Part shown: in pieces, positions 1 through 64,000 of the stretch
Layout of the letters: the number at the start of each line of letters is the position of its first letter
Position numbering within the stretch: the first letter of the stretch is position 1
The notes under the pieces: generated by a model
Database searches by the model: none
Seen by the model: only the letters and a program-made list of their open reading frames with translations
What the model was told of the DNA's origin: nothing
Translations under genes and position numbers: made by a program
IMG/VR virus record: IMGVR_UViG_3300032086_003797
Span: 96,001 to 160,000 of that record
Source: a virus
Length of the DNA stretch: 64,000 nucleotides
Reading direction: 5' to 3' (one strand)

Positions 1-2
1 AT

Positions 3-491
3 CTCAATGAAGCTGATATGGAGAAGTTGGATGGTATCACTAATGGTACTGTTGCGGCCTCCAAGGCTGTCGTTGTAAATGCTACTAAAGATGCTACTAG
101 CTTCAACAGCTTAACTGCTGTTGCTGTTACTGGTTCGGTCAGCGTTAGCTCACCATCAGGTTCAATCACCGATCTTTTTGTTGGTGATGATCTAGAGGTT
201 AAAGGCAATTTGATTAGTCATGCTGCTAATACCGCTCATGGTGTTGCTACTCACCATGCTAATGTTAACGTCACTGGTACGATTGGTGCAACTCACGTTG
301 TTGCAACAGGTCTATCTGCTTCGGCTGCCGTCTCTGGTCTTACTCTAGACATTGAGTCTACTGCAAATGTTGCAGGTGTTCTCACTGCTGGCGGTCTTAC
401 CGTTGGTAGTGCTGAGATGAACGAAGCTGACCTTGAGAAGCTTGACGGTATCACTAATGGTACTGTTGCAGCTAACAAGGCTGTCGTTGTA
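3..491 (+). repeat. Dispersed 25-codon repeat (L/M)NEAD(M/L)EKLDGITNGTVAA(S/N)KAVVV at 3-77 and 417-491
   Basis: The two copies share DNA such as ggtatcactaatggtactgttgc and aaggctgtcgttgta, and lie 414 nt apart. Confidence 0.9.
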
Positions 492-1913
492 GATGGTAAC
501 AAGGATGCAGGTGGTTTCCGTAACATCACTGCTGTGCAAATCGGTCATGCAGATGATGCTGATTTGTTGACATTGGCTGATGGCAAGCTCACCATTAAGG
601 GTGACGTGGATATCCAAGGTGCCTTCAACCGTATCACCACCAACGCAACAGAATTGGCTGTTGAAGATGTTCGCATCATCATTGGTAGTGGTTCAGCAGG
701 TGCTTCGCAGCTAGACGGCGGTGGTATCTTCTTCGGAAGTCCTGGCGCTGGTAAAGCAATTGCAGAAATTGCTTTCAATGATGCTGCTGAAGATGAATTG
801 ATCTTTGCTTTCTCTGGTAGTGAAGCAATGAAGATTGACTCTGGTGGTGATCTTACTGTTCAGGGTGATGGTACAGTCGAAGGTGCATTGTCTGGTGCTG
901 CTGGTACATTTGATGCACTAGCTGGTACAAGCTTGGCACTTCAAGGTGGTGGCATTAGTGCTGCTGGTAATGTTGCTGGCGTTGGAACTATTGGTGCCAG
1001 CGGTCTTGCATCGCTTGATGGCGGGATCAATGTTAACGATGATTTCACTGTTGATGCTAATGGTGCAGTTGTTGCTGTTGGTGTTAATGCTGGTGGTGCT
1101 GTTACTGGGGTCACAAACTTTTCAGGCTCTGGTGGAATGTCGATAGGTTCTGTTACTGCTGGAATATTGGGTGACGGTGTATTGGCAATAGCAAGTGGTT
1201 CGATTACCTCATTGGTTGGCATGTCTGGCTCTGGTCAGGCAGCCTTCGGTTCAGTTAATGGTGAGCTTCTTACAGATGGAAATCTCATTATTGCTAGTGG
1301 TACTATCAGCCAGGCGGTCAATATGTCTGGTTCAGGTGCGCTCAACATGGGCTCAATGATAGGTGAATTGATTAGTGATGGTACTGTTACTATAGCTAGT
1401 GGTGCCATTGGTAGTGCAGCTAGCGTTGGGACTGTTGCATTAGCAGTTAGTCAAACGGGTACTCTTGCTCGTGTCAAACCAACGTCGATGCAATATAATC
1501 TTGCCAGCTTCGGTTCGGGCTCAGGTCCACAAGAAGTAGCAGGTCTGGCATCTGGTATGCTTCACCTTCTAACAGCATCCGCTGCCACCCAAACGACGTT
1601 TGGTGGTATCCCAGAGGGCGCTGGGGCAATGTTTACAGGCACTCTCCAGGTTGGATCTCCAGCCTCATTCGCAACAGTCACCATGACTGGTTCAGAATGT
1701 GTTAAACTGTTTGTGCCTAACCTTGCGACAAGTGATGCAGGATATACTGTTTCAATTAAGAAACAGGGTCTTGGCGAAGGTCAGTTGGTCCTAACCGCAT
1801 CTGCTGCTGCTGGTAATGTTGCGTTTGATGGTGTCCTAACGGAACTAACACTATCATCCCCAATGGCTGCTGTCAACTTGGTGTGGACTGGAGTTGGCTA
1901 CAACATCTACTAA
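3..1913 (+). CDS. Tail fibre-like Gly/Ala/Ser/Thr-rich repetitive virion protein (5'-truncated by window edge)
   Basis: The frame is open from position 3 (LNEADMEKLDG...), so the ATG at 18 lies inside a repeat and is probably not the start. Beta-rich G/A/S/T/V composition, internal repeats, GGT/GCT-dominated codons, followed by a terminator. Confidence 0.7.
   Translation, partial: LNEADMEKLDGITNGTVAASKAVVVNATKDATSFNSLTAVAVTGSVSVSSPSGSITDLFVGDDLEVKGNLISHAANTAHGVATHHANVNVTGTIGATHVVATGLSASAAVSGLTLDIESTANVAGVLTAGGLTVGSAEMNEADLEKLDGITNGTVAANKAVVVDGNKDAGGFRNITAVQIGHADDADLLTLADGKLTIKGDVDIQGAFNRITTNATELAVEDVRIIIGSGSAGASQLDGGGIFFGSPGAGKAIAEIAFNDAAEDELIFAFSGSEAMKIDSGGDLTVQGDGTVEGALSGAAGTFDALAGTSLALQGGGISAAGNVAGVGTIGASGLASLDGGINVNDDFTVDANGAVVAVGVNAGGAVTGVTNFSGSGGMSIGSVTAGILGDGVLAIASGSITSLVGMSGSGQAAFGSVNGELLTDGNLIIASGTISQAVNMSGSGALNMGSMIGELISDGTVTIASGAIGSAASVGTVALAVSQTGTLARVKPTSMQYNLASFGSGSGPQEVAGLASGMLHLLTASAATQTTFGGIPEGAGAMFTGTLQVGSPASFATVTMTGSECVKLFVPNLATSDAGYTVSIKKQGLGEGQLVLTASAAAGNVAFDGVLTELTLSSPMAAVNLVWTGVGYNIY
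1119..1424 (+). repeat. Three tandem 34-aa (102-nt) degenerate repeats, (F/M)SGSG...GS...L.DG...IASG.I
   Basis: Units start at 1119, 1221 and 1323, an exact 102-nt period. Confidence 0.85.
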
Positions 1914-1947
1914 TATTTTGTAGAAGGTTATATAAAGTTTGCTACCT

Positions 1948-1979
1948 CAAAGGGGACACTTCGGTGTCCCCTTTGTTTT
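1948..1979 (+). terminator. Rho-independent terminator
   Basis: caaaggggacac-TTCG-gtgtcccctttg is a perfect 12-bp stem with a C(UUCG)G tetraloop, followed by tttt, just after the fibre gene stop. Confidence 0.9.
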
Positions 1980-1986
1980 ATGTGAA

Positions 1987-1996
1987 ACTACTTATA
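1987..1996 (+). promoter_or_regulatory. Candidate phage (late) promoter motif ACTACTTATA
   Basis: Sits just after the terminator and 17 nt before ATG 2014. The motif recurs upstream of several genes. Confidence 0.6.
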
Positions 1997-2013
1997 AAGC
2001 AGAGGGTTTTATA

Positions 2014-3072
2014 ATGGCATATAAATGGAGTGTAGGTCAAGGCGAGCAAGGAGATATTGTTTACTCCTCTGATCTTGATCAAGACACAAAAATAGACTTT
2101 GAAGAAGATGTAATAAAATTAGTAGCCAATGGTACAGAATATGTGACTGTCACCACTGGTAGCACTAATATTGAATTAGCTGGTGATGTTAGTATTGATG
2201 GTGCTGTTGTTTTCAACGAATCAAGCGCAGATAAAGATTTCCGAGTAGAAAGCAATAATGCCGAAAATATGTTTTTTATTGACGGCGCTAACAATCGTAT
2301 TGGTGTTGGTACTAACCAGCCGCTTTTTTCATTTGATATCCAAGAGCGAACAGGTGTTGAAGCATGTATTCGCCTAAAAGGTTCTGCTGATGTTGGAATC
2401 AGATTAGCCGCTGACAGTGATAACTCAGGAGAGAATGACAACCCATATATTGATTGGTATCAAGACGGGCAGAACTCCAATTCTAGAGCAAATCGCCTGG
2501 CTAGTATTGCTATGGAGGGTGACGCAAATGCTTCATTTACCGATTCTCTTGCAAACGCTTTCTTCCTTAATGCTCACTGTCCTAACGCTGCTGGTGCCCG
2601 TCCGTTTCAAATAGCAACTGATCAAACCAATGGCACTAATAAAGCCCGCATCACTATCGAGGGTAGCAATGGTTATGTTGGTGTTCATACAAATAGTCCA
2701 TCAACCGAGATGGAAGTTATAGGAACAACCAAGTCAGACTTTTTTGCAACCGATGTAACAGAACAAGATCTTGGTAGTGGAACCAGTAGCACCCTTTCTA
2801 CAACTTCAGGTCTTGTGCTATTAGATGCAGATTCTATCAATGGCACTGAAATAGGTGGACAAGAAATGCATATATTGACATTTCCAACACCCAGTGTTTC
2901 TGGTCAGAGACTTACAATCATTGCAAAAAATGCCAGTACTAATAATACTATGATTATGCCATCAGGATTAATAAGTGGATCATTTAGTGGATTAGCAGAT
3001 TCAATGGGTGTATCTGTTCTGTCGTTTGTTTGGGTTAGCGTGAGCGGACATGCCGCCTGGTATCAAGTATAA
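2014..3072 (+). CDS. Tail fibre/virion structural protein
   Basis: DFRVESNN..MFFIDGANNRIGVGT..P and G.VGVHT.SP motifs are typical of phage fibre repeats. Start moved to ATG 2014 because the TTG at 1939 precedes the terminator. Confidence 0.6.
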   Translation: MAYKWSVGQGEQGDIVYSSDLDQDTKIDFEEDVIKLVANGTEYVTVTTGSTNIELAGDVSIDGAVVFNESSADKDFRVESNNAENMFFIDGANNRIGVGTNQPLFSFDIQERTGVEACIRLKGSADVGIRLAADSDNSGENDNPYIDWYQDGQNSNSRANRLASIAMEGDANASFTDSLANAFFLNAHCPNAAGARPFQIATDQTNGTNKARITIEGSNGYVGVHTNSPSTEMEVIGTTKSDFFATDVTEQDLGSGTSSTLSTTSGLVLLDADSINGTEIGGQEMHILTFPTPSVSGQRLTIIAKNASTNNTMIMPSGLISGSFSGLADSMGVSVLSFVWVSVSGHAAWYQV

Positions 3073-4019
3073 TGTCAGTCGATCTAATCGATAGTTTGAT
3101 AGCTAGCGGCAGCCTACCAAGAGCCATAGGTATGGTCGACGGCGGCGGTGTAATCACCAGAATACAAGATATAAAAGAAGAATTTGATGAAGGTGTATGT
3201 GGACCTATCCCAACCCGTGTTACCGCTTTCGGCGCTGGCGGTCTCAAGCAACCTCCTAGAAATGCAGCTTATGTAGTACAGGAGGGCGGCGTTGTTCCCT
3301 CTGGAGTCGATGAGGTAAGAGAGAATAAGGTAAGAAGATTTACTGGTGGTCCTGCACCAATGCCAAACGAGAAACTATTACACTTGATTGCTGAGGATCT
3401 TAGTTTTGACGTAACAGACGAATCTCCGATTACGGTTTCGTGGGCTGATAGCAGCGGTCAATGCGAAAATATCATAGCGCCAGATGTAGATGCAAGTCCA
3501 AATTATAATAAGCATTTACTTAACGGATTTTCAACAATAGAATTTGATGATGAGCGAGCATATTTTGAATGCAACTCGCCGCCTGATGCTTTGAAATCCC
3601 TAAAGCATAAATCACTTTATATTGTTATGAAATATTCTGTTGATGATATGGAAGATTCACCTGATGTTAATGACTTTGGTGATGTAGATTCTCATAGTAT
3701 GGCTGTATCAGCTAGCTCAACACATAACAATATCATAAAGGATAAGTTTTGTGCTTATGCTATTAAAATTGACGACAATGTATCTTTCTATAGGGCAACA
3801 TCAAATGATATCGGATCTTTTACTTCTAACTTAGTTTCTAGTGAAACTGATCAAGGTGACGATTTCGCTATAATACCAGTTACAGATGGACAATTTATAA
3901 CAAGCCCGCAAGTTGCTGAAATTATTATTTACAACAACTGTCATGATGGAACGCAGATTGGGAGCGTACTGAAATATCTATTTTGTAAATACGCTTTATT
4001 ATCCACCGCTGAAGTATAA
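3072..4019 (+). CDS. Hypothetical virion protein with degenerate LamG/concanavalin-like C-terminal domain
   Basis: SWADSSG...NG.STIEFD...VAEIIIYN...YL..KY pattern resembles LamG-like lectin domains. Confidence 0.45.
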   Translation: MSVDLIDSLIASGSLPRAIGMVDGGGVITRIQDIKEEFDEGVCGPIPTRVTAFGAGGLKQPPRNAAYVVQEGGVVPSGVDEVRENKVRRFTGGPAPMPNEKLLHLIAEDLSFDVTDESPITVSWADSSGQCENIIAPDVDASPNYNKHLLNGFSTIEFDDERAYFECNSPPDALKSLKHKSLYIVMKYSVDDMEDSPDVNDFGDVDSHSMAVSASSTHNNIIKDKFCAYAIKIDDNVSFYRATSNDIGSFTSNLVSSETDQGDDFAIIPVTDGQFITSPQVAEIIIYNNCHDGTQIGSVLKYLFCKYALLSTAEV

Positions 4020-4043
4020 AAACATACAACATATTTTATGGAG

Positions 4044-4053
4044 ACTATTTAAT
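4044..4053 (+). promoter_or_regulatory. Candidate phage promoter motif ACTATTTAAT
   Basis: Intergenic, just upstream of ATG 4061. Confidence 0.5.
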
Positions 4054-4060
4054 AACGACT

Positions 4061-5131
4061 ATGGCTAAAAAGAAACATCAAATTGTATTTAACTATCCAC
4101 CACCTTTTCCGCACGACGGCGATGCGGAGATCAATGGTAATTTAGAAGCTAATAATGCTAGCTTGAAAAATATTAAGGCGTCTACTTTGGGCGCAATTTC
4201 AGTCTGTGGTGAAACAGTGATTGCAACCGATAGGATGACAACTAAATCTATTTCGATATGTGATGATACAGGCTTTGCAGATGGTCATTCCAAATTGCAT
4301 GTTGATGGCTGTATCTCACTATCTCCTATTAGTGAGGTGCCAGAAGGTAGAACTTTCAAGAATGGCTACTTGTTTGACAAAGATGGTAATCTGCACTATA
4401 AAAGGCTAGATGATACCGTTGTGATTTTATCTGAATGTATTACAATGTTAGAATCAGACGGTAAGGGAACTAAGTTATTCACAGATGATGGAAAAAAACT
4501 AAAAACTATTACAGCTAAAGATGGCATCGATGTATCTGAAGGTCCCGATAATATACAGATCTCTTTAGCAAATCAAGTCGATTCCGCTGCTAACTTAGGA
4601 TCTGTAGGTGAAGGTGTTTTTTCGGCTGTCAATGGTAGAACCGCTTTATTCAAAAAAATAGCAGGTGGCGAAAATATAGAGCTTGGCTCGTCTGGTAAAA
4701 CAATTACTGTCTCGTATTCAGGCAGAGGGTTTATCAGACTCATGTCATCTGAACTTGTGAGGGATAAAAAACAGTACTCCAATGTTATATGGAGCACTCA
4801 AGGTGGGTACAGTAATGCACACGTTGATATTAAACCAAATAGCAAAAACCCCTATGCTGGTATAAACTTACAAATAACTAATTTAAGAGAAGGTCAAGAA
4901 TATACTCTTTATGTTACTAATAAAAGTAGAAAAGTTTGTAGACCTTTCTCTGATATGGTGGTATACTATGGATATGGTAATGTTGTAACAGATAAAAAAG
5001 CCTCTAAAATAATAGGGGTAGAAGATATAAAAATTGGACCAAATGAAGTAGGTATTGTCAAGATGGTTTCTACTATTGAGGATAGCGCACCATGGTCATT
5101 TTATATCGATAAAGTTAGCAAGCTAATATAA
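4061..5131 (+). CDS. Hypothetical protein, probably structural (fibre-like G.GI.. segments)
   Basis: 356-aa ORF with N.G..GEGVF......LFKKI.GG.NI segments seen in phage fibre proteins. Confidence 0.45.
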   Translation: MAKKKHQIVFNYPPPFPHDGDAEINGNLEANNASLKNIKASTLGAISVCGETVIATDRMTTKSISICDDTGFADGHSKLHVDGCISLSPISEVPEGRTFKNGYLFDKDGNLHYKRLDDTVVILSECITMLESDGKGTKLFTDDGKKLKTITAKDGIDVSEGPDNIQISLANQVDSAANLGSVGEGVFSAVNGRTALFKKIAGGENIELGSSGKTITVSYSGRGFIRLMSSELVRDKKQYSNVIWSTQGGYSNAHVDIKPNSKNPYAGINLQITNLREGQEYTLYVTNKSRKVCRPFSDMVVYYGYGNVVTDKKASKIIGVEDIKIGPNEVGIVKMVSTIEDSAPWSFYIDKVSKLI

Positions 5132-5141
5132 GGAGAACAAA

Positions 5142-5402
5142 ATGGGTAGCTTTGTAAAATGGCAGGGTAGATTAATAGAGGCGATTATTGATAATAATCA
5201 AGATGTAATCGATTATTGCAAGAAGATATTTCCTAAGAATGAAGAAGGTAACCCTGGTGTCTTATACGAGGAAACCGTTGCAAATGCTAAGGTTGAACTT
5301 GAAAAAAGAAAACTAAAAAGAAAGAGCAAAACTCCCAAAAAAACGTCTAATACCAAACCTAGGAGCAGGAAAAAAAATGAGCCTACTAAACAAGATAACT
5401 AA
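5142..5402 (+). CDS. Hypothetical protein with Lys-rich C-terminus
   Basis: AAGGAG Shine-Dalgarno before the ATG; 86 aa. Confidence 0.65.
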   Translation: MGSFVKWQGRLIEAIIDNNQDVIDYCKKIFPKNEEGNPGVLYEETVANAKVELEKRKLKRKSKTPKKTSNTKPRSRKKNEPTKQDN

Positions 5403-5634
5403 AAGTTTCTTGCTAAATGAGGACTTTAGTGCTAGCAACTATTCGTATTCATTACAAGCTATAGAAGATAATCTAAAATCTATTAGAGTTTCCTCTAAGA
5501 AAGACAAAAATCGTATATCTCTAGCTTTGGAGCAGACAAGAAAAATGAAGTCTCACCTCCGTAGGCTTGAGGAGAAAATTAACCACTTAGAAGAGCAGCT
5601 TCAGGTTTTAAACGAGGATTCAGGAGATAAGTAA
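5377..5634 (+). CDS. Hypothetical coiled-coil protein
   Basis: 85 aa, heptad-like C-terminus, overlaps both neighbours. Confidence 0.65.
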   Translation: MSLLNKITKSFLLNEDFSASNYSYSLQAIEDNLKSIRVSSKKDKNRISLALEQTRKMKSHLRRLEEKINHLEEQLQVLNEDSGDK

Positions 5635-7649
5635 TGGGTGGTGTAGGCGGACACTTGAATCATCTTTATGATGATAGAAGTATGACTTTTGATAAGATGA
5701 TGGATATCATCGATGCCGCAAGTCAAGGAAAACTCCAAGCTGAGGAAAAAGTTGATGGACAAAATTTGTTCATCTCCTGGTCTGAGGAAAGACAGATATC
5801 TCTAGCCGCTAGAAATAAAGGAAATCTCAAACAAGGGGGCATGGACGCTGCTGGGTTAGCTACTAAATTTGCAGGTCGAGGACCTATCGAGAAAGCTTAT
5901 AATGAAGCATTTGACACATTCGATGCCGCTGTCAAAAGTATCAGCCCTGAAGATAGGGTAAAGATATTTGGTCAAGATGCTACAAAGTGGTATAACATTG
6001 AAGTTATGTCCCCAGAGAATCCCAATGTTATTCTTTATGATAAGAAGATACTAAAGATCCATTCGGACGGTCACAAGATCCTTGATGATAATAAAGCACC
6101 ACAAAATTATGATGCTGCTAGTGATGGATCTCTTCAGACATTAGATGCCAACCTAAAGAAGATGCAAGACGCTGCGAAGGGTAAAGAATTTGAAATAGCT
6201 AGAAAGGCAACACTAAAGCTAAAAGCATTGTCATCTGATAAAGCAGCAACTAGAGCTAAAACCGAGATCAATAATGCTCTTTCGTCAATCGGATTGAATA
6301 GTGATGTCTCGGTTGAGGGTTACCTCAGAAAGAGGTTATCCAATATCCTAGATGAGCAGGCTAAAGAATTACCAGAGGAAAAAAGGTCTGGTATGGTTGC
6401 TCGTATTCTGCGTTTAGAAGGTTTCCCTAATCTAACTAAGATCAAGAAGGGGTTGACACCAGAACAGAAAGAGACTGTTAGTCAGATGTCTGAGCCTGTT
6501 ATTGTCAAGCAAATGATGGCTAATGCTATTCAACCTATCGAATTAGCTATCCATGAGTTTGCTGTGGAAGTACTAAAGACAGTTCAAAGTGTTTTTATCT
6601 TAGATCCCCGAGAAGAAGTTAACAGATTACGATCAGTTCTATCCAAAACTGTGACTGACCTTGAAGCTATGGCTACCGATGGTTCTATTTCGGCAGAAGA
6701 AATGGACGCTGTTAGAATCCAACTTCGGAAGATTGGCGGCTTAGATCGTGTAACCACTAGTGCTGAGGGTTTAGTATTTGTAGTGGATGGTATGCTTTAT
6801 AAGTTCACTGGTAACTTCGCTCCTATCAATCAAGTGTTAGGTATATTGAAATATGGTAGGATCAAAACAAATGTTGCAAAAGAAAACATTCTTAGAAATT
6901 TCGATAACATTATAACTGAAGTCATCGAAACTGTTAATGAAGCAGACCCTAACGGTAAAAGAGTTGCATTTGTCCCAGGGGCATTTAAGCCTCCCCATGC
7001 TGGTCATTACCTTGGTGCTAAATCATTTGCTGAGATGGAAGACATCGATGAGGTTAGAGTACTTATCTCACCTAGCACTCGTGATGGTATCACAGTAAAT
7101 CAGTCTAAGAAAATCTGGGAATTATATATAAAGAATGACCCTGATAAGAATGTAAAGAAAATAAATCTAATTGTTCCACCCGCATCCCCAGTCAGGTATG
7201 TATACGATATGATTGAAGATAAAAAACAATTCAAGCCTGGTGATTCACTGGTGCTTGGTCAGGGTGAAAAAGAAAGCGGGAAGGCTGCTGAAAAGTTAGC
7301 TTCATTTGCAGAGCGAAAAAATCCTGGTGTTAATGTTGAATACGTTAAAACAAAGATGTATGCAAGTGGTGTCACAGGTACCCAGATGCGGGAGCTAGTA
7401 TTAGCTAACAATGAAAAGGAATTCAAAAAACATTTACCAGACTTTATCCGCAAAAATGATGATCTAGCAGACCAAGCTTGGAGTATAGCTACTGGAGTAA
7501 ATGAGTTACAAATGATCGATGATGCTATCGATGAAATGGTGACCACACATTCTGTTGGTGGATATGGGGCTCCTTTGGGCATATATACTAGCAGTAAAAA
7601 CTCAAAAAGAAAAAAGAAGAAAAAGACAACTAAATCAAAACGGAGATAG
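5634..7649 (+). CDS. Fusion: N-terminal ligase-like nucleotidyltransferase (DUF6267-like) + C-terminal HIGH-family cytidylyltransferase-like domain
   Basis: GGHLNH...EKVDG (5745-5759, KxDG motif I), EGLV and YKF (ligase motifs IV/V-like). Then FVPGAFKPPHAGH (about 6975-7007) and SGVTGTQMR (HIGH/KMSKS-like). AGGAG SD. Confidence 0.65.
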   Translation: MGGVGGHLNHLYDDRSMTFDKMMDIIDAASQGKLQAEEKVDGQNLFISWSEERQISLAARNKGNLKQGGMDAAGLATKFAGRGPIEKAYNEAFDTFDAAVKSISPEDRVKIFGQDATKWYNIEVMSPENPNVILYDKKILKIHSDGHKILDDNKAPQNYDAASDGSLQTLDANLKKMQDAAKGKEFEIARKATLKLKALSSDKAATRAKTEINNALSSIGLNSDVSVEGYLRKRLSNILDEQAKELPEEKRSGMVARILRLEGFPNLTKIKKGLTPEQKETVSQMSEPVIVKQMMANAIQPIELAIHEFAVEVLKTVQSVFILDPREEVNRLRSVLSKTVTDLEAMATDGSISAEEMDAVRIQLRKIGGLDRVTTSAEGLVFVVDGMLYKFTGNFAPINQVLGILKYGRIKTNVAKENILRNFDNIITEVIETVNEADPNGKRVAFVPGAFKPPHAGHYLGAKSFAEMEDIDEVRVLISPSTRDGITVNQSKKIWELYIKNDPDKNVKKINLIVPPASPVRYVYDMIEDKKQFKPGDSLVLGQGEKESGKAAEKLASFAERKNPGVNVEYVKTKMYASGVTGTQMRELVLANNEKEFKKHLPDFIRKNDDLADQAWSIATGVNELQMIDDAIDEMVTTHSVGGYGAPLGIYTSSKNSKRKKKKKTTKSKRR

Positions 7650-7656
7650 TTATAGT

Positions 7657-8472
7657 ATGACTCATATTGATAGAAACAAATTAATTGGTGAGCAAATATT
7701 GCGCAAACATATTCGCAAAAAGCTTATCGAAAGAAAAAATAGACTAACTGAGCAAGAGGACAAATTCCGTTCTTTGGTTAAAAAATTGTTATCCGAGGTA
7801 GAGACAGATGAAACCTCAACTAGATCTACTGGGATTAACGTGCTGGCAGATCTGCTGAAACGAATTGTTCCTATCTTAGAAGATTCTTATATGATGCTAA
7901 CAACCAGCGCCGAGCAGAGGAATTCTTTTCGCAATCATATTATTGCAGCAGCTAAAAATAGTTTAGTTCCTGTAGATGCTGGTAAAAACGCTGCTAATGA
8001 AAACGTAGTATATGATCTTACTCAGCTTCTTGAAAAAGTTCAAGTAACTCTGGACGATGATGCTGAAGGTGATGGAACAGAACAAATTGCTGGTGATTTT
8101 ATCGATATTGAACCTGCTGAAGAAGATGTGCTGGATGATTTTGGTATTTCTGGTGAGGATGCTACAGGAAGAAACTTTGCACAAAAGACATTTGAAAGAA
8201 TTGAAACTCAAATTGTAGATCACTATGAAATGTTAGCTGACCCTGAGGATAAAGATGTTTTCAGAGAATACTTGCTAACCAACCTCATGTTGTATTTTGA
8301 TAAGTTCGAGGATTCTCTAGCAGTTGATCCAGGTGAAGAGACTACTCCTGAATATGAAGAGGAGAAAGCTGAGTCTGATGCCGAAACTGATCCAGTCGAT
8401 GATGCAGCAGATGATGCAGCCGAAGACTTAGGTGATGATGAAGAAGAAGGCGAAGAGCCACCACCAGCGTAA
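7657..8472 (+). CDS. Hypothetical protein with acidic C-terminus (possible head-associated protein)
   Basis: ATG 7657 after GGAG, 7 nt past the previous stop. LRKHIRKKLIE and FRSLVKKLLSE helices; Asp/Glu-rich tail. Confidence 0.7.
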   Translation: MTHIDRNKLIGEQILRKHIRKKLIERKNRLTEQEDKFRSLVKKLLSEVETDETSTRSTGINVLADLLKRIVPILEDSYMMLTTSAEQRNSFRNHIIAAAKNSLVPVDAGKNAANENVVYDLTQLLEKVQVTLDDDAEGDGTEQIAGDFIDIEPAEEDVLDDFGISGEDATGRNFAQKTFERIETQIVDHYEMLADPEDKDVFREYLLTNLMLYFDKFEDSLAVDPGEETTPEYEEEKAESDAETDPVDDAADDAAEDLGDDEEEGEEPPPA

Positions 8473-8549
8473 AATAAATTTAACGCTTTCCTAGCCTCAG
8501 GTATAATGAGCCTACTTAGCCTTTAAACTTATAAAAAAAGCTTATTGCC

Positions 8550-8578
8550 TTTACAATAATTAATTTTAAGTATATACT
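8550..8578 (+). promoter_or_regulatory. Sigma70-type promoter for tmRNA
   Basis: TTTACA (8550-8555), 17-nt spacer, TATACT (8573-8578), 11 nt upstream of the mature 5' end. A second TTTAAC-N17-TATAAT lies at 8479-8507. Confidence 0.7.
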
Positions 8579-8589
8579 GTTAACATGAT

Positions 8590-8912
8590 GGGGGTAAACG
8601 GTATCGATTGATAGGGAAATAGAAAAGGTGCAAGGGTGAGGGAAGCGTGGCTCACTAAAAACGCTTAACTTCTAATCGCAAACGACGATTTTCAACTAGC
8701 ACAAGCAGCTTAATAACCTGACTTGACTTGAGGCGACGGCAGCCAAAAAACAGAAAGCCGTATTGTGTCTTGTAAGTGCTTTTGATTATCTCAGCCATAA
8801 TAAGATGATCTAGTCAAGTGGTCTGTCCGACGATAAAAACAGTTCTAACCTTGTGAATGACCTCTCTGTGGAACTAGGCAAGACGGGAGTTCGATTCTCC
8901 CTACCTCCACCA
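8590..8912 (+). ncRNA. ssrA: tmRNA (transfer-messenger RNA)
   Basis: Acceptor stem GGGGGTA/TACCTCC with G3.U wobble, discriminator A and encoded CCA. T-arm gggag-TTCGATT-ctccc. Pseudoknot 1 (gtgag/ctcac, aagcgt/acgctt). Tag ORF 8678-8713 ANDDFQLAQAA followed by TAA TAA. Confidence 0.97.
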
Positions 8913-8940
8913 GCCGCCCTTCGGGGCGGCTTTTGTTTTT
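8912..8940 (+). terminator. Rho-independent terminator after tmRNA
   Basis: agccgccc-TTCG-gggcggct followed by tttgttttt. Confidence 0.92.
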
Positions 8941-8945
8941 GTACA

Positions 8946-8955
8946 ACTACTTATA
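8946..8955 (+). promoter_or_regulatory. Candidate phage (late) promoter motif ACTACTTATA
   Basis: Identical to 1987-1996, again directly after a terminator and 16 nt before an ATG (8972). Confidence 0.6.
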
Positions 8956-8971
8956 ACGAGAAGAGGTTTAT

Positions 8972-10273
8972 ATGAAAACTATAGTTATCGATACCAACGT
9001 GTATCTTACCGATGTAAGGGCTTTGTACTCTTTTGGTCAACACAATATTGCAATCCCAACCATAGTGTTAGATGAGATTGACAAACATAAGCACAGACAA
9101 GATACAGCAGGTCTCAACGCTCGGACAATGAATCGAGTATTAGATTCCCTCAGAGCTAAAGGGAGTTTATTTGTAGGAGTGCAAATAGATGACAACTTAG
9201 GTAAGGTTTTCGCTGCGCAGTATGACCCAAGATATATGCCAGTTGGGATGAATTCAGGAGACTCAGATAATAAAATAATTTGTACTGCTCTTAGACTGAA
9301 GATGGAAGGTCGTGAGGTAGTAGTGGTGTCTCGTGACGTTAATATGCGTGTTAAATGTGATGCGTTTGGTGTGGTAGCATATGACTATCAGCCTGCTCAG
9401 GTTGTAGAATCGGTTGACAGACTCTATAGCGGCAAAGTTACATTAGAGGTACCGCCAGAAACTATTGACAAATTTTATCAACAAGGAGAGGTCGAGGCTC
9501 CTGAAGGTGTCAAATTATATCCTAATCAATTTGTTACCTTGAAGGCTCACGATGACGATAGCAAATCCGCAATAACAAGGTATATGGATGAGCATACACC
9601 CTTACAAAAGATCAACGCATATAAGAGGATTTGGGGACTGTCCCCAAGAAATACAGAACAAAAGTTTGCAATGGACTTGCTATTTGATAGAAGTGTTGAT
9701 ATAATATCCTTGACAGGGAAAGCAGGAACTGGTAAAACACTTATAGCAGCGGCATGTGGATTAGAACAAGTTATTAATAGCACAGCAGCTAAAGGTGGAT
9801 ATGATCGATTGATTGTCACCAGACCAGTGCAGCCAATGGGGAGAGACATTGGGTTTTTGCCTGGGACTTTAGAAGAAAAGATGATGCCTTGGATTGCCCC
9901 ACTGAAGGATAACTTAGAATATTTATTTGGTAATCGCATGGCTTTGGAAGAACAGATGGACCAAGGGACAGTGGAAATCGAAGCGATGACTTATATCCGT
10001 GGTCGTTCAATTGCCAATGCATTTATAATTGTAGATGAAGCACAAAATTTAACATCTCATGAATTAAAGACTATAATAACAAGAGTTGGAGATGGTACTA
10101 AATTAGTATTGACAGGTGATGTAGAACAGATAGACAATTCTTACGTTGATTCAGTCTCCAATGGACTAACCCATGCGGTAGAGAAATTTAAAGAGTATTC
10201 AATTGCAGGACATGTTACATTGAAAAAAGGGGAGAGAAGTAGGCTAGCAGGTATTGCTGCTGAAATATTATAA
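8972..10273 (+). CDS. phoH: PhoH-family ATPase with N-terminal PIN domain (PhoH2/YlaK type)
   Basis: IDTNV...VLDEID...D..II...SRD PIN motifs; GKAGTGKT Walker A; IGFLPG, YIRGRS, DEAQN, TGD.EQID PhoH motifs. Confidence 0.93.
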   Translation: MKTIVIDTNVYLTDVRALYSFGQHNIAIPTIVLDEIDKHKHRQDTAGLNARTMNRVLDSLRAKGSLFVGVQIDDNLGKVFAAQYDPRYMPVGMNSGDSDNKIICTALRLKMEGREVVVVSRDVNMRVKCDAFGVVAYDYQPAQVVESVDRLYSGKVTLEVPPETIDKFYQQGEVEAPEGVKLYPNQFVTLKAHDDDSKSAITRYMDEHTPLQKINAYKRIWGLSPRNTEQKFAMDLLFDRSVDIISLTGKAGTGKTLIAAACGLEQVINSTAAKGGYDRLIVTRPVQPMGRDIGFLPGTLEEKMMPWIAPLKDNLEYLFGNRMALEEQMDQGTVEIEAMTYIRGRSIANAFIIVDEAQNLTSHELKTIITRVGDGTKLVLTGDVEQIDNSYVDSVSNGLTHAVEKFKEYSIAGHVTLKKGERSRLAGIAAEIL

Positions 10274-10965
10274 TGAGTACAGAAAACTATATTCGTAAAA
10301 CATCCAATGTTATTAGAGAAAGCATGTCTATCAATCAAGTGGGTATCGATATCGGCGCAGACATACCAAATGACATAAACCTATCTAAGGTATTAATTAC
10401 TCTCAAAGGTTCTGTACCAAGTGCATATTTTAAGAAGCTGGAAGGCATCAAGGTAGTTGACTTAGAAGAGTTCGACAGAAGAAATATTAGCGCAAAGTAT
10501 TCATCAGGCGATCATATTCTATATGTTAGTGCTAAGCGACAAGATGACAATGCTGATATGTTGGATGATCTAATACACGAGATAGGACATCATGCCGAAT
10601 ACCTATATGACGATTTTATATATGGCGATAATATTATCAGAGATGAGTTTGAAATGAAACGAATGGAACTACGATTTGAGGTTGCTGCCGATGGTTATGA
10701 TTACACTCAATTTGATTTCAAAGATACAGCCTACAATCCAGATTTTGATACATTCTTATACAAGAGGATTGGCAAAGAAAAAATTAAGATGATGACTGCT
10801 GGCATGTTTGTTAGACCATACCAAGCCATGTCACTGCGTGAATATTTTGCAGTCGGGTTTGAGCAATATTATCTTGGTAATCATAAAACTTTACATCGTG
10901 ACTGTCCTGTGTTATATAAAAGACTAGAAGAGCTAGACTCAGAAGCCAGAAAAGAAAGTAGATAA
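10273..10965 (+). CDS. Putative zinc metallopeptidase (HExxH)
   Basis: LIHEIGHH plus downstream REYFAVGF (third-ligand Glu pattern). Confidence 0.6.
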   Translation: MSTENYIRKTSNVIRESMSINQVGIDIGADIPNDINLSKVLITLKGSVPSAYFKKLEGIKVVDLEEFDRRNISAKYSSGDHILYVSAKRQDDNADMLDDLIHEIGHHAEYLYDDFIYGDNIIRDEFEMKRMELRFEVAADGYDYTQFDFKDTAYNPDFDTFLYKRIGKEKIKMMTAGMFVRPYQAMSLREYFAVGFEQYYLGNHKTLHRDCPVLYKRLEELDSEARKESR

Positions 10966-11796
10966 GTGAAAAAACACATCTCTTATTCCGAGTGGAAGGA
11001 CTGGTCCATCTGTCCTTATTATCATAAATTAGTACATATTGATAAGCTCAAAGGCTTTGAGGGCAATATCTACACAGCTTTCGGAAAAGCTCTGCACGAG
11101 ACGATTGAAGTTGATATCGTAAAAGATAAGGTAGGTAACATTGATGAAATGGTTAGAAACTTCCAGTCCATTCTTAAGAAAGAAATAAAGAGCTTACCTG
11201 AAGAAGAAAAAAAGCGCATACTATCAGACTTTGATATCAAGTCTTGGTTATCTCAAGGAACTGAAATTGTCAAAGAAGTATATTCTGCTCTGACAGAAAG
11301 GTTTGGCGACTACGGCATTGGCTGGGAAGTATTAGCGGCTGAAGAGAAACTTTATGAGGATGTAAACTATTTTGACACAAAGAAGAAGTTCAAAGGGTTC
11401 ATTGATCTTGTGGTGTATAACAAACATGATGAAAAAATATACCTGATTGATTGGAAGACTACTTCGTGGGGATGGAATAGTAAAAAGAAATCAGATTCAA
11501 CCTTGGCATATCAGCTAGCGTTTTATAAGTATTTCTATTCACAAAAGTATGAAGTGGATATGAAAGATGTAGAAACCTATTTTGTGCTACTAAAAAGGAC
11601 TGCCAAGGTTGGAAAGAAGGTAGAATTTGTTAGAGTTACCACTGGTCCTAAAAGAATCGAAAATGCTCTTAACACTTTGAAGAAAGCCATCTATAATATA
11701 GATCGAGGCAATTATATCAAGAATAAACTAAACTGTACAAACTGTCAGAAGAGGTTTGGAAACTGCACGTTTTACAATACAGAGTATTGTCCATAG
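10966..11796 (+). CDS. PD-(D/E)XK exonuclease, Cas4/RecB-like
   Basis: ISYS...CP, G.ALH, GFIDLV...IDWKT, QLAFY, and a C-terminal Cys cluster (CTNC...C...CP). Confidence 0.85.
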   Translation: MKKHISYSEWKDWSICPYYHKLVHIDKLKGFEGNIYTAFGKALHETIEVDIVKDKVGNIDEMVRNFQSILKKEIKSLPEEEKKRILSDFDIKSWLSQGTEIVKEVYSALTERFGDYGIGWEVLAAEEKLYEDVNYFDTKKKFKGFIDLVVYNKHDEKIYLIDWKTTSWGWNSKKKSDSTLAYQLAFYKYFYSQKYEVDMKDVETYFVLLKRTAKVGKKVEFVRVTTGPKRIENALNTLKKAIYNIDRGNYIKNKLNCTNCQKRFGNCTFYNTEYCP

Positions 11797-11808
11797 GAGG
11801 AACAAGAC

Positions 11809-13065
11809 TTGGCAGATAAAAAAATAAAAATACTAACCCTGAGTGACCATCCGCTCTTACCATCAGGGGTAGCTACGCAGACAAAGTATATCATCGAGGC
11901 TTTGTTAAAAACTGGTAAGTTTTCTATCCTGTCTTTGGGCGGCGCTGTAAAGCATAATAATTACAACCCCACTAAGACTGAAGAGTATGGGGACGATTGG
12001 GTGATCATACCAGTGGATGGTTATGGTACTCCCGATCATATCAGAAGTATCCTGCATAATGAAAAGATCGATATGATTTATTTCATGACAGATCCACGTT
12101 TCTATGGGTGGTTGTGGGAGATGGAGGATGAAATACGACCTCTAGTACCTATGGTCTACTATCATGTATGGGATAATAAACCATATCCAACCTTCAACAA
12201 AAGATGGTACGAGTCTACGGATGTGATAGCTACTATATCAAAAGTAACAAGTGATATAGTACAGACAGTTTCTCCAGACGTGGAAGAACATTATATTCCT
12301 CATGCAGTCGATGAGAAAATATTTAGAAAACTTAAAGATGAAGAAATAGCAATTGTAAGAGCTAACAACCCACTAACTAAGGGTAAGTTTGTAGCTTCCT
12401 GGGTTAATAGAAACGCTAGAAGAAAACAGAGTGGCACACTTTTATTCTGGTGGAAAGAATTCTGCGATCGAGTTGGGCATGATAAAGCAGTATTAGTAAT
12501 GCATACGGACCTAAGAGATCCACATGGTCAACCACTAGATGTATTAGCGGGACATCTTGGACTTGATAAGGGACAAGTGATGTTTTCAACAGAAAAGATT
12601 GCACCTGAACACTTATCAACAATTTATAATATGGCAGATGTTGCCATCAATATATCTGATGCTGAGGGATTCGGCTTAGGAACTCTAGAAGCATTATCAT
12701 GTGAGACCCCAATTATTGTTAATATGACAGGCGGCTTACAAGAGCAGGTTACAGATGGTAAGGAATGGTTTGGTGTAGGTATTGAACCTGCATCTAAGGC
12801 TATCATTGGTTCTCCGCAGGTTCCATGGATATACGAAGATAGGATGAACAAGGATGATTTTGTGAATGCCCTAGAAAAAATGTATAATATGACACATGAA
12901 GAACGCCAAGAGTTAGGCAAAAAAGGTGCCGCTCATGTAAAGAAAAATTATGGGTTTGATAAATTTCAAAAACGCTGGGTTGATCTTATGTTAGATATAC
13001 ATGAAAGACATGGCTCGTGGGATACGAGAAAAGGATATAAAGCTTGGGAGGTAATAGACCTGTGA
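11809..13065 (+). CDS. Glycosyltransferase family 4 (GT-B)
   Basis: NRNARRK...YNMADV....SDAEGFGLGTLEALSC..PII; TTG start after AGGAGG. Confidence 0.9.
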   Translation: MADKKIKILTLSDHPLLPSGVATQTKYIIEALLKTGKFSILSLGGAVKHNNYNPTKTEEYGDDWVIIPVDGYGTPDHIRSILHNEKIDMIYFMTDPRFYGWLWEMEDEIRPLVPMVYYHVWDNKPYPTFNKRWYESTDVIATISKVTSDIVQTVSPDVEEHYIPHAVDEKIFRKLKDEEIAIVRANNPLTKGKFVASWVNRNARRKQSGTLLFWWKEFCDRVGHDKAVLVMHTDLRDPHGQPLDVLAGHLGLDKGQVMFSTEKIAPEHLSTIYNMADVAINISDAEGFGLGTLEALSCETPIIVNMTGGLQEQVTDGKEWFGVGIEPASKAIIGSPQVPWIYEDRMNKDDFVNALEKMYNMTHEERQELGKKGAAHVKKNYGFDKFQKRWVDLMLDIHERHGSWDTRKGYKAWEVIDL

Positions 13066-14315
13066 AAAAAGTATTTGTTAGAGCGCCAGTACTGACAAGA
13101 AGTGGGTATGGCGAACACGCTAGGATGATTGTAGATGCATTATCAACCAGACCAGAGTTATTTGATATATATTTAGAACCAATCAATTGGGGTAATACCC
13201 CATGGATCACAGATCACGATCATAGAAGGAAATATTATGATTTCCTCACCAGAAAGAAACAAACCTACCAGGGACCGTTCGATCTATCAGTGCAAGTATC
13301 CATACCTCCAGAGTTCAAAAAATATGCTACTAAAAATATCGGCATCACAGCAGGCATAGAGACTGATCGAGTTTCCCCTAGTTGGATCAACTTTGCAAAT
13401 CAAATGGATTTAATGATCGTAACTTCCAAACATGCACAAGATGGCTTTATGAGAAATGATGTTCAGGCACAAATGCCTAATGGTCATAAAGTCCCACTCA
13501 AGTACAACGTGAATACAAAGGTAATTAATTACCCTGTAAAATATACAGAACCAGAAGACTTATCAGAATCGCTTCAGTTACCTAATGATTTCAACTTCCT
13601 TACAATTTCACAGTGGGGTCCGAGGAAGAATTTACCTGCATTGGTTAAATGGTTTGTTGAAGAATTTCATGATGAGGGTGTAGGCTTAGTGGTAAAAACA
13701 AATAAAGCTAAAAACTGCCTGTCTGACAGGATGGTATGCACTGACATGATGAAGAGTATTCTAAAGTCATTCCCAGATAAGAAATGTAGTGTACATCTTT
13801 TACATGGAAGTATGACAGAGGAAGAGATTCATGGTATTTATCTACACCCTAAAATCAAAGCATATGTTACTACAACACATGGCGAAGGTTATGGACTGCC
13901 TTTGTTTGAGGCAGCATACAGTGGAATGCCGATAGCAGCACCAGGCTGGTCGGGTCAAATGGATTTCTTATGTATCGATAAAAAGAAAAAGAATGGCAAG
14001 TCAAGTAGGCAAACTATGTTTGAAAAGATCGGTTATGATTTAGCTCCTATTCAACAAGAGGCAGTTTGGGAAAATGTTCTTGAGAAAGATAGTCAGTGGT
14101 GCTACCCAAAAGAGCATAAAACAAAATCTGCTATGAGGAAGCTGTATACAAATTATAGTGCTAAGAAGAACACAGCCAATGTATTGAAAGAATCCTTATT
14201 TGAGACACATTCAGAAGAAATAATCCAAAAGAAAGTAGTGGATGCAATTTTAGACGTCTGTCCTGATACTAGCAAGGGTTGGCAGTCTGAAATAGCTGAA
14301 GTTGGTACGTTATAA
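13062..14315 (+). CDS. Glycosyltransferase family 4 (GT-B)
   Basis: SGYG.HAR, RKNL, HGEGYGLPLFEAAYSG.P; GTG 13062 follows GGAGG and overlaps the previous TGA. Confidence 0.9.
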   Translation: MKKVFVRAPVLTRSGYGEHARMIVDALSTRPELFDIYLEPINWGNTPWITDHDHRRKYYDFLTRKKQTYQGPFDLSVQVSIPPEFKKYATKNIGITAGIETDRVSPSWINFANQMDLMIVTSKHAQDGFMRNDVQAQMPNGHKVPLKYNVNTKVINYPVKYTEPEDLSESLQLPNDFNFLTISQWGPRKNLPALVKWFVEEFHDEGVGLVVKTNKAKNCLSDRMVCTDMMKSILKSFPDKKCSVHLLHGSMTEEEIHGIYLHPKIKAYVTTTHGEGYGLPLFEAAYSGMPIAAPGWSGQMDFLCIDKKKKNGKSSRQTMFEKIGYDLAPIQQEAVWENVLEKDSQWCYPKEHKTKSAMRKLYTNYSAKKNTANVLKESLFETHSEEIIQKKVVDAILDVCPDTSKGWQSEIAEVGTL

Positions 14316-15958
14316 TGAATTTTATTTTTATAGCAGACGTCTTTGCAGATGAAATACCAGGCGGCGGTGAGCTTGTTAATGATCTTGTGTGCCAAGGTCT
14401 AGAGAATAGGGGTCACCATGTTAGGAAAGTTAGATCAGAAAATCTAACGCCAGTGGATCTAGAGAACGCCATTATGAATGGGCAGTGTGTTATATTAGCT
14501 AATCACCTATTAGTATCAGACAGATGTAAGCAAATGCTTCGAGATTTATCAATGAACAGTAATAAATTTCGTTTTATAATATATGAACATGATCATAAAT
14601 ATATTGAAGGCAGAGATCCATCTAAATATGAAAACTTTACTGCACCTGACCCAACACACATAAATGGTCCAGGTCTGTACGCTACTGCTAAGGTATTATG
14701 CCAAAGTAAAATTCATAAAGACGTATTACAAAGAAATATTTCTGTAGCAGATGCGGTTAATCTTGAATGCTCTATTTGGAGTGATAATTTTATTGAGGCT
14801 GCGGAGAACTTAAAAATTGTAAAGACAAAATCTGCGGCAATATTGAAGTCTACAAACCCAACTAAAAACCAAATTGCAGCAGAAATGTATTGCAGAAGCA
14901 ATAATATTGAGTATGATTTAGTTGCTGCGGATAACCCAGTAGAACTTCTCAAGGTATTATCTCAATATGAGAAGTTTGTATTTTTCCCAGCGGTGCTGGA
15001 GACATTCTGTCGAACCATAGTAGAAGCAAAATTAGCTGGGTGCAAGATCATTACAAACCCAAAACTTCTTGGGGTCGCAAGTGAGGAATGGTTTACTAGC
15101 GGCACTAGAGAAGATATAATAAACAAAATGAAGGGCTCGCTTGATAATACATTAGATATAATAGAAAACACTTTTAAAGAAGCCAGTTTACGGCATGAAA
15201 CTCCTGAAGCTCTGGGCTCTGACATAACAGTAATTCTCAATTCTTATCGCCGCCCATATAATTTAGAGAAACAGATAAAGGCAATCAGGGAACAGTCTGC
15301 TCCACCAAAAGAAATATGGTTATGGATCAATGATCATGAAGATAACAGAGATTTTGATCATACTAAATTAGACGTTGATAGAATATTCCACAATAATCAC
15401 AATTGGAAGTTTTACGGTCGATTTGCAGCGGCACTTCTAGCAGATACAGAGTTTATTGCTATCTTCGATGATGACACAATACCAGGCAGTGATTGGTTTT
15501 CATGTTGCTACAAATCGTTTGCCCACAGGCAAGCTATTCTTGGTAGTGCAGGGGTGGTGCTAAATAGTTCTGAGTCATACGCTGATCATGACCGAGTTGG
15601 CTGGCCTAGCCAAAATAAGGATATGGAAAGAGTTGACTTAGTAGGTCATGCTTGGTTCTTCAAAAGAGATTGGTTACAATATTTATGGAGAGAAAAGCCA
15701 TATACTTGGGACAACGGAGAAGATATACAATTTTCATATCTAGCGCAAAAATATGGAGGTATTGAAACATATGTACCTCCTCATCCCCCAGGTATGCCAC
15801 ATTTACATGGGTCAATTTTAGGTAATGAACTAGGGATTGATGACAAGGCGACATCAACAAACAGTGCAGTCTCTCATGAGCAATTCTTTAGCGAGAGAGA
15901 CCGCTGCGTCAAAAACGCTATCCAAGGTGGATGGGCGACAGTTAGGAACCTAAAGTGA
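14315..15958 (+). CDS. Bifunctional glycosyltransferase: GT-B-like N-terminus + GT2 (GT-A) C-terminus
   Basis: GGGEL...ETFCRTIVEAKLAGC (GT4-like ExF..EA). Then ITVILNSYRR...FDDD...GEDIQFS (GT-A DxD and ED motifs). Confidence 0.8.
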   Translation: MNFIFIADVFADEIPGGGELVNDLVCQGLENRGHHVRKVRSENLTPVDLENAIMNGQCVILANHLLVSDRCKQMLRDLSMNSNKFRFIIYEHDHKYIEGRDPSKYENFTAPDPTHINGPGLYATAKVLCQSKIHKDVLQRNISVADAVNLECSIWSDNFIEAAENLKIVKTKSAAILKSTNPTKNQIAAEMYCRSNNIEYDLVAADNPVELLKVLSQYEKFVFFPAVLETFCRTIVEAKLAGCKIITNPKLLGVASEEWFTSGTREDIINKMKGSLDNTLDIIENTFKEASLRHETPEALGSDITVILNSYRRPYNLEKQIKAIREQSAPPKEIWLWINDHEDNRDFDHTKLDVDRIFHNNHNWKFYGRFAAALLADTEFIAIFDDDTIPGSDWFSCCYKSFAHRQAILGSAGVVLNSSESYADHDRVGWPSQNKDMERVDLVGHAWFFKRDWLQYLWREKPYTWDNGEDIQFSYLAQKYGGIETYVPPHPPGMPHLHGSILGNELGIDDKATSTNSAVSHEQFFSERDRCVKNAIQGGWATVRNLK

Positions 15959-16743
15959 AAGATTTTAAGCAAGAGTTTGATAAATTCAAGTCAAAGATAG
16001 AATCGGGAGAAAACTTTGCATTTGCTAGGTTTTCAGATGGTGAAATGTTCATCATGCAAAATCAAACAGTTGTTTTAGCCCCTGGTTATTTTGTTACGGG
16101 TGATCGTATTGGGCACAACATATACACTAAAGAAGAGCAGAAAGAATTCCTACCAAATAAACATCAGTTCCACCGTGAAAAGCTTATTGAAAGCTTTCAA
16201 TACAAAGCTGATAACTATTACAAAGGGATTTGTACTAAAACAGATGTCGGAGAAGAAAATTTCAAGTGGCAGATGGATCTCCATGGAGAAGGATATGAAA
16301 AAAACCTTACATTTGCTAATGTGTTCATAAACTCAAATTACCCCAGGTATGTAGAGGAAGTGGTCCCACTGTTTAAAAATAGGGATATTATTTATGTTGT
16401 CAATGAGTTGGCGGATTTATCTGGCTTGCCTTTCAAGGTAAAGAAAGAATTTCGTATAGGAAGCAACTGCATGGTTGACAATTATGATACAGTAGAGCAA
16501 GTCAAAGAATATATCGAAAAGAATAATGTCAAGGACCATATTATTCTTTGTTCAGCCGCTAGTTTAAGCAACTTTATAATACATCAATGTTTTATGGAGA
16601 ATCAGAACAATACATTCTTAGACACTGGCAGTGCTCTGAATCCTTACCAAAATTTGGAAGGCTGGCGCTTTACTAGAGGGTATCTAACCTCATATTGGAT
16701 GAAGAGTGATAGTCAGTATGGAAATCAAGTTGATGAGTGGTAA
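15955..16743 (+). CDS. GT-D fold (DUF1792-like) putative glycosyltransferase
   Basis: FARFSDGE N-terminal motif and late LDTGS motif. Confidence 0.55.
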   Translation: MKDFKQEFDKFKSKIESGENFAFARFSDGEMFIMQNQTVVLAPGYFVTGDRIGHNIYTKEEQKEFLPNKHQFHREKLIESFQYKADNYYKGICTKTDVGEENFKWQMDLHGEGYEKNLTFANVFINSNYPRYVEEVVPLFKNRDIIYVVNELADLSGLPFKVKKEFRIGSNCMVDNYDTVEQVKEYIEKNNVKDHIILCSAASLSNFIIHQCFMENQNNTFLDTGSALNPYQNLEGWRFTRGYLTSYWMKSDSQYGNQVDEW

Positions 16744-17146
16744 ATTAAGAGTTGCTATTTGTAAAACAGAACACTGGGAATTCATTCGTAATCTACGGAA
16801 CCATCCTGATGTTAAACAAGGGTTTATACAACAAGAAGAAATCCTCCCAGCAACACATAAAAAGTATATGAAGCAACATTCTCGAAACTATTGGGTTTTG
16901 CTGAAGGATAATATACCTGTTGGGTTTGTTGGCAGTATTGAAGGTGATATAAGAGTAGCTGTACTGCCTGAGGAAAGTGGGAATGGTTACGGTAAAATAC
17001 TTATTAATCATGTAATGGAACAAAAGCCATATTCACATGCTAAGGTTAAGATTGCAAATGATGCTAGTCTTAAACTATTCGAGTCATGCGGCTTTAAAAA
17101 GAGATATTATATTTTGGAAAAAGAAGATGAAACAGAATCCATATGA
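16733..17146 (+). CDS. GNAT N-acetyltransferase (PseH-like)
   Basis: LRNHPDV..., G.GYGK acetyl-CoA motif, N.ASLKLFE.CGF. Confidence 0.8.
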   Translation: MSGKLRVAICKTEHWEFIRNLRNHPDVKQGFIQQEEILPATHKKYMKQHSRNYWVLLKDNIPVGFVGSIEGDIRVAVLPEESGNGYGKILINHVMEQKPYSHAKVKIANDASLKLFESCGFKKRYYILEKEDETESI

Positions 17147-17747
17147 AGTAGTAAAGATGTTTGAGCAATCGGTAGCTGATTATACAGGAGCACCTTATGC
17201 GGTATCATTAGACTCCTGTACTAATGCCTTGTTTTTGTGTTGTATGTTTGAGGGCGTCAACGGTAAAGAAGTAACAATACCTAGACAAACTTATCTATCA
17301 GTACCGCAATCCATTATGCACGCTGGTGGAGAGGTGGTATTTGAAGACCTGCGTTGGCAAGGAATCTATCAGTTGAAACCATTCCCAATCTTTGATGCAG
17401 CTAAAAGATTTACTTCGGATATGTATAGACCTGGCACGCATATGTGTTTATCTTTTCATATTAAAAAGCACCTTAAGATCAGTAAAGGTGGGATGATCCT
17501 TACAGACAGCAAAGAAATGGCAGATTGGGCTAGAGAAGCTAGATATGAAGGTCGAAGTGAAGGAGTGAGGTATCAAGACGATGATATTAAGATGTTAGGG
17601 TGGAATATGTATATGACTCCGCAACAAGCGACACACGGCTTAACTCTGATGCAAAACTTCCCAAGGATAAATCCAGATATCCCAGAATCACCACCATATA
17701 GAGACTTAACAGAATTTACTTTATTTAAGGATTGTAAGACAAAATGA
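17127..17747 (+). CDS. Short DegT/DnrJ/EryC1/StrS sugar aminotransferase
   Basis: FE..VA.YTG..YAV..DSCTNAL, DAA, SFHIKKHL...GGMI.T; only about 206 aa. Confidence 0.8.
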   Translation: MKQNPYEVVKMFEQSVADYTGAPYAVSLDSCTNALFLCCMFEGVNGKEVTIPRQTYLSVPQSIMHAGGEVVFEDLRWQGIYQLKPFPIFDAAKRFTSDMYRPGTHMCLSFHIKKHLKISKGGMILTDSKEMADWAREARYEGRSEGVRYQDDDIKMLGWNMYMTPQQATHGLTLMQNFPRINPDIPESPPYRDLTEFTLFKDCKTK

Positions 17748-18574
17748 AAATTGCACTATGTTTCCATGGCTACTTTATAAACAGCGGCGGTGATAATGCT
17801 GCCTTTGCTTCTTGGGAATACCTAAAAAGAAAAGTGATAAACAATAATAATGTAGATGTATTTTTTCACTGTTGGGAACAAGGCGACAGCGTAAAAAAAA
17901 TGATACACCATATGTATGATCCTGTCAAGATAGAATATGATAAGCAGAAAGATTTCAAAGAAGAAATGGAATCTATGGATCAATCTTGGTTTGATGACGG
18001 CTTTGACCGCAGCGGAACAATGTATAAGAGCAATTCAATATTCCAAACCTTTAGTTTTCTATACTCCCGTAAAAGAGTCCTTGAATTGAAGTCCGAGCAC
18101 GAGAGTGAAAACAACTTTACATATGATGCGGTAATATTAGCCAGGACGGATATAGGCACTAGGGGCAAAGAACACCCACAGACATATTATGTAACTAATC
18201 TTAATTTTGATCCAACCTCTGACATGAATAGACTTCACGCTGCTTATTGGAATCAGATGAACTGGGGATATGCTGACCACTGGTTTTATTCTAATAGTAA
18301 AAACATGGACCTAGTTGGCACTGCATATGATAAAATCCAGACCTATTATAAACCAGGTAGTGATTATTATAAATCTATTACAGAAGGCTGGTTTGATAGT
18401 AATGCAGAGGATGAATTTAGCAACGAGCAGGAAAAGCCAAAAGATTATCGAACAGATAAGTTAGTTAAATTTGACAAATGGCAATGTATCGATAATCATA
18501 AATTTTATAAATGGTTTTTTAATGACATCGGATTATATGATAAAACTAAGTTCGTTGATATAACAGGTGAATGA
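17744..18574 (+). CDS. Hypothetical glycan-cluster protein (KIALCF.G...R.D type, putative glycosyltransferase)
   Basis: MKIALCFHG...DVFFHCW...YDAVILARTD...DHWF pattern seen in viral and bacterial glycan loci. Confidence 0.5.
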   Translation: MKIALCFHGYFINSGGDNAAFASWEYLKRKVINNNNVDVFFHCWEQGDSVKKMIHHMYDPVKIEYDKQKDFKEEMESMDQSWFDDGFDRSGTMYKSNSIFQTFSFLYSRKRVLELKSEHESENNFTYDAVILARTDIGTRGKEHPQTYYVTNLNFDPTSDMNRLHAAYWNQMNWGYADHWFYSNSKNMDLVGTAYDKIQTYYKPGSDYYKSITEGWFDSNAEDEFSNEQEKPKDYRTDKLVKFDKWQCIDNHKFYKWFFNDIGLYDKTKFVDITGE

Positions 18575-19310
18575 TATGAAAAGCACAGCTATTATCATGT
18601 ATTCGCATAGCGATTATAGTGATATATGGGAAATGTTTACAAGTCAGGTTGACAAATATTTCAAAGACATAAAAAGATACGCATTTATCGATAAAGATGT
18701 AAATAAAATTTTACCTGATCATTGGGAGCAGGTCTGCTATAACGAAGAGGAACAATATGATAGAAGAGTGCAGTCTTGCCTTACAAGTGTAAAAGAGGAA
18801 TATTGCATTTTCCATCACGAAGATATGGTCCTATTTGATACTCCAGACTACGCCAAGTTGGAAAAATGTAAATCAATTTTAGAGGATGAAGATATAAGTT
18901 ATATAAAACTTATAAAAGGTGGGTTATATAGTGATCACCATCAAGACATACAGTTCAACAACTATGATGGGATTTATTTATTAGAACATAGCACTAGCTT
19001 TATGTTTGCAGTCCAACCATCTTTATGGAGAACCGAAGACTTACTTGAGGTATATTCAGAGACAGATATTGATAAAATACATGAATTTGAAGTAATGGCA
19101 TCTCAGGTGTGCAAACAATTTAACATTGATGGTCTTTACGCATATAATGGTGAAAAGAAACGTGGCATGTTTCATTGGGATTCAAGCATCTACCCTTATG
19201 TTGCTACAGCAATCGTGAAGGGTAAGTGGAACATTTCAGAATATGAGAAAGAGATGACTCTTTTACTAGAACAGTACAATATTGAAAAAGAGGATAGAGG
19301 GTTTGTATGA
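18567..19310 (+). CDS. Putative glycosyltransferase-like protein
   Basis: YSDIW...FHHED...QPSLW...FE...IVKGKW pattern; glycan-cluster context. Confidence 0.45.
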   Translation: MNDMKSTAIIMYSHSDYSDIWEMFTSQVDKYFKDIKRYAFIDKDVNKILPDHWEQVCYNEEEQYDRRVQSCLTSVKEEYCIFHHEDMVLFDTPDYAKLEKCKSILEDEDISYIKLIKGGLYSDHHQDIQFNNYDGIYLLEHSTSFMFAVQPSLWRTEDLLEVYSETDIDKIHEFEVMASQVCKQFNIDGLYAYNGEKKRGMFHWDSSIYPYVATAIVKGKWNISEYEKEMTLLLEQYNIEKEDRGFV

Positions 19311-19843
19311 TTGAGTTAGTTATATTAGATATCGACGGAGTTCTAACGGATGGTCGAAAATATTACGGACTAGATGGTATGCCATTTGCAAAGACATATT
19401 GTGATAAGGATTTTACTGCGATCAAGCGCCTTCGTGGTGCAGGGGTAAATGTCTGCTTTCTGTCTGGGGACGATACTGTCAATCAAGCTATGGCAAAAAA
19501 TCGAAACATTGATTTCTTTTATGCCCGTGGAAAAGATAAAGCAGATTTTATTGAGGAGTTTCAAAAAAAATATAATACATCCCCACAAAACATGGCATAC
19601 ATTGGCGATGACTTATTTGATAGTAGCATATTGAAAGCTGTAACATACCCATTTTGCCCTGCCGACGCATGTGGAGAAGTGAAGAAAATTTGTACATCTG
19701 CTTATGGTTATCATAATATCCTGCGAAGTAATGGCGGCTGCAATGTTATTATGGAAATGGTTGAGGTATTACTTGAACGTGGACTAATAAATGACTGCAC
19801 TATGGAAGATATAGAAGCACTTGACAAAAAAGAAAAGTTTTGA
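19307..19843 (+). CDS. KdsC-like HAD phosphatase
   Basis: LDIDGVLTDG, LSG, K, YIGDDLFD, PADA, GG motifs of the KdsC/YrbI family. Confidence 0.85.
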   Translation: MIELVILDIDGVLTDGRKYYGLDGMPFAKTYCDKDFTAIKRLRGAGVNVCFLSGDDTVNQAMAKNRNIDFFYARGKDKADFIEEFQKKYNTSPQNMAYIGDDLFDSSILKAVTYPFCPADACGEVKKICTSAYGYHNILRSNGGCNVIMEMVEVLLERGLINDCTMEDIEALDKKEKF

Positions 19844-20699
19844 TTTCTGTATAGTAGGTAATATATTCCTAGATACAGTACAAGTAACTAATTCGTTCCA
19901 AGTTGGCACATCTAACTTGGGGACATCGAAAAGAACTGCCCTTGGTGGTGTTATGAACACAGCGAGAAGCCTGTGTAAAATAAATAATCATTGTAAAGTA
20001 TTTGTTTCTACAGTGGTAGGTAATGACGACCAGGGTAGGTATATCTTAGATAAACTACAAGATTTTAAAAATGAAAACAGTAACTTCGATTACCATGCAA
20101 CTCGTGTCGATGCCGCCACGACAAGTGCGCTTATAATATGTGAAGCCGACAAACAGATAAGAAGCAGTATAGTGAATTGGGGTGCTTGTAAGACAAGTTC
20201 TGATTTTTATTTACCTGAATCGAGATGGTACCACTTCATGTACCTGGACACTTTATTAGCTGTCAATAAAAATATGTTTACACAAATATCAGAAGAGAGT
20301 ATAATATCGGCAGACTTTTGTTTAGCTACTCACACTGCCAAGGAAAGAAATAGGATAATGGACTTGATAAAGAATATGAATTTTGTTATAACCTCAGAAG
20401 ATAGTGCAACAAGCATTACGGGCGAACAATATGAGATCTATTCAGCGATGACGCTAGGCGAAGCAGTTGGCTCAGCAGCAATTGTGCATAGCCCAAGAGG
20501 CAGTTTTGTTAGTGCTCAAGGAAATGATTTCATGGTCAACAGCGACTATATAAATGACGTGAAACTCGATGTACTAGGTGCGGGCGACGCATTTGCAGCA
20601 GGATTCATGCATGATACTCAGAAAAACCCAAACAATATAAAAGAAAATGTCCAGTATGCACACACTTATGCAACTAATTTTATTCAGGGGGATAAGTGA
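19821..20699 (+). CDS. PfkB/ribokinase-family carbohydrate kinase
   Basis: LGG..N.A, VGND..G and C-terminal DVLGAGDAFAAGF PfkB signature. Confidence 0.85.
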   Translation: MTKKKSFDFCIVGNIFLDTVQVTNSFQVGTSNLGTSKRTALGGVMNTARSLCKINNHCKVFVSTVVGNDDQGRYILDKLQDFKNENSNFDYHATRVDAATTSALIICEADKQIRSSIVNWGACKTSSDFYLPESRWYHFMYLDTLLAVNKNMFTQISEESIISADFCLATHTAKERNRIMDLIKNMNFVITSEDSATSITGEQYEIYSAMTLGEAVGSAAIVHSPRGSFVSAQGNDFMVNSDYINDVKLDVLGAGDAFAAGFMHDTQKNPNNIKENVQYAHTYATNFIQGDK

Positions 20700-21031
20700 T
20701 GGATTTATATGCATCAACATGGAAATATTTTTCCGCATTTGAAAATAAAGATTTAGATACATTATGTGATCTGTATAGCAATACTGTGTCCTTAATAGAT
20801 TGGGATGTTGAATGCCATAGTGCGGAGAAAGTCCTACAAGCAAATGAGAGTTTATTTAGCAGTGTTGAAAACATCAAGGTTGACATTACACGTTGCTCGG
20901 TTGATAAGATGTTGTTGACCGCTACAGCAGAAATTATTATTACACTGGACGGAGAAGAGATAATAGTAGCAGATATCATCACGTTCGGTCAAGATGGAAA
21001 AATAAAAAATATTAGAGCCTATAAGGGGTAA
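20696..21031 (+). CDS. SnoaL-like/NTF2-fold protein
   Basis: YF.AF.NKDL..L..LY...V.L.DW...DIITF...GKI..IRAY. Confidence 0.75.
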   Translation: MMDLYASTWKYFSAFENKDLDTLCDLYSNTVSLIDWDVECHSAEKVLQANESLFSSVENIKVDITRCSVDKMLLTATAEIIITLDGEEIIVADIITFGQDGKIKNIRAYKG

Positions 21032-21034
21032 AAA

Positions 21035-22201
21035 ATGACAAAGAAATATAATGTATTGTTGCCTGTCGCAGGGCGAGCACAAAGATTTTTAGATAAGGGC
21101 TATACTATGCCCAAGCCGCTAATCATGGCAAATACCAGGCATGTTATTGATTGGGCTATGGATGCATTCAAGGCAGATGACTGCAATCTTATTTTTGCAG
21201 TTCGTCTAGATCATATTCACAACTTCTCAATCGATCAAATATTGAGGGATAAATTTGGTGAAGATGTAAAAATTGTTATTGTTGACCATATCACAGATGG
21301 ATCAGTGTCTACTTGCTTATTAGCTAGAGAATATATTGACAATGATTTGCCTTTGTTTATTTATACACCTGATGTATATTACGAAAACCAGTTTGACCCA
21401 GCCTCTGTACCAGAAGAGATGGATGGATATCTGTTGACATTCAAAGCAAATAGTCCAGCACACAGTTATGTTGAAATGAATGAGGATGGTTATGCAACCA
21501 GAACAGCAGAGAAAGAAGTGATTAGTCAGAACGCTGCTGTTGGTGTTTACTATTATAAAACTGGTAAGATGTTCATTCAATATGCAGAAGAAATGATCGA
21601 AGCGAATATTCGTGTAAAGAATGAGTTCTATATCTGCCCAATGTACAACCTTATGATCCGAGATGGCGCTAAGGTTGGTATCCATCAAGTAGAGAAGATG
21701 CATGTTCTGGGAACCCCACAAGAGTTGGAATTCTTTGTAAACCATGTAGCACCAAGGTTTGGGCAGAAGCCCGTAGCTATTGCTTGTGACCATTCAGGGT
21801 TTGAAGCTAAAGAGATGGCTAGGAGAGTGTTAGAAGCTAATGGCGTTCCTTATGTTGATTTTGGAACTTATGTAAACCAAAGCTGCGACTACAACGACTA
21901 TGTGTCACAAGCTATTAGAGCAATCCAGAATAACATCTGTGACTTTGGTATTGGATTTTGCCGCACAGGTCAGGGCGTAAATATATTAGCTAGTAATATG
22001 AATGGCACTATTGCGGCTTTAGTATTTGACGAGTATACAGCCGAACATGCAATGACTCATAACTGTGCTAACTGGTTTTCAGTACCGAGCAAATATGTTA
22101 GTGAATCTACGTTCGATAGGATGGTAAAGCTATGGAAGACCTCATCATTTGATGGTGGACGCCACATGACTAGAATGAGCAAAACACTAGGAACGAAATA
22201 A
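21035..22201 (+). CDS. Sugar-phosphate nucleotidyltransferase fused to RpiB/LacAB isomerase
   Basis: LPVAGRAQRF...PKPLI, EK..IS, LGTP.EL. Then IACDHSG...DFG...DY...CRTGQG...N...FDGGRH..R (RpiB). Confidence 0.88.
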   Translation: MTKKYNVLLPVAGRAQRFLDKGYTMPKPLIMANTRHVIDWAMDAFKADDCNLIFAVRLDHIHNFSIDQILRDKFGEDVKIVIVDHITDGSVSTCLLAREYIDNDLPLFIYTPDVYYENQFDPASVPEEMDGYLLTFKANSPAHSYVEMNEDGYATRTAEKEVISQNAAVGVYYYKTGKMFIQYAEEMIEANIRVKNEFYICPMYNLMIRDGAKVGIHQVEKMHVLGTPQELEFFVNHVAPRFGQKPVAIACDHSGFEAKEMARRVLEANGVPYVDFGTYVNQSCDYNDYVSQAIRAIQNNICDFGIGFCRTGQGVNILASNMNGTIAALVFDEYTAEHAMTHNCANWFSVPSKYVSESTFDRMVKLWKTSSFDGGRHMTRMSKTLGTK

Positions 22202-23151
22202 TGCCTGAGTACAAGGACCCAATACAAGGAGGTATCACTACCATAATACAGGGACCAATAAATGATGTGTCTCTCAAAAATATTCCTCAGTACCTCCGAA
22301 ATGGTCCTGTTGTGATACATGCATGGGATTACAATCAACAAATACCGCATTGGCGCAACTCTGAAAATTATAACAGTATATTATCACAAATAAAGGATTT
22401 TTATGGCGATCGGGTAAAAATAGTTTTGTGCCCTGTGCCACAGGAATCTAAAAATATCAAAGATATACACTCTGATCGCTGGGCTGACTGGGCGCTACAA
22501 TTTGCTAACAAGACATTCCATTTTGCAATGTATGGGATTAGTGACGCACTAAAACACGTTGAGACAGAATATGTGTTAAGAACAAGAAGCGATGAAGCGT
22601 ATTCAAACGTTGATTTATTCATAGAAGCATTATGCAGAGACCCAAAGAAATTTGTTATGGGTAATATTTTCGCTGCACCTATGAAAAATCAAGAATTTCA
22701 TATTGGTGATCACATCTATGCCTGCAAGTCAGAAGATTTATATCATGCAACTAATCAGCTAGCATCTTTTTACTATGGTTATAATAAAGATCCAAAATGG
22801 TTTTATTTCCAACGACCAATCGGTTTTGAGCAGGTATTAGCATATTCTTGGATGGACTGTACTGGCATCGACATGTCACTACCCTTACGTCCAGAAAATA
22901 TTGAATCCTTGCCGCCTATGAGAAGAGCTTCCCCAGAGCTTCGGAATTTTATCTTATCGAACAGTGTACAATCAGACATAAAAAATAGAGAAATAAGAAA
23001 GCAGGTCGCACATGATTATTTTCATGTGATAGATATCAATAAAGCACGCCCCTTTAGGGCTCGCTGGAATCATTGTGGTAAAACCTTTATAGATCAATTT
23101 CAAAATCCGCACGGGGTCTATAATACAGGAGATATGTTAGATGGATATTAG
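22201..23151 (+). CDS. WavE-like glycan synthesis protein
   Basis: IIQGP...G...V.TEYVLRTRSDE...HIGDH. Confidence 0.6.
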   Translation: MPEYKDPIQGGITTIIQGPINDVSLKNIPQYLRNGPVVIHAWDYNQQIPHWRNSENYNSILSQIKDFYGDRVKIVLCPVPQESKNIKDIHSDRWADWALQFANKTFHFAMYGISDALKHVETEYVLRTRSDEAYSNVDLFIEALCRDPKKFVMGNIFAAPMKNQEFHIGDHIYACKSEDLYHATNQLASFYYGYNKDPKWFYFQRPIGFEQVLAYSWMDCTGIDMSLPLRPENIESLPPMRRASPELRNFILSNSVQSDIKNREIRKQVAHDYFHVIDINKARPFRARWNHCGKTFIDQFQNPHGVYNTGDMLDGY

Positions 23152-23170
23152 AAATAAGGAGACATGCTAA

Positions 23171-23827
23171 ATGAATACGCCTAATAGAGATATAAATTTA
23201 CATCAAAGACTATTAAAACTTTTATACGATCATAATGAAGAGCATGTTGGAAGCTGCTTTACTTGTGTGGATATAATTGATAATATTTTTAAAAACAAAA
23301 ACGAAGATGATATATTTGTACTGTCAAATGGACATGCAGCATATGCTTTATATGTCGTATTAGAGAAATATTATGACCATATTGATGCTGACGCATTAGT
23401 AGAGAAACATGGTGGTCACCCTAACTGGGATGAGGATAATCACATCTATGTATCAACTGGCAGTTTAGGCTCGGGTATTGTTATTGCAGTAGGTAGAGCA
23501 TTAGCAAATCGCAACCGTAAAGTTCATGTTATGGTTAGTGATGGAGAATGTGCTGAAGGTTCCGTATGGGAAGCATTGCGATATGTAGAAGAATATAATG
23601 TTGACAATATGGAAGTTTATGTTAACGCAAACGGCTGGGCATGTTATGATCCCGTAGATGTGGAATACTTAGAGCGACGTTGTAAAGCTTTTTTGCCAAG
23701 GATTCATTTTCATAAAACCGATGTCAACTCATATTTCCCATTTTTGAAAGATCTTGATGCACACTATTGCAAGCTTTCAGCGGAAGATTATAAACTAGGT
23801 ACGGAGATGTTGAATAATGAGCGTTAG
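23171..23827 (+). CDS. Transketolase-like protein, N-terminal ThDP-binding subunit
   Basis: H.GS, LSNGHA, GHP, STGSLG.G, SDGECAEG..WEA...N ThDP motif. Confidence 0.88.
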   Translation: MNTPNRDINLHQRLLKLLYDHNEEHVGSCFTCVDIIDNIFKNKNEDDIFVLSNGHAAYALYVVLEKYYDHIDADALVEKHGGHPNWDEDNHIYVSTGSLGSGIVIAVGRALANRNRKVHVMVSDGECAEGSVWEALRYVEEYNVDNMEVYVNANGWACYDPVDVEYLERRCKAFLPRIHFHKTDVNSYFPFLKDLDAHYCKLSAEDYKLGTEMLNNER

Positions 23828-24299
23828 AAAAACATTTGTCAGTTTACTACATGAAGAAATGAAACAGAACGACAATATTGTATTTGTTGTTGGTGATTTG
23901 GGATACGGACACTTTGATGAGATCCGAGAAGAGTTCCCAGACAGGGTTATCAACCCAGGGGCGGCAGAACAGTTAATGATGGGGATGAGTATTGGCTTAG
24001 CTCAGGAGGGCAAGCTTGTAGTATGTTATTCAATGACGCCATTCACATTATATCGACCATTTGAATTTATTAGAAACTATGTTGACTATGAGAAGATTCC
24101 AGTCAAATTAATTGGTGCGGGTAGGGATAAAGATTATCTTTGGTTAGGCTGGTCACATTGGGCGACTGATGACAAGGAACATCTTAGCGGCTTCAAGAAT
24201 ATTGAAAAGCACTGGCCTGAAGACCCCGAAGATATGAAACGCTTATTTAAAGGTATCATGTATAACGGGAAACCAACTTATGTGAATTTGTCAAGGTAA
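23817..24299 (+). CDS. Transketolase-like protein, pyrimidine-binding subunit (no C-terminal domain)
   Basis: GDLG...FPDR.IN.G.AEQ.M.G...GLA..G...R..E.IR...G.SH...DD; stops right after P.YV.L.R. Confidence 0.85.
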   Translation: MSVRKTFVSLLHEEMKQNDNIVFVVGDLGYGHFDEIREEFPDRVINPGAAEQLMMGMSIGLAQEGKLVVCYSMTPFTLYRPFEFIRNYVDYEKIPVKLIGAGRDKDYLWLGWSHWATDDKEHLSGFKNIEKHWPEDPEDMKRLFKGIMYNGKPTYVNLSR

Positions 24300-24306
24300 G
24301 ATTATA

Positions 24307-25173
24307 GTGTCAAATTTAAACTTAGGAGAAATTGAAATAAAGCGAACTATTTTCAAACCTCTACATTACTGGCCTATATACCAAGAGTTATTTGAGAAGA
24401 TAAATAAATCGCATGACAAAAAAGAAACTCTTAAAATATTTGAAATAGGCATAGCTGATGGCGGATCTATTGAAATGTGGTATAAGATATGTAAACAATT
24501 AGGTATAGATGTTAGCATAACAGCTATTGATGTCAGGCTATCTGATAAACTTCGTAATAATATACAACAAGTCACAACTAACGATGGGAGTGTGCTTCTT
24601 GAGCCCTGCAATTCAAATTCTATTGAACACATAAATGCCATTTTGGGAGATAATAAATTTGATCTTATTATTGATGACGGAAGTCACCAATCAGACGATA
24701 TAACCAAGTCGTTTCACAATTTGTTTATTGACAGGCTAAAGGATGGTGGTATATATATAATAGAAGACCTACATTCTCACTATTGGCAAAAACAAGCAGA
24801 GGCGAGTGATTCTGCCTCTAATTTGATTCGTGCCTTAATGGATGCACAAAACTTCTGGTCGCTCACTAAAGGTGTTGCAAGATACAAGGTAGCTGAGAGA
24901 TATTTTGACAAGATAAATAAAATAGAGACATATGACAGTATCGTGTTGATCCATAAAGGTAAAACCTATAGAGATAGGAGCCAGTATGAAAAGCTTGGTG
25001 CCGCTGAAGACAGATATTGTTATTTAGGCTGTCCAATTGGATCTCCAGATGGTAGTATTATAAGATACGGTAGGGTAAGTAATAATTTAAATTCACAGAT
25101 AAAACTCAAAACAGCACTAACGGAAGAATACAGTTTGTTGTTTGACAGAGGGGTAAGCAAAGATGAATATTGA
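24307..25173 (+). CDS. Class I SAM-dependent methyltransferase
   Basis: EIGIADGGS..W, FDLIIDDGSH, LKDGGIYIIEDL. Confidence 0.85.
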   Translation: MSNLNLGEIEIKRTIFKPLHYWPIYQELFEKINKSHDKKETLKIFEIGIADGGSIEMWYKICKQLGIDVSITAIDVRLSDKLRNNIQQVTTNDGSVLLEPCNSNSIEHINAILGDNKFDLIIDDGSHQSDDITKSFHNLFIDRLKDGGIYIIEDLHSHYWQKQAEASDSASNLIRALMDAQNFWSLTKGVARYKVAERYFDKINKIETYDSIVLIHKGKTYRDRSQYEKLGAAEDRYCYLGCPIGSPDGSIIRYGRVSNNLNSQIKLKTALTEEYSLLFDRGVSKDEY

Positions 25174-25945
25174 TCTGATCATCCAAGGACCCGTTCATGG
25201 TAATAATGCCTTCTTATCGAAAATGGATAATTTGTGCAAGCAATTTAACAAAGTTATAATTTCTACATGGGACCATGAAGATTCAGCCGCTTGGGTAGAA
25301 AAGTTATCAGGTTATAACAATGTGGTAATAACCTCGCAGAAGCTACCTGACCGCCCTGGTCTTAAGGGACCGTACAGGGGGATTGCTACAGGGTCCACAT
25401 TTTATTGGGCTTGCTTATCAACATATAACGGACTAAAAGAATCATCAGCAGAATATGTGGTCAAGATGCGCTCAGATGAATATTATGAAGATTTTACAGC
25501 TTTCAAGTTAGAACTAAAAAAAGCAAACCACAAGTTTGTCTGTGGTAATATATTTTATAAAAGATGGTATAGGAGTTCCCCTTATCATATTGGAGATCAT
25601 GTATATGCTTGTAAAAGAGAGGGTCTACAGAATGGTCTAAAAATGGTGCTGGACTATTATAACCATGTTGAATGGCACAAAGAAATAGAATATAAAGAAG
25701 ATATATCACAAGACCTGACCTGTGCCGAGATTGTCTTAGCGCACACTTTTCTAATCGGATCAGGGATACCTAGAATCGAATGGTTCGCCGTGGGGGCGAC
25801 GCTCCAGACAGCCCCTGCATTTGATAAATATTTCAAAGTTATTGATATTAATAAATTAGGAGAATATGTTGCTCGATGGGAGGGTAGCAATATTACATTT
25901 AGACATGATACATCCCCATTTATACATTCTCATTATGACAGGTAA
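25163..25945 (+). CDS. WavE-like glycan synthesis protein (paralogue of 22201-23151)
   Basis: IIQGP...ISTW...KMRSDE...GNIF...HIGDH.YACK...VIDINK...ARW. Confidence 0.6.
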   Translation: MNIDLIIQGPVHGNNAFLSKMDNLCKQFNKVIISTWDHEDSAAWVEKLSGYNNVVITSQKLPDRPGLKGPYRGIATGSTFYWACLSTYNGLKESSAEYVVKMRSDEYYEDFTAFKLELKKANHKFVCGNIFYKRWYRSSPYHIGDHVYACKREGLQNGLKMVLDYYNHVEWHKEIEYKEDISQDLTCAEIVLAHTFLIGSGIPRIEWFAVGATLQTAPAFDKYFKVIDINKLGEYVARWEGSNITFRHDTSPFIHSHYDR

Positions 25946-25948
25946 AGC

Positions 25949-26587
25949 ATGTTTATAGACGACAAAAGAAAAATAATATTTGTACACAACCCAAAAGCAG
26001 CAGGGTCTTCAATTCATATACTGCTTAAGGATTTGTATGAACTTAGAGACACCGATAGGCACGACCCAGAACCACACATACACCACATGAGTTACCAACA
26101 AATCCTAAATTTAAAACCTGAATACTATGGATACTATTCATTTGCTGCTGTTAGAAATCCTTGGGCTAGATTATTATCAGGCTATATGGATTTTGTACAA
26201 AATAGAAAACATGAGTACTCTGGTTTGATACGATATGATGAGCCATTATTATCTGAGTATAAGGATTTTAAAGATTTTGTTATGAGGATTGGCGAAGGCA
26301 AATGGATAAACGATGTTCATTTCCTCCCTCAGCATGTTTATACTCATGCAGAAGATAAAGTTGTCGATATGATCCTAAGGGTAGAAAATATCAATATGGA
26401 TATTCAAGCACTTATGAATAAAATAGGATTTAAGTATTACCAGCACTTATTCGGCGCTCATTGGCAGAGACACAGATCCACTAAGCACGGACATTATACA
26501 GAGTATTACGACGAACAAAGTGCAGCTAAAGTAGTTGAATTATATGCAAAAGACATAGAGCTATTTGGGTATCAATATGGAGAATAA
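25949..26587 (+). CDS. Sulfotransferase (Sulfotransfer_2 family)
   Basis: FVHNPKAAGSSI (5'-PSB), VRNPWARLLSGY (3'-PB), HFLPQ, Y.KD.ELFGY. Confidence 0.88.
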   Translation: MFIDDKRKIIFVHNPKAAGSSIHILLKDLYELRDTDRHDPEPHIHHMSYQQILNLKPEYYGYYSFAAVRNPWARLLSGYMDFVQNRKHEYSGLIRYDEPLLSEYKDFKDFVMRIGEGKWINDVHFLPQHVYTHAEDKVVDMILRVENINMDIQALMNKIGFKYYQHLFGAHWQRHRSTKHGHYTEYYDEQSAAKVVELYAKDIELFGYQYGE

Positions 26588-27452
26588 GTGCATAGTATCG
26601 CAAATACATATTCCTGATCATGACCCTCAAGGTAGTTTAGGGTTTCTAGCTAAGCAGGAGATAATTGATACAAACATACAAAGCTTAAGAAGAAACAATC
26701 CAGATGCATACATAATTTTAGTTGGTCATGGACATGAGCCTTATGACTCTACTAAAGATGTTTGTGATAAATTTATTTGGGAAGACTTGCACCCAATCGA
26801 CGGTGGCGGCACGGTAATAGGGATGCCAGCCCAATATAAGTCTGTATCGCTAGGAATAGAACACGCAAAAGAAAAAGGCTTTGATTATTGTTTGAAAACT
26901 AGAGGTGACTCTATAATAGCAAAACAAGATATTATATCATACTGCCACGACATAATAAAATCAGAAGATAAGATGATTCTCCTAACCCAGCAAACTGGCA
27001 AGGAACTATACAAATTTGGCGATTGTTTTATGTATGGAGAAATAGACCTATTGAGTTCTATATGGGATGCAGCCAACCCCCCGTTTCATGCCGATGGCTT
27101 AAGGCACACAGGCATATCGTTTGTAAAGCATTTCTCTGGTAAGGTTCCTCCTATACCATATAACCCACAAGCAATACTTTATGAAGATAAAAACTGGACA
27201 GATCTTTTGAAAGAATATTGTTCGTTTAGGGACATTGGTGAAATAGGGTTCTGTGATCTTAGGTGGAATTATAACCAGATGCAGCAAAATTGGAAAAACA
27301 ATAAACAACAAATATTAGACCTTGAATACGACTTTGAAGAAATATACTGGGGTCGAAGTAATGGATGGCACAACTTCAATAGTATGGGTCAGGTAGTAAG
27401 TCATGGTGGTATGTGTCACTGGGCATATACTCAAGCGGAGTTTTATAAATAA
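26577..27452 (+). CDS. Hypothetical glycan-cluster protein (WavE/GT-like KTRGD motif)
   Basis: Q...V..G...AK..G..YCLKTRGD...D.FMYG; context. Confidence 0.45.
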   Translation: MENKCIVSQIHIPDHDPQGSLGFLAKQEIIDTNIQSLRRNNPDAYIILVGHGHEPYDSTKDVCDKFIWEDLHPIDGGGTVIGMPAQYKSVSLGIEHAKEKGFDYCLKTRGDSIIAKQDIISYCHDIIKSEDKMILLTQQTGKELYKFGDCFMYGEIDLLSSIWDAANPPFHADGLRHTGISFVKHFSGKVPPIPYNPQAILYEDKNWTDLLKEYCSFRDIGEIGFCDLRWNYNQMQQNWKNNKQQILDLEYDFEEIYWGRSNGWHNFNSMGQVVSHGGMCHWAYTQAEFYK

Positions 27453-27453
27453 A

Positions 27454-27891
27454 ATGTTATTGATTTCACATAGAGGTAACTTGTTCGGACCTAATGAGGT
27501 TGGAGAAAATAATCCTAAAAAGATAGCTGAGTTAATTGATCGAGGTATCCATGTGGAGATCGATGTCTGGTCTATCGATAATAAAATGTACCTAGGGCAC
27601 GATAAGCCGACACATTTTGTTACCACTGATTTTTTATTACATCCAAATTTATGGTGTCATGCTAAGAACATTGAAGCACTAGAACATCTCTTAAACGTAG
27701 GGGCGCACTGCTTTTGGCACGAAACAGATTCTTACACTGTGACAAGTGATAAAATTATTTGGACATTTCCAGGTAAACAACTTACCCCAAGATCTGTTAT
27801 AGTATGTCACTCGGAAGAAGAAACCGAGGCAGTTATGAAAACAAACGCATATGGCGTCTGTAGTGATTATGTGGGGTATTACAACAAATGA
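27454..27891 (+). CDS. PLC-like/GDPD-like phosphodiesterase-fold protein
   Basis: ISHRGN...EN...VEIDVW...LGHD...LWCHAKN...GVCSD. Confidence 0.7.
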   Translation: MLLISHRGNLFGPNEVGENNPKKIAELIDRGIHVEIDVWSIDNKMYLGHDKPTHFVTTDFLLHPNLWCHAKNIEALEHLLNVGAHCFWHETDSYTVTSDKIIWTFPGKQLTPRSVIVCHSEEETEAVMKTNAYGVCSDYVGYYNK

Positions 27892-28841
27892 AGATAGTAG
27901 CAGTAACAGGGTGCATGGGGCTGATAGGCTCCCATGTTACAAGTGAACTACTCCAGCGTGGTTATCTTGTATTGGGAATTGATAAGCTGACTTATGCAGC
28001 CAACAGTGAGGCAATGCAGACCTTCAACGACTTGCCTGGTTTCACTTTTTTGCAAAAAGATATTTGTGAGTTGGAATCTATACCTGATTGCGATTATGTT
28101 ATCAATCTGGCGGCAGAATCGCACGTTGGCAATAGTATCATTGACGGTACAGACTTTATTAGTACGAACATTAGCGGTGTGCAAAACTTGCTCAAGATTA
28201 TTCAAAATAAGCCAAGCAATGTTTGTGAGAGACCTGTGCTCCTTCACTTTAGCACCGACGAAGTATATGGAGATCTAGAGGAGGGCTCATTTACAGAAGA
28301 TAGCTCTCTAAATCCCAGCAACCCTTACTCGGCTACCAAAGCGGCAGCAGATCATTTGATAAAGTCTTGGAGCAGGACATATGGAACAGAGTATGTCATT
28401 GTCCGTCCAACAAATAACTATGGGATATTTCAATACCCAGAAAAACTTATCCCTCTATCAGTAAAGTTATTGCAAAGAGGTAAAAAAATTAGACTCCACA
28501 ATAAAGGCGAGCCTACAAGAAACTGGCTTCACGCTGCTGATACCGCAAATGCGATTATCACTATTATGGAGTCGGGTGTAAAAAATGAAATTTTCAATAT
28601 ATCTGGTGGTTTTGAACAGAAGAATATTGATACAGTAAAGAAAGTGATAGACTGTTACTTTGAGGAAAAAGTAGAAGATTATGACCAATACCTTGACTTC
28701 TCACATGAGCGTGAAGGACAAGATGTTAGATATTCGGTAGATGACAGCAAGTTAAGAAACCTAGGCTGGTCACCAAGGTTTGATTTTGATGAAGAAATAA
28801 AACATATTGTAAAATATTACAAGAAGACATTCGTATGGTAG
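27888..28841 (+). CDS. rfbB: dTDP-glucose 4,6-dehydratase-like NDP-sugar dehydratase
   Basis: TGCMGLIGS, DKLTYA, AAESHV, STDEVYG, PYSATKA, NNYG..QYPEKLIP, R.GQD.RY. Confidence 0.88.
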   Translation: MKIVAVTGCMGLIGSHVTSELLQRGYLVLGIDKLTYAANSEAMQTFNDLPGFTFLQKDICELESIPDCDYVINLAAESHVGNSIIDGTDFISTNISGVQNLLKIIQNKPSNVCERPVLLHFSTDEVYGDLEEGSFTEDSSLNPSNPYSATKAAADHLIKSWSRTYGTEYVIVRPTNNYGIFQYPEKLIPLSVKLLQRGKKIRLHNKGEPTRNWLHAADTANAIITIMESGVKNEIFNISGGFEQKNIDTVKKVIDCYFEEKVEDYDQYLDFSHEREGQDVRYSVDDSKLRNLGWSPRFDFDEEIKHIVKYYKKTFVW

Positions 28842-29041
28842 CAAAGAAAAGACACTTAGCAAAGGCGCTTAGCTGGCGAGCCGTTGGAACAATAGATACC
28901 ATGCTATTGGGTTGGCTCATATCGGGTGATCCTATGGTTGGGGTTAAAATTGGCGCAGTCGAATTGGTAACAAAAATATTTTTATATTATGCACACGAAA
29001 GAGCATGGTATAAATTCTCTAAGTTTGGGGTAAGAAAATGA
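28835..29041 (+). CDS. DUF2061 small membrane protein
   Basis: [14 protein letters not shown]...K..LYY.HERAW. Confidence 0.85.
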
Positions 29042-29985
29042 CAAACAATTTACACTTTCATAATGCAACAGTATCAACCGAAGAGAAGGTACAAAAAAAC
29101 AAACATAAGCCCGCTGTATTATGGTTTACAGGTCTTTCAGGTTCAGGTAAATCTACTTTAGCAAATGCAGTAGAAGTATTGCTATTCCGAAAAGGATACC
29201 AGACACACACCTTAGATGGTGACAACGTTAGGATGGGACTCAATAGTGACCTCGGGTTCTCCCCAGAGGATAGAAAGGAAAACATCCGAAGGATTTCGGA
29301 GGTAGCTAATCTGTTGAGACAATCTGGCACAATAGTGTGCACAGCATTTATTTCACCATACCGCAAGAGTAGAAAATTTGCAAGAGAAATAATTGGAAAA
29401 GACTTTATAGAGATATATGTAAAAGCTCCATTAGAAACGTGTGAGGCTAGAGACCCTAAGGGATTATACAAAAAAGCTCGAAGCGGCGAAATCCCTAATT
29501 TTACTGGGATTAGTGCTCCCTATGAAGAGCCTAGAAGTCCAGAAATCATTGTGAACACAGCAGAGTTTAGCGTAGAAGAATGTGCTAATCACATTGTTGA
29601 GCACCTAGAGGAGAGTGGCTATTTTTCTACTATAAATGAAGTCAACGTACTGGACAAAAAAAGAACTATTGCGATTGATTTCGATGGTGTGATACATAGA
29701 TACAGTCAGGGCTTCAAGGGTCTAATGAATGCCTATGATGATCCAATGGATGGTGCAGAAGCAGCATTTGAGGTACTGAAAGGCGCAGGTAAAAGGCTGG
29801 TTATCTTGTCTTCCCGCCCATCTTCAGTAATAGAAAGCTGGCTAGAAGAAAGAGGCTTAAAGAAATACTTTGATGAAGTATCCAATTTTAAGATTCCAGC
29901 TAACACATATATCGATGATCGAGCATATAAATTTAGAAATTGGACAGATACAGTTAGAGATCTACTAGAAGGGGAAGATCGATGA
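29038..29985 (+). CDS. cysC: Adenylyl-sulfate (APS) kinase fused to a C-terminal HAD-like domain
   Basis: [50 protein letters not shown]. Then IDFDGVIH...SSR...YIDDRA (HAD). Confidence 0.92.
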
Positions 29986-30383
29986 ATAATAGAAGAGCAA
30001 TGTTTATTGGCAGGTGGCAACCATTTCATAACGGGCATAAATGGCTTATGTCACAAAAACTTGATGAGGGTCTGCCTATTTTAATTTGTGTTAGAGATAT
30101 TCCACCCGACGAGAAAAATCCCTTTACCACAGAGCAGACTGTAAAGATGCTGGAAAAAGCATATGAAGATCACGATGTTGTCGTGATGACTATTCCAGAT
30201 ATTGATTCTGTAAACTACGGGCGGGGTGTTGGGTATGGTATTATTGAACATGTACCACCTAAAGATGTTGGCTTTATATCAGCAACTGACATTAGAAATA
30301 AAATCAAAGAAGGCGATGATTCATGGAAGCAAAATGTTGATGAAAAGATTCACGACCTTGTAGTAAAATACCTTAGCGAGTAA
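29982..30383 (+). CDS. Small HIGH-family nucleotidyltransferase (cytidylyltransferase-like)
   Basis: [12 protein letters not shown]...NPF...YGRGVGY...ISATDIR; ATGA overlap with cysC. Confidence 0.8.
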
Positions 30384-30385
30384 AA

Positions 30386-31375
30386 ATGTTACTAATAACT
30401 TATGGCACCAGACCCGAGTACATAAAAGTTCTTCCTGTAATAAATGAAATGAAAAAACGGTCTATACCGTATAAAACCTTCTTCACAGGACAACATACTG
30501 ATTTATTGAAAAAGGCAAGCAAGCCAGACCATATATTAGAAATAGTTGATAATGGTAACCGACTAGATTCAATTATACAATCAATATTAAACAAAGAAGA
30601 AATATTTGTCGATATAACTTGTGTGATGGTACAGGGTGACACTACGTCTGCATTTGCAACCGCCCTAGCAGCTTTTCATAGGAAGATACCTGTGGCTCAC
30701 CTGGAGGCAGGGTTACGGACATTTGATAAATATAGTCCATATCCAGAAGAGTTTAATAGGTGTGCTATTTCTGCTCTTGCGGAAATTCATCTATGCCCAA
30801 CAGATACATCAGCCGATAATCTTAAAAAAGAAGGACGCAAAAATGTTTATGTAGTTGGTAATACTGTTTTGGATAATTTATCTAACGTGGTTACGATGAA
30901 AACAAATAAGGTTGTTGTTACTCTTCATCGCCGTGAAAAACTAGATGAAATACAAAATTGGTTTAAAGTAGTAAATGATCTGGCTAAAAAACATAAGAAC
31001 CTAGACTTTATATTACCTATCCACCCCAATCCAGAAGTCAAAAAACATGCTAATATTTTATCCCATGTAAATGTTATTGATGCACTGGGGCACAAGGAGT
31101 TTATAGATCAGCTTTCAGCTTGTGCTTTTATAATAACCGATAGCGGAGGAGTTCAAGAGGAGGCTGCCTTCCTCAAGAAGCCATGTATTGTTTGCCGTGA
31201 CTTTACTGAAAGAGTGGAGGGGCTAAACACATTTTCAGTCCTCTGTAAGGAACCGAAGTCTTTAGAAAACTTGGTAGACACTTGGGCAACTAAGGTAGAT
31301 TTGTCTAATCAAACTTGCCCTTATGGCGACGGGCAATCATCGAAATATATTTGTGATATAATAAACAATATTTAA
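30386..31375 (+). CDS. wecB: UDP-N-acetylglucosamine 2-epimerase (non-hydrolysing)
   Basis: GTRPE.IK, TGQH, VQGDTTS, HLEAGLRT, PEE.NR, TLHRRE, TDSGGVQEEA, PYGDG. Confidence 0.93.
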   Translation: MLLITYGTRPEYIKVLPVINEMKKRSIPYKTFFTGQHTDLLKKASKPDHILEIVDNGNRLDSIIQSILNKEEIFVDITCVMVQGDTTSAFATALAAFHRKIPVAHLEAGLRTFDKYSPYPEEFNRCAISALAEIHLCPTDTSADNLKKEGRKNVYVVGNTVLDNLSNVVTMKTNKVVVTLHRREKLDEIQNWFKVVNDLAKKHKNLDFILPIHPNPEVKKHANILSHVNVIDALGHKEFIDQLSACAFIITDSGGVQEEAAFLKKPCIVCRDFTERVEGLNTFSVLCKEPKSLENLVDTWATKVDLSNQTCPYGDGQSSKYICDIINNI

Positions 31376-31379
31376 CAAC

Positions 31380-31408
31380 TTGACAAAAGTAGTATATTAT
31401 TATAAAGT
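31380..31408 (+). promoter_or_regulatory. Sigma70-type promoter
   Basis: TTGACA (31380-31385), 17-nt spacer, TAAAGT, in an AT-rich intergenic gap before GGAGGAG and ATG 31443. Confidence 0.6.
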
Positions 31409-31442
31409 AGAAATAAAAACCCTTTTATGGGAGGAGAATAAA

Positions 31443-31661
31443 ATGAAACTTAGTAATCAAGCAATGGGCGCTATCATGATGGCTTTGCAAAACAGTCTGA
31501 TGGAACAAACAGATATTGTTCCTGTCTTGCAATCATTTGAATTTAGCAAAACACCTAATACAAAGCGTTGGGGAACTAAGGCAGGCGAACTTATGGTGGA
31601 AAACCCACCAACAGTTAAAGCACCAGAGACGCAGACTAAACCAGTGTTTGAAACCGAATAA
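31443..31661 (+). CDS. Hypothetical protein
   Basis: Strong SD (GGAGGAG) before ATG 31443; 72 aa. Confidence 0.7.
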   Translation: MKLSNQAMGAIMMALQNSLMEQTDIVPVLQSFEFSKTPNTKRWGTKAGELMVENPPTVKAPETQTKPVFETE

Positions 31662-31915
31662 TGCCGAGATATTCTTACGAGTGTCACTCCTGCAAAAGTA
31701 TATTTGATGCAGTTCATCACCATCAACAAATTTTGCAGGAGTGTACATTCTGTGAGAGTGAAGACATAAAAAGAATTATTAGTAAAGTTTATTTGCACAA
31801 GAAAACCACTACAGACGATGCAGCGGGTAATAAAGTCAAAGAAACTATAGCAGAAACTATAGAAGAGATGAAGAAATATAAAAAGCACTCTACAAGAGAA
31901 AGAGATCATAAATGA
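31661..31915 (+). CDS. FmdB-family zinc-ribbon protein
   Basis: MPRYSYECHSC...CTFC.S...RIIS. Confidence 0.85.
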   Translation: MPRYSYECHSCKSIFDAVHHHQQILQECTFCESEDIKRIISKVYLHKKTTTDDAAGNKVKETIAETIEEMKKYKKHSTRERDHK

Positions 31916-32208
31916 CAGGCTGGGTACTATTGATACTTCACTTGTTATTCGACATCGCAATTGTATGGTATGTGCGTGAGATGTTATTAAGATTTAGTAT
32001 GTTATCACAAGGCTTTGATGATATAAAAACTGTACTAGATGAGTATACAGATCATGTGGAAGAAATCAGTAAGATGGAAGCATACTACGGTGATGAAACT
32101 ATTTTAAATCTACTTCGACACTCCAATGATACGAGAGAATACCTAGAAGAATATAGGACCCTATTTTCTCTAGAAGAAGAAGGGGATCTAGAAAATGCAG
32201 AAAGCTAA
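31912..32208 (+). CDS. Hypothetical protein with N-terminal transmembrane helix
   Basis: Hydrophobic residues 4-21 followed by an acidic helical region. Confidence 0.6.
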   Translation: MTGWVLLILHLLFDIAIVWYVREMLLRFSMLSQGFDDIKTVLDEYTDHVEEISKMEAYYGDETILNLLRHSNDTREYLEEYRTLFSLEEEGDLENAES

Positions 32209-32908
32209 ACCAAGAGCTAAAAGAGCAAAGAGTAAAAGTAAAAAGAATCATTATTTTACAAAAGATACTGAAATGGCAATTGTAGAATATGCCAGGACTG
32301 AAGATATTACCTATCGAACCAAATTATACATAGAGCATATCCAACCAGCATTCAATGAGTTGGTGGACAAAATAGTATACACATACAAATTTACTTCTTT
32401 GCAAAATGTGGATAATCACAAAGAAGACTGTAAAATATGGCTGACTACAATCTTGGATAAATATAATCCAGATCGTGGTACTAAGGCTTTTTCTTATTTT
32501 TCAGTAGTTACAAAGAATTGGTTCACACACAAGGCTAAGAAGCAAACCAAAAGAAACAAAAGAGAAATAGAGTTTGGTTCTGTAATAAAAGAAATAGATA
32601 TCATCAACAGTAATGAAAAGGGCACTATTGAGGATAGCCTTGAAGACCAGCAGTTTTGGGCTTTTTTACTGACAGAAGTAAGTAAGTGGGGTGATGAAGA
32701 TCTCCGAGAAAACGAAAGAAAAGTATTGGATGCTATTCAAACCCTAATGAATAACATCGAACAGATCGAGATTTTTAATAAAAAAGCTATTTATTTATAC
32801 ATGCGTGAAATCACTGGGCTGAATACAAAGCAGATAGTAAGCAGCCTAAAGAGGTTACGACAAAAATATGCTGACTTTAGAAAAAGATGGCTTGAAGGCG
32901 AGGTATAA
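32195..32908 (+). CDS. Phage RNA polymerase sigma-factor-like protein (candidate late sigma)
   Basis: HYFT...AI.EY, KYNPDRGTKAFSYFSVVTKNWF (sigma region 2, like T4 gp55 F.YF), and C-terminal HTH-like REITGLNTKQIVSSLKRLR. Confidence 0.65.
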   Translation: MQKAKPRAKRAKSKSKKNHYFTKDTEMAIVEYARTEDITYRTKLYIEHIQPAFNELVDKIVYTYKFTSLQNVDNHKEDCKIWLTTILDKYNPDRGTKAFSYFSVVTKNWFTHKAKKQTKRNKREIEFGSVIKEIDIINSNEKGTIEDSLEDQQFWAFLLTEVSKWGDEDLRENERKVLDAIQTLMNNIEQIEIFNKKAIYLYMREITGLNTKQIVSSLKRLRQKYADFRKRWLEGEV

Positions 32909-32912
32909 ATGA

Positions 32913-33206
32913 ATGGGACAGAACTTAGATGTGTTAATAACCAAGGCTCTTCTTAATATAGAGCAGGACAGAAATACAACTGAAGAGTTGCTGGGGGAGT
33001 TAAAAGATTATCTCTCAGGAGCCAAAGACAGATATGCAGAATCTGGAACCGTTGCTGCCAAGCTGGTGGAAACCTTACAGCGTTCAAATGAACAATTAGT
33101 TAAGCTCGCTGCAATAGTGCATAAAAAAGAGTCTACAAACAAAAGCCAATCACTAACAGAAGAAGATAAGGATGATCTCTTTGACATGATCCAAGGACAG
33201 GGATAA
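32913..33206 (+). CDS. Hypothetical helical protein
   Basis: 97 aa, GAGG SD, adjoining the next gene. Confidence 0.65.
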   Translation: MGQNLDVLITKALLNIEQDRNTTEELLGELKDYLSGAKDRYAESGTVAAKLVETLQRSNEQLVKLAAIVHKKESTNKSQSLTEEDKDDLFDMIQGQG

Positions 33207-35591
33207 ATGTCCGTAGAGAACAAAAGTCAAAAAGCTACCGTGCTTGAATTATTTCAAAAGATGCACGAAGAGAAAAGTTATAACACCAATGCTTATAGTC
33301 TTACAAACCCAAAAGACTCTGGTGAAACTTTCAAGGAAATACAGCAAGAAAGAAATTCAACAGATAGCTTTGCAGGGCGCACTTGGTTCCCAGCTATGGT
33401 GGTTCATAATTTAGAAAGTAAAGTCAGAACACCCTCAATAGGTGATAGAGAATTGATCGGTGGTCATAAACTTGTATACACCGCAACAGGTGATAAATCT
33501 ATATCCGTCAGATGCTTAGTACCAGGGATGGTCCTACGCCACCCTACATCAATTGATGATTCAATTATCAAACAATATCCCAGATTTACATGCGATCTAA
33601 ACACAATCAATTCGATCCCACCAGTTGGTTCAATTTTGATGGTAATGTGGAATGATAAAAACATAAGAAACGGTGGTATCATACTCGGATATGCTCTAGG
33701 CGGGCAAAAACAACAAGATGATTTTAGTATATTTACGGCGGCAGAATCTTGCGGCGAAGTAGTGCCAAACAAGATGAAAACAACTCATGCAGCAGGAGAG
33801 TCGCTACCAGCAAATAATATAGCGCAACAAGCTGAAATAAAAGTAGAGAACACTACCCCTGACCCAAAAGAGGTAGAGTCCTTAGCTAGCGCCGCCGCCC
33901 CAAATAGCCGATGGACAACAACTGATCAGCCACCACCAGGCTCTTCTGCTCCAGTAAAAGCTGAAACAAAAAAGAATCCTCAAACTCCAGCAGAGGTGCC
34001 AAAAACAATAGAGCCCGCACCTAAGCAGCCAAGTTATGAGATAATATGTAATAAATCATACCAGCTTAGCGAGACTACTGAAGAAGGAAATGGCGTATCC
34101 CCTAATCACGAGCAGTCAAGAAGGGGAGACACATCAAATAAATTTTGTAGAGTAGAAGAGTTAGCAAAGAGGGTAGGGATACCACCAAGATTATTATTAG
34201 CATTTATGGAAGTAGAAAGTAAAGGTAATGCCCGTGCTGTAAGGTTTGAACCACATATATTTGTAGGCGGAATAAGATCACGAAATATCGATAAAGCAAG
34301 ACCAGATCTAATAAATAAAGTACCCTGGACTCCTCGTAATCCAAAACCACCAGCAAGTAAAGATAGAGCATGGTATATTTCCAGAGTGAATAAGGAAACT
34401 AATAGAGCCGCTTTCAACAAGGCATATGCTTTAGACCCAGTAGCTGCTATTCAATCAACTTCATTCGGTCAATTTCAGGTCATGGGTCGAAATTTGCTTA
34501 AGGAGTTTAAGAATAACCCTGTATCAGCCATGCAAGCTTATGATAGCGATCCTGAGGCTGTCTCGGATAGACTTCTTATAACATGGATTGAGGGTAGTTA
34601 TCATTGGCGTCGTGTCGCAAAAGCAGGAGCTAGAACAGGAAACTATGATTTTATCAAATTAGCAACTTATTATAACGGTCGTGGTCAAGCTGAAAAATAC
34701 GGTAATTTACTGAAGGAAGCTTACGATAGACTTGAGGGAACAGATATACTTTGTCGAGACAACATACCAGTTGGCAATCCTCGACCTGCCCCGCCACCCC
34801 CAGAAGAGGACGGACTTACGCTCGATTCCTGGGTTAGGGGTAAATTTAAAGGCGCAATCCCAGCTATTGAAATAATTAAGGATGGTCCCGTTAGATCTGC
34901 TAAGGGAAAAAAAGGCTTAATAGCAAAAAGCTTAGAAGAGCCGATCAAAAATATGATAGCAGCATATAAAAAAGATGTTCCTAATGGACCAGCGTTACAA
35001 ATAAATTCTACATATAGATCATATGATGTACAGCTTAAAGCCAGAAGAGACCTTCTAAAGCCTAAATGGAGAGAAGAGTACAACCGCCGTGGCGGCGAAG
35101 GCAATGCTGCCGCTGAAAAATGGTTAGCCAGCCGATCACCGCAAAGAAAATATTTTAGAATACCTGTGGCTAGACCTGGTTACTCTAATCACAACTCTGG
35201 CATAGCGGTAGATTTCCAAACATCTGCTGGCGGCGGCATGGCTTTCAAGCGAAAAAAATCAACATATAAAGAAGACAGGTTTTATGATCATAGAGCAAAA
35301 ACCAGAAGATATAAAGGAAAGCAGGCGCATAACTGGCAAGGCACTAAAAATGATGAGGTTCAGCCGTGGAAATGGATGGCAGAAAATGCACACAGGTATG
35401 GATTCATAAGAACTGTAACGTCAGAACGATGGCACTTTGTTTATGTGGGATCAAGCGCACCATCAAAGAGATTCTCTAAGGTTAAGAAAAGCCATGGTAG
35501 CTGGGATGGTTTAGCAGGAGTGGTGCCTGATAAAGAACAGGCACGTCGAAGGCGAGCAGAACAAGCTCGACGAAGAAGTCAAGGGAGTTAA
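33207..35591 (+). CDS. Baseplate hub-associated peptidoglycan hydrolase: N-acetylmuramidase (DUF3380-like) + M15/VanY-like peptidase
   Basis: AFMEVES.G...RFEPHIF...STSFGQFQVMG.N...YYNG (about 34150-34735). NSTYRS..Q...ARPGYSNHNSGIAVD...ERWHF (about 34910-35450). N-terminal P.VG..V.V OB-like segment. Confidence 0.8.
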   Translation: MSVENKSQKATVLELFQKMHEEKSYNTNAYSLTNPKDSGETFKEIQQERNSTDSFAGRTWFPAMVVHNLESKVRTPSIGDRELIGGHKLVYTATGDKSISVRCLVPGMVLRHPTSIDDSIIKQYPRFTCDLNTINSIPPVGSILMVMWNDKNIRNGGIILGYALGGQKQQDDFSIFTAAESCGEVVPNKMKTTHAAGESLPANNIAQQAEIKVENTTPDPKEVESLASAAAPNSRWTTTDQPPPGSSAPVKAETKKNPQTPAEVPKTIEPAPKQPSYEIICNKSYQLSETTEEGNGVSPNHEQSRRGDTSNKFCRVEELAKRVGIPPRLLLAFMEVESKGNARAVRFEPHIFVGGIRSRNIDKARPDLINKVPWTPRNPKPPASKDRAWYISRVNKETNRAAFNKAYALDPVAAIQSTSFGQFQVMGRNLLKEFKNNPVSAMQAYDSDPEAVSDRLLITWIEGSYHWRRVAKAGARTGNYDFIKLATYYNGRGQAEKYGNLLKEAYDRLEGTDILCRDNIPVGNPRPAPPPPEEDGLTLDSWVRGKFKGAIPAIEIIKDGPVRSAKGKKGLIAKSLEEPIKNMIAAYKKDVPNGPALQINSTYRSYDVQLKARRDLLKPKWREEYNRRGGEGNAAAEKWLASRSPQRKYFRIPVARPGYSNHNSGIAVDFQTSAGGGMAFKRKKSTYKEDRFYDHRAKTRRYKGKQAHNWQGTKNDEVQPWKWMAENAHRYGFIRTVTSERWHFVYVGSSAPSKRFSKVKKSHGSWDGLAGVVPDKEQARRRRAEQARRRSQGS

Positions 35592-35593
35592 TA

Positions 35594-36514
35594 ATGGCAG
35601 GCGGTACAAGAATAAAAGCTGTAGACCAAACAGGTGTTTCAGGCGATAGAAATAAAGTAAAACAGGGACCAGGCAATAAATCTCTCGGCGGGTCAAATTC
35701 TAGATTAGTAGAACCACATGGAAACTACAATCAGGTAGATTCTGAAACAATATACCAAGGAGAGAACAACAACTTTATAATTCTTGGACGTGATCGCCCG
35801 AGTGACCCAAACAGTGGTTATGGTGGTAAGGGACACTCACACACTTCAACCATTAGAATAGTGGCAGGTTTGCATGGAAGGAATGTAAAAGAAGAAAAAA
35901 TCATTTCTGAAAACCCACGCAAGACAGAACCCCAATTTTTGAACCCCGATCCTGTTCTAGACGCTGCTACCATATATTTGTCTCAAAAAACAGATATAGA
36001 TAGGAATTTTCATATAAACACAGGTGGTCGATATGGTGCCCCTAAAGGTCGATCCGCAGCCCTCATGAAAGCAGATTGTATTAGGCTTGTTGGTCGTGAG
36101 GGTGTTAAGATAATTACTGGGACCGATAAAAAGAATTCACTGGGCAAACCAATCACAAAACCAATTGGTATTGAGCTAATAGCAGGTAACGATACATCGG
36201 ATATGCAACCAATAGCAAAAGGTAAAAGCGTGGTCAAAGCCTTTGAAGATATGACTGAATTAGTGAAACAGCTTAGTATGATTGTAGAGAAGCAGGGTAT
36301 TGCGATTAATGCACTGGCTGCTGGCGGAATCCCAACTCCTTTTGGTATAGCAGCATACCCTCTCCTGCCAGTTGGTGCAGCAACTGCGCTTACGTTTAAT
36401 ACTATTGCTATGTCATTTATTGCAACCTTTCAAGGAAACCTGGCTAACTTCAAAGAGTTGAAACTAAAATACGATAAAAACAAAATCTATAGTAGATATA
36501 ATATGACAAACTAG
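35594..36514 (+). CDS. Putative baseplate spike/hub-associated protein
   Basis: Beta-strand-rich middle (KAD.IRLVGREGVKIIT); lies between the hydrolase and wedge genes. Confidence 0.4.
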   Translation: MAGGTRIKAVDQTGVSGDRNKVKQGPGNKSLGGSNSRLVEPHGNYNQVDSETIYQGENNNFIILGRDRPSDPNSGYGGKGHSHTSTIRIVAGLHGRNVKEEKIISENPRKTEPQFLNPDPVLDAATIYLSQKTDIDRNFHINTGGRYGAPKGRSAALMKADCIRLVGREGVKIITGTDKKNSLGKPITKPIGIELIAGNDTSDMQPIAKGKSVVKAFEDMTELVKQLSMIVEKQGIAINALAAGGIPTPFGIAAYPLLPVGAATALTFNTIAMSFIATFQGNLANFKELKLKYDKNKIYSRYNMTN

Positions 36515-36523
36515 GAAATATAG

Positions 36524-39500
36524 ATGGCACACAGTTTTGAGGACCTATACAATTTATACAGAAATCAGCCAGATGGACCTGATGCTGAGATTGCCTATTT
36601 TAGGCAAAATGGTATAAGACAAATAAATGTAAATGTTCGTGATGACCAAGCAACGGTGGTCATGATTGATGCTAACGGGCAAACTCACAGAGCTACAGGC
36701 AGAGTGCCTCAAGAAGAGGTGCCACCTCAAGCAGCACAAGAAGATCTTGGGTATGAGGGGAAGATTACATCAGACCCTTTATCTGTTGAGGAAAGATCGA
36801 TCATAGACCCCAATCCAGATATAGCCATATTTACAAATCAAGATGCATTTCATGGAAGTTACCCAGAAGATCGCCTACAGGAGTTAGGGATAACAAATCA
36901 AGGCACATGGTTCAATACATATAGGGAAGGATTGAGATATCGTTATAACCCCCCAAGCGAAGATATAAATAATCCAACCTCGCCTGAAGACGCCGCTCGG
37001 ATAACGGAGACATCAAAGTTAAAGTTTAAGTATAAACTTATAAAACAGCAAGCTACTAAATTAGCACCAATGTCTTTCCCATTCACAGTGGAAACAAGAG
37101 GGGCTAACAGGGTGCCGTTTAATCGTGCTTTCCCACCAGTTAAGGTTGAATTTACTCTATTGGATGCAATTTATTTTGCCACTCTACATCCTCATATAAT
37201 AGCAGGGTTCACAGTAGAAAGTAGAGGTTTCCTGTTTAGAGAAACAAAATATAAATTTCTATATCTGGAAAAAACCTCTACAGAGGATGAACCAGGCACT
37301 AGACTAGCAAGAGAAATAATGGTTGGTAGGGGCATGTACACGCAAACTGCAACTGCATCTACAAGAAAACCAGTTATGCCTTTAACTGCCCAGACTATCC
37401 CTACTAAGGCAGAACAAAAGGAATTGGACAGCACAACTGCATCCCTATCAGCACAAGAAAATCAAGAAAAACAAAAACAAGCAGAGCGTAGGTCTGCGGG
37501 AACAAGCAGAAACGCATCACTCCAAATGGATGGGACTAAGCCTCTTGGTAGGCAGGTATTATATGCAAAAATATTGGAAGACGGAGCAGTTTGGGTATCA
37601 CAGTTACCTAATGCGAAGCCTAGCGCAGATCCAAGTGTAGGGGAAACATCCTTAGCTAGCAGCATAACTAATAGTCATTTGAATAGGATAGTGCAAGCCG
37701 CAGGTGACGACGGATTACTGGATGATGAGAACGATGGAAAATGGTCAAATATAAATGAGTACACAGGTGATTTTTATGATACTACCACCGACCCTGGTAG
37801 AGAGAAATTTGCTTACGAAATAAAAAAGGTCGGCAATACTGTTTATATACAGAAGCTAGAAAAAGTTCAAAATGTAACACCTACTGAACAGAAACAAGAA
37901 GCGGACGCCAGTGCTATAACTTCCAACAACAGAACAGAAGATGCATATAACTATGATGACTGGACAACCAATATTAACTCTGATAGAGGCGTCCCCAATT
38001 CTTATTACAACCCCAGGTACCCTGAGTCAGTTGCTGTAGCCAAGGATGAAGGTTCTTATTTTGTGGTGATGAAAGCCCCCGCAGATGTTGAGGATAGTTT
38101 AGATTATCGAGCCGAAGAAGCTGAGCTAAAGGAATTGATGTATCGTGCTTTGTGCAACCACCTAAACAAGCCGATAACTGATATGCCTAGCACTCTGAGC
38201 CATGAGATGAAGACTCACTTTGACCCAAGGCCAAATTCAGCGCCACTTATAGCCTTGATAATAAAGAAGACAGAATTTGATAAGTCAGCAGCATCTGGCA
38301 ATATTAAAACTGATCTAGATGAACTAACCCTCCAGAGGGCTATATTGACCAGTCAAAAAAGGTCAGAAAAAAATATATCTTTTACTTTAGAAAAGATGGA
38401 CCCTTTATTCGAGACAGCTTCGCACATTGTTAGAAAATATGCACGCATTGTTGCTGGACAGGGATTGGGCTCGGCTGATATAGGAGTCAATTTATATAAG
38501 CAATATATGGCTCTATCTAAGTTTACTAGTAAGGTAAGATCAGCTTTAGCCCACAATGGTGTATATCCAGATGCAAGTGACCAAATAGAAATAGGATTTA
38601 CAAACGATTATCAAATGCTGCACATTATACATAAATCTAGGATGTATTTCAGTGGCTTTAAGAGGGCAACAATAGATAATGAAATAGCTGTTACTTTGGA
38701 AATAGATTCTATACAAGACCAACCAGAGGGACAGTTTCCATCACAATTAGAGAGCGACAAAAACTATTTTAGGATCTACAAGCAGACTGAATTTGGGTAT
38801 GTGTTTTTTGCAGAGGAGATAGTAAAAAACAACCCACCAAATGCTAGCGATCGAAAACTCACACCGTGGGTAGACTTTGTTCGACTTTATACATACCCTG
38901 CACCAACTATCAACCCAACTAAAGTTAACAATAAAAATAAACTTACCGATGACGGGGATGACCAGATACCATCTCAAAGCCTAACAGATACGGGATCAGA
39001 GATTGAATCTGATGATATTATAGGGAGTTCGCAGGTAGCATATGTAGATAAATCAGCGAGTAAGCCTGGCACACAGATAAGGACAGTAACACAGTCTCAA
39101 AAAGAATCTGAAGCCATCAATATTCGATCCTTCATTGAGAAGAAACAGAAAATAGAAAGAAAGGCAAAATCTTTAGAGCCGCTAGTAGAAGATGCAGTCA
39201 TGAACTGTGGTAATTTACCACAATTACTAGATCAGATCAAGGAGTTATCTGATTTGTTTGATTTGGTATTAGATCAAATTTCATTAGATGAACTGTTTGC
39301 AGCCCTACGAGATTCGCTCCTGCAAGATTTGCAAAAATTATTTGCTATGAAAGATTTAGCAGAAGGCTACACGCCAGGAGCTTTCGCAGGCGCTGGAGAT
39401 CAAGGAGAAGGTCTTGATACCACTCTTTCTACAAGAGCATCAAAACTTGTTTGCGCTCCTTCTTCTGAGTTTGAGGACTTTTTACAAAACGACCTGGCTT

Positions 39501-41923
39501 GTGCCTTAGACCAAATCGGTGATTCATTGAAGAACCAACTCCTTGGTCGAGACTTGAACAATTTACCACTTGATCAGCTAGTTGAGGATAGGATTCGCAA
39601 TCTATTCGGGATAAGCATACCCTTCATACCTATTGAGGGTATTTTATCATTTATACTAAAAATAGTATCCGAAATACTCAAAGAAGCCCTAAGACAAGTT
39701 TTGGTAGCTTTAGTGCAAGAGGCACTTGAAAAATATTTAGACTGTGAAAATATTCCACTTCTCGATGATAACATCGCTAAACTGGGAGATATAAAAAATC
39801 CCGCACAACTATTGGAGTATGGTAAATCTCGCCTGGGTGATCTAATCGGAGACATAGATCTTAACAAGCTTGTTGATGAGCTTGGGATAGAGTTACCCCT
39901 AGAACAGCTTCAAGAAGTATTTGAGAAAGTGTCAGATTGCCTAAACTCCATGGAAATGTTAGCTCTATTATCAGGCAACGCAGGTCCGTTGATAATGCAA
40001 CTTGTGCGTGAGCAATTCGGTGGACTTTTGCTAGATGATCAAATAGATTTATTATTTGACAAAATTGGTGACAATGTATCAGATGAAATAAAGAATGGTA
40101 TAGTGCCAGAGGAATTTTATGTTGACTACTGTAATAAGGCAGACTATGTTAGGGCAGCTAGCAAGGCTTTAGATCTGCTAAGAGACAAGGGTCTTACAGA
40201 CGAGCAAATTAAAAATCAAGCTGATGAGGAGATTAAGAGAGCAGCAGATAAAATAAAATCAATGTGTGATTTTGAAAACCTAGCCAACAATGCTTTGATA
40301 AATGCTCTTAATAACATAAAAGCACCTGATGCTATTGTAGACCTTCAGAGCAAAGCATCCTCCAATATTGCAGCAATAGCGCAAGCAGGGATTAAAGCAG
40401 AGGCAAAACCTTTCATCCTCGGTCGCACACCTCCCAAATATGGCGGTTTCAATCTTGGTTCACTTGCTCCTCTGATTCCATTTCCCGATCCAACATATGG
40501 ATCAGAACAATTAGTTCGTGTGTCAGACGATCGTAATTTAGCCTTGAAAGGTTCGGGCGGCAAAACCGCAGAGCGTGTAGAGGTTAGCTATAATTCAGAA
40601 CACGATGAATATCGGATTGGTAATCTTAGAATAGTTGTTTCTACTCCAACATCTGATGCTGATCGGGGTCCAACAGAACAAGCTGTAGGAATAAATGATG
40701 AGATACAGGAAAAGCCAAATGACATAGTAACAATTATAGTCCATGACATAAAGCCTGACAATCAAGGCGTTCGCCGTGAAACCTATGTTGACGAGTTTGG
40801 TCAGTTTATAGAAAGCAAAAAAGAAGAATTAGAGCAAGATAGAAATGTTTTAGTGTTTTTACAAACTCAGCCTGACAGGAATTATAGCCGCCCAACCCAC
40901 AGCCGACTGCCAAGATTTATCAACCGCCCAAGGGAACTGGGTGAATTCTTAAATCTGTTTTTATCCGCACATCAAGAAAACATATATGGATTTGGCATAA
41001 CAAGTGATCAAATAGAAGAGGCGTATATAGTTGGCAGTGAAGAAGATGGGGAAGCAGCATATCTAAGAGCGCCCGAATCACATGAGGCGGGCAAGTACCC
41101 CTATCCTTTGATGGAGAATTTGGTAATCGACCGTGGTAATGATATGGAAATATTCAATGCTTTTTTTAGAAAAGATGATATCAATCTCAAGAAAAACCCA
41201 AGACAAGATTATTTTGAGTCTGGGATATTCAATGCAGGGAAGGCATACGAGAAGCTTTATGCCGATTTACAGGAAGAGCCTACATTGGTCAACGCAGGAC
41301 CAAACTTTGAGAAAAAGGTAAAGAGAACAACTGCTACTGTTGGCATAGGCGCACGACTAATGCCATTCTTTTGTGCGATATGGCCTTTGTTCAACGCCCC
41401 AAGCGGACAAAGAATCAGGTTTGCATCCAAGGGAGAGGGTCAATATGATGACCGCATCTTTAGGGAGATTATAGAAAATTACCTTACAAGGAAAATAACT
41501 TTTCAACTTGAGAATCTAGGTGTCTTAGACATGTATAATAAGGTATTAGCAGAGGACGATTTTGAGATCGCCGATGTTGTTTCAGTGTTTCTGGATGGTA
41601 TATTTGTAGATAATCCCGATGAATCTAACAAAGTTTTATATGAAGCAATAAACTTCAACGACAGCATTCCAACAAGCGGACAGGGTTCCACCAGCCAACA
41701 TTTTGTTTTAAATGTCTTGGGCACTCAGGACGGAGTTAGTAATTATAATGCAGTTCGGGATAATATTTCTCGGAGCGTATATCCTGTCGAACCTCTTCTG
41801 GCGGTATCAACTATTTACTTAGAGACCTCTTGTAATGCAACTGGTTTATTGGGAACTTCATTTGTAAAGTCTTCAATAGATGCAGATCAATTACTTAGGA
41901 AGTTTTTTGATCCATTAATTTAG
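36524..41923 (+). CDS. Large hypothetical virion protein (1799 aa)
   Basis: Uninterrupted ORF in the baseplate module; helical Leu/Asp-rich central region. Confidence 0.6.
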   Translation: MAHSFEDLYNLYRNQPDGPDAEIAYFRQNGIRQINVNVRDDQATVVMIDANGQTHRATGRVPQEEVPPQAAQEDLGYEGKITSDPLSVEERSIIDPNPDIAIFTNQDAFHGSYPEDRLQELGITNQGTWFNTYREGLRYRYNPPSEDINNPTSPEDAARITETSKLKFKYKLIKQQATKLAPMSFPFTVETRGANRVPFNRAFPPVKVEFTLLDAIYFATLHPHIIAGFTVESRGFLFRETKYKFLYLEKTSTEDEPGTRLAREIMVGRGMYTQTATASTRKPVMPLTAQTIPTKAEQKELDSTTASLSAQENQEKQKQAERRSAGTSRNASLQMDGTKPLGRQVLYAKILEDGAVWVSQLPNAKPSADPSVGETSLASSITNSHLNRIVQAAGDDGLLDDENDGKWSNINEYTGDFYDTTTDPGREKFAYEIKKVGNTVYIQKLEKVQNVTPTEQKQEADASAITSNNRTEDAYNYDDWTTNINSDRGVPNSYYNPRYPESVAVAKDEGSYFVVMKAPADVEDSLDYRAEEAELKELMYRALCNHLNKPITDMPSTLSHEMKTHFDPRPNSAPLIALIIKKTEFDKSAASGNIKTDLDELTLQRAILTSQKRSEKNISFTLEKMDPLFETASHIVRKYARIVAGQGLGSADIGVNLYKQYMALSKFTSKVRSALAHNGVYPDASDQIEIGFTNDYQMLHIIHKSRMYFSGFKRATIDNEIAVTLEIDSIQDQPEGQFPSQLESDKNYFRIYKQTEFGYVFFAEEIVKNNPPNASDRKLTPWVDFVRLYTYPAPTINPTKVNNKNKLTDDGDDQIPSQSLTDTGSEIESDDIIGSSQVAYVDKSASKPGTQIRTVTQSQKESEAINIRSFIEKKQKIERKAKSLEPLVEDAVMNCGNLPQLLDQIKELSDLFDLVLDQISLDELFAALRDSLLQDLQKLFAMKDLAEGYTPGAFAGAGDQGEGLDTTLSTRASKLVCAPSSEFEDFLQNDLACALDQIGDSLKNQLLGRDLNNLPLDQLVEDRIRNLFGISIPFIPIEGILSFILKIVSEILKEALRQVLVALVQEALEKYLDCENIPLLDDNIAKLGDIKNPAQLLEYGKSRLGDLIGDIDLNKLVDELGIELPLEQLQEVFEKVSDCLNSMEMLALLSGNAGPLIMQLVREQFGGLLLDDQIDLLFDKIGDNVSDEIKNGIVPEEFYVDYCNKADYVRAASKALDLLRDKGLTDEQIKNQADEEIKRAADKIKSMCDFENLANNALINALNNIKAPDAIVDLQSKASSNIAAIAQAGIKAEAKPFILGRTPPKYGGFNLGSLAPLIPFPDPTYGSEQLVRVSDDRNLALKGSGGKTAERVEVSYNSEHDEYRIGNLRIVVSTPTSDADRGPTEQAVGINDEIQEKPNDIVTIIVHDIKPDNQGVRRETYVDEFGQFIESKKEELEQDRNVLVFLQTQPDRNYSRPTHSRLPRFINRPRELGEFLNLFLSAHQENIYGFGITSDQIEEAYIVGSEEDGEAAYLRAPESHEAGKYPYPLMENLVIDRGNDMEIFNAFFRKDDINLKKNPRQDYFESGIFNAGKAYEKLYADLQEEPTLVNAGPNFEKKVKRTTATVGIGARLMPFFCAIWPLFNAPSGQRIRFASKGEGQYDDRIFREIIENYLTRKITFQLENLGVLDMYNKVLAEDDFEIADVVSVFLDGIFVDNPDESNKVLYEAINFNDSIPTSGQGSTSQHFVLNVLGTQDGVSNYNAVRDNISRSVYPVEPLLAVSTIYLETSCNATGLLGTSFVKSSIDADQLLRKFFDPLI

Positions 41924-41934
41924 GAGAGTAAGTC

Positions 41935-42333
41935 TTGTCAAGAGTAGGTATTTCACCAGCGTTGCCTTTAGCATATACGAAAGAGGATGGACCATATGGT
42001 CTTAATAAAACCATTAGGGATTCAATTCAACAGAATTTTAAAAATATCCTCTTGACTAGTAAGGGTGAACGTGTAATGTTGCCCGATTTCGGCGTTGGTC
42101 TTAGATCTTTCTTGTTCAGTAATTTCACACCTTCATTGCTAGAGCGGATAAGAGCCGAAATAAATAAACAAGTTGCGTTGTATCTTCCATTTATAGAGCT
42201 TACAGAAATTGAGTTTATATCTTCAACAGAAAGTGATCAGGTAGCACTGAACCAACTACAGATACAAATAAGATATGAAATTACGCCTATAAATGAGTCG
42301 GATACACTTACTATATTTGAATCAATAAACTAA
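41935..42333 (+). CDS. Baseplate wedge subunit, gp25/GPW-like
   Basis: IQQNFKNILLT.KGERVM.PDFGVGL...LF...I...V..YLPFI; TTG start after AGGAG. Confidence 0.9.
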   Translation: MSRVGISPALPLAYTKEDGPYGLNKTIRDSIQQNFKNILLTSKGERVMLPDFGVGLRSFLFSNFTPSLLERIRAEINKQVALYLPFIELTEIEFISSTESDQVALNQLQIQIRYEITPINESDTLTIFESIN

Positions 42334-42360
42334 ATATATTTTAGTAGGAGTTTATTATTA

Positions 42361-44148
42361 ATGGCTAAAAGACCAGTAAACTATATTAGCCGTGATTTTG
42401 AGAGCATCAAGCAATCATTAATAGATCATGCAAAACGTTATTATCCCGACACATTTAAGGACTTTAACGAAGCATCGTTCGGCTCCTTGATGTTAGATGC
42501 AGTATCCTATATTGGAGATAATTTATCCTTCTATGTTGATTATCAGGCAAATGAAAGTTTTCTTGATAGCGCAATAGAGACAGATAATATTACTAGACTA
42601 GCCCGTCAGATGGGTTATAAACAGACTGGTACTACAGCAACAGAGGGGATTATAACTGTATATGTTTTAGTCCCAGCTTCAACAACTTCTAGGGGACCAA
42701 ATATAGATTACATCCCAATCATGAAAAAAGGCACTACCTTCAACTCTGAGACTTCTGGCATTTTTACACTACAGGAAGACATCGACTTTGCTGACCCAGC
42801 TAATGAAGTGGTAGTTGGTCGTGTCAATGAAGCCACAGGCGACCCCACATATTACGCAATAAAATCTAAAGGGAAGATTATATCAGGTGAATTAAATCAG
42901 GAAACATTTGCCGTAGGGACCTTTACAAAATTCCTTCGCCTCAAAATGGATGGTCTGAATATTAGTGAAATAGTATCAATAAGAGACTCAGAGGGGAATG
43001 AATATTATCAAGTACCATACTTGTCGCAGAACGTGATATATGAGCAAATTGTTAACAATGCTTCAGATAAAAGCGTGGTACCATATAATCTAAGAATAAG
43101 ACCAGTACCCAGAAGATTTATGACAGAGTTCATTGATGGCGAGGTGTTTTTACAGTTTGGATTTGGATCAGAAGGTAACCTGACTGGTGATTTGGTCGCA
43201 GATCCTGCTGATGTGGTGCTGGATGTACATGGTAGAAACTATGTAACAGATGATAGTTTTGACCCTAGTAATCTTATAAAAAATGACAAATTTGGTGTGG
43301 TGCCAACCGATACGATTTTGACAGTGATCTATCGATCCAACAGCACTACAACAGCAAATGCCAGCGTGAACACGGTGACCTCACCTTCGGCAGTAAACCT
43401 GGTGTACAAGTCTCTTAGTTCGCTCGACTCTACCGTCACTGATTTTATTGAGTCTTCAATTGAGAGCACAAATGAACAACCAATAATTGGTGACGTTACA
43501 GCACCAACCCAAGAAGAAATAAGAATGAGAGCTTTCGATTCCTATGCATCTCAAAATAGGGCGGTAACGAAACAAGATTATATTGCACTTTGTTACAGAA
43601 TGCCAGGAAATTTTGGCTCTATCAAAAGAGCAGCCATAGCGCAAGATAGAGATTCTTTTAAGAGGAATCTAAATCTTTATGTTATATCGGAAGACCAGGA
43701 TGGTAATTTTATAAATCCACCAACCTCATTGCTTAATAATTTAAAATCGTGGTTGAATCAATATAAAATGATCAATGACACGATAGACATTTTACCAGGC
43801 AAAATAGTCAATTTGCAGATAGATTTTGAGGTTGTTACAGATTTAGAATCAAATAGATTTGATGTAATAAATGAGTGCATCAATCGATTGAAAATTGATA
43901 TGGCTGTCAAGAAAAATATTGGAGAGCCCTTTTACATAACTGAATTATTCAAGACACTTAATAGCGTCCCAGGTGTAGTAGATACCATATCTGTAAACGT
44001 GGATACTAAGACAGATGCAGGTTATAGTCAGTTTCCGTTTGACATAGAACTGAATACTAGTCCTGATGGAAGGATCTTATACGCCCCTTCTACTGTGGTG
44101 TTTGAAATCAAAGCTCCAGACCAAGACATACAAGGGATCGCACGATAA
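42361..44148 (+). CDS. Baseplate wedge protein, T4 gp6/baseplate J-like
   Basis: Y.SRDFESIK..L...YPD...DF..S.G...D.LSFY.D...NE.FL.SA...LA..MGYK, FG.G, QNRAVT.QDY. Confidence 0.88.
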   Translation: MAKRPVNYISRDFESIKQSLIDHAKRYYPDTFKDFNEASFGSLMLDAVSYIGDNLSFYVDYQANESFLDSAIETDNITRLARQMGYKQTGTTATEGIITVYVLVPASTTSRGPNIDYIPIMKKGTTFNSETSGIFTLQEDIDFADPANEVVVGRVNEATGDPTYYAIKSKGKIISGELNQETFAVGTFTKFLRLKMDGLNISEIVSIRDSEGNEYYQVPYLSQNVIYEQIVNNASDKSVVPYNLRIRPVPRRFMTEFIDGEVFLQFGFGSEGNLTGDLVADPADVVLDVHGRNYVTDDSFDPSNLIKNDKFGVVPTDTILTVIYRSNSTTTANASVNTVTSPSAVNLVYKSLSSLDSTVTDFIESSIESTNEQPIIGDVTAPTQEEIRMRAFDSYASQNRAVTKQDYIALCYRMPGNFGSIKRAAIAQDRDSFKRNLNLYVISEDQDGNFINPPTSLLNNLKSWLNQYKMINDTIDILPGKIVNLQIDFEVVTDLESNRFDVINECINRLKIDMAVKKNIGEPFYITELFKTLNSVPGVVDTISVNVDTKTDAGYSQFPFDIELNTSPDGRILYAPSTVVFEIKAPDQDIQGIAR

Positions 44149-45629
44149 TGGCTATCAAATTATATGACGCAACACAAGACAACACAATAACTAATGCTTT
44201 CAAGGCTGATTTATTAACCAGAGCTACAGGGTCCAATATGGGCGCTGCTGACATATTAGAAACATTTGTTATACACGGGCAAACGTCAGCTAGTATCAAC
44301 TCCCAAACTGCGGAAGAGGCTAGAGTATTATTACAATTTGATATTGCTAATATTTCTACAGATAGAGCAAATGGAGTAATTCCAGCTTCAGGAAGTGTCA
44401 ACTTCATATTAAAAGTCAGAAATGCTAAGCACGCTGATACACTACCAGATAATTTGACACTTGATATCAAAATGGTTGCGAATAGCTGGGATGAAGGTCG
44501 TGGCGTGGACATGGATGGATATAAGGATATTGATGAGTGTAACTGGGTAAAGAGGACATCAGGTGCAACCTGGAATGGAACAGGTAGTGATTATTTCACA
44601 GCCCAGGCTACTAGCAACTTCTCAGGATCTGTGCTGTTCCCCAACGGCGATGAGGACATGGAAATTGATGTTACTCCTGCTGTAGAAGATTGGATAGCAG
44701 GAACACGCAACAACTATGGATTTATAATCAAGAATACAGATTCTGCCATCAGCGGTAATGTTGGCAGCCTGTTCACTAAAAGATTTCATGCAAGAAGTAC
44801 AGAGTTCTTTATGAAGAGACCAGTGATCGAAGCACAGTGGGACGACTCAACAAAAGACCAGAGAGCTAACTTTTTTCTTAGTAGCTCAGCCCTGTCGGCA
44901 GCAGATAATCTAAATACTTTGTTTTTATACAATAGATTCAGAGGTAATCTTACAAATATAAGTGGACTTACAAATGATGCACTAAGTGTATCGTTTTATA
45001 CTGCATCCTCAGGCGGAGCCCCGATAGGCTCACCAGTTATCGTAACAGATGCTACGGGTTCATCGGTAACAAAAATTGAGTGCGGTCGTGAGATTAATAA
45101 CGGCGTCCGCTCAACAGGAATTTATACAGCGTCGTTTGCAATCACTAGTTCTGATGCAACATTGTTTGATGTGTGGTTCACTGGCTCTACCGAGTTCTTC
45201 ACTGGCTCTTTTAAGCCGCAGTCATACACTCCAAATCTTGAAGACAGAACAGAGCCATACTTTAATAAAATAACAAATCTGAAACCAACATATAACAGAC
45301 TAGAAAAGCCAAGATTACGAGTTTTTGCGAGACCTAAAAGATGGCAACCAACGATTTACACTGTTGCATCTGTTGATGTTGAAAACACAATTGTAGAGGA
45401 TGCTTATTATAAGATATTCCGTATAGAAGACAATATAGAAGTGGTTTCTTATGGCACTGGAACCATGAAGTATAGCAGACTTTCTTACGATGTTAGTGGT
45501 AATTACTTTGACTTAGATATGAGTCCATTAGAGGCAGGATATTCATACGGAATACAACTTGCGTACTATTTACAAGGACAGTACAAAGAACAAGCAGAAA
45601 TATTCAAATTCAGAATTGAAGAGCCCTAA
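44148..45629 (+). CDS. Virion protein with DNRLRE-like domain
   Basis: A.QDNTI...RVLLQFD...W.EG.G...W...DVT..V..W..G..NYG.IIK...F..R...RP.IE..WDD. Confidence 0.55.
   Translation: MAIKLYDATQDNTITNAFKADLLTRATGSNMGAADILETFVIHGQTSASINSQTAEEARVLLQFDIANISTDRANGVIPASGSVNFILKVRNAKHADTLPDNLTLDIKMVANSWDEGRGVDMDGYKDIDECNWVKRTSGATWNGTGSDYFTAQATSNFSGSVLFPNGDEDMEIDVTPAVEDWIAGTRNNYGFIIKNTDSAISGNVGSLFTKRFHARSTEFFMKRPVIEAQWDDSTKDQRANFFLSSSALSAADNLNTLFLYNRFRGNLTNISGLTNDALSVSFYTASSGGAPIGSPVIVTDATGSSVTKIECGREINNGVRSTGIYTASFAITSSDATLFDVWFTGSTEFFTGSFKPQSYTPNLEDRTEPYFNKITNLKPTYNRLEKPRLRVFARPKRWQPTIYTVASVDVENTIVEDAYYKIFRIEDNIEVVSYGTGTMKYSRLSYDVSGNYFDLDMSPLEAGYSYGIQLAYYLQGQYKEQAEIFKFRIEEP
45565..45574 (+). promoter_or_regulatory. 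Candidate phage promoter motif ACTATTTACA
   Basis: About 60 nt upstream of the 3706-aa gene start. Confidence 0.4.
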
Positions 45630-45631
45630 AT

Positions 45632-48600
45632 ATGAGCATAAAAAAGTTATTTGATGCAAAAAAAGCAGGAACACTTGGTGGTGCCACTCGCTCAACCCTA
45701 AAAAAGCTTGGCGATAATGTAGAGTCACCAGAGCAAATTGAAGCAGCTTTATCGAAAGCTAGGGCTTTTTCACCAAAGATTGATTTTTCAGATCCAGCCA
45801 ATTTCGTTAAATATGGCTCAGCCTATCGTTATTATTATGATACATTTGGATATATCAAAGACTATTATCCTTACGACGGTAGTTCTAGGGAAAAGCTAGA
45901 ATTTTATAATGGATTATCGCCGTTTGAACAGTATATTTTCAACAATGAATACCCTAAAACTACTGGGTATGTTACGATAGGAGCTATTTACGGCACAGAT
46001 GGAGCATCTAAGCAAGGATACACTACGCCCACTACAGCGGAGTACATCCAGTTTAAGGGCGGACCACACAGCGGAACCTTTTTTGCTACAGGATCAGGAC
46101 TAAGTAACAATTTAGAGTTTGGCGGCATCAGTGGCTCAACAGTAGAATTCTTCTATAACAAGACTGAGTTCGATAGTACTATATCGTCCCCAACAGAGGT
46201 GATTCTAGATATTTGGAACGGTGTGTCAAGTGGCTCACATGACTACGGTCGCCTTACGATTGAAACGGATTCAGGATCAGCAGATAGATTTTATGTTTCA
46301 TACCAATCAGGATCAAGTGGTGTGTTTAAAGCATCGGTCCCCACCGCAGGTGGTTTAACACTAGGAAGTGGCTCTTGGGATCATTATGCTTTTGTGTTTT
46401 CCAATAGTGATGATTCTACTTCTATTGATCTTTATGAAAACGGCACATGTAAACAAAGTAATATCCTAACTGGCTCTTCCATCAACTTAGTAACAGGCAG
46501 TCTGATCGGAAGGCTCGGTGCATTAAGAACAGCCCCAGGTCCAATACAGGCAAGTGGCTATGGAACCCAGGCAACTGCCACAGATGCCATTGATATGGCT
46601 GGGTATCAGGCTGCTGGTGATCCTGCTATCAAATTTAACATAACAATTCCTGTCGCCGCAGGTGGGTCTAACACTACCATTACGATAAAATTTGACATCT
46701 CCTCGGGCGGCTCTCCTGTAAGTGCAGGCGCAGACCATATTACCATTGGCACCGCAGGCTCAAACGATGCAGCGAATGCGGCTCTTGTTATAAAAGCAAT
46801 AAATGGTGATACGGACAGCAGAATCACTTATGGAAATGGTTCGGGCGACGGATCATCAGGAATAGGTGTACAGGGACTTACAGCATCAGCAGGAAGCTCA
46901 AGCACCAAGGTTACCCTAACAATTAGTAAGGGTGGCACGTCAGGAAATATTAACAGTGCTGTTGCACACGGCGCAGGGACAGTTAACGTAGTTGATGTGG
47001 CTAACTTTACTGGCGGTGCGGTGATACCCGCAGGGGACGGTAAATTATCGGCTTCTTTGGACGAGTTCAGATTCTGGAAAGAGCCTAGAACAGCAGAAGA
47101 AATTGGTCGCAATTGGTATATGGGTGTTAATGGTGGTGCGAACACCACCATAAACAACTCTGGACTAGGGATATATTATAAATTCAATGAGGGCATTACA
47201 CAGGTTTCTACAACAGATAATGTTGTGCTCGATTATTCTAGTAGGTTATCAAATGGTGCCTGGACTGGTTATTCTACATCAGGGACCAGGAATACAGGAT
47301 CTGCTATAGTATCATCTAGTGCTGCGGGATTTGAGACAGCCGACCCAATTATTTATGATACACATCCAACCTATATTTCATCCAGGGATGACCTATCGTC
47401 TTTAGGGCAGCAGTATGATTATACAAACAACTCCAGTTTGTATTACACGATGCCAGGGTGGATTATTGAACAAGATGAAAGAAACGGCGAAGAACTAGCA
47501 AAACTAACACAGATTATGGGAAGCTACTTGGATACCCTGTATGCCCAAGTAGGCGGTGTACTAACTGTAAAAGACGTTAGTTACCCCACAGGGAGTGTGC
47601 AAGAATCTCCAAACAATGATAGACTATTGTCATCATTAGGGTTTGAGGCTCCTGATTTATTTGATTCTGTTGGTGAGATAGTAAGGTTCTTAGATAAGGA
47701 TGATAAGAGACCATTAGAATCCTCCATACATCAAATTAAAAACATAATCTATAAAAACATTTATAACAACTTATCTTATATCCTTAAATCAAAGGGTACT
47801 AGAAAATCGTTTGGTAATACCTTACGTTGTATGGGCATCGACGAAAAAATAGTAAAAATTAGCACCTATGCTGATAATGTTGAGCAGACCATAACCAGCA
47901 GCTACAAAGCCATTCCAACAGAAAAGAAATTTGTTGACTTTAGTGGTCTTCGTAGGTATGATGATCAAGCTGCCACAATATATCAGCATTATTACGCAGA
48001 TGGATACGATGGGGGTTCAAGTGGGCTTATATCAGGCAACTTAGACCTTGGAGATAATGCATTTACATTACAAGCAGATATCCTCTTCCCACTGAAGCCT
48101 TCCCCAGCAGAGGCTTCATATATTGAGCCAACCTCGCCTAGCTCCTCTTTGTTTGGTTTTCATACACCAAAAATTACAACAACTACGTCTACTGACACTG
48201 CTTGGGCTTCAAACACAATAGACTTTGGGTTGCAGGTGTATGCTGTCCACGCCACAACGGACTACTCTGAAATAACAAGCCCCCAAGGTGCTTCTAGGGA
48301 TGCATATTTTGTAGTAGAAGATAGGTTTGGAAATATTCTTCTTAAGACTGATACAGTTAGAGAAGTATATCAAAATACAAGGTGGGTTTTTGCACTCTCG
48401 GCTCGACCAAAAACCTATCCATTCTCTCAAGAAGTTGATGGTACGGATAATGATGACCAGTCATATATTATAGAATTATACGGAACAAGTTTTGATCTGG
48501 AAGATAAAAGAGCATCTTTTGATTCTAGTAAAATAGTAAATTTTGTAACTGGGTCCTCTACGCTCGCCTCTGCGAAAAGAATATACGCTGGAGCGCACAG

Positions 48601-51600
48601 GACCGATTTTAGCGGCTCATTATTAACCAGGTCTGATATTAGACTTAACTCATGCCGCTTTTGGAATACATTTCTTACATCATCCGTTGTTGATCAACAA
48701 GCTAAAGACGCTGATGCATATGGTCTTGTTCATCCGTATAGAAATGTAAAAACCTTTCAAACTAGTGGTTCCAGTGTTTTTATTCCAGCGATAGAATCGC
48801 TAGCACTTAATTGGGATTTTGAAACTGTTACAGGCAGCGATGCCAGCGGTCAATTCAGGGTAGATGATTTTAGCTCAGGCTCTAATTCAACCGCATACGA
48901 AAATAATTATCAGGTTGAGTATGCTGGAACAGTGCAACGCCATCACTCTGCTCGTGGCGACTTCTTTAAGGCGAGCGATACTCCAGTAAGAAAAGAATAT
49001 TTCCCCTCCCTAAGGTTACAAGCGCCAGAAGAATTATCTTCAGACGATATGATAACGGTGATTGTAGAGGGATCAGATGATAGTGTTTATGGTCGAGCAC
49101 CCAGACCTATAAGGCATTTCTTTGCAGTTGAAAAAAGCATGTACGATGCAATATCAAACGATATGCTTGAGATGTTTGCATCAATAGATGAGTTCAACAA
49201 TCTTATTGGTGAGCCTGTAAACAAGTACAGGGCAGAGTACAAAGACCTTAAGAAACTTAGAGAGATATTCTTTCGCCGTGTTACTGGACAGCGAGTTGAT
49301 TTAGACAAATACTTAGATTACTATAAGTGGTTCGACGGCGCTCTTACAAACCTTGTGGAACAGTTGTTCCCCGCTAGTGCGCCAGTGGCAGAAAACACCA
49401 GAAATGTTGTTGAGAGTCATGTTTTAGAAAGAAATAAGTATCAGCATAAGTACCCAACTCTTGAGGAGTACCCGTTTGAACCATCTGGTTCAATTAAGGG
49501 TGGGTATGAACAGCAGTATAGTTGGCGATTCAACCATCACCCAATAACAATGACGGGATCAGTTGCATCTGCGGCTGATGCGATCGATATGGATGGCTAT
49601 CAGGCTGCCGCAGATCCTTCAAGTAGATTTACTATTCAAATACCTGTTGCAGCGGGTGGATCTAATACTACCATAACTATCAAGTTTGATGTATCATCGG
49701 GCGGCTCACCATCTAGTTATGGCGCCAACGCTATCACTATTGCTACAGCAGGATCAGACGACGCATCTAATGCCGCTTTGGTGGTCAAAGCTATCAATGG
49801 TACTGCTGACAGTAGAATTACATACGGTAATGCGGTGTCTGTAGGGGATGGATGTGCAGGTATTGGTGTTCTGGGTATTACCGCTGCGGAAGGCAGTAAC
49901 AATAAAAAAGTAACTCTAACTATGACCGTTGCTGGTACAAATGGCAACATTACCAGTGCGATAGCACATGGTGCTGGCACAGTAAACCTTGTTGATGTAA
50001 ACGACTTTACAGGCGCTAGTGATGATATTATAAAAAATGATCAAGGCGAAAATTGTAGTTGGTGGGCTAATCGGGCAGAAAGAAATGCCAATCCTCTAAA
50101 TTTGGGTCCAAATGCTGTTGTAGGTGCCGCAACAACACTAGATAGACAAAATATTTTTACATCTGTGCGCAAGAAAGAGCTTGACAATCAAAGAAATAAG
50201 TTCTATAAATTTGGTGGTGCAGTAGAAAAGTCTGTTGCTGGCGGACATAATCAATCCTTCAATAAGATAAAAGCTAACGTTTTATCGTTTGATCAGGTAT
50301 CGGATCAGAGCACTTGTACAGATGAGGAAGTCCCAGCAGGTTCTCCTTTAGAAAAATCAAGGCAGAAGTTTAGAATCTCGATTGCTGGGCAAACCTATAA
50401 AGGCGACCGAATGGCTCCCTTTAGTTTATATAAAGCATTGGTGCCTAGCGAACACAATAAGCAGCTTACGAACACTGGCTTGTCTGGTAGTCACATGACG
50501 AATATCCATGAGGATTCATATTATGGAAGCGGTTTTGAGGTTCCAATGCAGGGTCCGTTCACAAGCCAACATGTCGGTGGTTTGCTAGCTAGAGCTAGAA
50601 CAAGTCAAATTGAAGGCGCAGTCAATCTCCGCCGTGAAAATTATAGACTTACTATCGCAAGCGGAACAGGCAGCTTGGCAAGGTTAGACACTGAAATTGG
50701 TGCCAACAGTTCAGGCAAGGGGCATTATTACAGAGGGATCACAGCCAAAAGACCTGTCAACATTGCTAATATTGCCCACCAGACGGCAAGCGACGGCGGC
50801 GGTCCAGGCGGTAGTGGTGGTACTATAGTGGGTAATTTCGATAAAAATTACCAAGTGCTCCAGACTTCGGGTCGAAAAATAAATAACTTAGACTTTAGAG
50901 ATGACCCTGATGCATATAACCCAAGTGCTTTCTTATCGCCATATGTCGGTGGTTTGGTCGAGACTCCTGTGCCATCAAGAAGAAATACAGAATACACACT
51001 CAAGGCAAGAACAACTAATAAAACTATATTTGTAAATAGGTTTTCATCGCCTGGCAGCGTAGAAACAAATACACCTGCCTTCTTGGATTTCAACTCGCAG
51101 GAAATAGCACCGAATAATGCACTGCCTTTTAGAAACATGCTAATCAGATCAGTTAACGAAGGTCACAATACGCTGTCGCAGGGCTGGGGTGGTCATATCA
51201 ACACCACTCAAAGATCCTTCCTTGGTCTAGGATATACGATCCAAGACCTAAACACAGGTAGTTTTTCCACGGTAGTTACGTCAAGACACGATGTAAATAG
51301 AAATGCTAAACCTAAACCTTTCTTAACTCAATTCGATTTATCTGCATTCGGTCAGGGTCAGATTGAATCTATAGGCTCAGGTAGTATACATAATAATAAC
51401 TTTATTACAACCCCTATTCCGCAAGCTGATAACATGTCTTGGTTTATGGCTTATTCGGGATCTGATACGCAAACATACAATCATTTCTTCCATAGTGGTG
51501 GCTTGATGCCTGAATCTATAACTGTTCCATCCCCACCCAATTTAGAAGGTCAGTCTGGCATAAATGAAGGTACACCGTTTAGTATTTCTGCTGTAGCAGA

Positions 51601-60500: not shown

Positions 60501-61491
60501 ATATATAAATTACAATTATGATTTTGAAGAAATAAGACAGCTTGTAGGCTCAAATAATCAGCAGACAGATTTGACGGACCCAATGCGAGACTACTCTAGA
60601 TATGCAGCTTACTGGCTGAATTACAAACAGCTTGCAAGGGTAGAGATATTAAGTGGATTTTCACTTACAGCAGGCGGACAAATCAACATATCATCAGCAA
60701 ATTGGAGAGAAATATCTGTGCAAGACATTAATAGTTTGCCAGTTAGGTCTATTATGTTATGTAGGTTTTCTTCTGCTTTGCTTGCATTGGGTGATTTAGG
60801 GGACATGTTGGGACTAAGCTCCCCAAGCGGGCTTGACTTGCCAACATATAACCAGTATTTTCTTCTGACTCGCACTGACGAAGAAGAGGGCGTATCAATT
60901 ATAGAAGAAGATATACAAATTGAAGAAGCACCCCAACAACTGCAAACATTTGAGCCTACCGCAAACCAGCAGCAGCTTGAGAGTTTTATTCTATCCCCAG
61001 AACCTCCTCAGATAGGTGATAGAAATCAAATAGCTAGAGTATTGGAAAGGTTTGGTAACAATGTAGTGCCTAAACTGGATGTTCAGAGGGTTTTTACACC
61101 ACCACCCGTATCTATGGACCAGGCTCCACAAAATGGAATGGATATTATTACACCAAAACGAGAGTTAAGAGAAGAGGTCGTCAGACCACCAGTGCAGCAA
61201 AATATACCCGCAAGGACAAAATTTGAAGATTTGCTAGATAACATTATTCAGACTCCCAGGGATCAAGTCAGAGAAACACGACAGGTTGCTCAAAGATTAC
61301 AAGACACGCAACCAAATGTAAGTAGGCAACAAAGTCAGCGCCGTGGCTTCACGCAGGCGAGACAAAATAACATGCAGCAGTCTAGATTAGGACAGAACCA
61401 AGCAAGAAACTTCCAAAGGACAAATATGAATGTTAATACACCTATGAGAAACATCAACACCAACAACTTCGGCGGCGGAGGAGGATACTGA
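57589..61491 (+). CDS. Large hypothetical virion protein (1300 aa) with Q/N/R-rich low-complexity tail
   Basis: Long ORF coupled by TAATG overlap; ends ...NTNNFGGGGGY. Confidence 0.6.
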   Translation: MPQFRFDSCVAFDGLTPEISIRKVTFEPSLDAAQADSGAGYLTVNSSFIETVEDEAQDTWFDDQEGQQYTSIRTLVSVDSNITKQLMNIIRAVTEQRDGLEGDLSLMSDLINGIHDFSEEEATQAAELLGLLGTHQMENGHFHPGQNHASFRAAVRRLAACIRALTSRTFFGADPDGSGIYGANERFSLTEGGRNRVLTFGDPTNNNLFVIEQSMRSLTMDEQFMAQMEKTINDDGAEVRVANMPRLQYVSIPLNADHLTVLSFAFIDTEALRQTFDETPQGERLDFTFTDVTTAIVQSNVFITPLSETAEEALSPDTTNLSPQSNIFEDLRGVFAITRTLDTRSGYTNERESNGVNLSDFEDEIRSMSVDVDEGIQKALSRNSTVFSDLWSSRRRDDAIDLSFVFNERLFLKQSSVFPKLYQNETFALLADGLGGGVSRIRVYKQQVNSKILTNDNSLSTSSRASLLLGRDQEKEYISTGLDNEMLINDFSEDLYFGSRAEGNGKTRGLMFLTCTDYDNQDARNVIGKTFQYGVEIDYVDPTVDMVLKMTNGLLEQAQNIQDIIEDLVNQPSSDPDERRRLHGSTTERLNNIMRRWVPLMDALASIDIISGAGSIQDYVNRMAGTADQTVYERAESIGRIVDIFQFYGSELEIELRKAVPGIEVYPGDDSPESANYASSGGSGTGSTSRSINTIEYRFNNILPADQGAGYDYLRYEEEPTINPGLEIVSLTDYLNRCDIETEKYFTNPGSVKGANAAKVKYFTPSVILNPLGQSIVQVGDNIRDYNNYANFTAGMISYKNQKDNMVAVNKSSLGQDIGLDTAEIFLQELQSQGVTVEYNTDRNRNRDQVNNRSPFSKIGLGNSKQEQTESNQSDLLDRDENLRSRRGEEQETRDVQSDDRDVKKALANLLGPMSLSTNNSGTQQKDKANSFTKVVLKAPEETFEDISLFPNQLKAMVSIVLSKFNDDVDEYINYNYDFEEIRQLVGSNNQQTDLTDPMRDYSRYAAYWLNYKQLARVEILSGFSLTAGGQINISSANWREISVQDINSLPVRSIMLCRFSSALLALGDLGDMLGLSSPSGLDLPTYNQYFLLTRTDEEEGVSIIEEDIQIEEAPQQLQTFEPTANQQQLESFILSPEPPQIGDRNQIARVLERFGNNVVPKLDVQRVFTPPPVSMDQAPQNGMDIITPKRELREEVVRPPVQQNIPARTKFEDLLDNIIQTPRDQVRETRQVAQRLQDTQPNVSRQQSQRRGFTQARQNNMQQSRLGQNQARNFQRTNMNVNTPMRNINTNNFGGGGGY

Positions 61492-63905
61492 TGAGTAGAA
61501 GAAACTTGACATTTTTTGGAACTACGCAAGGGGTGCCACTTGAGGCATTTGATGACTTTGCCCTAACTCGTGGCTTGGATGATCTACGACGAGGTAGAGG
61601 AGAGAATAGGGGACAAGTTACATTTACCAAAAGACGAGTACAAGTTGGTAGAGGTACTTTTGCCACTGAAGACAAAGTAGATATTGATCTAAATGCAATA
61701 AGGGTTGGAGTTGATGATGATGACTATCGTCGTTTTGGTTCTCGGGAACTGAGAAAATTTGAAAACGCACTTGCTGACTTCTATACTGAAATAATCGAAC
61801 CGATCCAATACAACACGATAGCTATAGACATAGATCATCTGCCGTGGGTCCGAGACACTAAGGAAACAAACGATTATCTTAAGACAGTTGACTCTTCGGG
61901 GCAAATAGTAGAAATAACCCCAACATATAACTATTATGCTGGCTCATATGAAGAAATGTTGCCTATGCTTGATGAGAGAATCCTTCCAAGCCTATATGAA
62001 ACTGAAATCTGTAGAATATTAAGCGAACGTGATAATGATTTTTATGTTGGCTCTGATAGATCGCTGGCTAGCGCAAGAAGTCGTTGCAACGATCTACTCC
62101 CTCAGACTCCTGATGATTGGAATGACTTCGGAACTCTTCTAGGTGAAAATCAAAACTTTAATCCTGATTCAACAAATATTACTGTTTTCCCACAAACAGA
62201 GATCAAACAAATATTAAACTTACATGATAAGAAGAATCTGTACCCAATGTATGTGGATATAACATTCCCAACAGCCCCAACAGGACCATTCATGAAGGCT
62301 GTAGAGCAAGCTAAGTTAAGTACAACTTTATTCGATACAATAATAGGTATCCAAACGGGAGTAGGACCAGCAACCTATCCCATCAAAGGATCTACCAGCA
62401 CTGTGGTTAGACTTGATGAGGAGACCGTTGAGAGCCAGCCAGCATCATTTACTGGACAGGTAGAGGTGCTGAGCATCGGACCCGCAATTGAAACAATGCT
62501 CAATCAAGCAAGAGCAGGACAGAACGAGCAAGCAGCAAATGCAGAGTTCTTAACTCTTAGAGGAAACGAAAGGAACCCAGGGCAAGAGACTGGCAGTTGC
62601 CTTAGTTTGCTCGATCGAGTATACATGAAAGCTATAACAGACAGAATCGATACTATCCTCAGCCGAGCAACCGCACCAGGCTTGATCAATAGACTGAACA
62701 GCAGAACGTCAATTCACCCAGCAAAAATTGGTTTACCTAATGATTTAGCCGAAGACACAGGGCAAGAAATTATAGCTTACTCTGTAGAAAAACGCTACGC
62801 TGGTCGAGCAGCGGTTTTGTCTACTCATATATTCCCCAACAGTGATGATTTGGGAGTTCTTAAGTATGTTGACACACAAGTAAAAAATGAGATAGATTAT
62901 GAATACGATGTATATGCACACATACTGACGACATCTGAAAGGGGAACGCTAGAATTTGAGTCCAATTTTGCCCCAAATCGATATGCAATTAAAACCACAG
63001 TGGCAGATAAAGAATTAGTTTTGGTCAAGGTTCCAGTCGCCTCTAAGAAAAACTTTGTAGACGAAGAGTTGCTAGCAAGAGGGCGTTTTGTAACGCCTAA
63101 TGGTATATCATTCCCAGAGATAAGAATAATTGATAGACCACCTGTCCCACCTAACTTTACATTTATACCATATAAGGGTGTAAAAAACAAACTATTAATC
63201 AAATTGGAACGTCAAACAGATGAACTCACAGGACAGAGAACTGTTCCATTCATTCCTATTATGAATGGTGATGCGGATAGGTTTAATCTCCTTCGTGATC
63301 ATCAGCTAATAGAAAACTTTGATTTACCTGAAGGTCATGTTGAATTTAAATCTGAAGGTGAAGATACCACTTTAGTGCAAGTGTTTAGAACCACAGAAGA
63401 GCCAAGGTATGACATAGACCCAGAAGATGGTAGTATAATAAATATAAAGAAATCTGCATACGCTAATTTTTCTGATAATCTTTATAGGGAAGTAACTGCC
63501 GATGCTGGCTTGGCTTTTACTGACACCCTAACACCCAATACAAAATACTACTACACGTTTAGATCTGTTGATTTAAGTGGCAATTTCTCTAACCCAAGCG
63601 CCATCATGCAGGTAGAAATTGTAGAAACTGAAGGTGTCACATATCCACTAATCAAAGAGTATATACCAAATCGAACAGAGCCAAATAAGCAAGACTCCAG
63701 AACAATGGCTAGGTTCTTGCAAATTAGACCATCTTATCTGATGTCAGAACCACTGCCAGATCCAGATGGTAACTTAGCAGTTGGGCAAAGAATAGACGAC
63801 ACAACATTTGGTAAGCACTATAAAATTAGAATAACATCATTAGATACAGGTAGACAGTTTGACTTAAACTGCACCTTTGAGAAGAAAACACAGGAAGAGT
63901 CATGA
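61491..63905 (+). CDS. Hypothetical virion protein with FN3-like segments
   Basis: YVDTQVK....YEY.VYA and FTDTL.PNTKYYY.FRSVD..GN.SNPS resemble FN3 C-terminal strands. Confidence 0.55.
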   Translation: MSRRNLTFFGTTQGVPLEAFDDFALTRGLDDLRRGRGENRGQVTFTKRRVQVGRGTFATEDKVDIDLNAIRVGVDDDDYRRFGSRELRKFENALADFYTEIIEPIQYNTIAIDIDHLPWVRDTKETNDYLKTVDSSGQIVEITPTYNYYAGSYEEMLPMLDERILPSLYETEICRILSERDNDFYVGSDRSLASARSRCNDLLPQTPDDWNDFGTLLGENQNFNPDSTNITVFPQTEIKQILNLHDKKNLYPMYVDITFPTAPTGPFMKAVEQAKLSTTLFDTIIGIQTGVGPATYPIKGSTSTVVRLDEETVESQPASFTGQVEVLSIGPAIETMLNQARAGQNEQAANAEFLTLRGNERNPGQETGSCLSLLDRVYMKAITDRIDTILSRATAPGLINRLNSRTSIHPAKIGLPNDLAEDTGQEIIAYSVEKRYAGRAAVLSTHIFPNSDDLGVLKYVDTQVKNEIDYEYDVYAHILTTSERGTLEFESNFAPNRYAIKTTVADKELVLVKVPVASKKNFVDEELLARGRFVTPNGISFPEIRIIDRPPVPPNFTFIPYKGVKNKLLIKLERQTDELTGQRTVPFIPIMNGDADRFNLLRDHQLIENFDLPEGHVEFKSEGEDTTLVQVFRTTEEPRYDIDPEDGSIINIKKSAYANFSDNLYREVTADAGLAFTDTLTPNTKYYYTFRSVDLSGNFSNPSAIMQVEIVETEGVTYPLIKEYIPNRTEPNKQDSRTMARFLQIRPSYLMSEPLPDPDGNLAVGQRIDDTTFGKHYKIRITSLDTGRQFDLNCTFEKKTQEES

Positions 63906-63929
63906 TAAGGGCGATAAATAGATTCAAGC

Positions 63930-63939
63930 ACTACTTATT
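63930..63939 (+). promoter_or_regulatory. Candidate phage promoter motif ACTACTTATT
   Basis: Intergenic, 29 nt upstream of ATG 63969. Confidence 0.55.
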
Positions 63940-63968
63940 ATTGACGACCTGTCCATAGGAGAGTTATA

Positions 63969-64000
63969 ATGGCATTTCTTGACAATAGCGGCGATATTAT
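63969..64000 (+). CDS. Start of next (probably structural) gene, MAFLDNSGDI..., truncated by window end
   Basis: AGGAG SD then ATG; frame open to the window end. Confidence 0.6.
   Translation, partial: MAFLDNSGDI

Follow-up and report, generated by a model that had tools for sequence, protein, structure and literature searches.

Gene content of the phage locus

The window analysed here, a stretch of 64,000 nucleotides, belongs to a marine phage record of 174,625 bp with a CheckV completeness of about 95%. It contains a module of three genes on the plus strand, as are all the other features described below. The first gene (28835-29041) encodes a small predicted membrane protein of the DUF2061 family (PF09834, E 3e-21, 76 bits against a gathering cut-off of 23.1). 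It is followed by one ORF (29038-29985), which includes an APS kinase (CysC) domain (29038-29625) and a small capless HAD phosphatase domain at the C-terminal (29623-29985). The last gene (29982-30383) encodes a 133-aa adenylyltransferase-like protein with HxGH and ISxTxxR motifs, hereafter the NTase, which is the candidate for a minimal ATP sulfurylase. Translational coupling of these genes had been claimed in a sequence-only reading of the DNA, and was borne out when the letters were read directly; ATGA overlaps occur both between DUF2061 and cysC (29038-29041) and between the CysC+HAD ORF and the NTase gene (29982-29985).

The module is embedded in a co-oriented sugar-modification island (15.9-31.4 kb). 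The upstream dTDP-glucose 4,6-dehydratase-like (RmlB-like) gene (27888-28841; TIGR01181 E 1.5e-91, below the cut-off; PF16363 E 8e-57) has its stop codon overlapped by the ATG of DUF2061, and the gene of the UDP-GlcNAc 2-epimerase WecB (30386-31375; TIGR00236 272 bits, cut-off 210) starts 2 nt after the NTase stop; both junctions were also read directly. The sulfotransferase that had been noticed upstream is present in the same island, as a Sulfotransfer_2 family member (25949-26587; PF03567, E 3.6e-20, 73.6 bits) ending 2.2 kb before the module, and is the presumed PAPS consumer. The reported absence of sat and cysD also holds beyond the window: the entire record, about 95% complete, has no match to PF01747 (Sat) or PF01507 (CysD/CysH). 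In one sequencing run, uncertain as to RNA or DNA, three identical short contigs covered the upstream rmlB-like gene and cysC, and none covered the NTase gene; a poly-A RNA run contained only pieces 90-97% similar to the phage sequence.

The CysC domain scored far above the APS kinase cut-offs (NF003013, 274 bits against 163; TIGR00455, 267 against 139; PF01583 E 1.6e-67), and shares 55% sequence identity with the Salmonella CysC. Its P-loop, DGDxxR, FISP and RDPKGLY motifs are invariant in the kinase alignment (A5), and the partner kinases of other NTases retain the APS kinase catalytic motifs. Some of these partners have diverged to 26-38% identity with the window CysC, and one is degenerate. 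Judged by score and motifs, the window CysC and most of the partner kinases are bona fide APS kinases. The sequence profiles for the HAD domain were weak (residues 204-282 of the CysC+HAD protein; Pfam 25.2 bits, gathering score 26.4). The four HAD motifs I-IV (DFDGV, SSRP, K90 and YIDD) are all invariant in the HAD alignment (A7), and the AF2 model (pLDDT 85) is closest to the HAD phosphatases 3mc1 (Z 12.2) and BT_0820 (2obb, Z 11.8). Many other HAD phosphatases are level at Z 10-12, slightly above the Z 9.5 of the HAD pyrophosphatase 3qu2. With motifs I-IV and a Rossmannoid fold, the domain belongs to the HAD phosphatase superfamily. A complex prediction for the CysC kinase domain and the NTase returned 'no answer' (score 0.00), which is neither for nor against a contact.

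Sequence, fold and ancestry of the NTase

The NTase belongs to the HIGH-signature nucleotidyltransferase superfamily (PF01467, CTP_transf_like, 31.1 bits against a cut-off of 21). The QPFHNGH and ISATDIR motifs pointed out earlier were both found in the 133-aa protein, and among 59 family members there is little or no variation at H16, G18, H19, S100 and R105. Look-ups in the ESM Atlas and among protein clusters returned the name 'cytidyltransferase family protein' or unnamed entries. The best profile matches are to the N-terminal half of the archaeal NMN adenylyltransferases (NMNAT), and are below every NCBIfam cut-off: TIGR01527/NF002243 gave 46.4 bits (cut-off 181.2) and 56.4 bits (cut-off 127), over residues 5-76 only. 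A profile search of the PDB also revealed the NMN adenylyltransferases as the nearest characterised relatives (E 7e-16), and Sat was not among its matches.

The AF2 model of the NTase (pLDDT 95) has three strands (6-10, 33-39 and 66-72), which are followed by a non-regular but confidently predicted loop (73-93). Its structural neighbours include NMNAT (1f9a; Z 14.2, rmsd 2.6, 126 residues aligned, Foldseek TM 0.72), PPAT (Z 13.8) and the catalytic domain of Sat (1v47; Z 10.5, rmsd 2.8, 126 residues), whereas the minimal cytidylyltransferases 2b7l and 3glv reached only Z 6.7-7.1. According to the model, the fold is in the adenylyltransferase branch (NMNAT, PPAT and Sat), with the catalytic motifs invariant. 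Alignment with NMNAT is limited to the first ~73 residues and the motif near the C-terminus; the modelled NTase lacks the five-stranded core and the NMN-binding central helix and loops of NadM. In the pairwise comparison with 1f9a, the NTase is about 30 residues short and differs in its central region, where a 20-residue loop stands in place of the NMN-binding segment and strands 4 and 5. New in the NTase are a structured loop (SVNYGRxVGY) and a VRD motif, which contain the near-invariant arginines R38 and R81.

The proposed kinship with Sat through the HIGH superfamily was sustained only for the shared superfamily motifs. The NTase falls outside the Sat family (PF01747, 17.3 bits against a cut-off of 24.3, in the HxxH region only), and just 2 of 68 relatives match PF01747 at E<1e-4. 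The profile-profile comparison (HHalign) with Sat aligned only the last ~39 residues around ISxTxxR. The Sat sequences aligned for comparison have FQTRNPxHRAHE and GRDHAG; the corresponding Sat motifs QxRNP(xHxxH) and GRDHAG are absent from the NTase, which has YGRGVGY. The N-terminal PUA-like domain of Sat is also absent, and the 133-aa protein consists of the nucleotidyltransferase core alone. On the profile and model comparisons, the NTase is a truncated descendant of a NadM-type/PPAT-like adenylyltransferase and not of Sat.

Distribution, fusions and genomic complementarity

The NTase family comprises 2474 protein clusters, and occurs on more than 568 viral contigs and in 143 cellular genomes. 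Among 68 long relatives (50%-non-redundant set), 49 carry an APS_kinase domain, with the NTase located at either the N- or the C-terminal; more than 200 NTase-APS kinase fusions were listed. Single fusions to Sulfotransfer_2 (P0176), HAD (P0121) and DUF2061 were also found. About 68 of the 80 cellular loci, spanning more than ten phyla, have a CysC or CysC-like gene directly next to the NTase gene; in 73 of the 80 viral loci, where the gene order is variable, the distance to CysC is at most 800 bp. The expected co-occurrence with cysC was thus confirmed. The association is kept with or without nearby glycan genes in other phages and in cells (e.g. L003), and no linkage to NAD genes was found in the 80 cellular and 80 viral loci, against the systematic linkage to CysC. 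The other parts of the module are also recurrent: a neighbouring DUF2061 accompanies CysC or the NTase in 42 of 80 viral loci, and one Chitinophagaceae chromosome (locus L069) has a DUF2061-CysC fusion. HAD stands between CysC and the NTase in 16 of the 80 viral loci, and likewise in L040. In Nitrospiraceae the NTase gene is directly 3' of CysH. The Methanosarcinales loci combine a fusion of the NTase and a degenerate APS-kinase-like domain with an intact CysC that comes next. Xylella and Stenotrophomonas phages encode distant kinase+NTase proteins (~35% identity), which have a truncated APS-kinase-like domain and adjoin NADAR in phage Bacata; these may have another function, and were left out of the support. 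Several stand-alone NTases of the family bear the JGI label 'adenylylsulfate kinase', a name probably transferred from the annotation of the fusion proteins.

Two complete bacterial chromosomes, G004 (4.5 Mb; locus L009) and G043 (4.7 Mb; locus L069), have a single APS kinase each, which adjoins the NTase; no Sat, CysD, CysH or AprA was found in either chromosome. The operon in G043 consists of DUF2061-CysC, the NTase (5998-6399 of L069) and a sulfotransferase-like gene. Three further genomes of ~4 Mb also have a single NTase-adjacent APS kinase and are without Sat, CysD, CysH and AprA. Sat and the PAPS_reduct family (including CysH) gave no match in the 31 large module-carrying phage records, five of which are complete.

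Two lineages were used as controls. The Chitinophagaceae scan covered 201 genomes with one NTase carrier, which makes it a useful negative control with little power for positives; of the 70 genomes with CysC, 55 have CysD and 14 have Sat, and the sole genome with neither is the NTase carrier. In an Acidobacteriota order, Sat is present in 68 of the 70 CysC-positive genomes, and both Sat-less genomes carry the NTase. Pooled together, a canonical sulfurylase is missing in 3/4 NTase-positive versus 0/136 NTase-negative CysC-positive genomes (Fisher p ~1e-5, with phylogeny ignored, and with NTase-positive genomes that are few and not phylogenetically independent). The expected absence of sat and cysD was only partly found across NTase-positive genomes: both are missing in 36 of 50, many of the 50 being incomplete MAGs or SAGs, whereas Sat or CysD is also present in the other 14 (e.g. 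G001). The family is therefore not strictly a replacement.

Candidate function and relation to known systems

The idea that the NTase supplies APS to CysC is strongly supported by the fusions, the conserved adjacency in variable gene orders, the genomes left without an APS source, and the Sat/CysD complementarity in two lineages. Each of the computational tests that could be applied was in agreement with it. This comparative genomics supports the family as a candidate minimal sulfate-activating enzyme. Taken as a whole, the best explanation is that the 133-aa protein is probably a minimal ATP sulfurylase of NadM/PPAT-type origin, which feeds the coupled CysC and the sulfotransferase.

We infer sulfate as the acceptor, and the NTase would then catalyze ATP + sulfate -> APS + PPi (EC 2.7.7.4). 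ATP would be handled by the retained GRWQPFHxGH and ISATxIR motifs. The protein has lost the helix that binds NMN and the two final strands of the fold. R38 and R81, of the VRD motif and the SVNYGRxVGY loop, might hold the sulfate; the acceptors of the HIGH family are all anions, which means that the new arginines are not specific evidence for sulfate. APS formation is thermodynamically uphill, and the translationally coupled APS kinase would therefore pull the reaction forward by converting APS to PAPS. A phage could in principle also draw on the APS of its host. The fused HAD phosphatase may assist by removing PPi or the product inhibitor PAP, and DUF2061 may keep the module at the membrane. 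PAPS would be used by the sulfotransferase upstream, for which a glycan produced by the surrounding sugar island is a plausible substrate.

Other functions of the NTase were also considered. It might be an adenylyltransferase that works with CysC on a non-sulfate acceptor, or it might assist or regulate CysC as a nucleotide-binding partner. For example, it could form another 5'-adenylyl anhydride for 3'-phosphorylation by the kinase, in the manner of PPAT and dephospho-CoA kinase in CoA synthesis; the chemical parallel is exact, and PPAT is among the top structural neighbours. The APS-kinase fusions and the adjacency are accounted for, and the diverged and degenerate partner kinases would also fit. 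However, the window CysC and most partners are bona fide APS kinases, the chromosomes G004 and G043 would be left with an APS kinase and sulfotransferase-like genes without any APS source, and the Sat/CysD complementarity would be unexplained. The invariant catalytic motifs argue against a purely regulatory role. This alternative is considered unlikely.

The position of the gene, inside a long sugar-biosynthesis island and immediately before wecB, might suggest instead a sugar- or polyol-phosphate nucleotidyltransferase of the glycan island, the size of TagD or the HldE domain, which would supply an activated sugar to the WecB/RmlB-like enzymes and be only incidentally close to cysC. The size does match the minimal cytidylyltransferases; however, these are far weaker structural neighbours than the adenylyltransferases, and the NTase accompanies CysC regardless of glycan genes and is even fused to it, which makes such a role very improbable. 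A role in NAD salvage as an NMN/NaMN adenylyltransferase, known from many large phages, is less credible still. Archaeal NMNAT is the top family and PDB match, with the GRxQPFHxGH motif in common, but the scores are far below the cut-offs (56 against 127 and 46 against 181), the NMN-binding segment and strands 4 and 5 are replaced, and the genomic linkage is to CysC and not to NAD genes.

If the NTase is generalized as an ATP sulfurylase, it seems rather likely that the family represents a third, minimal (~130 aa) and NadM-derived class, always with an APS kinase. It would activate sulfate in hundreds of marine and freshwater phages and in diverse bacteria and archaea without Sat and CysDN (Acidobacteriota, Bacteroidota, Marinimicrobia, MGIII archaea, Omnitrophota, Planctomycetota, Methanosarcinales and Nitrospiraceae), and the module cysC would serve autonomous PAPS supply and sulfation rather than boost assimilatory reduction. 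All sulfation and sulfate assimilation begin with sulfate activation, for which, to our knowledge, only two enzyme types are known, Sat and CysDN. A literature search, largely outside subscription journals, revealed neither an account of the NTase family nor any alternative ATP sulfurylase. In the COBRA paper, phage cysC is interpreted as an auxiliary gene for sulfur assimilation (PMC10914622). If the sulfurylase function is true, module-borne viral cysC could no longer be read in this way, the 31 large module-carrying records being without CysH. Reconstructions that score organisms or viruses as unable to activate sulfate would need revision, including complete Pyrinomonadaceae and Chitinophagaceae chromosomes and many streamlined marine lineages, and the 'adenylylsulfate kinase' names of the stand-alone NTases would need correcting. 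The very small sulfurylase-kinase pair would also be usable for PAPS production in vitro.

The putative sulfurylase shares with Sat (PF01747, EC 2.7.7.4) the proposed reaction, the HIGH/HxxH superfamily, an ISxTxxR-type C-terminal motif, a superposable catalytic fold, and the frequent fusion or adjacency to APS kinase; whereas Sat has ~390 aa against ~130 aa, a PUA-like N-domain, and the QxRNP and GRDHAG motifs, and the NTase is of NadM-like origin. NadM NMNAT (TIGR01527; 1f9a and 1ej2) is the closest relative by both sequence and structure, with identical GRxQPFHxGH and SxTxxR motifs. However, the NTase is ~35 residues shorter, has the SVNYGRxVGY loop in place of the central NMN-binding helix and strands 4-5, has RD instead of GS after strand 2, and is partnered by CysC, HAD, DUF2061 and the sulfotransferase rather than by NAD genes. 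PPAT (CoaD) and dephospho-CoA kinase also combine adenylylation of an anion with 3'-phosphorylation of the adenosine by a P-loop kinase, but the acceptor is different, and the partner of the NTase is an APS kinase.

CysD/CysN and NodP/NodQ would occupy the same position in the pathway, and the NTase-CysC fusion parallels CysN-CysC (NodQ); whereas the fold of CysD (ATP-pyrophosphatase/PAPS-reductase) is unrelated, and the NTase has no GTPase partner. NodPQ is a dedicated second PAPS route in rhizobia, which the NTase module resembles in genomes that also have Sat or CysD (e.g. G001). A sulfurylase joined to an APS kinase or kinase-like domain is likewise found in the human PAPSS (1x6v) and in the enzymes from Aquifex (2gks), T. 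denitrificans (3cr8) and fungi. The fungal Sat carries an APS-kinase-like regulatory domain, and its layout is mirrored in Methanosarcinales by the NTase with the degenerate kinase domain before the intact CysC. Compared with these bifunctional PAPS synthases, the sulfurylase half would be from a different and much smaller family; and the phage has individual genes for the parts, translationally coupled and with HAD and DUF2061 added.

The candidate PAPS module and its sugar-modification island

The candidate PAPS-supply module consists of three plus-strand genes: DUF2061 (28835-29041), a 315-aa CysC with a C-terminal HAD-like extension (29038-29985), and the 133-aa HxGH nucleotidyltransferase, hereafter NTase (29982-30383). 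ORF calls and family scans of each gene agreed with the sequence-only reading, and the translational coupling it described was confirmed as an ATGA overlap at both internal junctions. The stop of an RmlB-like gene is overlapped by the DUF2061 start, and wecB begins 2 nt past the NTase stop. DUF2061, which Pfam describes as a small predicted membrane protein, might tether the module to the membrane. The HAD domain fused to CysC has a generic capless fold with all four catalytic motifs, and it might remove PPi or PAP; both roles are guesses. The lack of a canonical sulfurylase in the window also holds for the whole virus record (174,625 bp, about 95% complete by CheckV), in which searches for Sat (PF01747) and the CysD/CysH family (PF01507) gave zero matches.

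The module and a Sulfotransfer_2 gene (25949-26587, +, Pfam family match) are located in a long co-oriented sugar-modification island, which includes a DegT aminotransferase, HAD, PfkB kinase, RpiB fusion, split transketolase, methyltransferase and a WavE-like gene. The region 21035-24299 comprises a gene for a 388-aa protein that ends in an RpiB/LacAB isomerase domain, a family-less 316-aa ORF, and a transketolase split into separate N-terminal and pyrimidine-binding halves; these genes suggest an unusual keto-sugar or branched-sugar pathway. Two ORFs (295 and 162 aa; 26565-27891) between the sulfotransferase and the RmlB-like gene had no Pfam or NCBIfam match, and the sole match of the second was phrog_34507, of unknown function. 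A 671-aa ORF (5634-7649) with a weak 'cytidyltransferase' PHROG match across residues 429-607 may be a second nucleotidyltransferase-like gene of the phage.

Other genes in the window encode PhoH and T4-type baseplate wedge proteins, and very large ORFs at 36524-41923 and 45632-56752 (1799 and 3706 aa) lie amid baseplate/tail genes. Near-identical DNA was found in seawater metagenomes of eight studies (in six, at least half of the sampled words matched), most samples of which may be the window's own source; matches in two runs free of an own-source flag showed no differences.

Sequence and predicted fold of the NTase

The NTase matched the HIGH nucleotidyltransferase superfamily (PF01467) above the cut-off. 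Among specific families it was best matched by archaeal/NadM NMN adenylyltransferase, over the N-terminal half of the latter and with scores far under the curated cut-offs; the Sat model gave 17 bits, also under its cut-off. A PDB search with the family profile matched NMNAT (E 7e-16) and PPAT; Sat was absent from the best 60 of 69 matches (E<=10). Profile-profile comparison with a Sat catalytic-domain alignment made in this analysis aligned only the ISxTxxR region. Residues G10, R11, P14, H16, G18, H19, R38, P47, D73, G80, R81, G84, Y85, S100, R105 and W115 are invariant or nearly so in 59 diverse members, and R38-D39 and the YGRxVGY loop are family-specific relative to NMNAT.

AlphaFold predicts with confidence (pLDDT 95) a core of only three strands. 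Structural neighbours were NMNAT 1f9a (Z 14.2), PPAT (Z 13.8), NadM (Z 12.3), NaMNATs (Z about 11) and Thermus thermophilus Sat (Z 10.5), followed by cytidylyltransferases (Z 6-8). A structured 20-residue loop after the core strands replaces the NMN-binding helix and strands 4-5 of NMNAT. Given this loop and the conserved residues, the modelled NTase appears to be an adenylyltransferase whose catalytic apparatus is intact and whose acceptor site is smaller and remodelled.

Linkage of the NTase family with APS kinase

The family comprises 2474 near-length protein clusters, and 1245 representatives were counted at 50% identity. Members occur on more than 568 contigs of IMG/VR and, among cells, in 143 species-level genomes of many phyla. 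The pairing with CysC seen in the window recurs widely: CysC or a CysC-like gene directly adjoins the NTase in about 68 of 80 cellular loci and lies within 800 bp in 73 of 80 viral loci. Gene order varies in the latter, with DUF2061 in 42 and a HAD domain in 16. More than 200 fusion proteins were listed, and 49 of 68 long relatives contain an APS_kinase domain, with the NTase N- or C-terminal; single fusions with Sulfotransfer_2, HAD and DUF2061 also occur. The partnering kinases retain the APS-kinase catalytic motifs.

Several variants were observed. In Nitrospiraceae the NTase is directly downstream of CysH. Three NTase-carrying genomes (G008, G011, G009; L088, L092, L093; L015:5048-6420) each encode one Sat-like domain, within a reading frame about 585 aa long that probably represents a Sat-CysC fusion. 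Its GRDHAG loop is degenerate (GWDYA, EPNYA, GQDYA), and in one genome Tyr replaces the first His of HxxH. The Sat-like domain of the Thiobacillus denitrificans two-domain APS kinase (3cr8) is reportedly inactive. By analogy the Nitrospiraceae domain may be inactive; if so, sulfurylase activity there would come from the NTase. Methanosarcinales/Nanoarchaeia MAGs (L083:6001-7472, L076, L074) encode a fusion of the NTase with an APS-kinase-like domain whose DGD motif is degenerate (LDSKILR), and a second, intact CysC comes immediately after it. Fungal Sat carries a regulatory APS-kinase-like domain, a layout which these loci resemble. A Marinimicrobia single-cell genome (L065:6001-6760) has two oppositely oriented NTase copies beside one CysC.

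A distant NTase copy (about 35% identity) occurs in two cultured phages, Xylella phage Bacata (L001:4154-5330) and Stenotrophomonas phage DLP_6 (L002:4593-5324). There it is joined to a truncated, N-terminal APS-kinase-like domain, and the resulting products of about 245 aa are annotated variously as 'hypothetical protein', 'kinase' or 'adenylylsulfate kinase'. The Bacata gene comes after one that encodes a NADAR domain. These phage proteins may not share the function of the marine family. JGI applies the name 'adenylylsulfate kinase' to family NTases of 133-140 aa that stand alone (P0006, P0011, P0014, P0027, P0048), probably a name transferred from the NTase-CysC fusions.

Complementarity with known sulfurylases and predicted function

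The expected absence of sat and cysD held in 36 of 50 NTase-positive genomes, many of them incomplete assemblies, and failed in 14 (Sat in 7, CysD in 5, a sub-cut-off CysD-like protein in 2). The 36 include the single-chromosome assemblies of Pyrinomonadaceae G004 (4.5 Mb) and Chitinophagaceae G043 (4.7 Mb). Like three other ~4 Mb genomes, both have exactly one strong APS-kinase match, adjoining the NTase, and searches for Sat, CysD, CysH and AprA found none in any of the five; one of them, G039, has a weak second APS-kinase match as well. The operon of G043 reads DUF2061-CysC, NTase, sulfotransferase-like. Neither Sat nor PAPS_reduct (PF01507) was found in 31 large module-carrying viral records (five complete, 192-353 kb); the phage module is therefore outside any CysH-based assimilation route.

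Two control samples were compared. Among 201 Chitinophagaceae genomes (90% completeness requested), CysC was present in 70, with CysD in 55 of these and Sat adjoining CysC in 14; G043, the sample's only NTase carrier, was the only CysC-positive genome lacking both. In 151 genomes of the Acidobacteriota order of G004, Sat accompanied CysC in 68 of 70, the two exceptions being the NTase carriers G004 and G002. G001 of this order has both NTase and Sat; Sat and PAPS_reduct were not found in its further NTase carriers G251 and G306. In the pooled samples, a canonical sulfurylase was lacking in 3/4 NTase-positive versus 0/136 NTase-negative CysC genomes (Fisher p about 1e-5, ignoring phylogeny). 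Two of the 136 controls (G364, G305) are flagged unpublished (0/134 without them), as is G282, an NTase carrier without Sat that was left out of the counts.

Most simply, the NTase is read as a candidate APS-forming enzyme (ATP sulfurylase), a function that we consider likely. APS formation by ATP sulfurylase is strongly unfavourable and requires an APS sink; the near-obligate coupling or fusion with CysC fits this requirement. The NTase might instead use another acceptor or play an accessory role with CysC, serve the glycan island as a sugar-phosphate nucleotidyltransferase, or be an NMNAT. All three are weaker explanations: none of them accounts for the orphan APS kinases or predicts the complementarity with Sat/CysD.

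A literature search for the family or an alternative ATP sulfurylase found no description; in the sole source checked, the COBRA paper, phage cysC is treated as a sulfate-assimilation gene (PMC10914622). The NTase falls outside Sat by score, motifs and domain layout, and outside NMNAT by score and the NMN-binding segment; by sequence it is assignable to the HIGH superfamily only. The candidate NTase shares its proposed role with Sat and CysDN, inside a PAPS-synthase-like module, and the family is rated as a new enzyme family for a known reaction, with ATP sulfurylase activity predicted.

Follow-up and report, generated by a model that had tools for sequence, protein, structure and literature searches.

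The outer tail proteins of a marine T4-like phage and of thousands of its relatives carry the tripeptide [ST][GA]S in four- to fivefold excess. This tripeptide may be a tag, i.e. an acceptor for O-glycosylation of outer virion proteins that depends on a variable glycan-synthesis island in the same genomes. We put the probability of this reading, which was drawn from sequence comparisons, at roughly 0.55. The features of the window (the whole stretch of 64,000 nucleotides that was analyzed) are listed in Table 1.

Table 1. Features of the window discussed in the text. Coordinates are positions of the window; motif stands for [ST][GA]S.
Feature	Coordinates	Strand	Remarks
Fibre-like Gly/Ala-rich protein, C-terminal 636 of 786 aa	3..1913	+	13 motifs, mostly SGS
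GT4a, family-4 glycosyltransferase	11809..13065	+	Pfam PF00534, 47.6 bits (cut-off 26.4)
GT4b, divergent GT4 paralogue	13044..14315	+	E-x7-E kept (E-GYGLPLF-E), aligns to that of GT4a
547-aa protein, first island gene	14315..15958	+	N-terminal domain of ~300 aa, then GT2 (PF00535, residues 305-429)
Variable glycan-synthesis island	15955..31375	+	GT-D-like and WavE-like transferases, DegT, HAD phosphatase, PfkB kinase, RpiB fusion, split transketolase, methyltransferase, sulfotransferase, NAD-dependent dehydratase/epimerase, APS kinase, small nucleotidyltransferase, UDP-GlcNAc 2-epimerase
1799-aa protein	36524..41923	+	Marginal motif excess, 5 vs 1.9 expected; T[GA]S 4, S[GA]T 0
gp25-like and gp6-like inner baseplate wedge proteins	41935..44148	+	PHROG matches; no motifs
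p493	44148..45629	+	10 motifs; gene directly 3' of the gp6-like wedge protein
Giant 3706-aa baseplate or fibre protein	45632..56752	+	46 motifs
1300-aa and 804-aa proteins	57589..63905	+	Downstream of the giant; no motif excess

A directional tripeptide in outer tail proteins

The motif counts reported in an earlier note on this DNA were reproduced. The giant protein holds 46 motifs where 10.5 are expected (z 11), which agrees with the several-fold lower composition-based expectation that had been given for it; p493 exceeds its expectation of 1.2 with a z of 8.6 and the fibre its expectation of 3.5 with a z of 5.2. The open reading frame of the fibre starts 447 nt before the window, and at its full length of 786 aa it has 17 motifs against 4.2 expected. 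Two further enriched proteins lie beyond the window end, at genome positions 160954-162090 (6 motifs, 1.2 expected) and 162102-163196 (7 motifs, 0.8 expected). A weaker excess is also present on outer domains of head and sheath.

Other proteins of the window behave differently. The 1799-aa protein indeed has the five or so motifs that the note had ascribed to it, and its orthologues in relatives are not enriched; the enzymes, said to have few, have 0-1 each. The gp25-like and gp6-like proteins (0 vs 0.1 and 0 vs 0.8 expected) provide an internal negative control, and the gp6 orthologues of all relatives have 0-1 motifs. The 1300-aa and 804-aa proteins, for which a protein atlas search gave nothing useful, contain 1 motif each (1.9 and 0.8 expected). 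Avoidance of the motif was not seen in the remaining proteome, which stands at 1.3x of expectation. This value and the lack of an excess on two such large neighbours count against an acceptor tag.

Ser, Thr and Gly are frequent in the enriched proteins, and the rest of the genome lies slightly above expectation; both points would fit an excess that arose by chance or from composition. However, the excess persists when the sequences are shuffled within blocks of 15 to 100 residues (z 11 after local shuffles), and local compositional bias was therefore rejected as its cause. Even an analytic first-order expectation for the giant, which takes neighbouring residues into account, reaches only 22.9 of the 46 motifs. 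The reversed control separates cleanly once the palindromic SGS is set aside: the five enriched proteins together have 43 T[GA]S and 7 S[GA]T, with 8.2 expected for each. In the giant, 17 TGS contrast with 4 SGT and 8 TAS with 0 SAT, TGT does not occur, and TGS and SGS lead the list of tripeptides with real counts. Together with the replication in 118 and 120 homologues described below, these results leave chance or a compositional artefact effectively refuted.

The motif is encoded by Ser codons of both the AGY and the TCN family and by every Gly and Ala codon. This mixed usage indicates selection at the protein level and not a DNA-level oligomer, and a DNA-level cause was rejected. The view that the motif is not a tandem repeat also held: a profile self-search of the giant found, as its sole repeat, residues ~311-462 duplicated at ~1308-1463, so that hidden domain repeats were rejected as the source of its motifs. 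The fibre is weaker evidence for a tag, as its signal is not directional and falls partly inside a short internal repeat.

Conservation, residue preferences and structural context

Next to the window proteins we analyzed their homologues. A set of 118 p493 homologues has a mean of 9.6 motifs against 1.55 expected, with nine conserved motif columns, while 120 homologues of the giant contain 3919 motifs against 1011 expected, at sites conserved above background. Giants with 35% identity have only 7-8 aligned sites in common, yet their totals are 28 and 35 motifs, with 6-8 expected. The motif load is thus kept while single sites turn over. Both the p493 family and the GT4b family have more than 3,000 metagenome members. 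In other members of the clade the excess occurs on largely non-homologous fibre proteins, e.g. the 'tail spike' of immuto with 53 motifs against 12, which suggests a factor acting in trans.

A specificity matrix was computed from ~400,000 residues of giant homologues. It favours T (5.5x) and S (4.4x) at position 1, G (4.9x), A (2.7x) and S (2.4x) at position 2, and S (4.9x) and T (1.9x) at position 3; no other residue exceeds 1.5x, and no motif position shows a preference for Asn or Asp, which are turn formers. In the nine conserved p493 columns, position 1 is T/S in 95% and position 2 G/A/S/C in 95% of cases; position 3 is Ser in 86%, compared with ~68% in control Ser columns. A hydrophobic residue in front of the motif, as the note had described, was borne out by 242 instances (1.67x at -1, where Glu falls to 0.08x and Asp to 0.32x of background). 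The +1 position is hydrophobic at 1.55x and never Pro. On balance, these preferences probably describe a short acceptor tag with the consensus Φ-[ST]-[GA(S)]-S-Φ.

The same pattern could be read as intrinsic structure: an unmodified turn, bulge or polar sheet face in the beta-rich folds of this clade. A small residue between hydrophobic flanks is what a beta-strand with Ser/Thr on one face would look like. The N-terminal part of the giant is a putative Laminin_G_3-like jelly roll with 8 motifs inside residues 153-290, and some motifs fall on canonical Gly positions of this fold. The giant of the window itself has no Pfam match at E<0.01; many homologues have PF13385, and the LDEFRFW end signature typical of a Laminin_G_3/ConA-like lectin domain (putatively residues ~120-560) is present. 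The AF2 model of residues 120-560 has a pLDDT of 39, too low for use. In the immuto fibre the motif sits within a periodic [ST][GA]S[FY] repeat.

Several observations argue against this structural explanation. The predicted contexts in p493, which consists of a CBM96-like jelly roll followed by Ig/FN3-like sandwiches, are mixed and include loops, strand starts, mid-strand positions and one hairpin; Asn and Asp are unfavoured, and the giant is free of hidden domain repeats. No excess was found in the baseplate and fibre proteins of T4 (13 vs ~23 expected, 21 proteins checked) or in the positional analogue of the giant in cyanophage S-RIM44 (8 vs 7.3), which supports the statement that the motif is not an ordinary beta-turn feature. 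Most directly, two p493 orthologues (L073 and L089) of equal length and ~40% identity hold 0 motifs, and the columns in which the motif is otherwise conserved are filled by unrelated residues; the fold hence does not need the motif. The 4362-aa giant of the motif-poor genome G006 is likewise at baseline and not directional. We consider intrinsic structure decidedly improbable as the explanation.

The structural predictions also bear on an acceptor tag. Several motifs are predicted in mid-strand with hydrophobic flanks, which counts against it; a modification at these sites would be needed before folding or on an exposed face of the sheet.

The variable island and the motif-poor lineage

The site of the island is fixed: the conserved GT4a/GT4b pair lies on one side of it and the tail genes on the other. 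Its gene content varies between relatives much as that of an O-antigen locus does, and the variable sugar-synthesis genes span 10-24 kb in the clade. In two genomes (G002 and G013) the segment is swapped for glycan cassettes of different content. The fixed site and variable content suggest a conserved acceptor tag that probably receives different glycans.

We scored the 63 gp6-anchored loci that had enough downstream sequence. Only three of them (L071, L073 and L089) have a baseline motif load. The L071 contig was too short for scoring the island, which leaves two scorable motif-poor contigs; the island is absent from both and present in 16 motif-rich contigs. The distance between GT4b and gp6 is 10 kb in L073 and L089 and 18-34 kb in the 16 motif-rich contigs. 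The two are sisters and branch from within the motif-rich clade, where their closest neighbour (L067) has both the island and many motifs. Equal motif frequency in homologues from island-less phages, which the note had named as a refutation, was not observed: the orthologous proteins of G006 and G007 have 0.9-1.7x of expectation, compared with 2.9-5.6x. G006 lacks the island, and a genome-wide scan of it found not one enriched protein. Alternative tags (DS[DE], LS[AGS] or any tripeptide) were looked for in motif-poor and control phages and not found; no tripeptide in the control phages approaches the signal of the tag. In the giant of the window DS[DE] occurs 0 times against 2.4 expected.

Note that the co-loss of tag and island is essentially one evolutionary event, and a third factor behind both losses, e.g. 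a change of host, could explain it. The tag would then adapt the tail to a class of host surface, with pairs of hydroxyls binding polysaccharide, and the island would modify the host envelope or another target. The CBM-like domain of p493 and the putative lectin-like LamG domain of the giant fit adhesin biology, and relatives of GT4b often match the Pfam family 'GT4-conflict'. However, a binding surface is not expected to need one directional tripeptide scattered over many unrelated domains and proteins, including outer domains of head and sheath, and the motif is kept in phages of hosts as different as Flavobacterium (immuto) and Microcystis (Mel-JY01). Such an indirect covariation is rather improbable. 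A DNA-sugar target for the island has no obvious substrate, since no ThyA or hydroxymethylase homologue was found in the 95%-complete genome.

Genes adjoining or inside the island were considered as candidates for the enzyme that writes the tag. GT4a and GT4b are a clade-wide core. GT4a has an intact E-x7-E motif, and both proteins combine this motif with a Glycos_transf_1 domain as in CAZy family GT4 (GT-B fold, retaining); their best phmmer matches among PDB sequences are generic GT4 enzymes (BshA, MshA, PBCV-1 B736L). Judged by these signatures, both look catalytic. Relatives of GT4b carry PF00534 and PF20706 and are commonly fused to a GT2 domain; G006 and G007, which are motif-poor, have a short form of the protein with 389 aa. 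The presence of the pair seemed to predict the motif in 6 positive and 3 negative genomes. This predictor was rejected, however, because the pair is present in G006 and G007 (GT4a is found in 13 of 16 related contigs, these two among them), and the proposal that it could by itself be the enzymatic basis of the tag fell with it.

Among the components of the island, the 547-aa protein recurs most consistently in motif-rich genomes. Its N-terminal domain occurs in 9 motif-rich contigs and in 0 of 3 motif-poor ones, and in a gene-content screen the protein was missing from G006. As a universal determinant the domain was rejected, being absent from immuto, Mel-JY01, G010 and G012; GT2 was rejected as well, because PF00535 is absent from five motif-rich genomes (G013, G015, G018, G019 and G021). 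Indeed no one island gene is common to all motif-rich genomes. The presence of the GT4 pair in the motif-poor lineage and the lack of a universal island gene count against the acceptor-tag reading. The best candidate for the writer is the module encoded directly after, or fused to, GT4b, i.e. the N-terminal domain and/or GT2.

The preference for a hydroxyl residue, a small residue and Ser shows a recognition motif, not a chemistry. The tag could in principle be read by another factor in trans, such as an assembly chaperone, or carry another modification, such as phosphorylation, O-sulfation or acylation. For O-sulfation, the island of the window has a sulfotransferase and an APS kinase (PAPS genes), and G002 has a different sulfotransferase. 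Both sulfotransferase families are usually carbohydrate or small-molecule enzymes, and the enzyme is absent from the motif-rich immuto and Mel-JY01. Furthermore, most genes in the one block that tracks the motif are for nucleotide sugars or glycosyltransferases, and the content of this block differs between genomes. A factor or modification other than a glycan is therefore unlikely.

Proposed role and comparison with known systems

The proposal of a sequon for a post-translational modification stands in so far as the tripeptide is selected, directional, conserved and lost together with the island. We infer a modification of the tripeptide, the glycan nature of this modification and a phage enzyme as its writer. 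In this scheme selection would keep the tag on outward-facing virion proteins (p493, the giant and small fibre-like proteins) and, more weakly, on outer domains of head and sheath. The phage's own island enzymes would most likely O-glycosylate the Ser or Thr of the tag, in the host cytoplasm and before or during tail assembly. More tentatively, at a little under even odds, an abundant clade of marine T4-like phages may run its own sequon-directed O-glycosylation, in which one constant locus holds a hypervariable cassette whose glycans are added to the tag.

Should the tag prove to be a glycosylation sequon, sugar-coated virions would be widespread in the abundant phages of the ocean, and glycosylated virion proteins could be predicted from sequence. 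The 10-24 kb of variable genes would be explained, and the virions would have serotype-like sugar coats that diversify like bacterial O-antigens, with tag and island discarded together by whole lineages. One would then expect glycans to underlie variation in adsorption, in the evasion of defences or in the stability of the particles. The tag could also supply a compact cytoplasmic O-glycosylation signal for glyco-engineering. Matched island-bearing and island-less sister lineages and two cultured relatives make the idea directly testable.

To our knowledge, glycosylation of virions by a phage has so far been shown only in mycobacteriophages, and we found no report in the literature of glycosylated virions in the present clade. 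Mycobacteriophages are proposed to modify their own structural proteins in the cytoplasm with glycosyltransferases that they encode, and experiments have placed the glycans on extensions at the C-terminal ends of the capsid and tail-tube subunits (Freeman et al. 2023, as summarised in PMC12619734). The phage analyzed here likewise encodes glycosyltransferases (GT4a, GT4b, GT2, GT-D-like and WavE-like). In contrast to those extensions, its putative three-residue acceptor tag is scattered along the whole length of baseplate and fibre proteins of T4-like marine phages, in predicted folded domains, and is coupled to a hypervariable sugar-synthesis island.

GtfA/GtfB perform cytoplasmic O-glycosylation of serine-rich-repeat adhesins by GT4-fold enzymes, and Lactobacillus has Ala/Ser/Thr-rich glycoproteins such as Acm2 and, in L. 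buchneri, SlpA with its Ser-Ser-Ala repeat sequon (PMC5796085, PMC6973325). The present system would resemble these in Ser acceptors flanked by small residues (S-A-S type), and GtfA/GtfB in predicted cytoplasmic GT4-fold enzymes from two adjacent genes with follow-on GT2 and GT-D. The differences are several. GT4a and GT4b match the GtfA/Gtf1 structure (PDB 4pqg) only at E 0.19 and E 0.26 (phmmer), which does not indicate homology. The partner GtfB is non-catalytic and without catalytic residues, while GT4b keeps its E-x7-E. The motifs lie in non-repetitive, predicted folded domains and not in long, Ser-rich low-complexity repeats, and loss of the motif does not entail loss of the GT4 pair.

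The general O-glycosylation sequon of Bacteroidota is D-(S/T)-(A/I/L/V/M/T) (PMC5796085). It shares with the putative sequon described here a length of three residues, and Flavobacterium, the host of at least one phage of the clade, belongs to the Bacteroidota. The depletion of Asp at -1 sets the two motifs apart, as the earlier note had held. Moreover, the Bacteroidota system works in the periplasm with an oligosaccharyltransferase; phage tails, by contrast, are built in the cytoplasm.

Finally, HIV Env and influenza HA carry glycan shields with shifting sequons (N-x-S/T) that are served by the N-glycosylation machinery of the host. As in these proteins, the total number of tags is kept up although single sites change from lineage to lineage; unlike in them, both the machinery and the tag would be the phage's own.

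Excess and direction of the [ST][GA]S tripeptide

The [ST][GA]S tripeptide occurs far above chance in a subset of the virion proteins, and the manual counts of the earlier note proved to be right on recount (see the table). The excess persists after block shuffles down to 15 residues and depends on direction; the 3706-aa giant protein contains TGS 17 times and SGT 4 times, TAS 8 times and SAT not at all, and no TGT. With counts pooled over the genome's five enriched proteins, T[GA]S occurs 43 times and the reversed control S[GA]T 7 times (8.2 expected for each), so the proposed enrichment survives both the shuffled and the reversed control. Every Ser, Gly and Ala codon family is used in the motif, which indicates that the motif is selected at the protein level. 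It is extremely improbable that the signal is an artefact.

Across the whole genome only five proteins show a strong excess: the fibre, the 493-aa protein (p493), the giant, and a 378-aa and a 364-aa protein encoded just past the window. The major head protein, neck adaptor and sheath are mildly enriched, with motifs mostly outside the conserved cores and in counts too small for testing; the inner wedge proteins have none. The 242 instances examined follow an extended pattern, Φ-[ST]-[GA]-S-Φ. Hydrophobic residues are enriched 1.67-fold at position -1, in agreement with the earlier note, and 1.55-fold at +1; Glu is almost absent from the former position and Pro never occurs at the latter. The giant has no cryptic repeats except one duplication (residues ~311-462 and ~1308-1463, profile E ~1e-50), the first copy of which is inserted within a Laminin_G_3-like domain. 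NTT is found 7 times in the giant (1.3 expected), which is non-significant once corrected for the number of tripeptides tested. The high G+C of the fibre gene (0.47 over window positions 1-2000 vs 0.35-0.43 in the rest) may reflect its Gly/Ala-rich composition or recent acquisition.

Features of the window, with observed and expected numbers of [ST][GA]S motifs
Feature	Position	Observed	Expected	z	Remarks
Fibre, part within window	3-1913	13	3.5	5.2	C-terminal part of 786-aa protein
Glycan gene block	11809-31375				Upstream of baseplate module; GT4, second GT4-like gene, GT2, GT-D-like and WavE-like transferases, nucleotide-sugar enzymes, methyltransferase, sulfotransferase, APS kinase
GT4a	11809-13065
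GT4b	13044-14315
GT4b and GT2	13044-15958				Separate neighbouring genes
DegT-type aminotransferase	16706-17747				Apparently split, overlapping frames of 146 and 236 aa
Sugar-phosphate genes	19307-24299, 29982-30383				Transketolase halves, RpiB-type isomerase fusion, PfkB kinase, HAD phosphatase, small nucleotidyltransferase
gp25-like protein	41935-42333				Part of baseplate module
gp6-like protein	42361-44148				After gp25-like; then p493, giant, more large proteins
p493	44148-45629	10	1.2	8.6
Giant (3706 aa)	45632-56752	46	10.5	11
Duplication in giant	46562-47017, 49553-50020
1799-aa protein		5	1.9	2.2
Enzymes		0-1 each
378-aa and 364-aa proteins	160954-163196 (genome)

Conservation and structural context

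The motif excess is not general to such proteins. In T4, 21 proteins (including gp5-12, wac and gp34-37) contain 13 motifs vs ~23 expected, and a 3328-aa protein of cyanophage S-RIM44, which has the same position and a similar Ser/Thr/Gly/Ala content, contains 8 vs 7.3 expected with a forward to reverse ratio of 3:3; no tripeptide in these controls comes near the signal of the window. The closest cultured relatives, Flavobacterium phage vB_FspM_immuto and Microcystis phage Mel-JY01, are remote (~32% gp6 identity), and the excess is present in both, partly on proteins without a homologue in the source genome. The immuto 'tail spike' (35305-38466 of locus L001) has 53 motifs vs 12. Its N-terminal half is a periodic fibre with [ST][GA]S[FY] units and F-x-G-D-G-S-x-L-T-G-I repeats, its C-terminal part carries YadA-head-like 'SHAEG' repeats. 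The 378-aa and 364-aa proteins share a ~90-aa C-terminal module, possibly a shared domain for attachment or assembly, with several otherwise unrelated immuto and Mel-JY01 fibre proteins. The 484-kb uncultured jumbo phage LR756508 (locus L003), which by gp6 sequence falls inside the immuto/Mel-JY01 branch, is without GT4b and GT2, and its motif excess is weak at most (8 vs 2.7 pooled).

The motif is under selection. The p493 family is marine, has >3,300 members and is constant in length; 118 members (~50% identity) have on average 9.6 motifs vs 1.55 expected (T[GA]S 5.3, S[GA]T 0.58), and most sites are retained in 80-94% of them, often by swaps within the class (SGS, SAS, TAS). Nine conserved columns from 53 non-redundant members show T or S at position 1 (95%, roughly half each), G, A, S or C at position 2 (95%) and Ser at position 3 (86%; Thr just 7%), while control Ser columns retain Ser in ~68%. 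A set of 120 giants contains 3919 motifs vs 1011 expected, with at least 2.3-fold enrichment in the lowest; residue specificity is sharp, and the usual turn formers Asn and Asp are unfavoured. Among giants with 65-91% identity, motif sites are conserved clearly more than the background (0.61 vs 0.36 in exact tripeptide identity for the 65% case). At 35% identity just 7-8 aligned sites are in common, yet the proteins have 28 and 35 motifs; the load is therefore kept while the sites turn over.

The AF2 model of p493 (pLDDT 72.6) predicts a CBM96-like jelly roll and, after it, Ig/FN3-like sandwiches. Its ten motifs lie in mixed predicted contexts, i.e. low-confidence loops, strand starts, a hairpin turn and mid-strand, and the two most conserved sites are those in the low-confidence loops. 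In p493 orthologues from two motif-poor loci, L073 and L089, which have the same length and ~40% identity, the conserved motif columns read TDA, PKP, YVD, FAA, EGE and IGT. The fold therefore does not need the motif, which argues against a purely structural role, an explanation that we regard as quite improbable.

Joint loss of the glycan island and the motif

The source genome (174,625 bp, an estimated ~95% complete) contributes its bases 96001-160000 to the window, and these include a myovirus baseplate module. The GT4a/GT4b pair was present in six motif-rich genomes of a first sample and absent from T4, S-RIM44 and LR756508; among 50,697 phage records GT4b was found only in immuto and Mel-JY01. 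As a tracker of the motif the pair was rejected, because the motif-poor contigs G006 (L073) and G007 (L089) carry GT4a and a short GT4b (389 aa). The pair is thus a clade-wide core and insufficient for the motif.

A wider sample drew on viral metagenomes and comprised 63 gp6-anchored loci whose downstream sequence was long enough. Proteins encoded after gp6 are enriched 2.0- to 6.1-fold except in L071 (1.3-fold), L073 (1.7-fold) and L089 (0.9-fold); the motif is hence not equally common in homologues from the island-less loci L073 and L089. The whole 145-kb contig G006 contains neither an enriched protein nor a substitute tag. Its gene order is PhoH, two conserved genes, GT4a, GT4b and then homologues of the genes that follow the island in the window; we attribute its motif difference to this synteny, with the island missing between GT4b and the later genes. 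GT4b and gp6 lie 10 kb apart in both G006 and G007, against 18-34 kb in 16 motif-rich contigs. In a quick gp6 tree L073 and L089 are sisters (100); their nearest neighbour is L067, which is island-bearing and motif-rich, followed by L071. All four fall within the motif-rich clade, and T4 and S-RIM44 lie outside it. This position points to a joint, secondary loss of island and motif, and this co-loss is one event. That motif and island covary only indirectly is improbable.

When window 11809-32208 is set against G002, G013 and G006, the island site is fixed, between GT4b and homologues of the genes at window positions 31457 and 32195, and the island resembles a serotype-like hypervariable locus. 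In relatives it is absent or exchanged for unrelated glycan cassettes. The inserts of G002 and G013 differ in content, one having GT47-like, DUF6625 and Sulfotransfer_1 genes, the other GT9-like, DegT, GDP-mannose dehydratase and radical SAM genes. The sulfotransferase and 2-epimerase of the window are common only to close relatives.

Candidate enzymes and possible glycosylation

Five genes emerged from a screen that required presence in G013 and G002 and absence from G006. The only one adjoining the GT pair encodes a 547-aa protein with a GT2 domain and an N-terminal domain without assigned function. The latter domain is found in nine motif-rich contigs and in 0/3 motif-poor ones. It is absent from immuto and Mel-JY01, in which GT4b is followed by a short GT2, and from G010 and G012, which have a fusion of GT4b and GT2. 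Among the genomes compared, no gene matched the motif in every one. GT4b is fused to GT2 or to an unassigned C-terminal extension in many relatives (G010, G012, G018, G019, G022; frames of 650-690 aa). The split of the DegT gene, which is full-length in G013 (399 aa), could be genuine, or could result from a frameshift or sequencing error. The sugar-phosphate genes resemble an NDP-heptose-like pathway, in which the 133-aa nucleotidyltransferase could be a sugar-1-phosphate nucleotidyltransferase.

The 95%-complete genome contains no ThyA or hydroxymethylase homologue, which leaves DNA glycosylation without an obvious substrate. Judged from the sequences, island-dependent O-glycosylation of the tag is the probable explanation (roughly 0.55). 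The O-glycosylation sequon suggested in the earlier note withstood the attempts at refutation that were feasible, among them the comparison with island-less relatives; the modification itself we infer. Another modification or reader of the tag is unlikely but carries some weight. Both GT4a and GT4b are GT4 enzymes of a generic kind that keep an intact E-x7-E, and their likeness to GtfA/GtfB is an analogy only.
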